DNA of 64,000 nt from Candidatus Hydrogenedentota bacterium (GTDB lineage Bacteria > Hydrogenedentota > Hydrogenedentia > Hydrogenedentales > SLHB01). Within the stretch, counting starts at the first letter, position 1, and each line of letters starts with the position of its first letter. Made by a program: the position numbers and the translations under genes. The stretch is from the NCBI GenBank assembly GCA_963745075.1, contig CAVUWV010000031.1, positions 283,209-347,208 on the forward strand, given 5' to 3'. Shown here piece after piece: positions 1 to 64,000 of this stretch. The notes beneath the pieces are model-generated. The model saw nothing but the letters and a program-made list of their open reading frames with translations. It was not told the origin of the DNA and made no database searches.

Positions 1-1849
1 ATAGGGGATTCCCCACATGGTGGCGCTGTAGCCGGTCTTCTCCGCGATAAAGCGGATTGGCCGCGCCCCATTGCACGGGTGAAGTGTAGACCACGCTGAT
101 GTGGAAAGGATATTCGCGGAAGGCCTCGCTCATTAGCGTCCACGCCTTGCGCGCGTGGGTTGCGCCTTCGGGACCAAACCGCTCCAGCGCCAAGTCATCC
201 AACGCGGTGTCCATACTCAGCGCCGGCGTGCGGCTCATACGCGCGGCCAATTGAAAGTTCGGGGATGGGTACCCGCCCATGGTCCAGCCGATGAGCATTG
301 CGTCCAGCTTAACGGGCTGGAGATTGCGGCAATGCTCCGCGATGAGGTCAAGCACGGGAAGATAGGGAATGCTGGCGATTTCGCAGGTATTGTTGAACTG
401 AATCTCCGTGCCAACCTTTAGACCACGATCGCGCGCGGCCTTCCAGTGGGCCTGCGACCGCGGGCCCGGGCCCACGGCGGAGATCGAGTACTCCCCTACC
501 GTGGATTTGATGCCGCCGCGCTCGATGGGCAGATGCCATTCGCTGACCGACATGAGCCAGACCGATTCCGGGAGCCGCGCGATGATGTCCGGAGCATCGC
601 CGTGGCCCCGCCACCCCCAATCTGATATGAGGACGTTGGCCTCGGGGTTGCCGCGATGGACGCCTTCTTCCAGCACGGACACGACCTCGGTAAGGATATC
701 GGCGTCGCTCCGGTCTTTGCAGTGCGCACAGGAGCGCCAGCCGCCGTGAGACGCGCAATTGGTCAGGTTTTCCGACGCCGTGATTGCATAGATCCCGCCC
801 AGGTCCGGAACTTCGTGAAAGATGTGCGCGAGCGCATCGCTCATCCACCGACGCACCGCTGGATGGGAAGTACACATCGCCGTGAGTTCAGCTTCCTGGA
901 CACCGGCCATTTCAGGACGGCCATCGAAAAACGCCTTCGGCATCGCCCGGGGTTCGTTGACGTAGAGATACACGTTGATGCCGAACTTGGCCGCGCGCTC
1001 GACCAATGCACGAAGGTTGCCCAGGCGCTCCTCGTGGCCGGCGCCAAACTCGGGGAACGCGGCTCCACCCGGCGCCAAATCCCGCAACACGGCCTGTAGC
1101 CAAACGCCATTGATACCGGAAGCCGAAAGCCGCTGAAGCAAACCGTCCGGGTAGGGGTCCAGGTGGGGATTCAGCAAGGGGTCGCCGTACACGGCAACAT
1201 AGGAATAGACGAGGCGCTGCACGGGAGCCCGAGCGTTCTCCCGCTGCGGCGGCGTGTAGTTCGGAATGGGCGCGCTCAGTTGCCGGACGAAATCGAAACG
1301 TGGTTCCCCGGGCCGGCGAATCGCGTCTCCAAACTCCGCTTCGACCACGTGACGAATCTCGGCGGCGCGTCGCTGTGCGGCTTCATCAGGCGCTTGAAAG
1401 CGGAGCGGTTCGCACGCCGGCTTCAACCGGCCCAGCTTGATCCACAAAAAGTCCTCTTCCCGCAGCATGTGGTCCAGGCGCTCGGGCGTCATATCCAATA
1501 ATTCCAGCAACTGGTTGTATGGCAGTAGATGCCAGTTGCGCCGGATGAGCGTGAGGTATCCCCGTTCCATCATTTCGGTTGGAATCGTTGGAGCGGGGGG
1601 CAATCCCATCGACTCGGCCAGTGCGGTGACGTCCAACTCGGAAGCGCCGAGTATCATTGCGAGCTTGGCGGGTTCGACGGCGTTCCAGTTGCGCCAAACG
1701 AACTCGTGGACGCGGTCGGGGAAATAACGGCTCGTGATAGGTGCGGGCGCACTACCGATTGGGAGAATCGGTTCCTCTGCCAAGATCTGCAACGGCAACA
1801 TGAGAAGGTAGACACACGACAGTGCGATGTAAAATAAGGGTTTTACCAT
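1..1849 (-). CDS. Secreted conserved hypothetical protein, possibly glycoside-hydrolase-like (frameshifted near ~1597 and ~55; runs off the window start)
   Basis: Manual translation of the minus strand: MVKPLFYIALSCVYLLMLPLQILAEE (signal-like), FPDRVHEFVWRNWN, then after a shift LIRRNWHLLPYNQLL, YGDPLL, GINGVWLQAVL, VYLYVNEP, GWTMGGYPSPN, YPFHISVVY. Not shown as a long ORF in the track; it has no stop within the window. Confidence 0.7.
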   Translation of the reverse strand, partial: MVKPLFYIALSCVYLLMLPLQILAEEPILPIGSAPAPITSRYFPDRVHEFVWRNWNAVEPAKLAMILGASELDVTALAESMGLPPAPTIPTEMMERGYLTLIRRNWHLLPYNQLLELLDMTPERLDHMLREEDFLWIKLGRLKPACEPLRFQAPDEAAQRRAAEIRHVVEAEFGDAIRRPGEPRFDFVRQLSAPIPNYTPPQRENARAPVQRLVYSYVAVYGDPLLNPHLDPYPDGLLQRLSASGINGVWLQAVLRDLAPGGAAFPEFGAGHEERLGNLRALVERAAKFGINVYLYVNEPRAMPKAFFDGRPEMAGVQEAELTAMCTSHPAVRRWMSDALAHIFHEVPDLGGIYAITASENLTNCASHGGWRSCAHCKDRSDADILTEVVSVLEEGVHRGNPEANVLISDWGWRGHGDAPDIIARLPESVWLMSVSEWHLPIERGGIKSTVGEYSISAVGPGPRSQAHWKAARDRGLKVGTEIQFNNTCEIASIPYLPVLDLIAEHCRNLQPVKLDAMLIGWTMGGYPSPNFQLAARMSRTPALSMDTALDDLALERFGPEGATHARKAWTLMSEAFREYPFHISVVYTSPVQWGAANPLYRGEDRLQRHHVGNPL

Positions 1850-1901
1850 ATCGATTTGTCCTGCCTGCCAACCCGTCACTATTGACTGCGCGAAACGCAA
1901 A

Positions 1902-3540
1902 TTAGAATTCGTTCCGGCCGGTGAAAATGGATCCGGTGGCATCATCGAGACTCACCACGTCGTCTTCGCGCGCATCGACGCGGTAGTGGGTCCCCATGGA
2001 CCGGCGATTGCGCCATGCGGAATGGGCGACGATTCGCGCTGTCTGGGCGATGTTCCGCAGTCCAATCAGTTCGTCCGTGAGGCGGTTAGCGCGATAGAAT
2101 TCATCGATGTCGTCGAGCAGATGGTTGAGTTCGCGCAAGGCGCGCGCCAGGCGGGATGTGCTGCGCGCCAGACCGACGTAGAGCCACATGATGTCCTGAA
2201 CGGTCTGGACGTCGCGAATCATCAACACCGGGTCGGGGACGGAGTTGTGTTCGGCGCTCACCCAGGGGGGCACTTCGTAGCGCGCGTTTTCCGGTCGCCT
2301 ATGGGTTTTGGCGATGTGTTCGGCGGACCGGTATCCCCACACCAACCCTTCCAACAGCGACGTACTCGCGAGCCGGTTGGCGCCGTGCAGGCCGGTGCAA
2401 CTGACTTCGCCGACCGCGTAGAGGTCTTCGATGCTGGTTCTCCCCCACTCGTCGACAAGCACCCCGCCGCAGGCGTAGTGCGCGGCCGGCACCACGGGAA
2501 TGGGCTCCTTCGTAATGTCGAGACCGGCTTCGAGACATTTGGCGTAAATGGTGGGAAATCGCTCGCGGATGAAGTCGGGGCGCATGGTACTCGTGAGGTC
2601 CAGCAAGACATGAGGGTAGCCGTGGGTCACCATCTCCTGATGGATGGCACGGGCGACGATATCGCGTGGCGCGAGGTCTCCCCACTTAGGAGCGTATTCG
2701 GTCATGAAATGTCGACCGTCCGGGGTGAAAAGTTGCGCACCTTCTCCGCGAACGGCTTCGGAAATCAGGAAATTGTGCGCGCCCGTCAACGCCAGCGTCG
2801 TGGGATGAAACTGGATGTACTCCGCGTTTTCGATCCGGGCACCGGCCCGATTGGCCATGGCGAGTCCGTCGCCGCGTGCCCCGGGAGGGTTGGTCGTATT
2901 GCGGTAAATACGGCCGAGGCCGCCGGTGGCGAGAATGGTGGCCCCGGCGAGAATGGTTTCGACGCGGCCATCGGCCTGGTTCAACACGTAGGCCCCCAGA
3001 CAGCGCGTCGGCTCGTACCGTGACTGGGGGTCGCGAACGTGGTGGGACGTTCGTGATGAGATCCACCGTCGTCGCGCCGGTTCGCATGGTCACGTTCGGG
3101 AATTCCGCGAGACGGGCCAGCAGCGCTTCCTCGATGGCACGACCCGTCGCATCGCCCACGTGGAGAATTCGTCGGGCGGAATGGCCGCCTTCTTTCGTAT
3201 ACGACAGGCTGCCGTCGTCTTCGCAATCGAAGGCTACGCCCGCATCTTTGATAAGGATCTCATCGACGAGGCGGCTTCCTTCTTCGGCGAGAATGCGTGC
3301 GGCGCGGTCGAGGCCGGCGCCGGCACCCGCCGCGACAATGTCTTGAACGAGCTTTTCGGCCGTGTCCTTCGGGCCGAGCGTCACAATTCCACCCTGGGCG
3401 TAGCGCGTATTGCACTCACCTGGTGTTCCCGCGCGGGTGACCAGAAGAATCTGGCGTTCGCGATCCTTTGCGAGTTGGAGCGCGGCAGTCGCGCCGCCAA
3501 TCCCGCAACCGGCTATCAGCACATCGATGTTCGTGTTCAT
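1902..3540 (-). CDS. nadB: L-aspartate oxidase (frameshift near ~3040)
   Basis: N-part has the FAD motif IAGCGIGG, YAQGGI and EGGHSARRILH; C-part has ATGGLG, QFHPT, LISEAVRGEG, APRDIVAR, AHYACGG, GLHGANRLASTSLLEG. Two overlapping ORFs (2686-3579 and 1902-2987). Confidence 0.92.
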
Positions 3541-3668
3541 GGTGTGGTACTTGACCTCAAAAGGAACCCTCCCGATCATTGCGACAGGAAGGCTACATGC
3601 TGACAGAACCCGCCCCCTGACTCAAGAACTGATTTGGCCGAAACTGCGCTGGGCTGATTCCTGTCGAG

Positions 3669-4154
3669 TCACGATTCCCGCAAGAGTACCGCGAATTCCA
3701 GCCCATCGGATGGGCGATGGAATCGCTGCGCCGCGCGCAAGCCGGCGCGTTCGCAAACACGAAGCGCCCGTTGGTTGAACGTCGCGACGGTCACGCGAAA
3801 CGCAGTGGGATGGAATTGCTCGACGCCGAAGGAAAGGCCCGCCTGCAAGACGGACAACCCGAGCCCTCGTCCGGTCAGGTCTGGACGCAGCCCGCCGCCC
3901 GTGTCCAGGGCGTCTTCCGTATAGTCGCCGCCTGGCACCCGCGCCTTCATCCCGAAACAGCGAAAGGCAACCGATTCTCCCAATCCGTCCGTAACGGCGA
4001 AGTAGCCCTTCGATGGATCGGCACGTGCGCGAATTGCCTCGTCTGCGCCGACGGAATCCGCGGCGAGGTTGTAGAGCGCGTAGGGCGGGGCATAGCGCCA
4101 GCGGGCAATCTCGTGCGCGAGCGCTTCACTCATTGGTTGGAAATGCAGTTGCAT
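3669..4154 (-). CDS. GNAT family N-acetyltransferase (RimJ/RimL-like)
   Basis: WRYAPPYALYN, GGGLRPDLTGRGLG acetyl-CoA-binding motif, FNQRALRVCERAG. Confidence 0.8.
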   Translation of the reverse strand: MQLHFQPMSEALAHEIARWRYAPPYALYNLAADSVGADEAIRARADPSKGYFAVTDGLGESVAFRCFGMKARVPGGDYTEDALDTGGGLRPDLTGRGLGLSVLQAGLSFGVEQFHPTAFRVTVATFNQRALRVCERAGLRAAQRFHRPSDGLEFAVLLRES

Positions 4155-4166
4155 TGGACATCCCGT

Positions 4167-4977
4167 TCAATCCGCCAAATCCCGAATCTTCTCCGCAACG
4201 AAGATCATTTCGGGGGATTCGTCGGAGAAGAGTGAACGATCGAAGTTCCCATACAGATTGACGACCCTGAACCCGCAGCGGTCGAGGAGATGTTCGACTT
4301 CGTAACGGAAAAAGTACCGGAACGGGAATGCGTGTACGACGCGTTCTTCGCTTCCATCCGGATCGGTTACGTCATAGATGAGTTCGAACGTCCATGACTT
4401 GTTGAACCCGATGCAGCGCGACGATGCGCTGCGCCTGACGCAAGGTTCTACCGTGTGGAAGTGGAACCGTCGATCGATCCTCCTTTTCCTTGTAGGACTC
4501 GGGATCGCAAAGGTACTGCAGATTCGGATGAAAGATATCGAGGATTAGGATCCGGCCCGCTTCGAGGTGACGGTTCACGCATCGTAAGCAGGCAATTTGA
4601 TCTTCGACGGCCACCAAGTGTTGAAAAGACCGAAACGGGGTCGTAACGAGGGCGAAATTCTCCTCGAGATCGAAGTTGGTCATGTCGCCCTGGACGGTGC
4701 GGGCGCGGCTTTGGACCTCTTGTGGTGCGCGCTTCAGTCTTCCGCGGCACTTTTTGAGCATGGGTTCAGAGAGATCGAGTCCGACAATCCGGCAGCCAGC
4801 CTCGGCAACGGGCACGAGCACCCGGCCGGTACCGCATCCCATTTCAAGGGTCGTCCCGTTCGCGGACCGTGCGCTTGATACGTAAAAACCAACATCCTTC
4901 CGAGCCGAATAGGCCGGAATCTGGTCGTACAACTCCGCCAGCGCTGGCAGGTCCGAATAGCCGCCGTATTTGCCCAT
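4167..4977 (-). CDS. Class I SAM-dependent methyltransferase (frameshift near ~4385)
   Basis: LEMGCGTGR, GLDLSEPML, QGDMTNF; the C-terminus continues in another frame (YDVTDPDG...FPFRYFFRYEVEHLL...YGNFD) to TGA at 4167. Confidence 0.85.
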
Positions 4978-5301
4978 ACGTGTCGAAACTCCCCGAATGC
5001 GTGGAAGACGAACCAATCTCAATTCTTGCGGTGTCATGCGCATTGGAAACGTGTATGCAATATACCCGTTGACGGCATCGCGGCACCGGGTTATATTCAA
5101 GGCGGGGTTAGCCCGTGCGGTTCGCGGGCCGGTCCATGGGGGCATCTCGGCTATGAGACGGAGGGACCTGAATGTCGATCCTGTCGATTCTGTGCTACTT
5201 CCTCGAGATCCTGTATCGAATCTTCGGAGGTGTTCCGATTCTGGGAAACCTCATCGCAAATCTTGGCTCATCGCTCTGTGACTGAGACAACGTGATTTCA
5301 C

Positions 5302-5332
5302 CGCCCCGTCCGCCATCCTGGAGGACGGGGCG
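5302..5332. terminator. GC-rich hairpin just downstream of the kinase gene
   Basis: Perfect 10-bp stem CGCCCCGTCC / GGACGGGGCG; no clear U-tract. Confidence 0.4.
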
Positions 5333-5342
5333 TTGTCCGTTC

Positions 5343-8034
5343 CTACATGGAATCGGTCGGCGTTTTGATTCGTCTTTGCGAGGGCGTCAAACGCTCGAGT
5401 TCCGCGAACCAGTTCTGAACGACAATGATTTCCGAAGCGGGCGGAGCGGCGGCAGGCGTGTCCATCTGTTTGATCATTAAGAATCGCGAACTGTCCGAAG
5501 CAACGTCATAGGTGAAGGCGCGGATGGCCGGGGCAAAATACTTCCACGTGAACAGGGGGCGCGGCGGTGACGCGACAAACCGCGGATCGGTTTCGATGGA
5601 GACCGCCATCAGAAACGTCGCCCTCACGAAAGAACAACTCCCGGCCATCCGGGGACCATTCCGGTTCGACCCCTCCTTCGTAAGATATTTGCCATTTGCC
5701 GCCGCGATCGGGAAAGGGCTGTACGTAAACTTCTTCGCGGCCCGTTTCTCCGCCTACATAGGCGATGAATCGACCATCCGGCGAAAGGGATGGCGCGCGT
5801 TCAAACGCACCCGGATCCGACCAACGACGCAAATTCCCCGTGCCGTCCGGCGCGCACAATCCAATGTGCACGTTCTGATTCGTGCTGTATTCGACCAGCA
5901 CAATGAAGCGGCCGTCCGGAGACCACGCATGAGGATGCCGGACATGTGGACCTACGGTCAACACCGTCGACTCACCCGTTCCATCCGTACGTTTGCGGCA
6001 GATCGCCACCCCAGCCTCTTTCAATGTCGAATACGCCAGTTCCCGTCCGTCCGGCGACCAGACGGGGTATTGATTGTCAGCCTGATCGAACGTAATTCGC
6101 TCATTGGCACCCCGTGCGAGATCGATGGTCCAGATGTCGCCTTTAACGCTCACGGCTGCGCGTTCCCCATCAGGGGATATGCGCGCAGCTTCGTACGATC
6201 GCGGGAGCTGGTTGAGCGGCTCCTCATTACCTTCGCGGTCCAGCCACACCAGCGTCCGGGATTCCCGGAAATCCGATTCACTGGCGGTCGGAACATAAAC
6301 GAGCGTCCCTTCGTCCGACACATCGAATTGGACCGCCGGCCATTGGGGAGTGGCGATCCGGCTTTCGGATACCAGAATGGGCGACCCGGTCGCGCGCATT
6401 CCGGCCGCGTCAAAGGGAAGGGCCATCACGCGTCCGCGCTGGGAAAACAAGATATGTCCGGTGGACACATAGGCGGGCCGCAACGCGTGATCGACGAGTA
6501 CCGATGTTTTGCGCGCGGCAAAATCCAACAGCATCACGCGCACAAGATTCAGATCGGGTGCATACGCGGTACCGTAGAGCAAGCCGCGTTCCCCCGGCAG
6601 AACGGAGGGGGAACCGCAAATAAAGCCGCCGGTCCCTTCATCGGGCAGCGGGAGTGGCTCGGGTGCGCCGCCCACGTCGGCGATGCGGAACAATTCGGAA
6701 GGCATGCCCGAAATGAAGTAGATGGTTTCGCCAATCCAATCCACGCCCATCGGGTGGCTGACCTCATGGAGCGTTACCGGGGTTCCACCGTGAATGGATA
6801 CCTTGCGCAAGTGGCCGTCGGGTATGGTGAAGTAACCGATCCATTGACCGTCGGGCGAGAAACAGGGTCGAATCGCGTGGTCGGTGCCGCGTAAGACACG
6901 GGGCTCGAGTTGGTCGAGGGGACGGAGTAGGAGGTGGCGTACGCCGTCGATTACGGCCACGTACACGATTTGTGTGCCGTCCCTCGAAATGGCCACTGCC
7001 GGATCGAGATACTCGCGCGGCGGCGAGACCGGCGCGTTGGGGTCGAGATTAATCGACAAGCGCCGGACCGGAACTCTGGATGCAACCGGCGCCCGTATCG
7101 GCACCGTGTCGCCCCCAATGCCGGAACGCCGGCCCGGACCAGCTTCGCGCATGGCGTCGCGAATTTCCAGCGCGCCGTCCGACATGTCGCGGAGGCGATC
7201 TTTTGTGTCCTTTTCGAGGCAGCGGCGCAACAACACGCGAACCGCCTCTGGCGTCTCGGGTGGTAATGCGGTCCAATCCGGCTCCGAACTTAAGACCGCG
7301 ACCAGCGCGTCGGTTGTCGTGTCGCCTTCAAACGGAGGCCGCCCGGACAGGCATTCGAACAGGCAACAGCCGAAGGACCACACATCGGTCCGTTTATCCA
7401 AGGGTTTCCCGCGGGCCTGTTCGGGGCTCATATAGGCGGGTGTGCCGATAAGGATCCCGTTTTTCGTCGTATGGCTGAGTTCTTCGGATTGCACCCTCGT
7501 TGCCGCATCCGAGAACGCCGCCGGTTCGGGTTCCAGAATCTTTGCAATTCCGAAATCGAGGATTTTCGCGTGTTCTTCAGGCGTGATCTTGATGTTTGCC
7601 GGCTTGAGGTCGCGGTGGATGATATTGCGATCGTGCGCGAACGCAAGCGCCGAGGCAACCTCCTCGAAGAAACGCAGGGCATTCCGAGAAGGTATCGCGC
7701 CGCGCTGCACCCGTTGCGCGAGCGTATCGCCCTCCACGAGCTGCATAACGATGAATGGGAAGGGGCCGTCTTGTTTGAAATCGAAGATGGCGCCGATTGC
7801 CGGATGATCGAGCTGTGCAAGCGCTCGGGCCTCGCGCTCGAATCGCGCCATACGCTCCCGATCGTCTTTGTATGCTTCCGGCAAAACTTTAATGGCGACC
7901 TCGCGGCCGAGTTTCGTATCGACAGCACGGTACACCTCACCCATGCCGCCTGCGCCAAGCAGACCGCGAATCTCGAAAGTGCCCAATCGCGTTCCGGCGG
8001 TAATCGCCACCTTGAACCAAGCCTCCAGCGCCAA
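5343..8034 (-). CDS. Hanks-type Ser/Thr protein kinase fused to TolB/PD40-like beta-propeller repeats (frameshift near ~5615; start may be GTG 8010)
   Basis: GAGGMGEVY, VAIKVL, HRDLKPANI, DFGIAK, GTPAYMSPEQ, DVWSFG; repeated (F/W)SPDG motifs; C-terminus in ORF 5343-5648 (YDVASD..RFLMIK..IVVQNWFAEL). Confidence 0.92.
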
Positions 8035-8293
8035 GCTGAAACTCGTTTATAGCAGATTGAGGCGTGGCGCCGCATTATGAAGATGCGTCGTCGTGTCCGC
8101 TCGAATCTGTCCTTTCCGCGCGAACATCCCCGTTCGTGAGAAGTGACTACCGAAGCGGTGGAAAGTGCAGGGGCCGAAGGTTTTACGCGTTCGGCGGGGG
8201 AAATGTTGACGGTCTGCGTGGCATTGCGGCCGCAGGCAGCAAGCGCGGCGGGAATTCCCGTCGAGGCGGGGCCCGGGCCAAGACGAGAAATGC

Positions 8294-8322
8294 TTGAAAA
8301 GCACGTTGCGCCACGCTACGCT
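8294..8322 (+). promoter_or_regulatory. Putative sigma70-type promoter
   Basis: TTGAAA-N17-TACGCT about 65 nt upstream of ATG 8388. Confidence 0.45.
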
Positions 8323-8387
8323 AGGCTCGATGACCGTATAGGATATTCTTCTTTCTTTTCAGCTTGGTCGGCATCTTCGAGGATAGT

Positions 8388-8791
8388 ATGATGCTTGGTG
8401 AAGAGTCTGCCATTCTAAATTTTGATCGGGTCCTGAACTACGCCGTCCGTGTGTCGGGCCGGTACCAGCGAAACCTATCGCTTGTCATGCTCAGCAGCGA
8501 AGAAGAGGGTGCTGATGTGACGGCCGAATTTTCCCCCACCTGCGGCGCAGCGACGAAGTGCTGGAGTTTCGCGACTGCACGGCGGTGTTGATGGGCGAAA
8601 CAAACGGCGCCGGCGCGATGAAAGCCGTGGAGCGGTTCAAAAGCGGATTGAACGGCCATTCCGACGTGCGGTACGCCATTGCCTCTTTCCCGGACGACGG
8701 GGAAGCCGCAGGAAAACTCTTTATGAGCGCCCGCCGGCGGCTGGACTTGGCGCGCAGTAAAGGCCCGGGCGCGGTCGTCGCATCCGGTTGA
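8388..8791 (+). CDS. Small stand-alone degenerate GGDEF-like protein (frameshift near ~8535)
   Basis: Joined reading: RYQRNLSLVML...HLRRSDEVLEFRDCTAVLMGETNGAGAMKAVERF...IASFPDDG...LFMSARRRLDLAR. GGDEF-fold signature residues are present but the GG(D/E)EF motif is absent. Confidence 0.65.
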
Positions 8792-8855
8792 AACAACGCG
8801 GGCCGTCCCGGTTTCCCGTGAACGGCCCGACGTTTGTATCTTCAGGGTGTAATGG

Positions 8856-9278
8856 CTAGGCTTCGCTGGAACCCACGATGCGCCACACATCCCCTTCTTT
8901 CTTCAGCGCGATGTTGAGGTTCATGGCGCCGGCGCTGCTTGACAGGGTAACCGGACTGACCGTGGCGTTCCCATCGTTAATGGTGATCTGCGCCGAGTCC
9001 AGATCCACGGTCAGACTATCCAAGTAGCCCATGCTGATGGCTTCCTTGAGAAAGTCAAGCATCTGTGCCTTACCGCGACCTTCACCGTCAGTGAAGTCTT
9101 CCGAATAGGCCATACCCGCCTGGTCGGCGTTCTTCGCGATCAAACCGGCCTTCCATTCATTCATCGTGTTCATGATGAGTTCCCGGTCGCTGGGGCCCTT
9201 CTGGCCCGTGGCACACCCGAATCCCAACAGCAGTACCACCGATACCGACAACATCTGAAATGCGACTTTCACGTTCAC
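8856..9278 (-). CDS. Putative lipoprotein, NTF2-like fold
   Basis: GTG start after AGGAAGGGGG; hydrophobic stretch ending LGFGC; YSEDF and LKKEGDVWRIV typical of NTF2-like domains. Confidence 0.65.
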   Translation of the reverse strand: MNVKVAFQMLSVSVVLLLGFGCATGQKGPSDRELIMNTMNEWKAGLIAKNADQAGMAYSEDFTDGEGRGKAQMLDFLKEAISMGYLDSLTVDLDSAQITINDGNATVSPVTLSSSAGAMNLNIALKKEGDVWRIVGSSEA

Positions 9279-9538
9279 GATATGCCCCCTTCCTTCTCTC
9301 GCTACGCTTGTGCGTTCTCGATCACGGGCGGTGCACCCGCCCCGCGAGATGATAATGCCATCCACCACCCACGGTCAACACGCCGGTACCCCGACTGTCA
9401 AAGCTCGGAACCCCGACCAAACCTGCTCGAAACATATACTACGAGAATCGCTTCGCGCGTCGAGGTATTTGGCACGCCAACTGCACGAAGGTCAACGTCC
9501 AGTATCAGGCGGATCCACGAATCGAAGTCCTTGCACGG

Positions 9539-12500
9539 TTAACCGGGTTGGCGACTCCGCTTGGGATGCCTGGATTGTGCGTGGATTGCGCCGAGCGCAA
9601 GTATTCCTAAAGCGCTGCACAGCACGAATGCCGCCCACGGCGCAATGGGCAGGCCCGGGATGCTCTCGCTTTCGGCAAGTTCAAAGGTGCTGAAGGACTT
9701 AGTTGTCGCGGTGACGGTGTTGGCGTCAGGGTCGGGTACGCTGCCGAGCTCGGTGGCCAAGTCGAATTCATCGACGTGCAACATCACCAGGTGGTTTTCA
9801 CGCAGTTTTGTGCCATCGACGGTGCCATCCTGGTCCGCGTCGGGGTACTCAATGGTGACTATTGCCAAGTCCACTCCTCCCGCGCCGGTCAATCCCGTAG
9901 GACCTACGAGGAAACTGGTCCCCGGAACAAGGCTCAGGATATGTCCCGGCACTGACGGGCTGCCGGTGGGGGCGCGGTCAATTGTGATCAACGTCGGTGC
10001 CGTCAATGCCCCAGGAAGGATTGTTACCGTGATTCCATCCCGGCTTATCGTTCCTCCTGCAGGTCCAATCGTCGTCTCCGTGTGCGTCGCCGCCACCACG
10101 TGCACCGTGCGCACCACGGGCGTTGCCGGATTACCCGATGAATCGGTGACGGTATAGGTTACGCTATAGTTCCCGATAGTTGACGTGTCAACCGTACTCA
10201 CCGCCTGTACGTTCGCGGTTACATTCCCATCCACGTTGTCCGTCGCTGTCGCGCCGGCATCCAAGTACGCCGCGTATTGTTCGACGGTCTCGGGATTGTT
10301 GCCCAACGGTGTAATCACCGGCGGCGTGGTGTCGCGGACGGTTACGGTGCGGCTGGTATGGCCGACGTTGCCGGCGATGTCCGGCGCACTGTAAATCACC
10401 GTGTAGCTGCCCGGCACGGCCGTGTTCAACCTGCTGGATGTGGTGATATAGGCGGACCGGTCGCCGCTTACGGTATCGGTCGCCGTCGCTCCCGGGTCAA
10501 CAAAGGGCTGGCCTTCGTCGATGACCACGGGATCGCTACCTAGGAGGGTCACGACGGGCGGCGTGGTGTCCCCAGCTTGTTGCACATAGACTTCCGCGCC
10601 ACTGCCCAGGGCCCCGGCCGCATCCACCCGTACCCAACTGCGCCGCGTGCTCGTTGTCTCGTTTGCGCTGAACTGGATCGTCACGCTCCCGTTCCCACTC
10701 CCCGATGACGCGCCGTTGAAACTCGTGAATCCGCTCGACTGGGCCAGGATGTTCGCACTCCAAATCAACGTGCTCCCGCCCGTATTCGTGATGGTAAACG
10801 TCTTGGTTCCAGGTGTGGGCCCCGCGCTGTCCTGGCTCGGGCTCACCTGCAATATCGCCGGCTGCACGTTGGGTGTCAGATATACGTACTGCGTCAGGAG
10901 CGTGGCCACACATCCCACATACACCTGATTAACGTACGGGGAATAGTTCGGATCGCTGATACTCAGCGTGTACAACACATTTTGGCTCAGGGACGAGAAC
11001 ACGACCTGTCCCGTGCTTGAGGTCTTGAGCGTTACTGAACTCATTATCCCGCCGCTCAATGTCACCTTGAGATTCCCCAGCGCCGCCCCACCGGAAACGC
11101 TGTGCACCACCACCGTCAGGCTCGGCCGCACTCCGCAAGGACCGGTCGGCTGGTAGACGCGCAGGTCGTAGTTGGTGTCCACACCGACGTTGCTCAACTC
11201 GTTCGTGATCTTCACGTAGTACCGGCCCGAAGTCGTTACGTTAAACTCGATGATACCGCCGCCGGGCTCCAGCCCGATGTCGTCAAAATCCAGCAGCGAC
11301 GTCCCGTCGGTATCGTAAAGTTCCACCAGCGTGTGGGCGTTGGCTGCGACGTTAAAGGTTTCTACCGTCACGAAGTCCCCCGACGCCGCGTCGAAGGTCA
11401 CCCAGTCCGCGTCCCCGCTGTCGTGGAAGTTGTGGGTCTGCGGCAGGGTATCGATATCCGCTACACCGAGCCACGTCGCATCGGCGACGGTGTCATCGTC
11501 CTCGTACTGGTCTGCGCCGTCCAGACGCGTTACGGTCGTCTCCTTGGGCGCGGAAATGTTCCCATTGGTGTCCGTCGCGAATACGGCCACGCCGTAGGTT
11601 CCATACGTTCCATAGACGCCATCGGTCGTTTCGTAGTGTCCTGGACTCGTTTCGCTCAACTCGACCGTCACCGGTTCGCCGTTCGGTGAAACAATCACCG
11701 CATACACCCGGTCGAGGGTGCTCGTGGTGGTTACGTTCTCCACCCAGATCGTCGCCGTACTGGTCCCGGTCAAGTTCTGCGGGTCCACAATGGTTCTGAT
11801 GATCGGGTCGTCGCCCGCCAACTGGATGCCGGTCCCGATGTAGTACTTCCGGGACACCACGCCGTCCGTGATCGAGTTGAACAGGCCGTCGCCACTGTCG
11901 TCGAGCTGGGCCGTCTGGCCCGACCCCTGCAAACCGCATCGCCGCCCGGGCGTAACTCCACGCCTCGTACACGTTGGCTCCGTTCAGCACCCGGCCCCAG
12001 AAGAATTTGCTGAAGGAGATGCTGCCGGTTTTCAGGAAGTTGGCGCTTTGCGTCGCATTCGTGCTGGCAAGTACGATCCGGTTACCGGAGGGCGGCAGCA
12101 GCGATCCCAGGAAGCTTCCTGATTGGCCCGCGTCGTAAATCACCGTGACTTTCCCGGGCAGGCTCCCCTGCAGGGTATCCAGCCAGGTGTCCAGTTGCAC
12201 GGCGGTGAGGGTTTCCGTGGGCGTAATCGCGAATCCCGTGGTGTTGGACGGGCCCGCGAGGAACAGGGTCACATCCTGGGTGTTGGCGTTGAAACTCGTG
12301 CTCAGCGCGTTCTGCAGATTGGTCAGTGACGGACCGTAGTCCACACCGCCGATGGTGACCGGGCTCATGAAGGTAATGTCCGAGTCGTCGTAGCCCTGGT
12401 AGCGCAGGGCTTCGTAAGCCGAGCGCACGGTCTCCTCATACGACGGCCACAGCACGTCGCTCCCCGACCCGCCGGCGACGATGACGGCTTTACGTTTCAA

Positions 12501-15436
12501 TGGATTGCCGACAGACACCGTCGTCAGTTTTGGTGCACTGACATTCCCTACCCGGTCCATGGCGTAAATGAGGATGTTGTACGTGCCGGGCGTGGTGAAG
12601 TACTGGTAGGTCCCCTCGAACTGGTCGCCGGTGGTCGGGAACAGTTCGACCGTCGGCAGGCCCGCGATGGGGTTGTCCGAGGAGGACTGGTCGAAACCCG
12701 GCGGCCGGATGACGCCCCATACCCGGGCGACGCCATCGCTGTCCGTCACCGGATCCGCCGACAGGGCGGCTGTGCTGGTCCCATTGATGACTTGGTCGCC
12801 GGAGATGGCCCCGATTTCGGGTCCTTCCCAGTATTGGCGGGTGCCGTTGCCGATGAAGGTGCCCGAGGCCAAGTCCCCGTCGCCCGGCGTGTTGCCCGCG
12901 CCGTCCCCCGTATCGTCCAGCAGGGGATGCTGGTAGCCGAAAGTCTGCGACAGGGCCTGGTTCGCGATGTCGAAGGCGTCTTTAACCGAAACGCCGTTAA
13001 AAATCTGCGTCCAGAAGTAGTTAGAGAAAGAAACCGTTCCGCGGGTCACAAAGTAGGCGGATTCGCCGGGAGACGTGGAGGTGATGACGATGCGTTTGTC
13101 TTCATATCCCGAGGGTGCCGCCAAGTCGGCGATGAACGAGCCGGATTCGCACGCATCGTACACGACAATGAGCTTGCCGGTGATCTGGGTCTGCAACGTG
13201 TCCAGCCACGACGATAACTCGGGCGACGACAAGGTCTCGGTATCGTTCAGTCGGAATGCATCCACGCCACCGTGGTCCACCAGATACACCACTACATCTT
13301 CAACCGGCAGGCTATTCACCGGCGCCGACGCCCATGTTGTTAAGGCCAACTGCAGATTGGCCTTCGTGCAATCGCCATCCACATCGTCGGCTACGTCATT
13401 GTTGTCCAGGTCCACTTGCGTGTCGGACGAAAGGTAACGAATGACATCTTTCGTGTACCCCTGACTATTCAGTGCGCGGTATGCGAAGTTTGCACAGGAT
13501 TCAGTCGCGTCCCATAGGTTGTTACCCGGGAATGGTCCACCAGCTGCTACAACAACAGCTTTTGGAATAGACGCTAGTGTGACCGGCCTGAATTTTTGGA
13601 TGCGATGATTAGATGTGTCAGCGATGTAGACATAGCCGGAACTGTCTACAGCAACGCTTTCCGGACGGTAGAATTGACCTGTTCCAAAACCGTAAGTTCC
13701 CCACTTGGAGGACAAAGAAATCCAAAGATAAAAGCCTTTGAATCCTATGGTTATATGTGTGCAGCCACATATATTTCTCCAGAAGGTCCGACAGTTACTC
13801 CGTATGGGTAATAGAATTGGCCATCTCCAGACCCCCAATCGCCCGATTTCGCAAGAAAGGTACCCGTGGGTGTGAATTTTTGAATTCGATGGTTCCATGT
13901 GTCGGCTACAAGTATATCGCCGGTAGGATCTATGGCTATACCACGCGGTAAATCAAACTGACCGTCACCATTACCCTGGCTTCCCCACTTGGTCACAAAA
14001 GCACCAGTCGAAGTAAACTTTTGGATTCGATAGTTTTGAGTATCCACCACATAAACGCCTCCCGAAGCGTCCGCAGCTATGCTCTCTGGGTGATTAAATT
14101 GCCCGTCTTCGGTTCCGGAGTTCCCCCATTCTGTCACGAAAGAACCAGTCGATGTAAACTTTTGGATGCGGTCGTTGCCCCAGTCAGCAACGTAGAAGTC
14201 ACCTTGCGAGTCTATCGTCAAGCCACTTGGACCAGCGAACTGCCCCTCTCCGGCACCGGGGCTTCCCCACTTGGCCACATACGTGCCCGCCGGTGTGAAT
14301 TTCTGGATACGATCATTACCGAAGTCGGCGACATAGATATACCCGGAGCTGTCAACCACGACAGTTCGTGGAGAATGGAATCGGCCGCCGAGAAACCCGG
14401 TAGGACCCCACTCTACTGCAAAGGATCCCGTCGCCGTGAACTTTTGGACACTTTGTTTGGCCACGTCCGCAACATACAAGCTGCCTGAGCCGTCGACCCC
14501 GATGCCTTGGGGGGAACCGAACTGTCCCTCGCCCGGTCCAAGGCTGCCCCATTTCGCCACAAAAGTTCCGTCCGACGTGAACTTCTGAACTCGGTGGTTG
14601 TATGTATCGGCAACGAAGACCTCTCCTGAACCGTCGACCGCAACGTCGTTCGGCCAGTACAATTGTCCATCTCCAGTTCCATAGTTTCCCCATTTTGATA
14701 TAAACGTGCCTTCTGAAGTGAATTTTTGAATACGGTGCTGGGTGGTATCCACAACATACACGTTTCCGGAGTTATCCACAGCGATTCCGGTTGGGGAGTT
14801 GAACTGTCCGTCTCCGACTCCGAGGTTGCCCCATTTCACTACAAAGGCTCCAGCCGACGTGAACTTCTGAACGCAATTGTTGCCCCCATCGACAACGTAG
14901 ACGTAACCAAAACTATCGACTCCGAGACCTTCGGGATATACGAATTGACTATCGCCCGTACCATAGCTTCCCCACTTTGTCACAAAAGTCCCTTCCGATG
15001 TGAATTTCTGTACACGATGGTTAACAGTGTCGGCCACGTAGACATAACCGAGCCCATCCACCGCAACACCACTCGGTCCCATAAACTGTCCATCGGAGTT
15101 TCCCTCATTGCCCCATGCTGTGACCAGATTTCCGTGAGCAGACAGTTTTACGACCCGGTATCTTTGCCGGTCTACAACGAAGATGTCGCCCTTCGGGCCG
15201 TCAATAGCGACGGCACAAGGTGCATCGAAGTACCATGGTTGCTGGAGCGTGGGCCACATGCGTTCGAATCGGTAGGTTTCGTCGGCGTCCGCGATGAATG
15301 CAACTACGATGGAGAGAGCTAATACGAAAACGCCGAACGACGAGGTAAAACGCGGTCCGATGGAACTCGCACTGGGTCGAAGCCGACCAAAGGCGACGTG
15401 GTGCAATTTCAGCATGCAGGCTCCCTCACCGACCAC
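9539..15436 (-). CDS. Large secreted/surface multidomain protein: 12 NHL repeats, two clan-CD (C13/caspase-like) domains, PPC-like, BACON-like, two DUF5011-like Ig repeats, ZU5-like, C-terminal TM anchor (frameshifts near ~13750 and ~11930)
   Basis: Three consecutive ORFs join seamlessly. NHL consensus F..P.G.AVD..G.VYVAD..N.RIQKF; VYLVDHGG and YDACESGSF; DTTPPV(V/I)T.LG repeats; C-terminal PGLPIAPW-hydrophobic helix-basic tail. Confidence 0.85.
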
Positions 15437-15697
15437 CCAAGAACTGAATCCACAAGGAGTGGCAATTTCAGCTATGCAGACCCCCTAGCCGCATGAAGTG
15501 CGACTGTAAGACTATAGCATAGCTTATAGGATTGCGCAATCCGGTTCTTTGATGACTACTGGGAAAACCGCGCCATGTGAAAACCCCAAAATCTGACTCA
15601 GGCCCCGCAAGTCGCACGACATCGGCTGCGCGTGCGTGCTATACTTGAGCCCGCTATGGCTGCAAGTCGCAATCAACTTCTGAGGTATTTTCCTGCC

Positions 15698-17836
15698 ATG
15701 ACCAAGAGGTCGCATTTCCTGATTATGCCTTTTGCAACGTTCGTAATCCTTATTGCCGCGACCCTTTATAGTGTGGGTTGCGGCGCCAACGAGCCCGCCT
15801 CGGGCGATGAGCCGGTAGCGCAGTCCGTAGCGGCATCGGAAGCGGCGGCCGCTGATCGGCAGCTCGCGTCTGCAAGCAACACCGGCGCCGAGCTGGCCGC
15901 GACCGAAAGTGCCGCCACAGCCGCTGCGCCTTCGCCAAAACTGGAGCCCAAAGGCCGGGTCATCATCCTGGGATTTGACGGGGTTGAACCCAGCATCGTG
16001 AAGACCATGATGGCAAACGGTGAACTGCCCAACCTGACCCGATTGCGGGATGAAGGCACGTTCAAACCGCTTAACACAGCGAACCCGCCACAGTCTCCGA
16101 CCGCGTGGTCGTCGTTTACGACCTGCAAGTGGCCCGGCAACCACGGCATTTACGACTTTCTGCGCCGAAACCCGAGAACCTATTTGCCGGCCGTCGGGTT
16201 CGGGTCGCCTCATCACGCGGAACTCGCGCCGGACGGTTCCGAACGGGCGCCGGCGTATTTTGAAAGCATCCGAAAAGGCGAATCGTTCTGGATGGCCGCG
16301 GACCAGCAGGGCGCGCGCTGCAAACTGCTCGTGGTGCCTTTTGCCTTTCCGGCCGAAGACTTGAGCCAGGGCTGCATGCTGTGCGGGCTGGGCGTGCCGG
16401 ACATCCGGGGGACGACGAGCACGTTCTATGCGTTCTCGGACGAATTCACGCAGCAAAAGAGTGTATCCGGCGGCATCGAGTTTCCGCTGCAACTTGATGG
16501 GGACACGGCGAAGGTCACCATTCCGGGCGCGCGAAATCCCTTGGTACGACGTTCGACAGAGCCGGGCGCGTATACCGAGACGGAGTTGGTGTTTACCGTC
16601 AATCGCGATGCCCACACTGTCGATATTAAGCTGCCCGAAGAAACGGTTACGGTAAAGGAAGGCGAATGGACCAAGTGGATTCAATGGACCTTCCAGGTCA
16701 CGCCCAAGTTTACGGTGCACGCCATTAGCCGGTTCTACGTACTTCAGGCGGGCGATCATGTCCGTCTATATATGGCGTGTCTGCAGTACGATCCGAAGGA
16801 CCCGTACATTCGCATGAGCACGCCGGCCAATTACGCCGCGGAACTCGAAGATCGTTACGGGCTCTACAAAACCATCGGATGGATTTACGACACCCATGCC
16901 CTGCGTCAGGACGCTTTGCTCGAGGACACGTTCCTGAAGGATACCCAGCAGACCATGGCGTTTCGCGAGCGGGTCACACTGGACGAACTGGATCGCGGCG
17001 AGTTCGACATGCTGGTCTCGGCGTGGACGGCGACCGACCGGGTCGCGCATCTCTTCTGGCGGTTCCGGGATCCGAAACACCCGCTCTACACCGAAGAAGG
17101 GGCTAAGAAATACGGGCACGCCGTGGAAGACACGTATGCGAAGATGGACGAGATCGTGGGCAAGGCCATGGAGCGCGTGAAGGACGGCGATTTGCTGATG
17201 GTCTTGTCGGACCATGGGTTCCACAGTTTCCGCACGGGATTCAATGTGAACACATGGCTGATCCGCAACGGTTACCTCGCCGTCGAAGGCCAAACCGACG
17301 CGGCCACGGCAGTGAACGATCAGCCTTACCTGCAAGGCTACGATTGGTCGAAGTCCAAGGCCTACAGCCTGGGCCTGGGCAGCGTTTTCATTAACGAGAA
17401 AGGCCGTGAAGGCCAAGGCACGGTCGACCCGGCGGATGTCGAAGCGCTCATCGCAGAGATTCGCCAGAAACTGCTCGAGGTGACCGACCCGGAAACCGGT
17501 GACAAGATATTCCACGCCATCTATACGCGGGACGATTATCACGGTATCGCGTCCGGCGACGCCCCCGATATCCAATTGGGCTACGCGGAAGGGTATCAAT
17601 CGACCAAGGATACTGTGAAGGGTTCGGCGCCCGAAGGATTGTTCGAACCGAACACGGACAAATGGAGCGGCGAGCATGCCAGTTCCGACGTAGCCTTGAC
17701 GCCGGGGATCTTCCTCTGCAACATGAGCATCGGAGACAAGGAACCGCAGATTACCGACTTGGGTGTTACGGCGCTCCGCTATCTCGGCGCGACAGTGCCG
17801 GACGATTTCCAGGGCAAGGACTTGCTCGCCGAGTAG
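15698..17836 (+). CDS. Alkaline phosphatase superfamily / type I phosphodiesterase-nucleotide pyrophosphatase, probable lipoprotein
   Basis: ILGFDG, PPQSPTAWSSF (nucleophile region), PGNHGIYDF, TDRVAH, LSDHGF, WSGEH; N-terminal hydrophobic segment ending SVGC. Confidence 0.85.
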   Translation: MTKRSHFLIMPFATFVILIAATLYSVGCGANEPASGDEPVAQSVAASEAAAADRQLASASNTGAELAATESAATAAAPSPKLEPKGRVIILGFDGVEPSIVKTMMANGELPNLTRLRDEGTFKPLNTANPPQSPTAWSSFTTCKWPGNHGIYDFLRRNPRTYLPAVGFGSPHHAELAPDGSERAPAYFESIRKGESFWMAADQQGARCKLLVVPFAFPAEDLSQGCMLCGLGVPDIRGTTSTFYAFSDEFTQQKSVSGGIEFPLQLDGDTAKVTIPGARNPLVRRSTEPGAYTETELVFTVNRDAHTVDIKLPEETVTVKEGEWTKWIQWTFQVTPKFTVHAISRFYVLQAGDHVRLYMACLQYDPKDPYIRMSTPANYAAELEDRYGLYKTIGWIYDTHALRQDALLEDTFLKDTQQTMAFRERVTLDELDRGEFDMLVSAWTATDRVAHLFWRFRDPKHPLYTEEGAKKYGHAVEDTYAKMDEIVGKAMERVKDGDLLMVLSDHGFHSFRTGFNVNTWLIRNGYLAVEGQTDAATAVNDQPYLQGYDWSKSKAYSLGLGSVFINEKGREGQGTVDPADVEALIAEIRQKLLEVTDPETGDKIFHAIYTRDDYHGIASGDAPDIQLGYAEGYQSTKDTVKGSAPEGLFEPNTDKWSGEHASSDVALTPGIFLCNMSIGDKEPQITDLGVTALRYLGATVPDDFQGKDLLAE

Positions 17837-17858
17837 AATCCCCGGATATCAGACTGAA

Positions 17859-17896
17859 ATCGCCCCTGGAGGGCCACTCCGGGGGTGATAGTTTTT
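17859..17896 (+). terminator. Rho-independent terminator between convergent genes
   Basis: Stem ATCGCCCCTGGA / TCCGGGGGTGAT (with G-U pairs) followed by AGTTTTT. Confidence 0.6.
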
Positions 17897-17934
17897 GAAA
17901 GCTGCACGCGCGTGCGCCGGGGCGGCGTTGTTGC

Positions 17935-18381
17935 CTACTCGAATTGCCCCAGCCGTTTCTTCAACGAATTAATGCGCGCGCGTAGCAATGCGAGTTGCTC
18001 GCAGCGGGCTTCGTCTCCCATCTGCTGCGCTTCCTCCGTCGCCGTTTCCAAGGACGCGACGAGCAGGTCCAACTGTTCGTTCATCTGTTCCGCCAACTGA
18101 CGCTTGGTGGGGACGCGCGTCTCCAGGATCACGGACGGCCCAACGGAAACTCCTGCTTCCTCCATGGTTTTCGCACCGGCGGGATCGGCCGCAAGTCCAA
18201 TGGGATCGAGCACCGTAAAAAGTTCGTGATTTCGTAAGAAGTCGAGCAAGTCGCGTTCGGATACATCCGCGGTCTCGGTGTCTCGATGAAGATGACGAAG
18301 CAACCGGTCCAACGACACGACGGGGCGAGACACTTGCATTAGATATGCAAGGCATTTCTGCTCGACGGCTTCCAGATTCAT
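17935..18381 (-). CDS. Hypothetical protein with C-terminal coiled coil
   Basis: MNLEAVEQKCLAYL...; ATGA overlap with the stop codon of the GH38 gene (translational coupling). Confidence 0.7.
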   Translation of the reverse strand: MNLEAVEQKCLAYLMQVSRPVVSLDRLLRHLHRDTETADVSERDLLDFLRNHELFTVLDPIGLAADPAGAKTMEEAGVSVGPSVILETRVPTKRQLAEQMNEQLDLLVASLETATEEAQQMGDEARCEQLALLRARINSLKKRLGQFE

Positions 18382-20828
18382 CGCGTTTCCCGAATGGGCT
18401 CCTCGAGAAGGTTGACTTCCACCGCCTTGCCGGTCTTCGGATCGATGCGCAAGGTCTTGATTTCGTGAGGCGCGAAGGTACACGAGATCGGCTGGTCGAT
18501 GCCGGGTACGTGGATCGGCGCCTTCGCCCTTTTTCCCGCGGTTTCATATCCTCGGACGACAACGTCTTCACCGTCCTCGCTCTGTTTCAGTACGCTGAGT
18601 ACCACATGGTCGGAGTCTGCGGACAACCCGTCGAACGAGGATGGCAACGTGCCGCCATGCGCCGATTCCACGTGCACCCTGCACGGCGCATTCAGCGCCC
18701 ATGCTTTGCGCACGACATCCGCCTTCGCCCAGCCTCCGGCGTGCGGCACAAGCCGAATGCGGATCGTGTGCCAACCTTGATCCATGATCGGGAAGGGTTG
18801 CGACGCGTCGTATCGCGCCGGGTCGTGATGGGCATACGCGGGACTGCGCAGGAGCGTGACCCGCATGGCTCCATTCAATACGTCAAATCCATACTTGCAG
18901 TCGTTGAGCGCCGCCAATCCATAACGATTGCCCTCGATCTCGCCGGTCAAGTCAAACCACATCTGGCCGGGATCTTCGTGCCCTTTTGTGCCGCGCTCCT
19001 GGTGCCCGTAGGCGGTGTCATAGGTTGCGGCACCGTTCGCGATGGCCGTTTCATAGGCGAGTTTCAGCATGGTGTGACGTTCCTGCCAGTTGACCCGGAA
19101 CAGGCAGTCGATAGCGCCGGTAGCCCGATACAGCGTAACGAATTGTTCCGCGAACGAATCCCCAAACGTGGATTGAACGCGCACGGTTGCCCGAACATCG
19201 CCGAGTTCCAGCAACTCGAGACTGGCCTTACCAAACCGTCCCGCTTCGGTGCGATAGGTTTCGTATCCATGTCCCCACGTGTCGGAGGGATCGACCATCG
19301 CCGCCAGGACGTTGCCTTTCTTCAGCACCTCGATGCCCTGCTTGCGGTCATGCAACCGGCACAGATGCCCGTCGTTGGGGTCGAGTTCGAGCCGCCACCA
19401 GCGGTTTTCCAGGTAGTCCCGGCCCGCATTCAATTTGCCTTCGGTCTTGACCTTCTTCGCGCCGCTGCGCAGGTGATAACACCGGTATCCCAAGGCCGGC
19501 ACGTCGGCGGTAAACGTATACGCTTCGCTCCCGATGCGCTCGTCGGCTACGGTCTGGATGGGAACCGTTTTCTCGTCGGAATCAACGAGGTGCAGCGGTT
19601 TGGCGAGCGTTCGCGCGGCGATCGGGGGCGCGGTCACGACTTCCGTGACCGGCCAGGGAAGCGGATTAAAGACGACGATTGTATTCCCCTTGGCGGAAGT
19701 ATCGATATATCGCGCCAATAGCTGGGTGGACTCGTTTGTGATGAAGTTGGCGGCATATTTCGCACCGCCGACCTGGTCTCGGCTGTCTTCGTAGGAAGAC
19801 TCGAGACTCGTGCCGGCGAGGATGTCGTGAAACTGGTTGTACAACAGATCCTTCCATGCCCGCTCCAGATGGTCCTTCGGATAGGCATGACCGAACAGCA
19901 ACCATGTCATGGTGGCGAAACGCTCCGCGGTCATTAAGGCCTGCTCAGTATGGCGGTTCAAGCGTTTGATCTCGGCGTGCGTCGTGTAACAGCCCTGCGC
20001 GTGGTGCTGCAAATCGGTCTTGATTACCGGGACCTTCTTTGCCGAAGTCGATGACAGGAAACCGTCAAAGTACGCGTGCAGCGTCGAAAACATTGCCTTG
20101 GGTGCGTTCTTGTCCTCTTGCGTTTCCAGAATCTGCGCGATGGCTGCCTTGGTCGGGCCACCGCCGTGGTTCCCCACGCCATAGAAACCGAGCACGTGGG
20201 TCTGCCCGGGGTTCAGCCGCGGATGGGCCGCAAGAATCTCGATGCGCTCGCGGGTATTCGCGTCGGCGCTGTAATCATCCTGAAGATTGCACGCCAGGAT
20301 GCGCGATCCGTCGCGGGCTTCCCAGTAGAAGGTCGTGCCTTCGGGATACTGCATCTCGATGATGGGCATGGGGCGCATATAGGCGTAGCTGTCAATTCCC
20401 ATCTTCCGGTAGATCTGGGGAAAGGTGCCCGCGTGGCCAAAGCTGTCGGGATTGAAGCCGACGGTCGCGCGCATGCCGAATTCCTGCTGGAAGAACCGCT
20501 GCCCGTACAGCCCTTGCCGGACGAAGGACTCGCCGCAGGGAATGTTGCAGTCCGGTTCGATCCACCAACCGCCGGCGATTTCCCAACGGCCTTCCGCAAC
20601 CCGCTTGCGAATCGCTTCAAAGAGTTCCGGATCGCAGGATTTGACCCAGTCGTAAAAGCACGCGCTGCTCGCCGTGAACTTGAATTCCGGCGTTTCGTTC
20701 ATCCGGTCCAGCGCACTCCGAAAGGTCGCGCGAACCTCTTCGTATCCTTCGGTCCATCGCCACAGCCACGTTGGATCGATGTGACCGTGGCCAACCATGT
20801 GCACCGTGATGCTCTTGGGATCCTTCAA
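18378..20828 (-). CDS. Alpha-mannosidase, glycoside hydrolase family 38
   Basis: HGHIDPTWLW, GGWWIEPDCN, NPDSFGH, YGVGNHGGGP, NQFHDILAG, LTGE...NDCKYG, TLLRSP. Confidence 0.93.
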   Translation of the reverse strand: MKDPKSITVHMVGHGHIDPTWLWRWTEGYEEVRATFRSALDRMNETPEFKFTASSACFYDWVKSCDPELFEAIRKRVAEGRWEIAGGWWIEPDCNIPCGESFVRQGLYGQRFFQQEFGMRATVGFNPDSFGHAGTFPQIYRKMGIDSYAYMRPMPIIEMQYPEGTTFYWEARDGSRILACNLQDDYSADANTRERIEILAAHPRLNPGQTHVLGFYGVGNHGGGPTKAAIAQILETQEDKNAPKAMFSTLHAYFDGFLSSTSAKKVPVIKTDLQHHAQGCYTTHAEIKRLNRHTEQALMTAERFATMTWLLFGHAYPKDHLERAWKDLLYNQFHDILAGTSLESSYEDSRDQVGGAKYAANFITNESTQLLARYIDTSAKGNTIVVFNPLPWPVTEVVTAPPIAARTLAKPLHLVDSDEKTVPIQTVADERIGSEAYTFTADVPALGYRCYHLRSGAKKVKTEGKLNAGRDYLENRWWRLELDPNDGHLCRLHDRKQGIEVLKKGNVLAAMVDPSDTWGHGYETYRTEAGRFGKASLELLELGDVRATVRVQSTFGDSFAEQFVTLYRATGAIDCLFRVNWQERHTMLKLAYETAIANGAATYDTAYGHQERGTKGHEDPGQMWFDLTGEIEGNRYGLAALNDCKYGFDVLNGAMRVTLLRSPAYAHHDPARYDASQPFPIMDQGWHTIRIRLVPHAGGWAKADVVRKAWALNAPCRVHVESAHGGTLPSSFDGLSADSDHVVLSVLKQSEDGEDVVVRGYETAGKRAKAPIHVPGIDQPISCTFAPHEIKTLRIDPKTGKAVEVNLLEEPIRETR

Positions 20829-20882
20829 TGGAAACTCCTATTCTTCTCGAATTCGCAATGGCCCGGCTACTTCCGCTCTCAC

Positions 20883-21616
20883 CTAAATCCCCCGCTCCAG
20901 GAACTTCTTCCGCTGCTCCTCGATAAAGTCATGGCCGCTGACGTGAACGCTGCGGAATATCGAGGGATTGACGCCCAACTCCTGCAACCGTTCCACCGCT
21001 TCGGCGTGGATAGCCCAATACACGTACGTTGCCGCGAGCCCGCTCATGGGGCACATGGGTTCGTTGTCGCGAACCGGCACGGCCGCATCGCCGAAGGGCC
21101 CGCAGGTGTCGATGCAGAAGTCGGCGACGTCAAAGAGCTTTTTGCCGCTGGGATGGGCGGCATCACACCGCTTCATTTGATCGCGCGACGAGATGCCGAT
21201 GGTGGTGATGCTTCGGCCCTTGCACTGGAGGGCGACTTCGATCACATTCGAGGTCCGGCCGGAATTAGAATTGATGATGAGCACGTCGCCCGATCGCATT
21301 TTACTCTGATTCAGAGCCAATGTGGCGGCCTGTTTTTCCAGTGCCGCAAGTTGCTTCGGGGTTCGCTCGACCTTTCGTTGATCGATCGGGTTGTCCAGCG
21401 TCAGTTCGTAGGAAAACGGCGCTACGGCAAGCATCCCCCGGCGCGAAAGAACGCTTCGTAGCGGAGCATGTGGCCCGTGTCCATGATCAACAAGGCGCCG
21501 CGGTTGCTGAGGCTGCGCGCGACCGCGTCTGCCGCCTCGCGAATCGCGTCTAGTTGGGTCTCGCGGATTTTCGCAAAAACACCTTCCACCCGCTCGAAGT
21601 ACGTGTCGAGATACAC
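20883..21616 (-). CDS. SIS-domain sugar isomerase family protein (frameshift near ~21437)
   Basis: DTGHML, GDVLIINSNSGR, HPSGKKLFDVAD..IDTCGPFGDA, PSIFRSVHV. Confidence 0.8.
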
Positions 21617-21618
21617 CG

Positions 21619-22536
21619 CTACTGATTCCTTCCGTGTTCGCGCACGAGGATCCGGATGATTCCCTGCGCGGGTTCGGCGGCTTCTGGATAAATCTCAAAA
21701 CGTGCCGACGCTTTCCGCAGCGTCCGTTTCAGCGAGGCCAACACCGGTTTCCCGGCATGGAACACGCCGCCCGTGAGCACCAACGGAACGGGGCCCTTCC
21801 TGACGCGCGCCTTGCGCACGGTCGCCAGCACCAACTCACCCAAGGCGCGGCCCGCATCGCACAAGATTCTCTTGGCCACCGCGTCGCCCTCAGCCGCACC
21901 CGCGATCACGACCGGCACACACGCGGCGACCCGGGGTCCCGGCACGTGTCCGCTACGGTCGCAAAGCCTAAGGATACGCCACATGGCGTCCAGTTCGTAG
22001 AATCCTCGGAGCCGCTCCAACAAGACCGTCGAAGGACCTTGCGCGGTGTCGGCCCGCATCGCGGCTGCGATGGCCTCCTTACCAATCCAGTACCCGCTGC
22101 CTTCGTCGCCGAATTGCGGTCCCAAACCACCACACATGACAGTCGCGCCGCCACGAGACAGGAACCGGCAACTGGAGCCGGTCCCGGCCACCAGCGACAC
22201 GCCCCAGTCGAGATCGTACAACGCAAGTGCAATGTCGGCCTCACTCAACCACGCGAAGGCAACGTCACCAAAGGCTTCGCGAATCAACGACTCCACCAAC
22301 GCCTGGTCCATGGGCGCCGCCAATCCGGCGCGGACCACTTCGCCGTCCTCGCGCTTCGCCGCTCTTTGCAGCCTCTTCAAAAGCCCGCGCATGGACCGCG
22401 CATATTCCTTGGGGTGAATGTAGAGAGCGCTCGAGGTTCCCCCCGTCTCCGCCTTCAGAATCGTGCCGTCGGTGTCCGCCAGCAGCATGCGCGTCTTGGT
22501 GCCGCCGCCTTCGTAGGCGAGGAATAGGTCTTTCAT
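21619..22536 (-). CDS. BadF/BadG/BcrA/BcrD-type ATPase (N-acetylglucosamine kinase-like sugar kinase)
   Basis: EGGGTKT, LVAGTGS, GGLGPQFGDEGSGYWIG, LTGGVF. Confidence 0.88.
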   Translation of the reverse strand: MKDLFLAYEGGGTKTRMLLADTDGTILKAETGGTSSALYIHPKEYARSMRGLLKRLQRAAKREDGEVVRAGLAAPMDQALVESLIREAFGDVAFAWLSEADIALALYDLDWGVSLVAGTGSSCRFLSRGGATVMCGGLGPQFGDEGSGYWIGKEAIAAAMRADTAQGPSTVLLERLRGFYELDAMWRILRLCDRSGHVPGPRVAACVPVVIAGAAEGDAVAKRILCDAGRALGELVLATVRKARVRKGPVPLVLTGGVFHAGKPVLASLKRTLRKASARFEIYPEAAEPAQGIIRILVREHGRNQ

Positions 22537-22664
22537 GGCGCGGAACGTTACCCTGCTTGGTTGCGCGACGGTCCATAGCTGTCGCGATTGGAGCGGAGGA
22601 TCGCGCGAATTGTAGGCGAGGAGAGTCTGAAATTCAAAGAATCAGACGTTCGTGCGGAAAGATG

Positions 22665-24266
22665 CTATGGCGTTGCGGGCGGTTCCGTCTCCTCGTTTTC
22701 CCATCCTCCGCCCAGGGCTTTGTACAACGCGATGAGGTCGGTCAGCACGAAGCCCTCGCTGCGCACCAGTTCATCCTGGGACAAGAAGAGCTGCTGCTGC
22801 GCCTGGAGCACGTTGAGAAATCCTTCCAACCCCCGGACGTAGCGTTCGTTCGCAAGACGCACGGCGTCCTGGTTGGCTTTGACCGACTTTTCAAGTGATT
22901 CTCGCCGAACCTGCTCCTGCGCGAACGATACCAGACCGTTTTCCACTTCTTCCAGGGCAAGCAGGATGGACTGCTCGTAATTGGTCGCGGCTTGTTCTTG
23001 TCGGGCCGTTTCCACGTCGATATTCGCTCGAATGCGGCCGCCTTCGAAAATCGGCCAGTTTACGCTCGGTCCGAAAGACCAGATCTGGTTCGCCCCGTTT
23101 AACAGATCCTCCAAGGTGTCGCTGCGCCCGCCGAAGGCGCCGGTCAGATAGAATTTCGGGTACAGGTCGGACACGGCGACGCCGATCCGCGCGGTGGCCG
23201 CAGCGACTTCGCGTTCGGCCTGGCGAATGTCGGGACGGCGGCGCAGCAGATCCGAGGGGAGGCCGACGGGCACGTGATCGGGGGCCGTGGGCATCGGCTC
23301 CGTCTTTTCCAGTTGATCCTTCAAGGCCCCGGGCGCCTTCCCGAGAAGCACGGCGAGACGGTGCATCGAAGCGGCGATTTGCGTTTCGAGCAACGGCACT
23401 TGGGATTGGGTAGATGCCAGTTGGGCCTGGGCCCGAACCACATCCAGCTCGCTGGTCAACCCGGCGTCAAATCGGGCCGTTGTTATATCCACGGTACCGG
23501 ACTGGGCGTCGATATTGTTCTGCGTGATTTCCAACCGGCGCTGTGCCGCGCGCAACTCGATGTAGTTGCGGGCCACCTCCGAGACGACCGATACCAAAAC
23601 GTCGCGCCGGGAATCGTCCGTGGCTTCGAGGGTCGCGTCAGCGGCTTCCACCGCGCGACGGTTGCCGCCAAAAACGTCAAGTTCCCACCGGGCATCAAAT
23701 CCGGTCTGGAACAGGTCGGTCTGTCGGTCCGGCAGACCCTGGGGTTTGCCCGGTGTCAGCGACCCGCTGGTAGAACGCGTCGGCTGGTTACCCGACCCGT
23801 CGTTGGTACTGGATCGCGTGAGGGAGCCGTTCTGGCCACGCACGGTGACGCTGCGCGTGACTCCTTGCGGGCCATTGTTAATGCCAATTGACACCGGCGA
23901 ACCGGTCTGTGGCGTATCCTGTTTTACGGCTTGGTTGCGCGTATAGGAACTCGAGACGCCGATGTTCGGCAACAATGCGGACGCCGCAACGCCCCGCGCG
24001 GCGCGGGCCTCACGGACCCGGGCTTCCGCCATGGCGAGGTCCAGATTCGCATTGACGCCCTCGGTGACGAGTTCGTTCAAGACCGGGTCGCCCAGGGTCG
24101 TCCACCATTCCGTAACGGTGACCGGCTTGTCCTCCGTGCCGCCTTCGCGCGGGGACGACCACTCTGCGGGCGTTTCGCTGTCCGGCCGAACATAATCCGG
24201 ACCCGTCATGCAGCCCGAGATCATAACGCCGGCAATAAAAGGCAGTAAGAAGGCTTGTTTACGCAT
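22665..24266 (-). CDS. RND efflux outer membrane lipoprotein (NodT/OprM/TolC family)
   Basis: Lipobox ISGC, WWTTLGDPVL, WELDVFG, GLPSDLLRRRPDI, LYKALGGGW. Confidence 0.92.
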   Translation of the reverse strand: MRKQAFLLPFIAGVMISGCMTGPDYVRPDSETPAEWSSPREGGTEDKPVTVTEWWTTLGDPVLNELVTEGVNANLDLAMAEARVREARAARGVAASALLPNIGVSSSYTRNQAVKQDTPQTGSPVSIGINNGPQGVTRSVTVRGQNGSLTRSSTNDGSGNQPTRSTSGSLTPGKPQGLPDRQTDLFQTGFDARWELDVFGGNRRAVEAADATLEATDDSRRDVLVSVVSEVARNYIELRAAQRRLEITQNNIDAQSGTVDITTARFDAGLTSELDVVRAQAQLASTQSQVPLLETQIAASMHRLAVLLGKAPGALKDQLEKTEPMPTAPDHVPVGLPSDLLRRRPDIRQAEREVAAATARIGVAVSDLYPKFYLTGAFGGRSDTLEDLLNGANQIWSFGPSVNWPIFEGGRIRANIDVETARQEQAATNYEQSILLALEEVENGLVSFAQEQVRRESLEKSVKANQDAVRLANERYVRGLEGFLNVLQAQQQLFLSQDELVRSEGFVLTDLIALYKALGGGWENEETEPPATP

Positions 24267-27200
24267 GGTCGGTGGCTCCCGGGTCCGTGTCGTGATGCTT
24301 CTTCCACGGACGGAACTCGCTAAGGGCCTGAATGATGACAAAGAAGAGCGGCACAAAAACGACCGCGAGGAACGTGGCCGCGAGCATGCCGCCCATGACG
24401 CCCGTGCCGATCGAATGGCGCCCCGCCGCGCCAGCGCCCTGGCTGTGTACAAGGGGCAATACGCCGAGGATGAAGGCCAGCGACGTCATTACGATCGGTC
24501 GCAGCCGGAGCCGTGCGGCTTCCACCGCCGACTCGACGATACCATGGCCCTGTTCCCGCAACACGGAACAGAACTCGACAATCAGAATGGCGTTCTTGGC
24601 GGCGAGACCAATCAGGGTCAGCAACCCGATCTGGAAATAGATGTCCCGTTCTATGCCGCGGATGTACACGGCCGCGACCGCGCCAAACACGCCAAACGGC
24701 ACTGCCAGCAACACGGCGAAGGGCAGCGACCATTTCTCATATTGCGCGGCAAGCACGAGAAAGACGACAACCAAACCAAAGGCAATCACGTAGGGCGCCT
24801 GGTTGCCCGCTTTGACCTCCTGGTAGGAAGCCCCGCTCCAATCAATGCCATAACCGGCCGGCAAGACCTGGTCCGCCAATTCGCGGAGACGTTGTATGGC
24901 CTGCCCGGTACTGTCACCTTCGGCGGGCGCGCCCGTGATTTGCACGGAAGGAAAACTGTTGAACCGGCTGACGACGTTGGGACCGGATTGGAACTTCACG
25001 TCCAGTACGCCGGATAGCTCGACCATGTCCCCGGCGGCGTTTCGAACGAAGATTTTGCGGATGTCGTCCGGCCGGTCGCGGAACTGCGATTCGGCCTGCA
25101 ACTGCACGCGGTAGATGCGGCCGTACTTGTTGAAATCGTTCACGTAGAGCGCACCCAGGTACGCCTGAAGGCTGTTGAAGATGTCCGTGATCGGCAGCCC
25201 CATGGCCTTGGCGCGCGTGCGGTCCAGGTCCACGTAGAGTTGGGGCTGATTTACGTTCAACACGCCGGACACGCCCACGAACATGGGATCCTGTCGCAAC
25301 TTGGCAAGGAAGTCGTTGGTCACCTGAGCGAGCTTGCGCTCGTCGCTGATGCCACGGCTTTCGAGTTGCATTTCGAACCCGGCGCGCAGTCCCAAACCGC
25401 GGATGGCGGGCGGATTGAAGGCGATCACGGTTGCCTCCTTCATGCCCGCGAATCGCCCGAATACGCGACCGATAATGGCATTCACGTTCTTGTCCGGCGT
25501 ACGTCGCTCCGACCAGTCTTTGAGATTGATGAACATGGCGCCCGCGCTGGTGCTGGCGGACCGGCCGGCCAGAAAGTCCTGACCGCCCAACGTGACGACG
25601 CGCGCGATTTCGGGTTGTTGCAGCAGAAACTTCTCGACTTCCGCCATGACTTTACTTGTGCGTTCGAGGGATGCCCCCTGCGGCAAGGAAACGGCGACCA
25701 TGAAGTACCCTTGGTCTTCCTGCGGGATAAACGCACTCGGTACGCGCTCGAATAGGTCGAACGTGGCCCAGATGAGAATGCCGAAAATGAGAATCGACAC
25801 GACTCCCAACTTGATCGCGAGCCGGACCGTCCGCGTGTAGGCTTTCGTTCCTGCAAGGAAGAAACGGTCGAACCACCGGAACACGAACAACTTCTTCTCT
25901 TGCGGCTTGAGTAACAACCGGCAAAGGGCGGGACTGAGAGTCAGCGCGATCAACCCGGAAATGGCTACGGAGATGGAGATGGTCACTGCAAACTGCCGGT
26001 ACATGACGCCCGTCAACCCGCCCAGAAACGCGACAGGGAGATACACGGCGGACAAGACCAGCACGATGGCGATAATGGGACCCGTCACCTGGTCCATGGC
26101 TTTGATCGTCGCTTCCCGGACGGCCAAGCCTTCTTCGTGCATGATGCGTTCGACGTTCTCGACGACGACGATGGCGTCGTCCACGACGATACCGATGGCA
26201 AGTACGAGGCCGAACAGAGTCAGCGAGTTGATGGAGAATCCGAGGGCCAGCATGCCGGTGAACGTTCCGACGATGGCGACGGGCACGGCCAGCATGGGTA
26301 TCAGCGTGGCGCGCCAACTGCCAAGAAAGATAAACACGACAAGAACCACCAGCATAACCGCTTCGAAGAAGGTTTTCGAGACCTCGCGAATGGACACTTC
26401 GATGAACTTCGTCGTGTCGAAGGGGATGTCATAGGAAACCCCTTCCGGGAAGCTGGTTTTCAGTCCTTCCAACGCGTTTTGCAGGCCCACCATCGTGCTT
26501 AACGCGTTGGCGTCGGGTTGCAGGAAAGCGAGGATAAACGTGGTCGGCTTGCCATTGAGGCGGCCGAACGCGTCGTAGCTCAGGGAACCCAATTCGACTC
26601 GACCCACGTCGCGGATTCGCAGCAAGGACCCGTCAGGTTCCGCACGGAGGATGATATCTTCGAACTGCTCGGGCTCGTCGAGGCGTCCCCGCGTGATGAC
26701 GGGGATGGTGAACTCGACGCCTTCCGGCGACGGCGCCGCCCCGATTCGGCCCGCCGCGTATAAGCCATTCTGCTCGCGAACGGCGGCGGCCACGTCCGTG
26801 ACGGTCAGGTTCTTGGCCGCGAGCTTGTCGGGGTTGAGCCAAATCCGCATGGAATAGTCTTTCGCCCCGAAAACGGACACGTCGCCGACTCCCGGCACGC
26901 GTTTGAGGGTGTCCAGCATGTAGATGGTGGCGTAGTTGCTCAGGTACAGGTCGTCGTATTGCGGATCGTCTGAATTGAGCGCCACGACACCGAGAATGTT
27001 GTTGGATCGCTTGTCGACGGAAATTCCCTGGCGGATGACCTCTTGCGGCAGACGCGGCTCCGCTCGCTTGAGGCGGTTTTGTACTTCAACCGCAGCGATG
27101 TCCAGGTCCGACCCGATTTCGAAGGTGCAGGTAATCGTCAATCCGCCGTCATTCGCGCTTTGCGATTCGTAATAGAGCAGATTCTCGATACCGCTGAGTT

Positions 27201-27405
27201 CCTGTTCGATGGGCGTCGCGAGCGATTCGGCCACGGTCTCGGCATCGGCGCCGGGATAGTGAGCGGAAATGCTGACCGTGGGCGGCGTAATCTCCGGAGA
27301 CTGTTCAACCGGCAGGAAGTACATCGAGCCCAAACCGCACAGGGCGATGATGATGGAAACCACCGATGCGAAGACCGGCCGGTCGATGAAGAATCGTGAG
27401 ATCAT
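24259..27405 (-). CDS. RND multidrug efflux permease (HAE1, AcrB/MexB-like)
   Basis: 1048 aa; FFIDRPVFA, GIVVDDAIVVVEN, AKNAILIVEF, RLRPIVMTS proton-relay motifs. Confidence 0.95.
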   Translation of the reverse strand: MISRFFIDRPVFASVVSIIIALCGLGSMYFLPVEQSPEITPPTVSISAHYPGADAETVAESLATPIEQELSGIENLLYYESQSANDGGLTITCTFEIGSDLDIAAVEVQNRLKRAEPRLPQEVIRQGISVDKRSNNILGVVALNSDDPQYDDLYLSNYATIYMLDTLKRVPGVGDVSVFGAKDYSMRIWLNPDKLAAKNLTVTDVAAAVREQNGLYAAGRIGAAPSPEGVEFTIPVITRGRLDEPEQFEDIILRAEPDGSLLRIRDVGRVELGSLSYDAFGRLNGKPTTFILAFLQPDANALSTMVGLQNALEGLKTSFPEGVSYDIPFDTTKFIEVSIREVSKTFFEAVMLVVLVVFIFLGSWRATLIPMLAVPVAIVGTFTGMLALGFSINSLTLFGLVLAIGIVVDDAIVVVENVERIMHEEGLAVREATIKAMDQVTGPIIAIVLVLSAVYLPVAFLGGLTGVMYRQFAVTISISVAISGLIALTLSPALCRLLLKPQEKKLFVFRWFDRFFLAGTKAYTRTVRLAIKLGVVSILIFGILIWATFDLFERVPSAFIPQEDQGYFMVAVSLPQGASLERTSKVMAEVEKFLLQQPEIARVVTLGGQDFLAGRSASTSAGAMFINLKDWSERRTPDKNVNAIIGRVFGRFAGMKEATVIAFNPPAIRGLGLRAGFEMQLESRGISDERKLAQVTNDFLAKLRQDPMFVGVSGVLNVNQPQLYVDLDRTRAKAMGLPITDIFNSLQAYLGALYVNDFNKYGRIYRVQLQAESQFRDRPDDIRKIFVRNAAGDMVELSGVLDVKFQSGPNVVSRFNSFPSVQITGAPAEGDSTGQAIQRLRELADQVLPAGYGIDWSGASYQEVKAGNQAPYVIAFGLVVVFLVLAAQYEKWSLPFAVLLAVPFGVFGAVAAVYIRGIERDIYFQIGLLTLIGLAAKNAILIVEFCSVLREQGHGIVESAVEAARLRLRPIVMTSLAFILGVLPLVHSQGAGAAGRHSIGTGVMGGMLAATFLAVVFVPLFFVIIQALSEFRPWKKHHDTDPGATDHA

Positions 27406-27414
27406 GCCAGGGTC

Positions 27415-28590
27415 CTATCCGGCCGGTTCGGCTTTGGGTTGATCCGCGTCGGGTTTGTCCGTGAACGGTACGGGGTTCACGACAATTCCGGGCTGGACTT
27501 TGACCAACCCTTCGACGACGACTCGCTCACCCGCCGAAAGGCCGCTGTTGACGATCCAGTCCTGGGCGCTCCAGGATCCGGGTGTAATCGTGCGGAATTC
27601 TGCCTTGTTCTGGTCGTCCACGACGAACACATAGGATCCTTGCGGTGCCTGGCTGACCGCCCGTTGCGGCACGGTAATCGTCTTTGGCCGGACGTAGCCC
27701 CGGATATGCACTTTGACGAACTGACCGGCCTTCAGACGGTTGTCCGGATTGGGAAAAGTCGCCCGCAATTCCACCGTGCCGGTCTGCAGGTCGATGTCTG
27801 CGGATTCGAAGTCGATGACGCCGCGTTCTCCATACACCGATCCGTCCAGCAACGCAATCTCCAGGTACGGCTGGTCGATTCCGTCTTCCAGCACGAGTTC
27901 TCCCGTTTGCACTTGATGCTGGTACATGAGGAATTCGCGTTCGCTCACCTGAAAGCTGACGTAGATCGGATCGACCTGACGCATTACCGCCAGCAGGCTG
28001 TTCGCCCCTGCGTCGACAAGACTCCCAATATCTTTCTCGGCCTTTCCGATGAAGCCAGTCAGCGGGGCTTCAATCTTTGTGTAGCTGAGTTCGAGATCGG
28101 CTTTTGCCAGTTGCGCCTTGGAAAGGCTGAGCGACGCTTCCGCGTCCGTCTGCTCGGCCAGCGCTTTGTCCAAATCCGTCTCGGCAATGGCGCCGGGAAC
28201 CGTCACGGACTGCAATCGTTGAACTTCCTGCTTCGCGAGGGCAAGCCGGCTTTCCGCCTGCCGGACCTGGGCAACGGCAATCTGTTGATCCGCCTGAAAG
28301 GAACGGGGATCGACGGTGAACAGAAGCGTGCCTTGATCGATGTACGCGCCTTCGTCAAAGTCGCGGGTCTGGAGAAACCCTTGAATGCGCGCGCGAACGT
28401 CCACGATCTTCGACGCTTCCGTTACGCCCACAAATTCATACGCGACAGGAACCGTGTGCGGTTCTACGGTAACCACGGCGACCTCCGGCGGCGGGGCTTG
28501 CCCCTTGGGCGGTCCTTGGGCGGAACTGACCGAAACGTTCGCGAGAACGACAATCGCTGCAAGTATCAGGATGAGTCGGTAGAGTTTCAT
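27415..28590 (-). CDS. RND efflux periplasmic adaptor (membrane fusion protein)
   Basis: VRARIQG, LSYTKIEAPLTG, TGTVELRATFPNPD, GLSAGERVVVEG; N-terminal signal anchor. Confidence 0.92.
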   Translation of the reverse strand: MKLYRLILILAAIVVLANVSVSSAQGPPKGQAPPPEVAVVTVEPHTVPVAYEFVGVTEASKIVDVRARIQGFLQTRDFDEGAYIDQGTLLFTVDPRSFQADQQIAVAQVRQAESRLALAKQEVQRLQSVTVPGAIAETDLDKALAEQTDAEASLSLSKAQLAKADLELSYTKIEAPLTGFIGKAEKDIGSLVDAGANSLLAVMRQVDPIYVSFQVSEREFLMYQHQVQTGELVLEDGIDQPYLEIALLDGSVYGERGVIDFESADIDLQTGTVELRATFPNPDNRLKAGQFVKVHIRGYVRPKTITVPQRAVSQAPQGSYVFVVDDQNKAEFRTITPGSWSAQDWIVNSGLSAGERVVVEGLVKVQPGIVVNPVPFTDKPDADQPKAEPAG

Positions 28591-28783
28591 CGTGTGCCAT
28601 CCTACTTTCGTACCGGGTATTGGCTCAGAAACCACGTCCGTGAAGACGAGGACGTTGTGCGACATCAGCGTGGACAGCCACGACTCTCTCTTCCGCAGAC
28701 CGGCGTGGCATGCTTGGTTTTCAGCGTTTCACGACACAAACGCATGCGTACTCGAGGGAATCGTGCGTCCAGTGCCGGCGGGT

Positions 28784-29341
28784 TCACCGTGTCTCACCTC
28801 CGGCGACCTCTTCGGCGAGTTCCAGCAATTCATCCACCAGTGCGTTCCTCTGGTGGGCTTCAAAAGGGGACGCCTGCAGCAGCTCCAGCAGAAATAGTCC
28901 ATCGGCTGCCAGGAGTACCAGCGCCTTGCGCGCAAAGGAACCGCCGCCTCTCGCGTACGCCTCTATGCGTGTTCGATGTTGTTCGCGAATCGTCTTGATT
29001 AGCTTAGGCTCGTTCGCCACGGCGGCGAGAATGGCTGCACTTACCCGCCGGTCTGAGACGGGGTGCACCAAACGCGCGATAATTTCGGCTTTCAACGCGC
29101 GGGCTGGGCCCGGCGGTAACCCTTCCCGGGCTTCCACGCGTCGCTGCTCGCCGCGTTCGACGAGCCGCACGATCATCCCTTCGACGAGCGCGTCCTTGGT
29201 CGGAAAATGATACAGAAGTCCGCCCTTGCTTACGCCCGCCTTATCGGCAACCGCGTCGAGGGTCAGGTGGGAAGGACCGCCTTCAACGACAACCGCCTCG
29301 GCGGAATCTAGGAGCAGATCTTTACAACTGGGACGAGCCAT
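28784..29341 (-). CDS. TetR/AcrR family transcriptional regulator
   Basis: LTLDAVADKAGVSKGGLLYHFPTKDAL helix-turn-helix; heads the efflux operon. Confidence 0.93.
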   Translation of the reverse strand: MARPSCKDLLLDSAEAVVVEGGPSHLTLDAVADKAGVSKGGLLYHFPTKDALVEGMIVRLVERGEQRRVEAREGLPPGPARALKAEIIARLVHPVSDRRVSAAILAAVANEPKLIKTIREQHRTRIEAYARGGGSFARKALVLLAADGLFLLELLQASPFEAHQRNALVDELLELAEEVAGGETR

Positions 29342-29362
29342 AGAAACATCTCGATTTTCTGA

Positions 29363-29413
29363 TTACTGTACCGTCCGGACGGTATAGTAACATTGGAAAA
29401 ACATTCCTGTCAA
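29363..29413 (-). promoter_or_regulatory. sigma70 promoter overlapped by a 28-bp palindromic TetR operator
   Basis: Minus strand TTGACA (29413-29408)-N18-TACTAT (29389-29384); palindrome TTACTGTACCGTCCGGACGGTATAGTAA at 29363-29390. Confidence 0.8.
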
Positions 29414-29552
29414 TCTTATTAACTCATTGGAAATGCAGCGCCTACGCCGTAGGACTTATAGGACCTTCCGGTCCCGTGGGTGCCAAAGGCTCGCACCGAG
29501 ACAGAATCGGCGCTTCGGCAAAGACATTGGGGAATCGATTGACGGAGGGACA

Positions 29553-30548
29553 CTACGCCGGATACCAGCCCTCCAGAAACTCGGCCAGGGTGCCGGGATA
29601 CTCGGCCTCGGCGAGGAATTCCGTGCCGTGCTGATTGCCCCAGGAGTAGTTGATGATGAGTCGGCCTTTGTGTTCGCAGAAATCGATGTCCGAGTTGTTG
29701 ATGTTCTTTGCACCCGCGATCTTGGCCTGTTGTTCGTTTGTCAGGTTTGAATTTGCGATTTGCTTGTCTTCATCAGACGCTTTCAGCACGGGATTCAGCG
29801 GGCTTAATTCCCAGTCGATCAAGTCCTTTGACCGCACGACATACTGCTCGTAGCCACCATTCAACGCCTCCAAAAAGAAGTCGTAATAGTACCCGTTGTG
29901 ATGCCGTAACGCGTGAGGCGCGGTATAACGATCCTTGGAATAGGTACATTCCGGCGAGGTCAGTTCCCAGGTGCGCAGATCGCTCGATTGGGCAAACCGT
30001 GCGGTAAACCGCTTTCCCGCGATTTCCGGCGGTTTACCCACTTCGAACATGAGCATATAGCCGTCGTGAATACTGCAAAGCGACGTATTGAAGATGCCGT
30101 AGCTGGGCAGGTTCAACGCATTCCACGATTCCCAATGTTCCATGTCGTTGGACGCGAAGATGTCGATGCGCTCGCCGTCCCAGATGTCGGTACCGACGGC
30201 GTAAATCGTGCCCCCCTCTACCATGGCGCAGCCGAGGTGATAGCCCTGGGCGAAAGGGGCGCTTGCTTCGCCGGTTTCGTGGTCGATGAAGTGAAAATAG
30301 GAGTCGCCGCTGTGGTTGTTCCAGTACCCGGGCCGTACGTATTCGAACCGGTACACCCGATCTTCGTACACCACGGGCGTGGTCTCCACCAAGTCCAGAT
30401 CGAGAGTGCCCCGTTTGTGGATTTGGGGCTTCACTGCACCGGCAGATTCGGCCGCGCCGGCCCTGCTCAGCACGGTCAGACCCAACGCTACACTTGTCGA
30501 GCCTCGGAGAAACGAGCGCCGTGTCATCAATTCGCTGAAATACGTCAT
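29553..30548 (-). CDS. Tat-exported protein, probable five-bladed beta-propeller glycosidase-like
   Basis: Twin-arginine motif TRRSFL followed by a hydrophobic stretch; repeated S.D(L/M)..W motifs; SPLNPVL; NNSDIDF. Confidence 0.7.
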   Translation of the reverse strand: MTYFSELMTRRSFLRGSTSVALGLTVLSRAGAAESAGAVKPQIHKRGTLDLDLVETTPVVYEDRVYRFEYVRPGYWNNHSGDSYFHFIDHETGEASAPFAQGYHLGCAMVEGGTIYAVGTDIWDGERIDIFASNDMEHWESWNALNLPSYGIFNTSLCSIHDGYMLMFEVGKPPEIAGKRFTARFAQSSDLRTWELTSPECTYSKDRYTAPHALRHHNGYYYDFFLEALNGGYEQYVVRSKDLIDWELSPLNPVLKASDEDKQIANSNLTNEQQAKIAGAKNINNSDIDFCEHKGRLIINYSWGNQHGTEFLAEAEYPGTLAEFLEGWYPA

Positions 30549-30782
30549 CGTACCTTCCTCCATTCGGATTCGCGTCAACAATACGTGAATCCTTTACAAA
30601 CCACCATATTGCCGCGATTCGGGTTCGGTGTCTTTGACAAATTTGTGGTACACTATACGTGGTGAACCGGGGGGTTCTCATTGAGCGGATCTCCGCTGCC
30701 TTGCCCTGTACCAGGGCCGGTGCCGCGGAAATTCTCGGGACGGACTTTCCACAAGACCGTCTAGCGTGAAGGGGGATACGCA

Positions 30783-32279
30783 ATGGAATACGGAGCGTCT
30801 GCGGGGAGGCGTTTGAGTGTTCGAAACACGATTTTGTTCGCAGTAATCGGCACGCTGGTGATCGTCTTTGGCGCAGCCGCACTACGGATCAACCTACGAA
30901 CGCGATCGATGAACCTTGCGCAGACGGAGGATTCCGCTGCGCTTCTCGCCGGCACGGTGGCGGATGCCGTGTCCGCGTACGGCCAGTCCGGCGACATGGT
31001 GGGTCTGGAGCAGTTTCTGCAAGGGATGCGCGAGCGTGCGGGGTTCAGCGAACTACGCGTGGTACGCGCGCCAACGACGGTTGCCGACTTCGGAGAACGC
31101 GAAAACTCCGACAAACCGGACCCGCTCGAAGCGAAGGCGATCGAGTCGGGCCTCGCAGCCGACATCCCCAACGACGAGAATCACACCGTGCGGTACGTCA
31201 TTCCCTCCGTCGCCCGCGAGTTGTGCATGAATTGTCACGCAGCCGCGAAGGAAGGCGACGTGCTTGGCGTGTGCAGTGTGACGGTCAGCACGGCCAAGAG
31301 CGCGGCCACGATCAGAAGTTTGAACTGGGAAATCTCGCTGATATTTCTTTTCGCACTCTTGCTGGAGAGTGCTCTCATCGCGTATCTCGTAAATCGTTCC
31401 GCAATTCGCCCGCTCAGGAACATCGCTGCGCAACTCCGCGATGACGCCGCGAATGTGCTCGGCGCATCATCGGATATTTTGCAGGCATCGCAGAACATCG
31501 CCGAGGCATCCAGCTCGCAGGCGGCGAGCCTCGAAGAATCCTCGGCCTCGCTGGAGGAAATGGCCGCGCAAATCACGGAAGGCGCATCCAACGCCGCCGA
31601 AGCCGACGCGGCTGCCCGGCAAGCGTCCGAAGCCGCGGAAAAAGGGCGCGAGACGATGGACCGGATGTCCACTGCGATCGGCCGCATCAAGTCCACGTCC
31701 GACGAGACGGTAAAAATCGTTAAGACGATCGACGAAATCGCCTTCCAAACCAACTTGCTTGCGCTCAATGCCGCGGTTGAGGCGGCCCGCGCGGGCGAGG
31801 CAGGCAAAGGGTTCGCCGTCGTTGCGGAGGAGGTCCGGAATCTTGCGCACCGCAGTGCGACTGCCGCCAGGGAATCCGGAACGCTGCTCACCGAATCCCA
31901 GGAAACGGCCGAGACGGGCGTGGCCGTTACGAAGGAGATGGCCGGCATCCTTGCCCAGATCGCGGAATCCGTCCAGCGGATTACCACGCTGATTTCCGTT
32001 GTTTCTACGGCGTCGCGCGAACAGTCGGGCGGGATCCAACAGATTACGCTCGCTGTCGAACAAATGAACCAGGCCATGCAGCAGGGAGCCCATAATTCGG
32101 AAAGCGCGGCCCAAGCCAGCGGCACTTTGACGGAGCAGGCGGCCGGTCTCGATGAGCTGGTCAACCAGCTTACGGGCCTGATTCAGGGAACCCGAAAGTT
32201 CACCAATCACTTCCCCTCTGAGGAGCCATTGGACGCGTCGGGGAGCGAACCGCAACACCCTTTGCTTCCAGGTAGTTAG
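30783..32279 (+). CDS. Methyl-accepting chemotaxis protein with periplasmic c-type heme sensor domain
   Basis: Two TM helices flanking a domain containing CMNCH; signalling hairpin [37 protein letters not shown]. Confidence 0.92.
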
Positions 32280-32325
32280 ACCATTCGAGTGCGGCATGCC
32301 CAGAGCGGGTGTCAACCCTGCGCAT

Positions 32326-32389
32326 TACTAATTCGTTAGTAGCAATTGACAAGAAGGCCCGATTGTTTTATGCTACTAATAAATTAGTA
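32326..32389 (+). promoter_or_regulatory. sigma70 promoter flanked by two palindromic BlaI-type operators
   Basis: TTGACA (32346-32351)-N17-TATGCT (32369-32374); palindromes TACTAATTCGTTAGTA (32326-32341) and TACTAATAAATTAGTA (32374-32389). Confidence 0.82.
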
Positions 32390-32434
32390 AGTTTCTAGGC
32401 GCTCGACCGCGCAGGTCTATGGGGAGGTGCACTC

Positions 32435-32824
32435 ATGCCGCGACCCGCTTCACGTTATCCCACCGATTTGGAACTGGAAATCCTCAAGGTCCTGTGGCAA
32501 CGCGGTCCTTCCACGGTGCGGCAAGTTCGCGACGCGCTCGCGGAGGAACGGGACCTCGCGTACACCTCGGTCATGACGGTCATGTCTATCATGGCCGAAA
32601 AGGGCTACGTCCGCCGGCGCAAGGCGAAGGGAAGCTATGTGTACCGGCCCGTGCTCGAACAGCAGTCGGCCGCGCGGGCGATGCTGTCGGACGTCGTCAA
32701 CCGCGTCTTTGACGGGTCGGCGGCGGCGGCGGCGGTGCACCTGCTGGAATCGGCGCAGATTGACGAATCCGAATTGCAGGAACTTCAGCGATTGCTGGAG
32801 CGCAAGGGGGAGGCCAACTCATGA
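32435..32824 (+). CDS. BlaI/MecI/CopY family transcriptional repressor
   Basis: PTDLELEILKVLW..GPSTVRQV..LAYTSVMTVM..KGYV..VFDGS. Confidence 0.93.
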   Translation: MPRPASRYPTDLELEILKVLWQRGPSTVRQVRDALAEERDLAYTSVMTVMSIMAEKGYVRRRKAKGSYVYRPVLEQQSAARAMLSDVVNRVFDGSAAAAAVHLLESAQIDESELQELQRLLERKGEANS

Positions 32825-35800
32825 ATGCCATCTTTCAATTCGACCCCGAGTTCAGTGCGCGTTTTGTGCTGACGCTCGCGCATTTTCTCTGGCAAGGTGC
32901 GGTTATCGGACTCGCCGTGCTGCTACTGGGTCTCGTCTTGCGGCGGGCTTCATCGCGAGTGCGGTACGCAATCTTGGTGATGGCGCTATTTACTATGGCG
33001 CTGTGCCCGCTGGTGACGTATTCCGTAATTGAGCCGGGGACTTTCGTGAGTGAACTTGCGTCGGCATCCGCCGCTCAATCCTTTGACTTCGGCGAGCCGG
33101 ATACTGCAAATCAGGCGCTGCAGCCGGATGAGACGTATGGGACCTATGAGACATATGGGACGGATCCGGCCGATCGGACCGATCCGTCCGATTCTTGGCC
33201 GTTGCCGAACGCAGAAAGGCCCACGCAAAAAGCCACCACGATAGCCGCGCCCCAGACCCTCCCGGATTGGCGCGTCTACACCCCCTACTTGACCCTCGCC
33301 TACATCGTGGGCGTCTTGCTCATGCTCGCACGCCTGACCTTGGGCTTGGCGGGCGGTGGACGGCTGCGTAAGCGGGCCGAACGAATCACGGACAGCGCAA
33401 TTCTGGAAGCGGTGCGGCGGCATGCGGAGCAGTTGCGGCTTCACGCGGTCCCGGTGGTCGCGTATTGCCAACGTGTCGCCGTGCCGACGGTGGTCGGCAT
33501 CGTCCGCCCTATGATCCTTTTGCCCACGTCGCTGGCAACGGGGATGCCGCCGCAACAGGTCGAGCTGTTGCTGCTCCACGAACTCGCGCACATCCGGCGC
33601 TACGATCATGTGTTAAACATCCTGCAACGGCTCATCGAGGCCGCGCTGTTCTTCCATCCCGCCGTGTGGTACGTGTCGCACCGCATCCGCGTGGAGCGCG
33701 AACACTGCTGCGACGACCTCGTGATTGCGCTGGGCGGCGAGCGCCGTGCCTACGCGGAATCCCTGGTGGCCGCCGCAGCCCTGGCTTCGGGCGACATCGC
33801 TGTCCCCCGCCGCGCTCGCGGCCACGGGGAAGCCGTCGCAACTGCGCCGCCGCATCCACCGGCTCCTGGGCGAACCTTCGCCGCCCGTCCGTCTTGTGCG
33901 CGGCGGCTGGGTGTTGACTGCGCTGGTCGCGATAGCCCTTATCGCGGGGGCCACGCAATTCGTGTCGCCGACGCCTCCTTCAGAGACCGCAACTACGGAA
34001 GTTGCGTCGTCGCTGACCGTCGAGCCGATCTCTACTGCGGAAGAACCGGTACCCGAGTCGAACGTTCAAGTGGCGGATACGGCGGACTCGCAAGATCAAG
34101 CGGTCACGACTTCTGAAGACGCATCCGCTGATACCCAGGCTGAAGCTGCTGCCGATTGTGCCGGACGTTTCAGATCTCTCTCCTGAAGATAGGCAACGGA
34201 AGCTCGACGAACTCGGAGCACAACTGACACGACCCGGATTGGTGGTTGCGCAAAGTAGCCGTTCAACAAATCGGAGACTTTCCCCATGGGATCAGGACGC
34301 CATCGTCAATCTGCTCATCGCGAGGTTGAACGACAAGGATCCCCGCGTCCAGGCCGCTGCCGCCGACGCCCTCGCCAAACAAGGCGACCCGAAATCCATC
34401 AAACACCTCGTCGCGGCGCTGAAAAACGAGTCCGAGGTCCGTGAAGCCGCCGCCGAAGCGCTCACCACTTCAAACCGGAGGAGGTCATGCCGCTGCTGAC
34501 GCTGGCGGCGCAGTGATGAAGATGAGTCGGTATGTCAAGGCGCGATCGTCGGTCTCGGGAAGCAGAACACGCCGCAGGCCGCAACAGTGCTGGAGGAACT
34601 GATCCCAAGATCCTACGGAGAGTCGCCCGTGCGCCAGACGCCAACACTACGTCAAATCCGCACTAACACGACTCTTGTGCCCGCACCGATGAGGCTCGGC
34701 CGGATCGGGGCGGAGTTGGCGAATGCTTTTGGGAGCATGAATCCCGACATCGCCCGCGCCGCGATCGAGCGCGCCTGCGCCTCCGGAGACTGGAAGACAC
34801 AAACACAGGCCGCCCTCGTTATCGGTCAATCCGGACTTGAGAGCGATGCGGACGTCCAGCAATTCCTGATGACACTCCTGCAAAACGACCAAAAGGATGT
34901 CCGCGCCGCCGCCGCGCAGGTGCTCGAAACCGTAGTGGAATCAAAGACAAAGGAAGGTGAGCGCCCGGATACGAGAATCCTGGACTCTTTCGTACCGCTA
35001 CTGCGCGATTCAAACCGTGAAATCGCGGCGCTCGCGGCTGACGCGCTAAGCAAAGGCGGATGGCAACCGCCAACAAGCGAGGAGAAGGCGTGGTTTCTCG
35101 TCGCTGCGGGAAAAGGCGATGAAGCTGCGACGTTCGGGCCGGTCGCGTTCGAGCCGCTGGTCCACGCCCTCAATGCGGACGCAACGCCGGCTTTCACCAG
35201 CCGCGGTAACGAAGCGAAAGCACCCGAGGATATCATTCAATCGCTGGCTAAATTGGACGATCCACGGAAGATTGACCCACTGGTTGCGGCGTTAGATCGC
35301 CACGATCCCAGGACCATCGAGAACCTGACGTACTGGCTCGGTGACATCGGAAATCCGAAAGCCGTCGAACCGCTTATCAGCCTGCTGGGCGACCTCAACG
35401 CGGATACGCGGTACCAAGCCGTAGAGGCTTTGGGCAAGCTGAAAGACCCGCGCGCCGTCGAGCCCCTCATACAATTGTTGAGCGATCCTGTGCCAAATAT
35501 ACGGAATGAAGTTGTGAATGCCCTCGGTGAAATCGGTGATCCTCGCGCCGCCGAGGCTCTCCGACCCTTCTTGGACAGCGAAGATAACAGTCTCAACACA
35601 ACTGCAGTAGTCGTTGCGCTGGGAAAGCTACACGACGCCGAAAGTGCACCGAAGATCGCCGCGATATACCGCGACATAAATCCTACGCTGGATAAACCAA
35701 GCTCCTACGCCGAGGCTCTTGTTTCGATTGGCGGTCCCGTGGTTGAAGACACGTTCATTGACATGCTTTCCCATGACGTCAACATCGTGAAGCGTGTGCA

Positions 35801-37290
35801 GGCGGCGGAGGCGTTGGGTCGGTTGGGTAGCGCGAAGGCAATTCAACCGCTCCAGGACGCGCTACTCTTCGATACGGAAGGCAGCGTGAAATTTGCTTCT
35901 TGTAAGGCCCTGGGGCAAATCGGTGGTGAGGAAGCCGCCCGCGTGTTGAGCGATGTCGTGAATGGCCAGAGTCAAACGTACCTCAATCACGTCTCCGACA
36001 TTGCAGCGGCATTGAGCAACATCGACAATGCGATTTCGTCGGATGCACTGGCGCAGATCTTCAAGGATTTCGCCAACATACTCGGCGGTGGTTTCAGCCA
36101 GGTACAGTTTCTCGCGGCAAAAACTCTGGCTGAACGTGGCGACCCGCGTGGTAAGCCGATGCTCGAGGAACTCCGCGGAATCCCGGAATCCCGCATCGAC
36201 GCTACCAACGCGTTGCAGGAGTTGGAGCGGCAAGCCAATCCGGGACCCGAAGGCGGGGTCTCAAACACCGCCGATCGGTCGGCGGCCCCCGCGCAGAAAA
36301 CCTCCCAACTCGCCGGCCCGCGCCTCCAACTCCGCTGGGTAGTCAGAGGCGACGACGCCAAGGGCAAGACCGTCCTCCCCGCGCCGACGGAATCCGACCC
36401 GAACCGGACGCTCGCGGTCGGCGATGACATCGTTCTATCCGAAGCGGACATGGCGAAGGCGACGGTGAAGCAGGAGGAACAGGGGACCTACAGCATCGTG
36501 CTTCAGACCACGGATGAAGGCGCGGCAAAACTGGAAGCCGCCACGAAGGAATACATCGGTAAAACCTTGGCCATTGTTTTCGACGGGCAAGTCATCCTCG
36601 CCCCCAAGGTGCAAAGCAGCATCGGGAAATCGGTTTCCATCACGGGCCAATTCACCCGGGAGCAGGCGGAGGCAATTGCCCGCGCGATTCACCCGAGCGA
36701 TTCAGGTGAAGCACAACAAAGCGCCCGTCTCTACGGCCCGAGACTCCAGCTCCGCTGGGTCGTCGAAGGCGACGATGCCAAGGGGAAGTTGATCCTCCCG
36801 GCGCCGACCGACTCGGAGCCGGACCGGACGCTCGCCGTGGGTGACGACGTTGTTTTGTACGAAGGCGGCATTGTCACCGCGGGGGTCCAGAAGGAGCCGG
36901 ATTCGGACCGGTATGCCATCCGGTTTGTTACGAACGAGCAGTGGGCCAAGCGGCTCCACGACGCCACGGAGGAAAACCAGGGCAAACGACTCGCCATCAT
37001 CTTCGACGGCCGTATCGTGAGTACGCCGGTCGTGCGGGACCCCTTCGGCGAGACCGGCATGATAACCGGTGAACTTTTCCCAGGAAGAAGCCGATGCGAT
37101 TGCGAAAGCCATCGTGGGCAAAGAGGGACGAGGCAAGGATGAACCGCTTCCGGAACGATTTCTATATGATGCGGAAAGAAACTTTGGCCCAGCAGTCCGT
37201 AGAGAGCGGCTGAATATCCATGACCCCGACGCGGCGAAACCTGAGGTGTTACCGGAACCGTTTGTCGACGACATCGGATACGTGCGTTGA
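32821..37290 (+). CDS. BlaR1-like peptidase M56 sensor fused to HEAT/PBS-lyase repeats and two SecDF P1-head-like domains (frameshifts near ~33810, ~34158, ~34470-34520, ~37077)
   Basis: HFLWQG, PTVVGIVRPMILLP, HELAHIRRYD (HExxH), FFHPAVW, EREHCCD; repeats of type A.EALG.L.D.RAVEPLI.LL.D; duplicated PRLQLRWVV...LAI(V/I)FDG....P.V domain; ATGA coupling to blaI-like gene. Confidence 0.8.
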
Positions 37291-37319
37291 GAGGGAAGGT
37301 GTTTCTAAGAATGGCTTTT

Positions 37320-37418
37320 CCGCACTTTCAGCGCTCGAACATGTGCGGGTACTCCGATACCCAGGGCGGCGCTTCGCTCTGCCCTGGGCTATCTTGTGAC
37401 GGACTTTCAGTCCGTGGG
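37320..37418. repeat. REP-like palindromic element
   Basis: CCCAGGGCGGCGCTTCGCTCTGCCCTGGG hairpin flanked by (GC/GG)ACTTTCAG(CG/TC)C hairpins, in the gap between convergent genes. Confidence 0.55.
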
Positions 37419-37553
37419 ATCCGAACAGAGTCGGCGCTGTGGACCCCACTAAACCTGTGTGTTTCGCTCATTCGAAATTGAGTCGTTCAGATCTGTCCGG
37501 ACTTCGTGCTACGAAATTCGGATTTGCCTTAGCCGTGTGCACGCGTCGTCGTC

Positions 37554-38027
37554 TCAGCAGAAATCCCGGCTTTGCCGCCGGATGGAGCGGAAGAACTCGG
37601 TCAGCATCGCGCCGCACTCTTCGGCGAGGAGTCCCGGATAGACCTTGGGTTGGTGGTTGAACCGCGGGTCTTCGAGCAAGTTCATGAGCGAGCCACAGGT
37701 CCCGGCCTTGGGGTCGTAGGCCCCGAAATACACCTCGGGCACCCGCGCCATGATGATAGCGCCCGAACACATGGGGCACGGCTCCAGCGTCACGTATAGT
37801 TTCGTCTCCTCCAAACGCCAGCTTCCGAGCTTGTTGGCGGCCTGGGTGATGGCGAGGATCTCCGCGTGGGCCGTGGGATCCTGCAACAGCTCGCGCTGGT
37901 TGTGGGCCTTGCCGATGATGTGCCCCTCGTACATGATGACACACCCCACCGGCACCTCACCCTCTTCCTGGGCCCGCTGGGCCTCGCGGATGGCGTATTG
38001 CATGTATCGTACGTTGTCGTCCAGCAT
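37554..38027 (-). CDS. tadA: tRNA-specific adenosine deaminase
   Basis: GEVPVGCV, DPTAHAEILA, WRL, LYVTLEPCPMCSGA, GAYDPKAG, FNH. Confidence 0.95.
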   Translation of the reverse strand: MLDDNVRYMQYAIREAQRAQEEGEVPVGCVIMYEGHIIGKAHNQRELLQDPTAHAEILAITQAANKLGSWRLEETKLYVTLEPCPMCSGAIIMARVPEVYFGAYDPKAGTCGSLMNLLEDPRFNHQPKVYPGLLAEECGAMLTEFFRSIRRQSRDFC

Positions 38028-38078
38028 AGGCCGCGATTCTGGGCGATGGCCACGGGGAAGTCAACTGTTGGTTGATAT

Positions 38079-38143
38079 ATAGCGCAGGCGTCACGCGTGC
38101 GAGGTCTGCGGCACGCAACGAGCAGGCGGGACGCCTGCGCTAC
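38079..38143. repeat. REP doublet (GTAG-type inverted pair)
   Basis: ATAGCGCAGGCGTCACGCGTGC and its near-inverse GCAGGCGGGACGCCTGCGCTAC. Confidence 0.6.
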
Positions 38144-38189
38144 ATTCGTGCTATGATTTGCTCGCGAAAACTAAACCGGCGGAGTCCTT

Positions 38190-38642
38190 ATGAAAACCAT
38201 CCTCGCGGCAATCGATTTCTCCGATGCGACGGAACGCGTGACTTCCGTTGCGACAGAACTGACCAAAGCCTTGGGCGGGGTCCTGCACCTGCTGCACGTG
38301 GAACCGCCGGACCCCGAGTTTGTGGGATACGATCCCGGGCCGCAGCATGTACGTGATCAAGTTGCGCGGTCCATGGCTGAGGATCGGCATGGGCTCGTCC
38401 ACCTGCGCGATACTTTGCGGTCGAAAGGAATCGAGGTCCACGCGTTGGCCGTGCAAGGTCCCACGGTGCAGAAGATCGTGGAAGAGGCCAAACGGCTCGG
38501 GGCGGACCTTATCGTGGCCGGTACGCACGGGCACGGCGCGCTGCACGACCTCGTGCTGGGCAGCGTCAGCGACGGCCTGGTCCGAAAAGCGCCGTGCCCC
38601 GTCCTGGTTGTGCCGCGTACGCTCGACGATCCTGCGAAATGA
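38190..38642 (+). CDS. Universal stress protein (UspA family)
   Basis: ILAAIDFS, LLHVE, ADLIVAGTHG, LGSVS..LVRKAPCPVLVVP. Confidence 0.93.
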   Translation: MKTILAAIDFSDATERVTSVATELTKALGGVLHLLHVEPPDPEFVGYDPGPQHVRDQVARSMAEDRHGLVHLRDTLRSKGIEVHALAVQGPTVQKIVEEAKRLGADLIVAGTHGHGALHDLVLGSVSDGLVRKAPCPVLVVPRTLDDPAK

Positions 38643-38706
38643 TCCTGCCTTCCCCGCTGTTCTCCTTGTCAGTGCATGCGGTCATGTTTAACCCCAAGGG
38701 GAGCCG

Positions 38707-39114
38707 ATGATGACAAACAAGATCGACAAGACGGACGCGGAATGGAAAGCGGATCTGACGCCCGAACAGTACCAAGTGTTGCGGCAACAGGGCACGGAAC
38801 GGGCCTTCACCGGCGCCTATCACGACAGCAAGACGCCCGGCGTCTACGTCTGCGCGGGGTGCGGTCAGGAGCTATTTCGTTCCGACACGAAGTTCGACAG
38901 CGGCACGGGCTGGCCGAGTTTCTGGCAACCGTCGGACGAGGCGGCCGTCGAAACCGATACCGATCGCTCCCTCGGCAGGGTCCGTACGGAGGTCCATTGC
39001 AGCCGCTGCGGGGGGCACCTCGGCCACGTGTTCGAGGACGGACCGAACCCCACCGGATTGCGCTACTGCATCAACTCGGTGTCCCTCGATCTGAAACCCG
39101 AGGACGGATCCTAA
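38707..39114 (+). CDS. msrB: Peptide-methionine (R)-S-oxide reductase
   Basis: [12 protein letters not shown] and CSRC zinc ligands, [27 protein letters not shown]. Confidence 0.96.
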
Positions 39115-39208
39115 CGCGGCGCCTGAGCGTACCTGTCCGTGTTGGTCCGTGTGCCTCTGTCCGTGCTATGCTTCGACGCATCGAGGACCCCGAAATAGAA
39201 GCATCGCC

Positions 39209-39463
39209 ATGGCCAAACTTACGCTCGATCTGCACGACGTTTACAACAAGAAGCACTCCATCGAAGCGGAATTGAACCGCGTCATCCAGGAGGCGATGGA
39301 CAAGCGCATCGCCGTCGTCGAAATCATTCCGGGCAAGGGCAGCGGGCAGTTGAAAAAGACGGTCCTGCGCTTTCTCCAACGGCCGGATATCAAACGCCTG
39401 TACCACCGGGTGGAGAAAGACAGCAAGAATTTCGGGCGGTTGTTCGTTCATTTCCGTCACTAA
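39209..39463 (+). CDS. Stand-alone Smr-domain protein
   Basis: LDLHDV..VEIIPGKGSGQLKK..NFG; 84 aa. Confidence 0.85.
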   Translation: MAKLTLDLHDVYNKKHSIEAELNRVIQEAMDKRIAVVEIIPGKGSGQLKKTVLRFLQRPDIKRLYHRVEKDSKNFGRLFVHFRH

Positions 39464-39516
39464 GTGCAACTCGCCACGATTGGGATGTATTCTTGGAACG
39501 GTGGCGGAATCCGAAG

Positions 39517-39901
39517 AACATCCCCCTTGATCCCCCTTCAAAGGGGGAACGGTCGCAACGCATCGCGTTGCGATGAAGGCAGGCGTCAAGGTAGATTCGA
39601 AGCCGTTCACAAAGGGCGTACCGACGAACAGTCTTGCGGGAAGCTCCCCCCTTTGAAGACGGAACCGACAAAAGTCGACGCTTCGATTTGTGCACAGGAA
39701 GAGGAATGCGAAACGAACCGAGAACCTGCACAACTCCGAGGGATACGGCTTGGCCGCTCCCCCTTCAAAGGGGGAAGCTTCACACAACGCTTTGCGTTGT
39801 GACAGGACGGGCAAGGACGTTGAACGTGGGCCAGAACGACTGTCCCGGCCGAGTAATTGCTTGGGTCATTCCCCCTTTGAAGGGGGATAAAAGGGGATGT
39901 T
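39517..39901. repeat. Cluster of four REP/MITE-like units (CCCCCTTCAAAGGGGG family) in alternating orientation
   Basis: Units at 39517-39549, 39641-39658, 39758-39780 and 39869-39901; the first 33 nt are identical to 59248-59280. Confidence 0.85.
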
Positions 39902-39988
39902 GCATCAGGAATCGGCACGATCGGCGGTGTACCTGATGGTGCGAGTTGTACCACGGGTAATGAAACGAAAAGAGCAAGAGGCATCCCC

Positions 39989-40699
39989 ATGCGCATCAAA
40001 GGCAAACGAGTCGTCCTCTCCTCCGTTACGGTAATTGCGTTGGTGTGCGGTCTCGCCGTGTTGGCGATTCGCTGCCAGTCCCACGGACCCATGCCACAAG
40101 GTCAGCCCACCGCGGCCCCCATCGGCCCGGATTGGGTCAACTTGCTGGATGCGGAACACGCCGGCGACTGGAAGAACGTTACCGACGACTCGAACATTTT
40201 CGGCATCACCGACGGGGTCCTGCACATTTACGGCCGGACGATCTACCCGTTGCGTTACGTGGCGTACACCCCGGAGAATTTCGGCGACTTCGATTTGCAC
40301 GTCGAATTCAAGCTGCCGCGCCGTGCCAACAGCGGGATATTCCTCCGCGCGAATCCGGACGACCCGGTGGCGCGGGGGTTCGAGGTGCAAGTCCTGGGCG
40401 ATCACGGCAAGCTGCCAACCAAGAACAGTTGCGGCGCGATCTACGACGTGGTAACGCCCATGTTTAGCATGTCGCGGCCCGCAGGCGAATGGAACAGCTA
40501 CGACATCTCGGTCCGGGGTAAACAGGTCGAAGTGGTCATGAACGGCTGGAAGATCATCGACACGGATTTTTCGCTCATGACCGAGCCCATCGGGAAATTC
40601 AAGATCGCGTACAACGATCTTCCGCTCGAAGGCCTGATCGTCCTCCAGGACCACGGAGGCGAAGTCTGGTACCGGAACCTCTCCGTCCGCAAGCGATAA
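39989..40699 (+). CDS. DUF1080 (3-keto-disaccharide hydrolase-like) secreted protein
   Basis: FGDFDLHVEF, NSGIFLR, FEVQVL, GAIYD, GEWN, G.IVLQDHGGEVWYRN. Confidence 0.88.
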   Translation: MRIKGKRVVLSSVTVIALVCGLAVLAIRCQSHGPMPQGQPTAAPIGPDWVNLLDAEHAGDWKNVTDDSNIFGITDGVLHIYGRTIYPLRYVAYTPENFGDFDLHVEFKLPRRANSGIFLRANPDDPVARGFEVQVLGDHGKLPTKNSCGAIYDVVTPMFSMSRPAGEWNSYDISVRGKQVEVVMNGWKIIDTDFSLMTEPIGKFKIAYNDLPLEGLIVLQDHGGEVWYRNLSVRKR

Positions 40700-40703
40700 A
40701 GAG

Positions 40704-41612
40704 TTACTCTTCGTCCCTTGTAAGCCAGAACCGCATGGTCTTCGACACGATATCCGCCGCATCGTGATGGACCCAATGCCCGGCCCCCGGCACGGTGACC
40801 AAAGTCAAGTCCTTTTCCAGCCATTCCCAAGTACGATTCAGCATGGCGTGGCTCAAGGCCCGATCCTCCAAACCGTGAAACATCAACACGGGCAACGTCA
40901 CCTTGACCACCGGCGACGTGTTTTCCCGGTAGGGCTCGTACGGATAGTTCATCTTGTAGTACGCTAGCATGGCTTCGAAATCGGACTGCCGGAAGGCTTC
41001 CAAGTAACGCGCCTTGACGGTGTCATGCTCGTTTGGTGCGACCAGGGCAACCAGGGCTTCCGCCGTCAACATGGACGCGGCGTCCGGCCTCTGGAAGTCG
41101 CGGGCGTACTGGCTGTTTTTCTGCTGGTCCTCGTTGTGGGCCAACTCCCGCATGAACCCCCGGGGATGGGGCAGATTACAGATGACCAGCCGCTCGGTCA
41201 TCTCGGGATGGGCCATCGCAAACATCCACGCGATCGCACCGCCCCAGTCGTGTCCGACGATGGTGGCTTTGGACTGCCCGAAATGTCGAATCACGGCTTC
41301 CACATCGGCAACAAGGTGCGGTGCTGCGTACTGTTCGACGCCCTCCGGTTTGTCGCTCTGGTTGTACCCCCGCAAATCGATGGCGACGACGTGAAACCGG
41401 TCCGCCACGGCGGCCATCTGGTGGCGCCAACTGTACCAGAAGTCGGGAAACCCGTGAATCATAGCCACCAGTGGCCCGTCGCCAAGAGACACATAGTGAA
41501 TGCGCACGCCGTTGTTTTCAGCATAGCCGTGGGTTGCGCGGTCAAAAACGTCGTCCGAACCATTTGCATCCGTCAAACTGAAACAGGAAGTGAGTGCAGC
41601 AAACATGGCCAT
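40704..41612 (-). CDS. Alpha/beta hydrolase, epoxide hydrolase-like
   Basis: [27 protein letters not shown] (Asp nucleophile), GHWVH. Confidence 0.88.
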
Positions 41613-41908
41613 GAGGAATCTCCCGGAGGTAGGTTTCGTTTAGAGAAGTACCAGTATAACGGAATGACCTGCCGCCCAGGTTCGCAGTTTGCGCAGTTCG
41701 CCGTGACGCGGTACGTGTCTTGAACCGATTTTGGGCGCAACGTACAATGCCTGTGTGGCCGTACCTGCCGTACACTCGCCACGGCGCCGGGCGTCCGTCA
41801 CGGCCCTATTGTCACGGCGCGGATTCGCAGAGGTCGATCGCGGTGGTCTGCGTTCTTCCTTGTGAGTGACTGCGCTCCAATCAGGCCCAAGCCAAAAGAG
41901 GAGTCTGG

Positions 41909-42739
41909 ATGTCGAATTCGAGAGAAAGCGGCCTGAGTACGTATCTGGCCGAAATCTCCCGTATCCCGCTCCTTTCCACGTCCGAAGAGATTCGCCTGGC
42001 GACGTTGGCACAAAAAGGAAGTGCGGAAGCACGGCGCAAGCTTATCGTCTCCAATCTACGGCTGGTGGTGAGTATCGCGAAAAAGTATTTGTACTACGGG
42101 CTACCCCTTCAGGATCTCATCGAGGAAGGGAATCTCGGTTTGATGAAGGCGGTGGAACGCTACGATCCTACGCGGGGCTGCAAATTCTCGACCTACGCGA
42201 CGTGGTGGATCCGGCAGGCGATCACGCGAGCATTGTCTAATTACGGGCGTACGGTGCGAATTCCGGTGTACGTCACGGACAACGTGGCGCGGTACAAAAA
42301 GACGGCGGAAGAGCTATACATCAAAAGCGGCAAACGGCCCGATGCGGAAGAAGTGGCCGAAGCCATGGGCATCAAGTTGACCGAGGCCCTCAAACTTCAG
42401 TCCTTCGTCGACGAAGTCTCCCCGCTGGACAACCCGGAAACGATGAATGACGACAACGGGCGGGGCATCCCGGAGGCATTGGAGCCGCGCCGGGTGGATG
42501 AGGCGATTGCCCAGATCGAGATGGACCAGCAGCTCGAAGAGATTATGAAACAGTTGACCGAACGGGAGCAGAAAATTATCCGGTTCCGGTATGGGTTGAT
42601 GGACGGAAGGGCGCACACGCTCGAGCAGACCGGGCGCAAATTCAGCCTCACGCGCGAGCGAATCCGGCAAATCGAAAATGATGTAATGAAACGGCTGCGC
42701 AAATTTGTCACCGAACGAGCGGACGACTTCGGGCCGTGA
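41909..42739 (+). CDS. RNA polymerase sigma-70 family factor (group 2 / RpoS-like, lacks region 1.1)
   Basis: [53 protein letters not shown]. Confidence 0.92.
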
Positions 42740-42796
42740 TATGTGGGGGTGAAGCGAGGGGTTCCGATCGGGGGATTTTGGAATTGCATTCGCCCG

Positions 42797-42885
42797 AACC
42801 GTCATTCTAAGCGCCAGCGAAGAATCTCAACTTCGTACTCGACCAAAACCCCGAGATTCTTCGCTGGCGCTCAGCGATGACGGTT
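42797..42885. repeat. Long inverted repeat (GTCATTCT...GAAGAATCT type miniature element)
   Basis: AACCGTCATTCTAAGCGCCAGCGAAGAATCTC paired with GAGATTCTTCGCTGGCGCTCAGCGATGACGGTT. Confidence 0.75.
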
Positions 42886-42919
42886 TTAAGACCGGGGTTG
42901 CAGGAGAGGAGAAGACCAG

Positions 42920-43441
42920 ATGGATCTGGCATCGCTGATACGTAATGTGCCGGACTTCCCCGTGCCGGGGATCCAGTTCAAAGACATCACGACGCTGTTG
43001 CAGCATCCGGACGCGTTCCGGCACATCATCGACGGATGGAAGGCGCGGTACACGGACAAGGGCATCACGACTATCGTCGGCGCCGACGCGCGCGGGTTTA
43101 TTTTCGGCGGCGCTCTTGCCTATGCGATGGGTCTTCCGTTCGTGCCGGCGCGAAAGAAAGGAAAGTTGCCTGCCGACACGATCCATGAGGAGTACGAGCT
43201 GGAATATGGCACAGCCACGCTCGAGATTCACCGCGACTCCCTGAAACCGGGCGACAAGGTGGTGTTGATCGACGATCTGCTCGCCACGGGCGGGACCATG
43301 CGCGCCATCGCGAACATGGTCAAACGGCTGGGCGCGGAAATTGTAGAAATTGCTTTTGTGGTGGAGCTACCCCCGCTGAAGGGACGTGACAAACTGACCG
43401 AGTATCCCGTCTATTCGCTGGTGGAATTCATGGTGGAGTAA
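42920..43441 (+). CDS. apt: Adenine phosphoribosyltransferase
   Basis: PDFPVPGIQFKDIT, ARGFIFG, RKKGKLP, YELEYG, IDDLLATGGT. Confidence 0.96.
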   Translation: MDLASLIRNVPDFPVPGIQFKDITTLLQHPDAFRHIIDGWKARYTDKGITTIVGADARGFIFGGALAYAMGLPFVPARKKGKLPADTIHEEYELEYGTATLEIHRDSLKPGDKVVLIDDLLATGGTMRAIANMVKRLGAEIVEIAFVVELPPLKGRDKLTEYPVYSLVEFMVE

Positions 43442-43448
43442 TAGGACT

Positions 43449-44285
43449 ATGTCGACGCAAACAGTACCCGGTTCCGAAATTCAGGTCAACCGCGAGGTGG
43501 AACGTGGACGGCTCAAGCATGCCCTGTTCGATTTTGACGGCACGGTGAGTCTGCTTCGTGAAGGCTGGCAGCAGGTCATGGGTCCCCTCATGGCCGAGAT
43601 GATCTGCGACGGCGGTACGCCCACGCCGGAGATTGAAAAGGCCGTCGCCGATTACGTGGACGAATCCACGGGCATCAACACCATCCTTCAGATGGAACAT
43701 CTGGTCGAGATGGTTCGCGCTTATGGAATCGTCCCAGAGGACAAGATTCTCGACGCGCACGGGTACAAGAAGATATACAACGACCGGCTCATGGAACGGG
43801 TGCGGGAACGCATCGCGAAACTGGAATCGGGCGACCTGAAACCCGTTGATGTCACCGTGAACGGCTCGCTGGATTTTGTAAAAGCGGTCCACGATCGCGG
43901 CCTGAACATGTATATCTTCAGTGGAACGGATCGCGAAGACGTGCAGAACGAGGCCGGACTCGTCGGCGCGGCGCCGTATTTCTCAGAGATCTGGGGCGCG
44001 TTGCGCACTTACGCCGAGAGCAACAAGGAAATGATCATCAAGTCCATCATGGGCGAACATGATCTGCACGGGTCGGAAGTGCTGGTCGTCGGGGACGGCC
44101 CCGTCGAGATCCGCCTCGCGCACGAACACGATTGCGTTTCGGTCGGCGTCTGTTCCGACGAAGTGCGCGGCCACGGCTGGAGCGAGGAAAAACGTGAACG
44201 GCTGACTAAGGCGGGCGCCGACATTCTGATTCCCGATTTCAGTGATTGGCAAACGTTGATGGCGTATCTGTTCCCAGAGGCGTGA
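43449..44285 (+). CDS. HAD superfamily hydrolase
   Basis: Motif I FDFDGT, motif II SGT, motif IV VGDGPVE, GADILI. Confidence 0.88.
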   Translation: MSTQTVPGSEIQVNREVERGRLKHALFDFDGTVSLLREGWQQVMGPLMAEMICDGGTPTPEIEKAVADYVDESTGINTILQMEHLVEMVRAYGIVPEDKILDAHGYKKIYNDRLMERVRERIAKLESGDLKPVDVTVNGSLDFVKAVHDRGLNMYIFSGTDREDVQNEAGLVGAAPYFSEIWGALRTYAESNKEMIIKSIMGEHDLHGSEVLVVGDGPVEIRLAHEHDCVSVGVCSDEVRGHGWSEEKRERLTKAGADILIPDFSDWQTLMAYLFPEA

Positions 44286-44308
44286 AGCGGTCCGGAAAGG
44301 TAACTTCC

Positions 44309-44704
44309 GTGAAGATCGTCGGAGTGCTTGAAACGGCGTTGTACGTGAACGATCTGACCGCTGCGAAGGCCTTCTACCGCGATGTTCTTGGCCTCGAATT
44401 CCATGCCGAGCAGGAGGGTCGTCACGTGTTCTTTCGTTGCGGCGACGGCATGCTTTTGCTTTTCAATCCCAAGGAAACCTCCGATTCCGAGATTGCATTT
44501 CCTGCCCACGGAACGACGGGACCGGGACACGCGGCTTTTGTTTTGGACCCAGATGAGGTCGATGCCTGGCGCAGTCACTTCGCTCGCCTGGGAGTCCCGA
44601 TTGAAACGGAAGTGGAATGGCCGAACGGCGGGTTTTCGATCTACTTTCGTGACCCCTCGGGCAACAGCCTGGAACTGGCGACCCGTCGCGTCTGGGGAAA
44701 GTAA
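44309..44704 (+). CDS. VOC/glyoxalase family protein
   Basis: ETALYVNDL..AFYRDVLGL, GHAAF, SIYFRDPSGNSLE. Confidence 0.88.
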   Translation: MKIVGVLETALYVNDLTAAKAFYRDVLGLEFHAEQEGRHVFFRCGDGMLLLFNPKETSDSEIAFPAHGTTGPGHAAFVLDPDEVDAWRSHFARLGVPIETEVEWPNGGFSIYFRDPSGNSLELATRRVWGK

Positions 44705-44732
44705 CCCTTCGCGGGCGTTCCGATCTGCGCAG

Positions 44733-45509
44733 CTACGACGCCCACAAGAACTGGCGCAGGTCATACCCTTTCCCCCGGACCGCCAACGCCGACGCATACG
44801 CCGGCTCCGTCTCCAGGGCAAACATGGACCACCGCGCGGCTTCGCCGGCGTCACCCTGTGTAGCCAACAACTCCGCAGGCTCTCCGGGCTTGAGCGACAC
44901 GTCGAAGGCGTCCAGTGGAAAGGACAGTCCCTCACCGCGCGCCTTGATGTACGCCTCCTTGCGCGTCCAGCAGTTCAAAAATCCCTGCTCGCGCTGGTCC
45001 TTGGGAAGCGTGCGCAAGGTATAAGCCTCCCGGGGAGAAAAGAACCGTTCGGCGATTCGCTGCCCCGCAAAATCCGGCCGATGTTTTTCGATGTCGATTC
45101 CCACGTCGCGATCCAGCACCATGGCATACACGGCAAGCCGGCCCGAGTGCGCCAGATTGAACCGGAGCGGCGGATCGTCGGAAGTATGTGCCAGAAAGGG
45201 CTTCCCGTGAGAACTGTAGGTAAAGGCAAGCAGGGCCGGCTCAACGTCGAGGTATCGCCCCAGGATGTTCCGCAAAATGCCGCGGCCAACGATGTAGTTC
45301 TCACGCCCCCCGGGGAAATGAAAGCGGCCGGCCCGTTCCCGTTCCTCGCCGCTGAGCGTTTCCCACAACGCTTCCACCACGGGTGCGGACTGATCCAACC
45401 GGGACCTCCAGACGTGCACCTCGCCGGTTGGCAGGCGCAGATTTGCCGGGGGCTCGGACCAGGTCGTGTCGTGTTCGCGATGTGTCATGCCGGCGCGTGC
45501 TCCATCCAT
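44733..45509 (-). CDS. Sfp/HetI-type 4'-phosphopantetheinyl transferase
   Basis: HGKPFL, FNLAHS, VGIDIE, WTRKEAYIKARGEGL. Confidence 0.95.
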   Translation of the reverse strand: MDGARAGMTHREHDTTWSEPPANLRLPTGEVHVWRSRLDQSAPVVEALWETLSGEERERAGRFHFPGGRENYIVGRGILRNILGRYLDVEPALLAFTYSSHGKPFLAHTSDDPPLRFNLAHSGRLAVYAMVLDRDVGIDIEKHRPDFAGQRIAERFFSPREAYTLRTLPKDQREQGFLNCWTRKEAYIKARGEGLSFPLDAFDVSLKPGEPAELLATQGDAGEAARWSMFALETEPAYASALAVRGKGYDLRQFLWAS

Positions 45510-45570
45510 CGTTCATTCTGAGGATGCTCGAGGAAGGAATCAATGATTGGAATGCAACCGGCACGACGGA

Positions 45571-48500
45571 TCACGCGTCGCCTTGGGGTTCGTATTCCAC
45601 GCGAGCCCGTTCCAGGCAGCTTTTCAGGGTCGTGCCGACCGTTTCGATGTAGGGCTTGATCAACATTACAGCGTGATTGCCGGGCACGGTGATGACTTCA
45701 AGCCCACCGTCCGCCACTTCGCCCCATCCAAGGGTTGGATCGTCGTGGAGCTTGTGCATGACGGACTGATCCTCCGCGCGCAGCAAGGAGATCTTGCCCG
45801 AATACGACTCGGGGATGTATTTGAGCAAGACTTTCCAATTGGCCTTCAACACCTTCATCGCGCGGCGCGTGGACGGCTGCTGGACGAGCAACAACCGCGA
45901 ATCGCGGGAAACCACGTTCGCAATGTCGGCGCGTTTCAGCAGTAGGTGGCGGATCGCGTCGGCCCACGCCCACGTCACATATTCCCAGAGCGACGGCGCG
46001 TTCTTGCCGCTGCGCCGCCTCTTGAGGGCCGACGGCAGAATGAGGTAGATCCCGTCGCGGATGTATGGGCCGGTGTGCCGAACCACGTCGAAACACATGA
46101 TGAGTTGGTTCCAACTCCATTTCAGCCGCTCCCGCCAGCTTTGCGTTCGGAGCGACCCTACACGGGCTTCGGTATCCATGATGGCGAGCAAAGCGACGGT
46201 GTGCCCGGCCTTTGTCAACTGCTGCGCGACCTCGAAGGCCACCGCGCCGCCAAACGACCACCCACCCAGGTAATACGGCCCTTCCGGTTGAATGGCACGG
46301 ATCGCAGCAACGTGCTCCGAAGCCAACTCCTCCATCGTCTCGTAAGGTTCCTGCGTCGGGTTCAGACTCGGATCCTGCAACGCGTAGAAAGGCGTGTCAT
46401 CGCCGATATACTGCGGCAAATTGAAGTAGGTGTAGGCGATTCCGCCCGCCGGCGCTACGCAGAAGAAGGGTGCATGATCCCCCTTCGGTTGTACGCGAAT
46501 CACGTGCTGCACGGTCCGCGCTACGGAAGGCTCGCCACCCGAACCCAAGGTTTCCTCGACCGGCAAGGAGTATCCAAGTTCGGTAGCGACGCGCCGCGCA
46601 TACCCCCCGAGACGCCGCGGCAACCGAATTCGTTTCCACACGGTTCCCAGGGCCGGGTCGATGTCCTGGTGGTTCATGAAATTAGGGTCGCCCACGGGGG
46701 CCGACGCCGAGTGCACCCCATCGGTCATCCGTTTTCCTTCATACGGCTTGAGTACCGCCGGATCGAAGGGAATTTCGAGGAACGCGCAAAGCGCTTTCAT
46801 CGTCTCTTCGGGTTTGCTGACGAGATCCTCGTAGTGCACGAGGTGATGTTTCGACTTGAGCAGGGGCGAGAGGAAGTCGCGGATATTCGCGTTGCTGACC
46901 GACCACACATCCTCGCCGAGGGACATGGAATCGGTTTCACCCTCGCTCATGAGGCGTTCAAACCGGTTCCGCATGAAGGACTCGATGGCGGAATAGGGGT
47001 GCCGCGCAAGATGAATGTACTTGGCCCCGTCAAACAGCCGTTCGGCGTGTTCGAGCGTTTCGATGCTCGAACCGTACGACGGAGACTTATCGATCAACAG
47101 CCGGGGGGCCACCTTCTCCTGGAGCATGGCGTAGACCTTTTCCACCGGCGTGGCCTGTTCCACGAGGTTGTCCAGCAGTGCCTTTGCTTCCTCCGCCGTC
47201 AACCCGTTCACCTCCATGAAGGCGCGCTGCAATCCTTCGCCGAGGTACGATTTTCCCAGGTCTTCGCTCCACTCGCGCATAGTGTTGAATTGCAGCAGGT
47301 GCAGTTCCGGCGGACAGAACAAGCCGGGATGGCCGGCCAGCATGACGCGGAGCAACGTCGACCCGCAGCGCGGGCCGGACAGCAAGAATGCAATTGGCTT
47401 GTTCTTCACGGCGGGGATCGTCGTCCGCAGACGCCGCCGGGCCGTCAGAACGCCCGCACGACCCGCCGGTGATGCGGGCGCGGCCGGTTCAACAACCTCC
47501 GGCTTGTGGCTTGCCATTTCTTTAGCAAGGTATGGCGCCAAATCCTGGATCGTCGGCCGCTCGAACACTTCTTTCGGGAACAGCTTCAATCCCAAATCGC
47601 GTTCGATACTGTTCAACACTTCCATCATCATGATGGAATCCAGCCCCAACTCGATAAAATTGCGATCGAGCGGAATAGTGTCTTCGTCACGATACAAGAC
47701 TTTGGCGAGTTCGCGACGCACGTATGCTTCGAGTTCTTCCGGGTGCGCGGACGGCGCGTGCGGTGGTTCAACCGTCGTTGGAGAGCCGTTTCCGGATTGT
47801 TTCTTCATCAAATCCGACAATGCGGGCAACCGGCTCAACATGGGCATCTGAGACCCCAGCCGGTCCCAATCCGCGTTCATGACGCCGACTTGCGCGGAAT
47901 CCGCACGCACGAGACATTCGAGCACGGCGAGGCCGTCTGCCGGCGGAATGCTTTGAATACCGGCTTGGGCCATCCGGTCCCCAGCCGAAGATGCCGCCGC
48001 CATGCCAACCTCCGCCCAAGGGCCCCAGTTGATGCACAGCGCGGATTGGCCCTTTGCATGCCGGTAGTGGGCAAGGCTGTCCATAAACGCGTTGGCGGCC
48101 GCATAATTCGCCTGCCCCGGCGAACCCATCATGGACGCGGCCGACGAGAACAGGATAAAGAAGTCGAGATCGCCGGCGCCCGTTCCGTTGAATGCACGAT
48201 GCAGGTGCCAACTTCCGTTGACTTTCGGCCGAAATACCTGGGTCAAGGCGTTGGCATCCATCTGCATCACGGCATGGTCGTCCAAAACGCCGGCCGCATG
48301 CACGACGCCTCGAATGGGCGGACGCCCCGCATTCCGGTATTCGTCTACAAACCGGCTCAGTTGATCGCCGTCGGCCACGTCCACCGATGCGACCTCCAGA
48401 TCGACGCCGCACGCTTCAAGCTCACGCAAAGCGCCAATGCGCTTGGCCACGGCCGATCCCGGTTCGACCGCGTCCCATTCCTGCCGCGGGGGCAGCGGCG

Positions 48501-51500
48501 TGCGGGAAAGCAGGATCAGGCGGCCGGCGCCGTTGCGCGCGAGCCACCGGCCAACTTCCAACCCCAGCCCGCCGAGTCCGCCGGTCACCAAGTACGCGCC
48601 ATCGCGCTTGCACTGAAATGCTTCCGAAGATTGCAGGCACGATTCGGACTCGACAAGCGACGCCGCAGATTGCAGACGCGCAACAAATCGTTGGCCGGCG
48701 CGGTAAGCGACCTGATCCTCGGCATCGGGGGAAAGGATTTCCGTTGCCAGCGCTCGGCAATTATCCGCCAAAGTAGCCTTATCCACGTCGACGATGCCAC
48801 CCCAGAGGTCACTGTGTTCGACGGCGAGGCACCGGCCGAAACCCCAGACCGGGGCCTGCATGGGAGGCGCACTCGCATCGCCGGTCCCTATTACTTGCGC
48901 GCCGCATGTTAGGAACCACAGTTGCCGCGCCGCGTCGGGTCGCCGCGCTGATTTTGTCCGGGACCCATACAGTGCCTTGGCAAGATGAAGCGCCGACGCG
49001 CACCCCAATTGCCGGGCGCGATCCAGATCGGCCGTCGACGCTTCTTCTGCGAAGGTGGCATCGGCACTCCAACAATGAATCACACGGTGCAGGGAACCGG
49101 CGAAGTCCGCGACAAGCGTTTCGTAATCGGCAGCCCGATCCGAATTCACCGTGGCGTGAGTATCGTCGACGCGGTCATACGCATCACCGTGCATAACACG
49201 GACACATCGATGCCCGAGAGCCTCAAGCTGTTGCGCCAACGTTTCGCCGGCCCCGGCCTCGTCCACGAACACCAGACATTGCAATGCAGCAGGCGCGGTT
49301 TTTGCCTCGGTACGCGATTTATCGACCCACTTCAACTGGTACAACCATTCGCTTAGACCGTTCAGACGCGCTGCGGAGTGTTCGGCAGGTTGGGCGACTG
49401 ACGCCGGAATAAGTTTTGCCGCAGGCATCGTCTTCCGCGCGGCAGGCGTCACATCCAGCCAATGGCGCTCCCGTTCAAAAGGGTACGTCGGCAGGTTCAC
49501 TCGATTCCGTACATAAGGCCCGTCAAAACCGCGCCAGTCTACCGGCACGCCACTTATAGACAGTTTCTGCAGGCTGCCCAGAACAACGGTCCAATCGTCT
49601 TTTCCCTTGGACAGGGACGGCAGCCAGACCGCCGCACCGCGGGGCAGGCATCGCGCACCCATCCCTGAGAGTACGGGCGCGGGACCCGACTCCAGGAACA
49701 GCGCATAGCCCGCCTCGTGCAGCGCGCGGATGCCCGCGTCAAATTGCACGGCCTGACGCAGATGTGCGCGCCAGTAGGCGGCGTCGAATACATCACCCTC
49801 GGTCACGAGCCTGCCAGTCAGGTTGGATACGACGGGAATCCGGGGCCCGCGGTACTGAACCTTGCGGGCCGCCGCCTCGAAATCCTCCAGCATAGGCTCC
49901 ATCAACGGCGAATGAAACGCGTGGGAGACGGTGAGGCGTTTGCAGGTAATCTTCTGCGCTTCGAACTGCTGTACCATCGCGTCGACCGCTTCCGCGTCGC
50001 CCGAGATCACCGTGTTCTTAGGACCGTTGGCCGCAGCGATGGAGACGCGGTCTGCGTGGCCGGTAAGCGCTTCCGCTACGGTGTCGCGGTCGGTCAATAC
50101 CGCCACCATGGCGCCGCCTTCCGGCAGGGCGCCCATGAGGCGGGCTCGCTCGGCAATCAGTTTCAACCCTTCTTCCAGATCGAAAACCCCCGCGACGCAC
50201 GCGGCCACGTACTCGCCGACGCTGTGCCCCATGACGGCGTCCGGTTCGATGCCCCACGACCGCCAGAGTTCGGCCAATGCGTATTCAATCGCGAAAAGCG
50301 CGGGTTGCGTGTAGGAGGTTTCATCGATGGGCGATTCGACGCCTTCTTCGGGATACAGCACGGACAACAACGGTTGTTCGCGAAGATCGCGAAGAATCGC
50401 ATCGCACCGGTCGAGGGCTTCACGGAACACGGGTTGGGTTTCGTACAACATGCGCCCCATGCCGACGTACTGCGAGCCTTGACCCGTAAACAGAAAGGCC
50501 ACCTTCGGCCGTACGCCGCGCCGTACCGCGCCGGCAGCACTGCGATCGCTGTTCTCTCCTGCGCAATAGGATTGCAGCGCTTCGATTAGTTCCATCGCTG
50601 AATTCCCGCGAGCAGCGAGCCGGTGTTCGAACAATGCACGGCACGTGTTGGCGGTGAAACAAACGTCGGCGGCTTCGGAAGCATCTTCGCCGCTTAGGCG
50701 CGCCGCATAACGCTCCGCCAAACGCGTTAACGCGGCCTCCGTGTGGGCTGACAACGTCAGCGCATGCTGCGGCCGTTCTCGAGGCGAGTCGATCGCCGGA
50801 ACATTGGCCGGCGCCTCTTCCAGAATGACGTGGGAATTCGCGCCGCCGAATCCAAACGAACTCACGCCCGCGCGACGTGGCACTTCGCGCTTGTCCCACG
50901 CTTTTCCACGAGTAACGATTTCGATGGGCGTGTCGTCCAGCTCGATGAGGGGATTTACTTCGTTGAGATGCAAATGCGGCACAAACGCGCCGTGATGGAG
51001 CATAAGCGCGGTTTTGATCAGCCCGGCCACCCCGGCCGCCGACTCCAAATGTCCGATGTTCGTCTTTGCCGACCCGAGGTACAACGTCTGGTTCGAACCG
51101 CGTCCTTCGAGAAGAACGGCTTTCAGCGAATCGACCTCGATGGGATCGCCCAGGGCCGTGCCGGTTCCGTGCGCTTCCACGTAATCGATATCCGGCGGTG
51201 ACAGGCCCGCGTTCGCTAACGCCTGACGAATGACCGCCTGTTGGGCCTGCCCGTTTGGCGCAGTCAGGCCGTTGCTGCGGCCGTCGTGATTGACCGCGCA
51301 ACCACGGATAACGGCATAGATGCGGTCACCATCGGCCTGGGCGGCAGAGAGCCGTTTCAACACCACCACGCCGCAGCCTTCACCGCGCACGTAACCGTCG
51401 GCACTCGCATCGAAGGTCTTACACCGGCCGTCCGGCGACATCATCCGGGCGTGGGAAAATATCATTTGAATTTCGGGAGAGAGAATGACGTTTACACCGC

Positions 51501-52368
51501 CCGCGAGCGCCAGCGTGCATTCATCGTCGCGCAAGCTGCGGACGGCCTGATGCACGGCGACGAGGGAAGACGAGCACGCCGTATCCACCGCGATGCTCGG
51601 GCCGCGCACATCCAGAAAATAGGAGAGCCGGTTTGCGGCCAGACTGTGGGCGTTGCCGGTCCCCGCGTAGGCGTCAATCAAATCGGGGTCGTTACATTGC
51701 AGGCGGGCGTAGTCGTTCGCGCTGATCCCCATGAACACGCCGGTCGGGCTGCCGCCCAAGGTGTCGGGCGGAATGTTCGCGTTTTCCAGCGCCTCCCACG
51801 CCACCTCCATGACCAACCGCTGCTGCGGGTCCATGCGCGCCGCTTCGCGCGGGGAAATACCGAAGAACCCGGCATCGAACCGGTCGATGTGGTCCAGGAA
51901 ACCGCCCTTGCGGGTATACATCTTGCCGATGGTCGCGGGAAACGGATCGTAATACGCATCGTTGTCCCAGCGATCCGCCGGAACGTCGGCGACCGCGTCT
52001 TTCCCTTGGGCGAGCAACGTCCAGAACGCTTCCGGACTATCCGCGCCGGGAAACCGGCAACCGATTCCGACGATGGCAACCGGTTCGTCCGGATTGGCAT
52101 CGGCAGAACGAACTTCGGTCTCGGAAGCGTCGGTGTCTGCCGCGAGGTATCCCGCGAGCGCTTCGATGCTCGGGTATTCCCAAAGAAGCGTTGGAGAAAG
52201 CTTGCGGTCGAGCCAGTCTTCCAAATCGCCGGATAGCGTCACCGCTTCGCGCGACGAAACGCCGAGACCGTCAAAAGAGCCATGGGGATCGATATCTTCC
52301 GCGGGCACACCGAGTTCTTCGGCCAAATGCGCGATGAGCCATTCCTGAATGGCCTGTTTCGTCTTCAC
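45571..52368 (-). CDS. Type I polyketide synthase ACP-KS-AT-KR-ACP-sulfotransferase-thioesterase (CurM/Ols-like architecture)
   Basis: ACP GVSS; KS DTACSSS, HGTGT, NIGHLE; AT GHSVG, HAFHS; KR GGLGGLG, HAAGVLDD, YAAAN; ACP GLDS; ST PRCGSTLLRVMLAGH, PPELHLL, DKSPSY, GDPNF; TE GWSFG, MDT, PGNH. Confidence 0.95.
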   Translation of the reverse strand: MKTKQAIQEWLIAHLAEELGVPAEDIDPHGSFDGLGVSSREAVTLSGDLEDWLDRKLSPTLLWEYPSIEALAGYLAADTDASETEVRSADANPDEPVAIVGIGCRFPGADSPEAFWTLLAQGKDAVADVPADRWDNDAYYDPFPATIGKMYTRKGGFLDHIDRFDAGFFGISPREAARMDPQQRLVMEVAWEALENANIPPDTLGGSPTGVFMGISANDYARLQCNDPDLIDAYAGTGNAHSLAANRLSYFLDVRGPSIAVDTACSSSLVAVHQAVRSLRDDECTLALAGGVNVILSPEIQMIFSHARMMSPDGRCKTFDASADGYVRGEGCGVVVLKRLSAAQADGDRIYAVIRGCAVNHDGRSNGLTAPNGQAQQAVIRQALANAGLSPPDIDYVEAHGTGTALGDPIEVDSLKAVLLEGRGSNQTLYLGSAKTNIGHLESAAGVAGLIKTALMLHHGAFVPHLHLNEVNPLIELDDTPIEIVTRGKAWDKREVPRRAGVSSFGFGGANSHVILEEAPANVPAIDSPRERPQHALTLSAHTEAALTRLAERYAARLSGEDASEAADVCFTANTCRALFEHRLAARGNSAMELIEALQSYCAGENSDRSAAGAVRRGVRPKVAFLFTGQGSQYVGMGRMLYETQPVFREALDRCDAILRDLREQPLLSVLYPEEGVESPIDETSYTQPALFAIEYALAELWRSWGIEPDAVMGHSVGEYVAACVAGVFDLEEGLKLIAERARLMGALPEGGAMVAVLTDRDTVAEALTGHADRVSIAAANGPKNTVISGDAEAVDAMVQQFEAQKITCKRLTVSHAFHSPLMEPMLEDFEAAARKVQYRGPRIPVVSNLTGRLVTEGDVFDAAYWRAHLRQAVQFDAGIRALHEAGYALFLESGPAPVLSGMGARCLPRGAAVWLPSLSKGKDDWTVVLGSLQKLSISGVPVDWRGFDGPYVRNRVNLPTYPFERERHWLDVTPAARKTMPAAKLIPASVAQPAEHSAARLNGLSEWLYQLKWVDKSRTEAKTAPAALQCLVFVDEAGAGETLAQQLEALGHRCVRVMHGDAYDRVDDTHATVNSDRAADYETLVADFAGSLHRVIHCWSADATFAEEASTADLDRARQLGCASALHLAKALYGSRTKSARRPDAARQLWFLTCGAQVIGTGDASAPPMQAPVWGFGRCLAVEHSDLWGGIVDVDKATLADNCRALATEILSPDAEDQVAYRAGQRFVARLQSAASLVESESCLQSSEAFQCKRDGAYLVTGGLGGLGLEVGRWLARNGAGRLILLSRTPLPPRQEWDAVEPGSAVAKRIGALRELEACGVDLEVASVDVADGDQLSRFVDEYRNAGRPPIRGVVHAAGVLDDHAVMQMDANALTQVFRPKVNGSWHLHRAFNGTGAGDLDFFILFSSAASMMGSPGQANYAAANAFMDSLAHYRHAKGQSALCINWGPWAEVGMAAASSAGDRMAQAGIQSIPPADGLAVLECLVRADSAQVGVMNADWDRLGSQMPMLSRLPALSDLMKKQSGNGSPTTVEPPHAPSAHPEELEAYVRRELAKVLYRDEDTIPLDRNFIELGLDSIMMMEVLNSIERDLGLKLFPKEVFERPTIQDLAPYLAKEMASHKPEVVEPAAPASPAGRAGVLTARRRLRTTIPAVKNKPIAFLLSGPRCGSTLLRVMLAGHPGLFCPPELHLLQFNTMREWSEDLGKSYLGEGLQRAFMEVNGLTAEEAKALLDNLVEQATPVEKVYAMLQEKVAPRLLIDKSPSYGSSIETLEHAERLFDGAKYIHLARHPYSAIESFMRNRFERLMSEGETDSMSLGEDVWSVSNANIRDFLSPLLKSKHHLVHYEDLVSKPEETMKALCAFLEIPFDPAVLKPYEGKRMTDGVHSASAPVGDPNFMNHQDIDPALGTVWKRIRLPRRLGGYARRVATELGYSLPVEETLGSGGEPSVARTVQHVIRVQPKGDHAPFFCVAPAGGIAYTYFNLPQYIGDDTPFYALQDPSLNPTQEPYETMEELASEHVAAIRAIQPEGPYYLGGWSFGGAVAFEVAQQLTKAGHTVALLAIMDTEARVGSLRTQSWRERLKWSWNQLIMCFDVVRHTGPYIRDGIYLILPSALKRRRSGKNAPSLWEYVTWAWADAIRHLLLKRADIANVVSRDSRLLLVQQPSTRRAMKVLKANWKVLLKYIPESYSGKISLLRAEDQSVMHKLHDDPTLGWGEVADGGLEVITVPGNHAVMLIKPYIETVGTTLKSCLERARVEYEPQGDA

Positions 52369-52448
52369 GTGAACTTCTTCTCCACCACTTTCAAATCGAG
52401 AGGGCACGAACTTCGCGTGCGATTCGTGTCTGTTGCGCCACCAGAGCT

Positions 52449-54242
52449 TCAGCCGGTGGTCAGTACTTCCAACGTATTGGTCAAGAAACGTTTGCGGTTG
52501 GCTCGCCGCTGAATCTTGCCGCTGCTGGTTTTGTCAATCGTCCGGGGGGCGATCAGGCAAACCCGATGCACCCGAAGATCGTGATTCTCGGCGATCGCCC
52601 GGCGCACCGCCGATATGACGTCTTTGCCGTCACCGTCTTGGGGCAAAACGGCCTCCGCGATCACGGCAAGTTTCTCCTGACCGTCGATATCGAGCGAAAA
52701 TGCCGCGCAACATCCGGGGCGAATCGCCGAATGACTCCGTTCCACGGTATGCTCGATATCCTGCGGGTAGTGGTTCAACCCGTCGACAATAATCATATCC
52801 TTGATACGGCCCGTTACGAAAACGAACCCGTGCTTCACGAAACCCAGGTCACCCGTCCGCAAGAAGGGACCTTCGTCGGTGTCGGCGAGCCGCGCGTGAA
52901 ACGTTTCCTCGGTCTCCTCGGGGCGGTTCCAGTAGCCGTCGGCAACCGTGGTGCCGGACACCCAGATTTCGCCGACGGTATCCGGCGAACACTGGATGCA
53001 CGACTCGGGGTCGACGATGATCACGCGGGTGTCGTGGCAGGTTCGCCCGCACCCCACCAAGGTGCGCACGTCGTCGCCGGGTGCTTTCGCTTCGACGACG
53101 CGATGCCGCTCCAGTTCCGAGGCGACGACCGGCAACAACATCGGTTTCAGCTTTGCCGTCGTCGACACCATTAAGGTGGCTTCGGCCAAACCGTACCCGG
53201 GATGCAGCGCATCCCACCGAAATCCACAGGACCGGAACGTCTCCGCGAACCGCTCCAGCGTTTCCGGCCGAATGGGTTCCGCGCCGTTGCCCGCACTCCG
53301 CCAACTACCGAGGTCCAACGTCGCACGCTGTTCCGGTGTTATTTTGCGCGTACACAGGTCATACGCGAAGTTGGGCGCGCAACTGTGCGTTGCCTTGTAC
53401 CGGGAAATTGCCCGGAGCCAGCGCAACGGCCGCTGGAGAAACGCGAGCGGCGACATCATGTAGCACGTTGCGCCCAGATAGATCGGCAAGAGGAGGCCGA
53501 AGATAAGCCCCATGTCATGGAAGGCCGGCAGCCACGTCACAAAACGAAATTCGTCCTCCCTCTCCCACATGGCGCCCATGTTCAACATATTATAGAGCAG
53601 GTTGCGATGGGTCACCATCACGCCCTTGGGCTCCGAGGTCGATCCCGAAGTGTATTGAAGAAACGCAACAGTATCGGGCAAAACTTGCGGATCGTTCCAG
53701 GTCGTTGCCAGATCATTCGAGACCGTATCCGTGGCCAGCCATTCGAATTCGCCGAAGTACGAATCGTACGCGGCGAAACCCTTCTCCATTTCCAACAAGC
53801 AGGTCACGGTCAGGGCCAAGGTGGTACCTGCATCCCGCGCAACCACTTTGAGACGGGGGAGACTGCGATTCAGCCGGCCGGGGTCGGGCGGATACACGGG
53901 TACGGCGACGACACCGGCATACAGGCACCCAAAAAACGCCGCGACATAGTCCAGCCCCGGAGGATACAGCATCAACACACGGTCGCCGGGATTGCACCGT
54001 TCCAGCAATGCGACGGCAATGGCCCGGGCACGCCGGTCCACCGCGCCGAAGGTGTACCGGGCCCCTTCTTCCTCCCCGTCGTCCAGAAACGTATAGGCCA
54101 TGTGGTCGGGACGATGGAGCGCGCGATTCTGCAACAGTTCGACCAGCGTCTCACCATGCGCGGACCAAGTATCCATCTCGGGCGCAATCCCTGGTGAATC
54201 CATCTGAGGCCGGACACGGTCTGCCCGGATTTGTTGTGTCAT
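52449..54242 (-). CDS. Fatty acyl-AMP ligase (FAAL)
   Basis: AFLQYTSGSTSEPKGV, WLPAFHDMGLI, APNFAY, YGLAEATL, FAAL-type insertion before LVGCG, RTGDLG, GRIKD, KTSSGKIQR. Confidence 0.93.
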   Translation of the reverse strand: MTQQIRADRVRPQMDSPGIAPEMDTWSAHGETLVELLQNRALHRPDHMAYTFLDDGEEEGARYTFGAVDRRARAIAVALLERCNPGDRVLMLYPPGLDYVAAFFGCLYAGVVAVPVYPPDPGRLNRSLPRLKVVARDAGTTLALTVTCLLEMEKGFAAYDSYFGEFEWLATDTVSNDLATTWNDPQVLPDTVAFLQYTSGSTSEPKGVMVTHRNLLYNMLNMGAMWEREDEFRFVTWLPAFHDMGLIFGLLLPIYLGATCYMMSPLAFLQRPLRWLRAISRYKATHSCAPNFAYDLCTRKITPEQRATLDLGSWRSAGNGAEPIRPETLERFAETFRSCGFRWDALHPGYGLAEATLMVSTTAKLKPMLLPVVASELERHRVVEAKAPGDDVRTLVGCGRTCHDTRVIIVDPESCIQCSPDTVGEIWVSGTTVADGYWNRPEETEETFHARLADTDEGPFLRTGDLGFVKHGFVFVTGRIKDMIIVDGLNHYPQDIEHTVERSHSAIRPGCCAAFSLDIDGQEKLAVIAEAVLPQDGDGKDVISAVRRAIAENHDLRVHRVCLIAPRTIDKTSSGKIQRRANRKRFLTNTLEVLTTG

Positions 54243-54687
54243 GAAAAACTCTCCATACCCACGTGTATCGCGCCGCAACGGCGCCCCCGGAACCCCGTTC
54301 CGTCAATATCTCGACATTGGTTCAACCTTAATCCCGAACGGGAAACAATTACGATCGTGCTTTTGACCATACGAAGGGCATCAAGGTTACATACCCCTGC
54401 CCCATCTTATGGTATCACAAGGAGTTGCAGGGACGCGGAAATGGTATCCTACAAGTAAATCCCCGGTACCGGTTTGGACCCGCACCCGCAACCTCTCCCG
54501 CCGATGCGCCCAAATCTGCAAATCCATACAAAATCATGACTTCCAACGCGGGAAACAAATGCCGAGCATACCAATTCGGCATGGGAAAACACAAACGGCA
54601 ACCACTCGCCCGCGTGCGAGTACGCATTGAATTGCGGTACAACGCAAGCCGTATTCGGGACAACGCCGCTGGAAAGGAGATGGTCCT

Positions 54688-55470
54688 TTGGAAATTGCGC
54701 TCTACCAGGTTGACGCGTTCACATCGACGCCATTTCGAGGAAACCCTGCCGCCGTCTGTCCGCTGGACTCCTGGTTGGACGACGCCGTGCTCCAAGCCAT
54801 TGCGGCTGAGAATAATCTTTCGGAAACTGCGTACCTCGTCCGGTCGGACGGAGCTTACGAACTTCGCTGGTTCACACCCACCACGGAAGTCGATCTGTGC
54901 GGTCATGCCACGTTGGCGTCGGCCCACGCGCTATACACGCAACTTGGATACAACAAACCTGAGATTCATTTTCAGACCAAGAGCGGCACGTTGGTGGTAA
55001 GACGCCTGAACGGCCAGTACGAGATGGACTTCCCGAGCCGTCCCCCGGAACCATGCAGCGCAGACCCGAAGCTGATTCGTGCGTTGGGTGTGAAGCCGCA
55101 GGAAGTATTGGCTTTCCGCGATCTGTTCATGGTGGTTACGACGGAAGATAAAGTGCGAAATGCCGCACCGGATTTCGGGTTGCTCGTCGAGTTAAACGCG
55201 TTCGCCGCCATGATCACCGCGCCCGGAACGGATTGCGACTTTGTCTCACGGTTCTTCGCACCGTCCCAGGGCATCAACGAAGATCCCGTGACGGGCGCTG
55301 CTCACTGCACGTTGACGCCGTACTGGGCCAAGAAACTGGGAAAGAAAAGCTTGTTCGGCAGACAGGTATCCGCACGCGGCGGAGAGATTTGGTGCGAGGA
55401 TCGCGGCGACCGCGTTGCTGTCTGCGGAGAGGCGGTGCTGGTGCTGGAGGGCCGCATTATGTTTCCGTAG
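54688..55470 (+). CDS. PhzF family isomerase/epimerase
   Basis: YQVDAF..GNPAAV, NLSETA, LRWFTP..EVDLCGHATL, EDPVTGAAH; TTG start after AAGGAG. Confidence 0.92.
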   Translation: MEIALYQVDAFTSTPFRGNPAAVCPLDSWLDDAVLQAIAAENNLSETAYLVRSDGAYELRWFTPTTEVDLCGHATLASAHALYTQLGYNKPEIHFQTKSGTLVVRRLNGQYEMDFPSRPPEPCSADPKLIRALGVKPQEVLAFRDLFMVVTTEDKVRNAAPDFGLLVELNAFAAMITAPGTDCDFVSRFFAPSQGINEDPVTGAAHCTLTPYWAKKLGKKSLFGRQVSARGGEIWCEDRGDRVAVCGEAVLVLEGRIMFP

Positions 55471-55496
55471 CTGATCGCGCCTCCGTGCCGTTCTGA

Positions 55497-56159
55497 CTAC
55501 CACGAGTCCTCGAGCTTCGCCCAGGCCTCGTCATCGGCGCACACATCGGGAATCCCGATATCCGCCACGACGACGCGGCCCAGATATTGCTCGGCCGCCG
55601 GATTCCCGAAGCCCTTCTTACTGAATTGAAGGGTCACCGTTGTCGTCGCATGAACGCAGCACCCGCCGATTTCGCCGGTATCAGCATCGAGGCCCGAGGG
55701 AAGATCGACGGCGACCGTTTTGACGGGCGGCCACGATGCTATGGCGGTCTTGAAGGGCTCACGGACCTCGCCTTTGACGCCCGTGCCGAGCATGGCGTCG
55801 ACCAGATAGGCGCAGTCCGCCAGGTTTTCCATCGCGGCGGCCACGTCCCGCGGCTGCGGCGCGACACGAACGAATCCACCCAGTTTCCGGTAGGCGTCGA
55901 GGAAGGTTCGCGCGTCCCCCGTGATATCGTCCGGGTCGGCCAGCATCACCACGCGCGTGTCGAATCCGCCCAACAGGGCTAGCCGCGCGACGACATAGCC
56001 ATCGCCGCCGTTGTTCCCTTTTCCACACACGACGCCCACGGGGCCTTTCTCAATCTCGCGGAACACGGCGGCTCCCGCAGTGTTCATCAAGACCGCGCCG
56101 GGGATTCCCAACTCCTCGATGCAACGGCGGTCGGCTTCGCGCATTTGTGCGGCAGTCAA
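55497..56159 (-). CDS. nnrE: NAD(P)H-hydrate epimerase (YjeF N-terminal domain only)
   Basis: QMREAD, LMNTAG, CGKGNNGGDG, VDAMLGTG, AVDLPSG, VVADIG. Confidence 0.9.
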   Translation of the reverse strand: MTAAQMREADRRCIEELGIPGAVLMNTAGAAVFREIEKGPVGVVCGKGNNGGDGYVVARLALLGGFDTRVVMLADPDDITGDARTFLDAYRKLGGFVRVAPQPRDVAAAMENLADCAYLVDAMLGTGVKGEVREPFKTAIASWPPVKTVAVDLPSGLDADTGEIGGCCVHATTTVTLQFSKKGFGNPAAEQYLGRVVVADIGIPDVCADDEAWAKLEDSW

Positions 56160-56222
56160 GGTCCTCAGGGAACGGCCCTCCTTCGCTATGACGGTTGTGA
56201 TCGAGTGGTCCTGCGTCGCCCT

Positions 56223-57788
56223 CTACCGCTGGAGTCGCACCGGCGGAGCGGTTGCGGCGGGTGCACGCAACGGCTTAGGCATCGGCCGGGGCGCTGGGAT
56301 CGGGCGACCGAAGGACATCACGACGCGATACGTCACGACAGCCTCGCCGTCTTTCGGCACGTCGACCGTGAACACTGCAGTGCGGGCATCCTTCTTCACA
56401 AAATCCTGGGACTTCTCGCGGATGTCCCAATCGCCCGGCATCGGCTCGACGATATCCACGGTAACCGGTACCTCTTTGTGGTTGCGAATCTTGATCTCGT
56501 AGGCGGATTCAAAGACGTTGTCGGCGATTACCTGGTAGTCGGTTTGCGTGCGTTCGCCAACGATGTCAAAGGCGTTGCCGAGACGGAGCCGTACTTCTTC
56601 GTCTTTTGGCGTGTGCTTGATGCGATCCTCGCCCGCGAACTGGAGCATGCCTTCGGAATCTTCCTGGTAAACGCGCATGGTCCCCGCGGGCAACGGGATC
56701 CCGAGATGGTTCTTCTCTTCGTTCTGAAACACCAGGAACACACCGACGTTTTCGTGCGTCAAGGGCGCAATCTTCTGACTGTAATACGAACCGTTCCCGC
56801 GATACTCGTACGCTTTCTTCGCGGAAACGCCATCAGCCGTGAGCAGGCTGACTTGTTTGGATTGGTTTTGTTTTATCGTCGTACGCCGCGGCATGGAGTA
56901 CAGGTGGTACTCCGCGAAGGATTCCTCAACAGGAAGCGCTTTTCGTGCCATTGCCACCCCGCCTCCACCACCGAATCCGCCTCCACCCGCCTGTACGATA
57001 TTTACGTCGCCCGCGACGAGTTTCAGCTTCGCGTTGGTATACGTGGCACCGGATTGATTGTTCAGGGTGACCCACCCTTCGAGATCCAGCGACGCGTCGT
57101 CCTTGGCCAAGGTAATCACGTAATCGGCCTGCCAGGAAAGGCCGCCGGTGAGATAGGTCGCTTCGATGGTTTGATCCGTGCCTTGATTGTCGAGGAGCCA
57201 GATGAGCGACGGCCGCGCGATCAGGTTCTCCGGAATCTCCGGCAAGACAACCTGGCCGGGATAGCCGAGATAAATCTCGTCGCCCACTTTGTAGATGGGA
57301 CCTTCGTTGACACTCAGCAATTCGGCATCGGTCCGTCCCACGTTGATTTCGTTATTGAAGTTGACCAGCGATACCTGTTTGCCGACGTACTTCTCCATCA
57401 GTTTCGAGGGGCTGATGAGGTCGTATTCGTAGTTCTGCTCGAGGATTTGCAGGGTACCCGGCGCCGAAACTGACTTGAGGCTTACCGTTTCCGGCTGGAT
57501 TTGTTGAGCCACGTCGGCAAAACGCAGTTCCTGTTCACCCGGCAGGAGTTTGATGGCGCGCGTGTCTCGCACCAGGGCGAGATTGTTGTTGTATACGGTG
57601 ACGGCGACGTCTTTCTGATCGGCCAGGGTGGTCTCGGGGCCGATTCCCGCGGCTTTCAGCGGATCGCTGAGGGATAGCGAACTCACCCGTACGGTACGTG
57701 GTCCCGCGCTGATCTGTACGTTCTGCAACTCCGCAAAGGATACGGTTGCCGCAAGAACCGCCGCAAACCAAACTGCCATTCGTCTCAT
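56223..57788 (-). CDS. Secreted DUF4139/DUF4140 domain protein, paralog C
   Basis: Signal peptide; VTVYNNNLALVRD, EQNYEYDL, YLTGGLSWQADY, LKLVAGDVN, EYHLY, GIPLPAG. Confidence 0.85.
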   Translation of the reverse strand: MRRMAVWFAAVLAATVSFAELQNVQISAGPRTVRVSSLSLSDPLKAAGIGPETTLADQKDVAVTVYNNNLALVRDTRAIKLLPGEQELRFADVAQQIQPETVSLKSVSAPGTLQILEQNYEYDLISPSKLMEKYVGKQVSLVNFNNEINVGRTDAELLSVNEGPIYKVGDEIYLGYPGQVVLPEIPENLIARPSLIWLLDNQGTDQTIEATYLTGGLSWQADYVITLAKDDASLDLEGWVTLNNQSGATYTNAKLKLVAGDVNIVQAGGGGFGGGGGVAMARKALPVEESFAEYHLYSMPRRTTIKQNQSKQVSLLTADGVSAKKAYEYRGNGSYYSQKIAPLTHENVGVFLVFQNEEKNHLGIPLPAGTMRVYQEDSEGMLQFAGEDRIKHTPKDEEVRLRLGNAFDIVGERTQTDYQVIADNVFESAYEIKIRNHKEVPVTVDIVEPMPGDWDIREKSQDFVKKDARTAVFTVDVPKDGEAVVTYRVVMSFGRPIPAPRPMPKPLRAPAATAPPVRLQR

Positions 57789-57809
57789 GTTCGTGTTTCC
57801 TCCCAGCAT

Positions 57810-59252
57810 CTAATACTTCACGCGCACGCGGTACGACACGGTGACTTCACCGTCTTTCGCAACCGGCACCGAGAACACCGCCGTGTGTGCGTCCTTTTTG
57901 GTGAAATCGTGAGACTTGCTCAGAATCTCCCAGTCCGACGGCATGGGCTCCACAATATCGACAACAATGTCGCTCTCTTTGTGATTCCGAACGGTCACGT
58001 CAAAGGCCGCTTCAGACGTGTGGTACCCAAGTACTTGGAAATCAGTCTGGACCCTTTCGCCGATCACGTCAAACGCGTCGCCCATGCGCAGCGTAACGGT
58101 CTCGTCCTTGGGCGTGTGCTTGATGTTGTCTTCACCGGCGAACTGGAGCATCCCTTCGCTGTCTTCCTGGTAGATCCGCATGACGCCCGCCGGCAGGGGA
58201 ATCCCGAGGCCGTTGGCTTCTTCGTTTTCGAACTCCAAGAAGACGCCGACGTGCTCCTCGCCTGTCGGTGGAATCTGCTGGCTGTAGTAATTGACCTGGC
58301 CCCGGTATTCGTACTTCTTCGCACACTTGACGCCGCTGCCATTGAGCAACGCCAATTGCTTGGACTGGTTCTGCTTAATGGTGGTCCGCCGCGGCATGGT
58401 GTACAAGTGGTACTCGGCGAAGGCCTCCTCTTTCGGCATCGGTGGGGCCGCGGCAGGTCGTGCCGAAAAGTCCATAACCATGGCGACATCTCCCAGGACC
58501 GGTTGGACGACGTTAACGTCGCCCGCTACGAGCTTCAGCTTGGCGTTGGTGTATGTCGCGCCGGACTGGTTGTTCATGGTCACCCAGCCCGCCAGGTCCA
58601 GGGACTGGTCATCCTTCGCGAGCGTCACCACGTAGTCCGCTTTCCAGCTCACGCCATTGGTAAGGTAGGTCACTTCAAGCGTCTGGTCGGCCCGGTCGTT
58701 GGACAGCAGCCAGATCAACGACGGTTCGGCGATGAGGTTGTCCGGGATTTCCGGCAGCACGACATTGCCGGGATGCCCGAGGTAGATTTCCTTGCCGACC
58801 TTGTAGACCGGCCCTTCGTTCACGCTGAGCAACTTGGCGGGTGTGCGGCCCAGGTCGACCTGGTTGCTGAAGTTCTGGAGATAGACGTCCTTCCCGACGT
58901 ATTTCTCCATCAACTTCGAGGGACTGATCAGGTCGTATTCGTAGTTCTGTTCCAGAATCCCCACGGACCCCGGCGAGGACGCGGACTGCAGACTCACGGT
59001 CTCGGGCCGGATCTGCTGGGCCACGTCCATGAATTGGAGCGACAGTTCGCCCGTCGGCAGATGCACCTTACGCGTGTCGCGCACCAGGGCGAGACCGTTG
59101 TTGTACGCGGTAACGGCCACGTCGGTCTGATCGCCCAGGGACGTCTCGGCGCTACCCGTCTCCTGAGCGGTTGCGCCCGCCGCGAATAGAACGATCACAA
59201 GTGCCGCCGATACATGCCGACGCAAACGAGCGAGAAACTGGGGAAATAACAT
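57810..59252 (-). CDS. Secreted DUF4139/DUF4140 domain protein, paralog B (start uncertain)
   Basis: Same motif series; signal-like VSAALVIVLFAAGATA; the ORF extends upstream through the repeat element. Confidence 0.85.
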   Translation of the reverse strand: MLFPQFLARLRRHVSAALVIVLFAAGATAQETGSAETSLGDQTDVAVTAYNNGLALVRDTRKVHLPTGELSLQFMDVAQQIRPETVSLQSASSPGSVGILEQNYEYDLISPSKLMEKYVGKDVYLQNFSNQVDLGRTPAKLLSVNEGPVYKVGKEIYLGHPGNVVLPEIPDNLIAEPSLIWLLSNDRADQTLEVTYLTNGVSWKADYVVTLAKDDQSLDLAGWVTMNNQSGATYTNAKLKLVAGDVNVVQPVLGDVAMVMDFSARPAAAPPMPKEEAFAEYHLYTMPRRTTIKQNQSKQLALLNGSGVKCAKKYEYRGQVNYYSQQIPPTGEEHVGVFLEFENEEANGLGIPLPAGVMRIYQEDSEGMLQFAGEDNIKHTPKDETVTLRMGDAFDVIGERVQTDFQVLGYHTSEAAFDVTVRNHKESDIVVDIVEPMPSDWEILSKSHDFTKKDAHTAVFSVPVAKDGEVTVSYRVRVKY

Positions 59253-59411
59253 CCCCCTTGATCCCCCTTCAAAGGGGGAATTGACCGCAACGCTTCGCGT
59301 TGCGTGTTCGGCCGGAGCGAACTCGACTTTCGGGTATGCGTTAGCACAGTTTCGAGTGTATGCGGATAGGCAAGCTTCCCCCTTTGAAGGGGGATCAAGG
59401 GGGATGTTATT
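59245..59411. mobile_element. MITE/REPIN-like element with perfect 36-bp terminal inverted repeats
   Basis: AATAACATCCCCCTTGATCCCCCTTCAAAGGGGGAA (59245-59280) is the exact reverse complement of 59376-59411; same family as 39517-39901. Confidence 0.75.
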
Positions 59412-59498
59412 CCTCCGCCCCGGCGTTTTTGGGATGTATCCTTCATCGCGTTCGAGCGCATGCGTTGGCAACGGGTTCATGTGTCGTACACTCCCCGG

Positions 59499-60896
59499 TT
59501 AGAACGTCACGCGGACGCGGTAGGAGACCTTGGCCTCGCCGTCTTCCGGCACGGCCACGTGAAAGATCGCCGTACGCGCGTCTTTCTTCTCGTGTTTCTG
59601 TGACTCGCTCACCATCTCCCAGTCGCCGGGCATGGGTTCCACGATGTCGACGACGATGTCCTGTTCCTTATGGTTCCGGATGGAGATATCAAACGCGGCT
59701 TCGTGGGTATTGCTCCCGTAGACTTTGTAATCGGTCTGCACGCGTTCGCCGATGACATCGAAGGCGTCGCCCATGCGGAGCGTGACTGTTTCGTCTTTCG
59801 GCGTGTGCTTGATGTTGTCTTCACCGGCGAACTGGAGCATGCCCTCGCTGTCTTCCTGGTAGATCCGCATGACGCCCGCCGGCAGCGGGATACCGAGGCC
59901 GTTGGCTTCCTCGTTTTCGAATTTCAGGAACACGCCCACGTGCTCTTCACCCGTCGGTGGAACCTGCTGGCTGTAGTAATAGACCTGCCCGCGGTATTCG
60001 TACCTCTTCTCGCACTTCACGCCGTTGCCGTTGAGCAGCGCCAACTGCTTGGATTGGTTCTGTTTGATGGTCGTGCGCCGCGGCATCGTGTAAAGGTGGT
60101 ACTCGGCGAAGGATTCCTCCTGTGGCATGGGCATCGCGGCCGCAGCCTCCAGAACCATACGGCCTCGCTCCGTCCGTTGCGGTTGGTTACTCACCACATT
60201 CACATCGCCCGCCACCAGCTTCAGTTTCGCGTTCGTGTACGTTGCGCCGGACTGGTTGTTCATGGTCACCCAACCCGCCAGGTCGAGGGATTTGTCGTCC
60301 TTGGCCAGGGTGACGACGTAGTCCGCCTTCCAGCTCACCCCGTTGGTGAGATAGGTCACTTCCAGGGTCTGATTGGCCTGCGTGTTTTCGAGCTTCCAGA
60401 TCAGAGACGGTTTGGCGATAAGATTCTCGGGGATCTCCGGCAGCACGACGTTGCCCGGATGCCCGAGAAAGATCTCGTCGCCGACTTTGTACACAGGGCC
60501 TTCATTCATGCTGAGTAGCTCGGCCTCGACGCGCCCCATGTCGACCTGGTTGCTGAAGTTCTGCAGCCACACTTTCTTGCCCACGTACTTTTCCATCAAC
60601 TTCGACGGGCTGATGAGGTCGTATTCGTAGTTCTGTTCCAGAATGCCGACCGAGCCCGGCGCAGACGCGGATTGCAGACTGACCGTTTCGGGCCGGATCT
60701 GCTGGGCCACGTCCATAAATTGCAGGTCGAACTCGCCTTGCGGCAGGGAGAGCTTGCGCGTGTCGCGCACGAGGGCGAGCCCGTTGTTGTACGCCGTCAC
60801 GGCCACGTCGGTCTGGTCGTCGAGGCTCGTCGCCACGCCTTCCGCATTCGCCGCCACGGCACTCGCGGCGATCGCCAACATCATCATCCATTTCAT
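59499..60896 (-). CDS. Secreted DUF4139/DUF4140 domain protein, paralog A
   Basis: GGAGG RBS; signal peptide MKWMMMLAIAASAVAANA; same motif series. Confidence 0.87.
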   Translation of the reverse strand: MKWMMMLAIAASAVAANAEGVATSLDDQTDVAVTAYNNGLALVRDTRKLSLPQGEFDLQFMDVAQQIRPETVSLQSASAPGSVGILEQNYEYDLISPSKLMEKYVGKKVWLQNFSNQVDMGRVEAELLSMNEGPVYKVGDEIFLGHPGNVVLPEIPENLIAKPSLIWKLENTQANQTLEVTYLTNGVSWKADYVVTLAKDDKSLDLAGWVTMNNQSGATYTNAKLKLVAGDVNVVSNQPQRTERGRMVLEAAAAMPMPQEESFAEYHLYTMPRRTTIKQNQSKQLALLNGNGVKCEKRYEYRGQVYYYSQQVPPTGEEHVGVFLKFENEEANGLGIPLPAGVMRIYQEDSEGMLQFAGEDNIKHTPKDETVTLRMGDAFDVIGERVQTDYKVYGSNTHEAAFDISIRNHKEQDIVVDIVEPMPGDWEMVSESQKHEKKDARTAIFHVAVPEDGEAKVSYRVRVTF

Positions 60897-61013
60897 GGTC
60901 CGGTTCCTCCGGTTGAAAGCGTCCCTTGCACACCTGTGGACGAGCAAGCGGCTCATGTCCTGCGAGAACCTTAGACACTTCCCTGCGTGCCGGGTTCGAA
61001 TTCAGCGAATCGA

Positions 61014-61418
61014 TCAGTCCTGGGGAATCGTTACACCGCCGGGCTGGGGCACCACCTCGTATACCCGGTCCGAAGCATCCCCTTCTTCCTGACCGATCAT
61101 GGGCATCGTGTATTCCACATTGGGATCGGGCGCCGCCTTCAGGATGAAATACTCGACATTCGGATCCGGCGTAACCAACAGTGTGGGAAAGCGATCCAGC
61201 AGATCCCGTTGGGTACTCGGTTCAGGGGTCGCCATCCGAATACGAAGATGGGTTGAGTCCGGTTCCGCCATGAGAATCCGGGGTTGTGCAAAGGTCACGC
61301 CAATGCTTTGTTGCGAAATTGCCCCGTCCTGCGGAATCGCTACCGGCCGATCCCTATCGGCCGTCGTGCCGCATGAAAGCAGGAAGACCATAGCAGCGGC
61401 AAGAACGGACTTGGTCAT
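61014..61418 (-). CDS. Hypothetical lipoprotein
   Basis: Lipobox LLSC after a hydrophobic stretch; internal PDPNVEY repeated twice. Confidence 0.6.
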   Translation of the reverse strand: MTKSVLAAAMVFLLSCGTTADRDRPVAIPQDGAISQQSIGVTFAQPRILMAEPDSTHLRIRMATPEPSTQRDLLDRFPTLLVTPDPNVEYFILKAAPDPNVEYTMPMIGQEEGDASDRVYEVVPQPGGVTIPQD

Positions 61419-61615
61419 GATGATACCCCTTCTCGTCTCCGGGAATATTCCCGCCGGTACGGCACAAACAGGCTCCACATCACCGCGCCCATTAGTATAA
61501 CGCGCGAGCGGCCTTCTTTTGCGACTTCCATTCCCGAGCCGGGGTTCTGTGCTCTGGGACGCGGCATAACCTACCGTTATCCACCGATCGCACCGATTCT
61601 CACCGATTTGCGGTT

Positions 61616-61817
61616 GGGGCTCGGGCGTCTCGCCCGTGTCTTCACACCAGAGTCAGGAAAGCCGCCTTCTAAAACCCGAACGCTATCGGTAGCGCTTCGT
61701 TCAACGGCTCCGTGCAGCCGGGACCCCCATGGCTAACCCCTCCGCCCTGTTGCCAAGGTCTACCCGCGACGCGGCCTTACGCTTCGATCCAAACCACGGG
61801 CGAGACGCCCGTGCCCC
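61616..61817. repeat. REP doublet (inverted 23-bp palindromic units)
   Basis: GGGGCTCGGGCGTCTCGCCCGTG (61616-61638) and CACGGGCGAGACGCCCGTGCCCC (61795-61817), one mismatch. Confidence 0.65.
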
Positions 61818-62076
61818 TTTGGTGTCCTTTTCTTGGATTGGTGGATAAGAAAACGCTCGACTGCAATCCCGCTAACCCGCGGCGAGAATTGCCCGTGGCG
61901 TCTCTGTTATTGGGGTTTGTCTCTAGTTCTGTGCTTCGACTTTCGCCCGTTCCTCGTTCCGGTCGGGGTACGCGATACCCCACACGACTGCAACGCCCCG
62001 TGCCCACGGGGTAGCGCCCTGTTTTCATTTGGCGTCAACCGTCGACCGGTATGTCACACACGGAAAGGACCCCCTC

Positions 62077-62843
62077 ATGCGCAACCGCATCTTCCTGATC
62101 AGCCTCGCCATCCTCCTCTTCACCGCCATCGGCGCCGCGCCCCGCTACCTCGAAGAACTCCGCATCGGCGGCGGCTACAACGACCCCGTCAACGGTGGCG
62201 CCGACTTCGAATCCGACGGCGACATCCTCACCAACGGCGCCCTCACCGTCGAGGGACCCACCACCCTCGAAGACGATCTCCACGTGAATGGAAACGACAT
62301 CTTCACTACGGGGATACTCTTTACTTGAATCCGGCGGGGGCCGGCCGGCTCTTTGTCGGTGCGAACGTTACCCAATTGGAGAACGCTACGGCAGGCTGTG
62401 GTTCGTGAATACGGTTGGTAGCAACACTCACTTTAGATTCTTCATGCCCGACTCAACCGGATGCGAGCCAAGACTTCGGCTCCATCTGGTGCGACGTTGA
62501 CGATTCCACTGACGGTTCGGAGGACGCGACACTTCGATTTGCGTTGGTAAGAAACGGGACGTACGACTACGACGTATTCTCGGTAAACAGTGAAGGTGAC
62601 GGACATTTCGATGGCGGCGTTGCCGCAACCGGTGGCAAATTGGAATCTGGCGTGGACGGAGGATTTCGCGGTGTACTCGCGGCGACGCGCGGAACGGACG
62701 GTACCGAACCTGCCTGCATAGAACTTCAATCGAGGAACGGCACCGCATGGTACTTGTTTGTGGAGGACGACGGCACGGTTCGCATTCACAGTGCCTTACC
62801 CAGCAGCAATTCCGACGGCGCGATCGTCGGATTACAGAACTAG
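62077..62843 (+). CDS. Secreted hypothetical beta-rich protein (frameshifts near ~62312, ~62395, ~62465)
   Basis: AAGGA RBS; signal peptide MRNRIFLISLAILLFTAIGA; overlapping frames join into a Gly/Asp/Thr-rich protein ending WYLFVEDDGTVRIHSALPSSNSDGAIVGLQN. Confidence 0.6.
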
Positions 62844-62884
62844 ATGCCGTCACACGGTTTCGTTCTGGCTACCGACCCGCCAAC

Positions 62885-64000
62885 TCATTTAATTTCGGTG
62901 AGGAACCAGCTTCGCCAATCGACTGCAGCGGGGAATGTCAGAAAGTCTTCCTGGCCGCAGGTCGCATAGATGAGAACTTGGCCGCCTTCGTCGGTACGGA
63001 AGACGAGTTCGTTGGTGCGAAAGCGGTCGCTCCGGTCGAGCCGTAGGGCGGCGGCGGAAAGTTTGTGCATGGTATTGCCCACTTCGCACGCGGAAACCAC
63101 GACGGGGGCGTGGGCCCGGTTGGCAGCGGTAATGGTCAGGCGGTATTTGGTCCCGGGTTTCAATTGCACGGACGTACCGAAGCGGTCGAAGAACGATGAC
63201 GGCCCGGTGGGCTGATGCCAGGTTTGACGGACGCCGACCACGCCGTCTTCGAAGGTATACGGTTCGATCGTACTGTCGGTCTGGCCCGGCGGCGCGCCGG
63301 AGGCCGCGGCGTGGTGCCATGACGCGGGGACCACTGAATCGGACGGCCAGTCCTGGAACCCGGGGTTCGCGATAAGGTTTCCGGGGGGTTCTTCGGCGAT
63401 TGTGTCGCCCGCTTCCACCGAGCCGGTTACGGGCGTCTCGGAAAGGCGCGCGGCGATCTGCGCGGCATCGGGCAGATAGGGAGCCAGTTGCCGGGCGAAT
63501 AAGCTTGCCACGAGCGGCGCCGCTTCCGGCGTCACGTGGTCACCGTCGGCGTAAAGGCCGATGGTGATGGCGTCAGCGTCCGTGATGTCGAGCAGTGGAA
63601 CGTCATGGCGGGCAAGGTACGCATCCAACGCAGCATCGTACTGGAGGAGTCCGTCGGAACGCGGCACGCCGAAGGCGTCCCTGCGCCGTTTCCAACGCAC
63701 GAAGGCGAGCCGGGAACCGTACTGTGGGCAGCCTCGATAAGATGCGGCAAAAACGAGAGATCCACGCGTTCTGAAAAAACAAATGAAGCATCGGTTCGCC
63801 GGGCGGCATCGGCGTTTTGCTGGAGTTTAGTGAACAGGGCCTCGTCCATGTTCTTATCCTCAAACACGCGGAGGATTATATCGTCGATCGCCGCGCTGCC
63901 GCCGGCGCCGGTCAACCACCCGGCAACATCTTTCGCGCCGTTCACGAATTGATCTTTGTAGGTTGTCCGGTTCCGGTAGACGGGCAGATTGTCGTACAAA
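62885..64000 (-). CDS. 3' part of an SGNH/DltD-AlgJ-like protein with a C-terminal carbohydrate-binding-like domain (frameshift near ~63705)
   Basis: VPLLDIT...LYADGDHVT (DxxH); NLIANPGF..W and LKPGTKYRLT resemble CBM_4_9-type domains; 5' end lies outside the window. Confidence 0.55.

Follow-up and report, generated by a model that had tools for sequence, protein, structure and literature searches.

A three-gene operon on the chromosome of a member of Candidatus Hydrogenedentota joins a CurM/Ols-type sulfotransferase (ST) to a thioesterase (TE) of a different family, and we see about an even chance that the encoded pathway releases a 3-sulfooxy fatty acid with the sulfate kept. The operon lies in a 64,000-nucleotide stretch of contig CAVUWV010000031.1 (the window) and comprises a stand-alone fatty acyl-AMP ligase (FAAL), a single-module polyketide synthase (PKS) and an Sfp-type phosphopantetheinyl transferase (PPTase; Table 1). 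Because the release domain appears to be an ordinary one, unrelated to the TE of CurM and the olefin synthase Ols, a sulfated fatty acid seems the more likely product than an alkene. An earlier note had filed the locus with Ols and CurM, including their decarboxylative release of a terminal alkene; this assignment fails at the TE, which neither matches the CurM TE nor carries its motifs. The difference in TE family had been overlooked there.

Table 1. Features of the operon, in coordinates of the window.
Feature	Coordinates	Strand	Basis and remarks
FAAL, stand-alone fatty acyl-AMP ligase	52449..54242	-	ORF open to 54278; AMP-binding E 3.9e-73
PKS, single module ACP-KS-AT-KR-ACP-ST-TE, 2278 aa	45571..52407	-	ORF, Pfam and motifs
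Loading ACP, aa 13-95	52123..52371	-	PP-binding, 2 stretches; Ser in GVSSREA
Ketosynthase (KS), aa 108-481	50803..52086	-	PF00109 E 1.8e-103; Cys-His-His motifs intact
Acyltransferase (AT), aa 638-954	49546..50496	-	GHSVG and HAFH (malonyl-type motif)
Ketoreductase (KR), catalytic subdomain, aa 1270-1466	48010..48600	-	LDD (B-type); catalytic Tyr present
Module ACP, aa 1562-1626	47530..47724	-	PP-binding; Ser in LGLDSI
CurM/Ols-type ST, aa 1665-1955	46543..47415	-	PDB 4gbm, 4gox; Sulfotransfer_3
NRPS-type type I TE, PF00975	45574..46512	-	Triad S2051-D2078-H2245; not CurM-type
TE lid, 117 aa	45820..46170	-	Net charge +15, 7 Trp; carries E2080 and R2182
PPTase, Sfp/HetI-type	44733..45509	-	PF01648 and PF22624

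Much of the earlier description of the locus holds. The three genes are co-oriented on the minus strand and free of frameshifts and internal stops, they provide all parts of what is predicted to be a self-contained lipid pathway, and the host is not cyanobacterial, taxonomy placing the contig in Ca. Hydrogenedentota. A supply of PAPS, which the note had proposed to look for, is indicated by sat and cysC in the genome. The FAAL probably starts at ATG 54242, which is preceded by the ribosome-binding site GGAGAG; FAAL models rank first among its NCBIfam matches, at scores under their cut-offs, and its best PDB matches are FAAL-type (7r7e-g at E ~1e-156, 3kxw and FadD32). Elsewhere in the genome, three ligases resembling FAALs score best as ordinary acyl-CoA ligases, a comparison that covers an OleABCD pathway in part. 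The likely start of the PKS is GTG 52368, while the PPTase, which matches NF042922 at E 7e-64 (under its cut-off), may alternatively start at ATG 45488. As the latter is the only Sfp-type blastp match in its genome, the other PKS/NRPS lines probably depend on it as well. A scan of the locus for promoters and terminators gave results at chance level. The sequencing runs listed include no RNA data set, which has no bearing on expression.

Neither a recent arrival nor a relic fits the locus. Recent horizontal transfer is ruled out by a GC content of 60-63%, near the 59.4% of the contig, and by a flanking gene order that is kept across three genera. A decaying Ols is ruled out by catalytic motifs that are all intact and by dN/dS values well below 1 in every domain; for ST and TE, purifying selection is seen at a dN/dS of about 0.02-0.04 against L032, with dS saturated. 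Among 135 genomes of the phylum, 14 encode a fused ST-TE, with one conserved site in three genera.

Upstream of the TE, Pfam matches above cut-off reproduce the proposed domain order, and the motifs reported for it are all present: DTACSSS, EAHGTGT and NIGH in the KS, HAFH in the AT, a malonyl-type motif (PMC7327777), GGLGGLG, LDD (B-type) and Y-AAAN in the KR, and the phosphopantetheine-site serines in both ACPs. Two hallmarks of Ols are thus in place, namely the FAAL with a loading ACP and a single extension module, KS-AT(malonyl)-KR-ACP, whose motifs are intact. The domain at ~46560-47400 is indeed a sulfotransferase, on which Pfam (Sulfotransfer_3 over residues 1673-1883, E 3.9e-30) and the matches to CurM ST (4gbm, E 1.8e-96; 4gox, E 2.3e-89) agree. 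It shares R1680, E1701, H1703 and K1774 with 34 of 34 CurM-type STs; we take R1680 to be the PAPS-loop arginine and the others to be the catalytic Glu, His and Lys. By sequence, this ST is of the CurM/Ols type, with its catalytic residues intact.

The resemblance to Ols of Picosynechococcus sp. PCC 7002 accordingly extends over the whole order of FAAL, ACP, KS, AT, KR, ACP, ST and TE, with an ST about 55% identical and its catalytic residues kept. The separation of the FAAL from the loading ACP, to which the earlier note had drawn attention, is present here but is not new, as a FAAL / ACP-KS split is reported for Ols of Cyanobacterium stanieri PCC 7202 (PMC11730487). The locus differs from Ols in its PF00975 TE, its host, its PPTase within the operon, and the position of its KS and FAAL: with FastTree, the KS falls into a 23-row ST-TE clade (95), apart from a 14-row Ols clade (95), in a tree from which half of the CurM-type/Ols KS rows were left out, and the FAAL falls outside a 25-row clade that holds all 24 Ols FAALs. 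With CurM of curacin A (ST 4gbm, TE 3qit), it shares the KS-AT-KR-ACP-ST order and the ST family; it differs as a stand-alone, fatty-acid-primed single module whose TE does not match 3qit, whereas the TE of the haliamide ST-TE protein HlaB from Haliangium ochraceum is reported to be 37% identical to that of CurM (PMC6274090).

The ST trees do not separate the locus ST from those of CurM and Ols. In an IQ-TREE subset, the backbone is poorly resolved, and the AU test does not reject a grouping with cyanobacterial STs (p-AU 0.685); constrained to this grouping, the tree gains 10 log-likelihood units over the free search. We do not use ST phylogeny as an argument for a retained sulfate: a FastTree group devoid of CurM-type TEs (support 88) is lost in the IQ-TREE subset.

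For the TE, Pfam, PDB sequence matches and fold agree that it is an NRPS-type PF00975 domain. The Pfam match covers residues 1980-2092 at E 1.3e-27 (97.9 bits against a cut-off of 26.4), the nucleophile sits in GWSFG, and the Ser-Asp-His triad is kept without exception in the 32 ST-adjacent rows. In the structural model (pLDDT 83.8), catalytic Asp2078 follows strand beta-6, which is the standard arrangement of NRPS TEs (PMC11298585), and the best predicted fold matches are the terminal TEs of NocB (6ojd; Z 27.3, rmsd 2.8, 215 aligned), 7crn (Z 27.0) and AB3403 (4zxh; Z 26.7); likeness at Z 25-27 extends over these, EntF and the TE of Pks13. The locus TE is set apart from the NRPS terminal TEs, with which it shares triad and Asp position, by its place directly after a sulfotransferase and by the length of its lid.

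Decarboxylative terminal-alkene release is the chemistry of CurM-type TEs, and several comparisons place the locus TE outside this type. CurM TE 3qit is absent from its 51 phmmer PDB matches at E<=10, while a CurM-type control finds 3qit at 1.5e-86; blastp against the CurM-type P0045 TE yields no meaningful alignment; and HGxLE, GHS[ML]G, the Glu acid and the Arg205 equivalent are missing from it. The Ser, the His, the HG motif and an Arg equivalent to 3qit R205 are kept throughout the 66 CurM-type TEs examined; on 45 ST-adjacent PF00975 TEs, the profile derived from these 66 reaches no more than 12 bits. Nor is 3qit among the fold matches listed for the locus TE, which by itself excludes nothing. 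No CurM-type TE that could act in trans was found in the host genome (89.7% complete), and across the 135 genomes of the phylum there were only two weak matches (32-36%). The Atlas search returned PF00975 clusters only. Likewise, the TE lacks the Cys nucleophile and the Asp after strand beta-7 that mark the beta-lactone and beta-lactam TEs of ObiF1 and SulM (PMC11298585), having Ser2051 and, in the model, Asp2078 after beta-6.

Judged by sequence, two unrelated TE types occur after STs of this kind. Of the best 120 ST homologs, 65 end in a CurM-type TE and 33 in a PF00975 TE; the other 22 have a second ST, a C domain or no further domain there, and none of the 120 matches both TE queries. A metagenome search with P0044 gave generic PKS loci, and its listed matches stop before the ST. 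In the TE tree, a 44-row clade (SH-aLRT 99) unites TEs from three settings, of which 32 are ST-adjacent, 6 PCP-adjacent and 6 stand-alone. At 46% identity, P0123/L052 is the best NRPS-terminal relative; its order is ACP-ST-C-A-PCP-TE, with a PPTase next. Hydrogenedentota FAAL-PKS-ST lines continue into one, two or three NRPS modules and a TE (L053, L054/L055 and L061). The locus, whose TE has its nearest relatives at the ends of FAAL-PKS-ST-(C-A-PCP)n-TE lipopeptide lines, looks like the n=0 member of this series. In the NRPS-extended members, C1 would be turned into an amide, and CurM-style decarboxylation could therefore not happen there.

The sulfazecin enzymes SulN and SulM offer a parallel for release with the sulfate kept, as PAPS-dependent sulfation of a carrier-bound intermediate is followed there by release through an NRPS-type TE, in which an Arg has been modelled at the sulfamate (PMC11298585). 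SulN/SulM differ in their N-sulfonation in trans, Cys nucleophile, shifted Asp and beta-lactam product, whereas O-sulfation in cis on an acyl chain and a Ser nucleophile are predicted for the locus.

Taken together, the pathway may run as follows. The PPTase would prime both ACPs, and the FAAL would adenylate a long-chain fatty acid and load it onto the first. KS and AT would add one malonyl unit, the KR would reduce the keto group to a 3-hydroxyl, and the ST would transfer sulfate from PAPS to this hydroxyl while the chain is bound to the second ACP. Lastly, the Ser-Asp-His TE would hydrolyze the thioester and set free a 3-sulfooxy fatty acid, an anionic, detergent-like lipid whose chain exceeds that of the starter by two carbons. 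For the steps up to sulfation we infer this from what is known of Ols and CurM, and for hydrolysis with retained sulfate from the TE family and the comparison of gene lines. In the Ols literature, sulfated products are likewise expected where the ST lacks its TE (PMC11730487). An enzyme encoded away from the operon could still modify the free acid.

A retained sulfate has to be weighed against a convergent olefin synthase, in which an NRPS-type TE would have evolved decarboxylative sulfate elimination to an n+1 terminal alkene; R2182 of the lid would hold the sulfate with E2080 as helper acid, and genus g8, with its methyltransferase-bearing version, would make an internal alkene. We consider this doubtful. 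The outcome would be the alkene of the earlier note, reached by a different enzyme. The line agrees with Ols in all that precedes the TE, down to the rare FAAL / ACP split, the ST trees permit a sister relation to CurM/Ols, and a small locus without an exporter would suit a membrane hydrocarbon, no exporter or tailoring gene being conserved beside the operon among the loci compared. For FosTE, it is reported that added arginines can endow a type I TE scaffold with unusual chemistry (PMC12979598), and R2182 occurs in 43/43 ST-adjacent TEs; however, it also occurs in 64/138 other TEs. The position two after the catalytic Asp (E2080) is acidic in 39/43 and 7/138, respectively. In independent-pair tests, which allow for relatedness, neither association is significant (median p 0.25 and 1), the R2182 contrasts pointing in the same direction in 3.5 of 6 pairs on average and never in reverse, and the enrichment could reflect special chemistry or merely the binding of a sulfated substrate. 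The TE moreover has no sequence similarity to that of CurM, and KS and FAAL group outside the Ols clades. A second, unrelated origin of olefin synthases outside cyanobacteria, by way of R2182 and E2080, is in our view slightly more doubtful still.

Instead of hydrolysis, the TE might dock to the membrane through its lid and move the 3-sulfooxy acyl group to a lipid, sugar or amine acceptor, yielding a sulfated complex lipid, although we think this improbable. The TE of Pks13, which transfers an acyl chain to trehalose, is among the close folds of the model (Z 25.8, rmsd 2.5, 209 aligned), and in genus g11, 5/5 genomes carry a further TE from this family as a stand-alone protein directly behind the PKS. 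The lid, rich in Trp and positive charge, is longer than those of solved NRPS TEs (54-101 aa; PMC11298585), and 39 of 41 long ST-adjacent lids have a net charge of at least +8; yet long basic lids are also common in the family without an ST (68/92), the lid is modelled at low confidence (pLDDT 50-71 over most of its length), and neither acceptor-making nor transport genes are conserved in the vicinity. We find it very improbable that the sulfate acts as leaving group while no decarboxylation takes place, by elimination on the thioester or acyl-enzyme to a 2-enoic fatty acid, or by closure of the carboxylate to a beta-lactone. Fostriecin biosynthesis includes the elimination of a 3-O-acyl leaving group (PMC12979598), and the conserved E2080 could serve as a base, but a DH domain would be the cheaper route to an enoate, and neither the Cys nucleophile nor the shifted Asp of ObiF/SulM is present in the TE. 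An epoxide-hydrolase/dehalogenase-like gene (40704-41612), found within the same syntenic block in several relatives, would suit such a reaction; as a dedicated partner, however, this alpha/beta hydrolase is not supported: it reaches no NCBIfam cut-off, is present in 38/135 genomes, mostly without an ST-TE, and was not found in 2/14 genomes with one.

In the literature searched, with primary CurM papers outside its scope, we found neither a published description of an ST followed by a PF00975 TE nor a bacterial pathway to a 3-sulfooxy fatty acid. In genome mining, an ACP-ST-TE terminus is read as pointing to a terminal alkene; as 33 of the best 120 ST homologs carry an unrelated TE, this rule would often mislead. 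The locus, with its ST-TE didomain of 614 residues, offers a natural domain swap for asking what, beyond sulfation, the CurM TE contributes. Should alkenes form after all, decarboxylating release would have evolved twice, and should the acyl group be transferred, a new class of sulfated bacterial lipid would result. If, as we favor, the free 3-sulfooxy fatty acid is released, a single three-gene operon would make a natural anionic surfactant-type lipid and would offer a way into the lipid biology of an uncultured phylum.

The three genes that the earlier note had described were recovered as minus-strand open reading frames without internal stops (see table), spaced by 41 and 61 nt, with a GC content in line with that of their contig. 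The domain order read for the PKS, ACP-KS-AT-KR-ACP-ST-TE, stands as well: all domains score above the Pfam cut-off, and the motifs of KS, AT (HAFH), KR (LDD, catalytic Tyr) and both ACPs are intact. The best solved relatives of the FAAL are FAAL-type ligases, and the ST is indeed of the CurM/Ols-like type, matching the CurM ST 4gbm at E 1.8e-96 and 4gox at E 2.3e-89. Its residues R1680, E1701, H1703 and K1774, common to all 34 CurM-type STs examined, presumably have the catalytic roles assigned in McCarthy 2012. PAPS supply is likewise encoded in this genome, with an ATP sulfurylase on contig C24 and an APS kinase on C1. The closest named homologues carry the label Ca. Hydrogenedentota, in agreement with a non-cyanobacterial host; one locus with the depositor label Nitrospiraceae (L031) shares the flanking genes of the window at 80-94% identity.

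Features of the window, of its genome (G000) and of homologous loci (L)
Feature	Location	Strand	Remarks
FAAL	52449-54278	-	ORF without internal stops; likely start 54242
PKS, 2278 aa	45571-52407	-	ORF without internal stops; Pfam ACP-KS-AT-KR-ACP-ST-TE
PPTase	44733-45509	-	ORF without internal stops
Epoxide-hydrolase/dehalogenase-like alpha/beta hydrolase	40704-41612	-	same syntenic block
Three tandem DUF4139-like paralogues	56223-60956	-	63-81% alike (DNA)
Dispersed 33-36 nt G/C-run repeats	39514-39901; 59245-59408		palindromic cores, 94-97% identical, sites 19.5 kb apart
FAD-binding succinate/fumarate-reductase-like gene	1902-3579	-	two overlapping ORFs, profile positions 1-171 and 183-414
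Short ORFs without recognised function	62415-63999		window end
271-aa ORF	62885-63700		no Pfam family
Second ST line (L149)	G000:C24:127566-145755		apparent frame changes near 138140 and 138670-138920
Two NRPS genes and FAAL fusion	G000:C18:312753-316817; C27:122271-126461; C31:28292-31555
Stand-alone TE of genus g11	L035:8383-9303; L045:13598-14518; L046:6381-7277; L056:1761-2669

The decarboxylating CurM/Ols terminus suggested in the earlier note, by contrast, is not what the PKS ends in. Its TE scores as PF00975, its sequence matches in the PDB are NRPS, Pks13 and FAS thioesterases, and the CurM TE 3qit is absent among its 51 PDB matches at E<=10, whereas the CurM-type TE of a control homologue (P0045) matches 3qit at 1.5e-86. 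A profile of 66 CurM-type TEs, all of which keep the Arg at the R205 position of 3qit (numbering presumably that of Gehret 2011), scores no higher than 12 bits against any of 45 PF00975 TEs that lie next to an ST. In the 120 best of 876 ST homologues, the ST is followed by a CurM-type TE in 65 cases and by a PF00975 TE in 33; the other 22 have a C domain, another ST or no further domain at the end, and none matched both TE queries. No CurM-type TE was found in the window genome or, two weak matches aside, in 135 genomes of the phylum. The closest fold to an AlphaFold model of the TE (68 sequences, pLDDT 83.8) is the NocB TE (Z 27.3, rmsd 2.8, 215 aligned), with 7crn, AB3403, EntF and the Pks13 TE also close. 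In the window TE, the Asp of the triad S2051-D2078-H2245 follows strand beta-6, while ObiF and SulM are described as having a Cys nucleophile and a shifted Asp (PMC11298585).

On the model of the Ols pathway, as outlined in PMC3903477 and PMC11730487, the intact domains suggest that a fatty acid would be activated to acyl-AMP and loaded onto ACP1, extended once with malonyl, reduced by the KR to 3-hydroxyacyl-ACP2 and O-sulfated from PAPS. Up to sulfation, the likeness to Ols holds, in that the window line is predicted to function alike; release is the step at which it diverges, and it falls outside Ols because the defining TE was tested for and is absent.

A standard type I TE is expected to hydrolyse a substrate without an internal nucleophile, which here would release a free 3-sulfooxy fatty acid; to this reading we give about an even chance. 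The window TE might instead have converged on decarboxylation and yield an alkene, which we consider unlikely, though worth keeping in view. Precedents exist on both sides of the release question: the product of the SulM TE is described as retaining its sulfate, at which an Arg was modelled (PMC11298585), while FosTE is reported to have acquired new chemistry via two arginines (PMC12979598). We regard a transfer of the sulfated acyl chain to a membrane acceptor as quite doubtful and an elimination that yields an enoate or beta-lactone as highly improbable.

The TE lid comprises 117 aa with a net charge of +15 and 7 Trp, and is longer than the 54-101 aa given for lids of solved NRPS TEs in PMC11298585. 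Long basic lids are also frequent in the family without an ST (net charge of at least +8 in 68 of 92). Among 181 TEs at >=33% identity, retained from 286 after stand-alone and more distant rows were dropped, the lid residue R2182 is found in 43/43 ST-adjacent versus 64/138 other TEs and an acidic residue two positions after the catalytic Asp (Asp+2) in 39/43 versus 7/138; on 6 independent pairs, neither association with the ST is significant (median p 0.25 and 1, respectively). Comparison with the homologous locus L032 gives dN/dS values of 0.044 (ST), 0.019 (TE core) and 0.041 (lid), which are rough because dS is saturated; for the lid, dN/dS climbs to 0.26-0.33 against more distant relatives.

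Counting the window genome, a full-length fused ST-TE occurs in 14/135 genomes of the phylum: 5/6 of the window genus, 5/5 of g11, 3/3 of g8 and one genome of family f5. In the sixth genome of the window genus (72% complete), the final TE residues lie at a contig end. Across three genera of family f1, the operon is flanked, within contig reach, by yjeF/phzF/DUF4139 and HAD-apt-sigma genes. The alpha/beta hydrolase of the same block is present in 38/135 genomes and in 12 of the 14 with ST-TE. The window operon is real and conserved.

Its relatives vary in content. In g8, a C-methyltransferase is inserted in the module and the LDD of the KR is replaced by LKN or LRN (L048-L050; P0056, P0059), pointing to a 2-methyl product, perhaps of other stereochemistry. 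All five g11 genomes carry an additional TE of this family as a stand-alone gene between PKS and PPTase, with the triad intact, the Arg at the R2182 position kept and Arg at Asp+2. The protein P0024 is a FAAL-ACP-ST-TE without KS, AT and KR, and in such proteins the hydroxyl for sulfation must come from the starter or a separate enzyme; P0305, P0292 and P0271 are FAAL-(ACP)-TE proteins with related TEs. Five further proteins (P0035, P0036, P0062, P0068, P0084) have modules with both an ST and a DH (His and Asp motifs), which, if active, would take away the hydroxyl needed by the ST.

Elsewhere in this genome, a second ST line runs FAAL-ACP-KS-AT-KR-ACP-ST and continues with two to three NRPS modules up to a long-lid TE; its first NRPS gene, with two apparent frame changes, is either broken or misassembled. 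The genome also has a FAAL fusion of 1087 aa and two NRPS genes, each a single C-A-PCP-TE module with a related TE, and the window PPTase is the only Sfp-type match in the genome that could prime them. Within the window, the G/C-run repeats are REP-like, and the FAD-binding gene possibly contains a frameshift.

The split after the FAAL is already known from Ols of C. stanieri PCC 7202 (PMC11730487), and a non-cyanobacterial ST together with a CurM-type TE is described for haliamide (PMC6274090). In the titles and abstracts searched, those of mostly open-access papers other than the three primary CurM papers, neither the fusion of a CurM-type ST with a PF00975 TE nor this Hydrogenedentota cluster is described; ST-homologue lists in supplements could bear on its novelty. 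The accessible text of a Hydrogenedentota genomics paper names sulfotransferases for polysaccharides only (PMC10866078). The window operon is uncharacterised.

As to descent, KS and FAAL fall outside the Ols clades (FastTree). A first tree (113/155 rows) groups the ST with ST-TE, ST-C and ST-end proteins at support 88, while a subset of 45 rows does not reject its placement as sister to cyanobacterial CurM/Ols (p-AU 0.685), an arrangement that fits better than the free search. A 53-row TE tree has a 44-row clade (SH-aLRT 99) in which 32 TEs are ST-adjacent, 6 are NRPS-terminal and 6 stand alone; its branch is without support in a 32-row subset excluding 21 near-duplicates and long outliers. 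In this subset, a single clade of ST-adjacent TEs is rejected (p-AU 0.011), and one that also includes two stand-alone TEs is not (p-AU 0.068). In related loci, the number of NRPS modules between FAAL-PKS-ST and a closing TE is one (L053), two (L054, L055) or three (L061), and in two NRPS-bearing lines (L052, L055) the PPTase follows the TE. The window operon reads as the member of this FAAL-PKS-ST series with zero NRPS modules.

Follow-up and report, generated by a model that had tools for sequence, protein, structure and literature searches.

To our knowledge, the ACP-ST-TE cassette, in which an acyl carrier domain (ACP) is followed by a sulfotransferase (ST) and a thioesterase (TE), is the only assembly-line route that reaches terminal alkenes through sulfate activation, and it serves as a part for hydrocarbon engineering. 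It is known from the terminal module of CurM in curacin A biosynthesis and from the olefin synthase (Ols), found in Picosynechococcus/Synechococcus sp. PCC 7002 and with homologues in other cyanobacteria; the Ols product remains in the membranes. In CurM, the ST creates a leaving group. The CurM TE is less than 15% identical to other TEs, reportedly uses a Ser-His-Glu triad, and has an Arg beside the triad that binds the β-sulfate. All characterised ACP-ST-TE examples that we know of pair the ST with this one special TE family.

The window, a 64,000-nucleotide stretch of DNA from a Candidatus Hydrogenedentota bacterium, carries an operon of three genes that resembles these systems up to its last domain, where a different kind of TE is found.

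A one-module synthase with the domain order of Ols

The operon encodes a fatty-acid--AMP ligase (FAAL), a polyketide synthase (PKS) and a phosphopantetheinyl transferase (PPTase), all on the minus strand:

52449..54278, minus strand: stand-alone FAAL of 609 aa, immediately upstream of the PKS gene (Pfam: AMP-binding at 3.9e-73, and AMP-dom_DIP2-like)
45571..52407, minus strand: PKS gene, ACP-KS-AT-KR-ACP-ST-TE, 2278 aa in a single open frame (stop codon 45571-45573)
50965..52086, minus strand: KS domain, residues 108-481 (PF00109 1.8e-103 plus PF02801 1.6e-44)
49546..50496, minus strand: AT domain, residues 638-954 (PF00698 2.7e-65; HAFH motif)
48010..48600, minus strand: KR domain, residues 1270-1466 (PF08659 4.6e-65; LDD motif)
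47530..47724, minus strand: second carrier domain (ACP), residues 1562-1626 (PF00550)
46483..47445, minus strand: ST domain of CurM/Ols type, residues 1655-1975 (PF13469 3.9e-30)
45574..46500, minus strand: TE domain, the last 309 residues of the PKS (1970-2278), placed in a long-lid clade of PF00975 by Pfam, PDB and fold searches and a TE tree
46255-46257, 46174-46176 and 45673-45675, minus strand: TE catalytic residues Ser2051, Asp2078 and His2245, respectively
45820..46173, minus strand: lid subdomain of the TE, residues 2079-2196 (118 aa, six predicted helices, net charge +15)
44733..45509, minus strand: PPTase of Sfp/HetI type, 62 bp downstream of the PKS stop (PF01648 3.6e-19 plus PF22624)

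Catalytic motifs read from the sequence are intact in all seven PKS domains, including DTACSSS, EAHGTGT and NIGHLE in the KS, GHSVGE and HAFH in the AT, LDD in the KR and LGLDS in the ACP. We take HAFH to indicate a malonyl-type AT and LDD a B-type KR. The FAAL scores 1.8e-136 against NCBIfam fatty-acid--AMP ligase subfamilies, under their full-length cut-offs, and the PPTase scores 7e-64 against HetI, under its cut-off. In an orthologous locus (L001), a FAAL orthologue and a gene 73% identical to the PPTase occupy the same positions. The genome also carries an APS kinase gene, and no exporter or further tailoring gene lies within the operon itself.

The ST matches the CurM ST (PDB 4gbm) at 2.2e-97 over 285 aligned residues, with about 58% identity and with the PELHLL and GSTLLR stretches kept, and the Ols ST (4gox) at 3.9e-90. 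It follows the ACP of the KR-containing module, its Pfam match spanning residues 1673-1883. On both similarity and placement, the domain is best assigned as an 'activating' PKS sulfotransferase of the CurM/Ols type.

The order FAAL, ACP, KS, AT, KR, ACP, ST is thus identical to that of Ols, and cyanobacterial Ols homologues are 52-60% identical to the ST half of the window PKS; the offloading layout KR-ACP-ST-TE is also that of the CurM terminal module. However, in this operon the FAAL has its own gene, the host belongs to Hydrogenedentota, and the releasing domain is a PF00975 enzyme in place of the PF00561/PF12697 abhydrolase of the Ols homologues. Of the features of an olefin synthase, the locus therefore has the FAAL and the ACP-KS-AT-KR-ACP-ST series and lacks a CurM-type releasing TE. 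We found no description of this architecture in the literature searched, and within those limits it was fair of the initial annotation to propose an undescribed output for an ST-containing PKS.

The thioesterase falls in the PF00975 family

That annotation had read the TE as an ordinary type I enzyme rather than a CurM-type one from a string of motifs, which we recovered in the C-terminal domain in the order PFFCVAPAGG ... GPYYLGGWSFGG ... LAIMDT ... PGNH. The nucleophile elbow is GGWSFGG, and Asp2078 lies 27 residues downstream of the Ser. In a 32-sequence alignment, Ser2051 and Asp2078 (S82 and D109 there) are nearly invariant and His2245 (H276) is invariant, and each of the three is conserved in 100% of 37 ST-adjacent TE members.

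Profile and structure searches agree with this reading. PF00975 matches at 1.3e-27 (97.9 bits against a gathering cut-off of 26.4), covering profile positions 2-115 of 226 because the lid of this TE is long, and a Pfam search of the PKS protein at E <= 0.01 returned no abhydrolase family. The 38 PDB matches of the TE at E <= 0.01 are all type I/II TEs and do not include 3qit, the CurM TE; the best are NRPS TEs, namely 7crn (7e-23), 4zxh and NocB. As a positive control, the C-terminus of P0081, a cyanobacterial Ols-like TE, matches 3qit at 5.3e-83 and has the elbow LVGHSMGS, which bears out the earlier description of CurM/Ols TEs as a distinct abhydrolase branch with a GHSxG nucleophile.

A phmmer comparison of 261 proteins gave no match in either direction between PF00975 TEs and CurM-type TEs, hence aligning the two families together would have no meaning. 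A joint tree with CurM/Ols TEs was dropped; family membership was tested by the PDB and Pfam searches with the positive control, and the tree was built within PF00975.

An AlphaFold2 model of the TE (mean pLDDT 83.3, core above 90) has an alpha/beta-hydrolase core with a helical lid. Foldseek places it with 4zxh (3.5e-17), and in a fold search its best partner is the NocB TE (Z 28.0, rmsd 2.7 over 212 residues). The best 50 matches listed (Z 28.0-21.5) are all type I/II TEs. 3qit is not among the matches listed; both being alpha/beta hydrolases, the two TEs may be distant relatives in fold.

Taken together, these comparisons place the TE in the ordinary PF00975 NRPS/PKS family, with a predicted Ser-Asp-His triad, and outside the CurM/Ols abhydrolase branch. 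Compared with the CurM TE, it shows no similarity that could be detected and has a different lid, a different elbow (GWSFG versus GHSMG) and a different triad, reportedly Ser-His-Glu in CurM. Its best sequence and fold matches are NRPS TEs (AB3403 TE 4zxh, NocB TE 6ojc/6ojd, 7crn and EntF TE), and its nearest uncharacterised relatives are C-A-T-TE modules. Those NRPS TE structures comprise 222-264 residues as whole domains, whereas the lid of the window TE alone has about 118, and the window TE is fused to a PKS sulfotransferase, not to a peptidyl carrier domain. With an ST of CurM/Ols type and a TE of PF00975, the two parts of this PKS differ in their affinities. One of the matches, 7crn, is an epimerising/cyclising NRPS TE. 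We also considered whether the TE had been duplicated recently from elsewhere in the genome, and rejected this: no other TE match there exceeds 46% identity, and the C24 cluster described below ends in a short-lid TE.

The basic lid is widespread in the thioesterase clade

A segment of about 100 residues rich in Trp, Arg and Lys had been noted between the Asp and His, and taken as an adaptation for binding sulfate or membrane. The composition is real (5.9% W, 12.7% R and 6.8% K in the lid, with 1.0% W and a net charge of -14 in the TE outside it), but the segment had been measured short: Asp and His lie 166 residues apart, of which about 118 form the lid. In the AlphaFold2 model, the lid helices span 122-142, 144-164, 171-188, 193-199, 201-205 and 211-227 (model numbering), at a lid pLDDT of 56-75.

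The proposed adaptation fares less well. Our protein sample came from searches seeded with this PKS, and its counts are not unbiased frequencies; within it, 80 of 121 full-length long-lid members occur in proteins without any ST, mostly NRPS C-A-T-TE modules. These 80 share the lid motifs PY.RDG.Y, W.W.D..R and P..RR, and their lids resemble the ST-linked ones in median length (117 versus 118 aa) and median charge (+10.5 versus +12). The long basic lid is thus a family character, common to a large clade of TEs that mostly end NRPS modules. It would have been inherited with the TE rather than built for sulfate, although it may help to hold an anionic or lipid chain.

Three lid Arg residues are more often conserved in ST-adjacent than in ST-less members: R2182 (97% versus 57%), R2171 (84% versus 36%) and R2153 (78% versus 29%). 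Across the long-lid clade, raw frequencies differ with ST adjacency at columns E2080, E2142, R2171, L2187, Q2214 and V2241. The Arg differences are confounded by relatedness, and no column tracks ST adjacency significantly in a test of independent pairs, which is underpowered (4 pairs on starred branches and 7 on all) and gives no evidence of absence.

Sulfotransferases of this clade have changed partners repeatedly

In the ST tree, members of the PKS-type clade are followed by CurM-type TEs, by PF00975 TEs or by no TE, with repeated switching among these states; of its 135 STs, 25 are internal and 9 stand at the protein end. The TE tree gives a similar picture: among long-lid TEs the label 'ST-adjacent' must change 8 times, with starred branches forcing 6 or more of these changes, and among short-lid TEs it must change 11 times, with 3 or more forced. 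Long-lid TEs also terminate ST-C-A-T-TE lines (P0021, P0030 and P0032). Pairing of STs with PF00975 TEs therefore looks opportunistic in these trees, and the combination of a CurM-type ST with a PF00975 TE, together with the switching in the ST tree, lends support to the TE swap that the annotation had proposed.

A second cluster in the same genome, on contig C24, encodes FAAL-ACP-KS-AT-KR-ACP-ST followed by NRPS genes and ends in a short-lid TE. Its ST belongs to the same PKS-type clade as that of the window PKS, but its chain would pass to a condensation domain, whereas in the window PKS the TE would release the chain at once. Judged by domain order, direct decarboxylative release should be impossible for this and the other internal or protein-end STs of the clade. 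Such mid-line STs could act via elimination, and hence they do not prove that sulfate is retained.

Contiguous ST-TE occurs in 14 of 135 Hydrogenedentota genomes, and we rejected on this count the idea of a core lipid pathway of the phylum. Orthologues occur in three genera (46-91% identity), and in all of them the ST-TE fusion is intact. In sister-genus loci, a second, stand-alone long-lid TE gene lies between the PKS and PPTase genes, which hints at a two-step release there; it is absent from the window.

Candidate products

From the domain order and motifs, we arrive at the following route. The FAAL would adenylate a fatty acid and load it onto the first ACP, the KS and AT would add one malonyl unit, and the B-type KR would yield a (3R)-3-hydroxyacyl-ACP, whose 3-hydroxyl the CurM-type ST would sulfate with PAPS. 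The TE would then take the chain on Ser2051 and either hydrolyse it or transfer it to a small acceptor with the sulfate kept, giving a (3R)-3-sulfooxy fatty acid, an anionic lipid longer than the primer by two carbons. We favour this reading tentatively, at somewhat less than even chances: the operon may build a β-sulfated fatty acyl chain and release it, sulfate retained, through a peptide-synthetase-type TE. With similar caution, we propose that the cassette could make (3R)-3-sulfooxy fatty acids, either free or as simple esters. This reading draws on the architecture with its intact motifs, the CurM-type ST, the family of the TE, the seemingly opportunistic pairing of STs with PF00975 TEs, the internal and protein-end STs of the clade, the ST-C-A-T-TE lines that long-lid TEs terminate, and the APS kinase gene.

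In water, β-sulfooxy carboxylates are stable, serine O-sulfate being an example, so that a dedicated catalyst is probably required for CO2 and sulfate to be lost. Several observations speak against retention: the domain order is exactly that of an olefin synthase, the ST closely resembles one whose role is to make a leaving group, and the operon, as in Ols, has no exporter. Nor are we aware of any 3-sulfooxy fatty acid from nature.

The main rival is a functional analogue of Ols, in which the PF00975 TE hydrolyses the 3-sulfooxyacyl chain and CO2 and sulfate leave, giving a terminal alkene with one carbon more than the primer. The loss could occur in the TE pocket, with a conserved lid Arg replacing the sulfate-binding Arg of CurM, or spontaneously. 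We regard this as a serious but somewhat less probable outcome. The Ols order with the FAAL split off, an ST very close to those of CurM and Ols, the minimal operon, the enrichment of R2182, R2171 and R2153 beside STs and the persistence of the fused ST-TE across three genera all speak for it. However, this TE family is not that of the sole TE known for decarboxylative release, and the Arg enrichment is the one that did not pass the independent-pairs test. The many couplings of STs to unspecialised PF00975 TEs fit poorly with a demanding new catalytic step, and the C24 line uses the same kind of ST where decarboxylation should be unable to follow.

A further set of outcomes would have the sulfate serve as a leaving group for a 2- or 3-alkenoic acid or a β-lactone, or have the TE transfer the chain to an acceptor to form an ester lipid. 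The Pks13 TE transfers its chain to an acceptor. The TEs of Pks13 and FAS, which both handle lipids, rank among the nearest matches in the fold search (Z of about 26 and 25), Pks13 is the best partial NCBIfam match of the window TE, and the extra TE gene in sister-genus loci would suit such chemistry. Nevertheless, that gene is missing from the window, the operon has no acceptor-making gene and no sequence feature favours any one of these outcomes, and we consider them unlikely. Finally, a decaying or inactive fusion without a defined product, which the patchy distribution in the phylum might suggest, is highly improbable given the intact motifs and open 2278-aa frame, the full ST-TE of the orthologues and the operon's own PPTase.

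Implications

Relatives of this locus occur in several other phyla as well as in at least 14 Hydrogenedentota genomes, and in all of these loci the CurM/Ols-type ST is joined to an ordinary TE of NRPS type. They thus offer a natural experiment on whether decarboxylative elimination depends on a CurM-type TE or is a consequence of hydrolysis alone. If an alkene is made, these TEs would be a second, unrelated scaffold for olefin engineering.

If instead the sulfate is retained, the product would be a sulfated lipid of a new kind, and ST domains would become a general tailoring device. 3-Sulfooxy acids would constitute an undescribed class of bacterial anionic sulfolipids, made on an assembly line by a curacin-type ST, with the sulfate staying on the product instead of leaving, and the TE family that follows the ST would set the outcome of ST-containing synthases. 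The many lines of uncultured bacteria that carry an ST with a PF00975 TE, or an ST in mid-line, would then stand for sulfated lipids and lipopeptides that form a family so far hidden.

The thioesterase lies outside the CurM/Ols branch

The thioesterase (TE, 45574-46500, minus strand) examined here closes a polyketide synthase (PKS) whose gene lies between those for a fatty acyl-AMP ligase and a phosphopantetheinyl transferase:

45571-52407, minus strand: PKS gene, a single open frame of 2278 residues; Pfam domains ACP, KS, AT, KR, ACP, Sulfotransfer_3, Thioesterase
52449-54278, minus strand: fatty acyl-AMP ligase (FAAL) gene, 609 residues, directly upstream of the PKS gene
44733-45509, minus strand: HetI/Sfp-type phosphopantetheinyl transferase (PPTase) gene, starting 62 bp downstream of the PKS gene

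The order YjeF_N, PhzF, FAAL, PKS, PPTase is common to the window and to L001, a Hydrogenedentota MAG record whose PPTase is 73% identical to that of the window, and the closest proteins in a large protein collection carry the source names Candidatus Hydrogenedentes or Hydrogenedentota. Every readable catalytic motif is intact, including the KS Cys and two His, AT GHSVGE with HAFH, KR LDD and Tyr, ACP DS, PELHLL of the sulfotransferase (ST), and the TE Ser, Asp and His. Elsewhere in the window, three consecutive genes (56223-60956, minus strand; 528, 556 and 485 residues) each give a weak DUF4139 match, and an 851-residue protein (34587-37142, plus strand) unusually fuses many HEAT/PBS-lyase repeats to SecDF P1-head domains.

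All sequence strings quoted in the initial annotation occur within the last 309 residues of the PKS, and its assignment of a non-CurM TE was borne out. The domain matches PF00975 with 97.9 bits, though only over profile positions 2-115 of 226, owing to a long insert after the catalytic Asp. Searched against all PDB sequences with phmmer, it gives 38 matches at E <= 0.01, every one a type I or type II thioesterase (7crn at 7e-23, then 4zxh, NocB, EntF, Pks13 and FAS), and the CurM TE (3qit) is absent among them. The control was an Ols-like protein from Cyanothece, P0081, located via its ST. Its last 292 residues carry LVGHSMGS and match 3qit at 5.3e-83, their next relatives being epoxide hydrolases and haloperoxidases. 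The window TE and the CurM-type TE, used as queries on the 261 collected proteins, had no matched domain in common. In Foldseek and VIA-align searches the leading matches are likewise TEs of NocB, AB3403, 7crn, EntF, Pks13, Vlm2 and FAS; Z falls from 28.0 to 21.5 among the best 50 matches listed. The window TE thus lies outside the CurM/Ols branch.

An AF2 model (input alignment of 32 sequences; mean pLDDT 83.3) predicts an alpha/beta core above 90 and a six-helix lid at TE residues 122-227 with pLDDT 56-75. A lid rich in W, R and K had been described as a segment of about 100 residues between Asp and His; the lid is real, with 118 residues (5.9% W, 12.7% R, 6.8% K) and a net charge of +15 against -14 for the core, but Asp2078 and His2245 are 166 residues apart.

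The sulfotransferase and its changing release partners

By sequence, the ST is of the CurM/Ols kind: it matches the CurM ST (4gbm) at 2.2e-97 and the Ols ST (4gox) at 3.9e-90, the next matches being tyrosylprotein sulfotransferases (1e-11). ST and TE, which together form the offloading unit, therefore differ in affinity. In the full-text literature searched (main texts, mostly of non-subscription papers), and in passages of two 2025 papers, a FAAL review and a study of Ols, only the route pairing an ST with a CurM-type TE is described; an ST with a PF00975 TE behind it did not come up. To that extent the pairing may be called undescribed, and an earlier report is possible.

We built a tree of 135 ST domains from collected proteins plus the second ST of the window's genome, labeled by what comes next. 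A deep split with 100% support divides the tree into an NRPS-associated clade (31 rows) and a PKS-type clade (104 rows). Members of the latter are followed by a CurM-type TE (40), a long-lid PF00975 TE (35) or a short-lid one (8), or are internal (13) or at the protein end (8), counts that are not natural frequencies because the sample was seeded with the window protein. The window ST sits in a 17-row clade (99% support) in which all 17 precede a PF00975 TE. The initial annotation had proposed a TE swap. With 24 label changes in all, the tree supports repeated exchange of partners, but not a directional swap: it is unrooted, and so does not give which partner came first. STs of the NRPS-associated clade belong to proteins ending C-A-T-ST-TE from several other phyla, some with two STs (P0034-P0036, P0042, P0047-P0053 and others).

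The basic lid across the thioesterase clade

A representative search with the TE returned 38161 proteins at E <= 0.001, of which 2044 reached E <= 1e-30; the best 150 included 140 new proteins. The match runs in one stretch across the lid in 86 of these 140, and an ST is present in 9. Of 30 scanned with Pfam, 24 proved to be NRPSs with a T-TE end (C-A-T-TE in most cases); the other six divide equally between short fragments that contain only a TE and ST-TE proteins. A tree of 213 TE domains groups the long-lid TEs in one clade of 119 rows (99% support), in which 75 lack an ST, 37 stand next to one, 4 are ST-distal and 3 have a short lid. The window TE falls in a 24-row group that is entirely ST-adjacent (support 90), a group whose neighbors are NRPS TEs.

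Members with and without an ST have in common the lid motifs PY.RDG.Y, W.W.D..R, SRL and P..RR, and differ little in median length (118 versus 117), Arg content (12.7% versus 11.95%) and net charge (+12 versus +10.5). Judged from these comparisons, the basic lid is a family trait and not a sulfate device, contrary to the adaptation first suggested. Some lid arginines are more conserved in ST-adjacent members than in those without an ST (R2182, 97% versus 57%; R2171, 84% versus 36%), a difference confounded by relatedness, and no column stood out in a paired test for tracking of ST adjacency (only 4 to 7 independent contrasts). Many proteins end in two tandem PF00975 TEs (P0125, P0129-P0131, P0136-P0138 and others). 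A contig labeled uncultured Nitrospiraceae bacterium (L002), a label that may be wrong, encodes a TE 93% identical to those of the window and L001.

Related assembly lines and distribution

Two further loci bear on the use of these domains:

L008:3567-11156 and following genes, plus strand (L008 coordinates); contig C24 of the window's genome (G000), about 127566-145725: second ST-bearing synthase and NRPS genes
L018:6381-7277, minus strand: extra stand-alone long-lid TE of 298 residues, adjoining ST-TE genes also in genomes G096, G097, G098 and G099

The C24 ST is 51% identical to that of the window and ends a FAAL-ACP-KS-AT-KR-ACP-ST protein without a TE. In the first NRPS gene after it, a TubC-type docking domain leads into a condensation domain (TubC docking-C-A); A-T-C-A and further domains come next, and the line terminates in a short-lid PF00975 TE. 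The cluster is probably a lipopeptide line, perhaps a sulfated one, and each of the other five genomes in the window's genus has orthologues. Here an ST is followed by NRPS modules, and the lineage therefore uses the cassette where decarboxylative release cannot follow sulfation. Long-lid TEs also close ST-C-A-T-TE lines (P0021, P0030, P0032).

The orthologous locus of one sister genus shares the flanking genes but carries the extra TE between PKS and PPTase. This TE has the GGWSFG Ser and PGNH His, its Asp position being uncertain; the gene is absent from the window, where the PKS-PPTase gap is only 62 bp. Abhydrolase_1, sigma-70 and HAD hydrolase genes flank the operon in both genera (window, 40704-44285; L018:1023-4480).

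Among 135 Hydrogenedentota genomes, 46 give some match and 14 carry a contiguous ST-TE. These 14 comprise five of the six genomes in the window's genus (the one exception being 72% complete), 5/5 and 3/3 in two other genera, and one in another family. Such a distribution marks the pathway as an accessory trait.

Predicted reaction and product

In CurM and Ols, the beta-hydroxyl is sulfated before the TE acts, according to passages in two reports (PMC11730487, PMC5655351). While the domain content and family assignments of the window PKS are established by sequence, the order of reactions is drawn from this precedent and colinearity: we infer that the domains would act in order to form a 3-sulfooxyacyl-ACP, the ST sulfating the beta-hydroxyl; APS kinase is encoded in the window's genome. 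The chain would then pass to Ser2051 of the TE, and we tentatively favor plain hydrolysis from this residue with the sulfate kept. We lean this way because the ST has been coupled many times to unspecialized NRPS TEs, because its clade also serves mid-line, and because beta-sulfooxy carboxylates are not known to be inherently labile. The main rival, only slightly less probable, is a 1-alkene product: the domains follow exactly the order seen in Ols, the ST closely resembles that of CurM, and the operon contains little else. Less likely than either, though accounting for most of the remaining probability, is acyl transfer or other leaving-group chemistry. The locus is of interest because it makes this mechanistic question directly testable.
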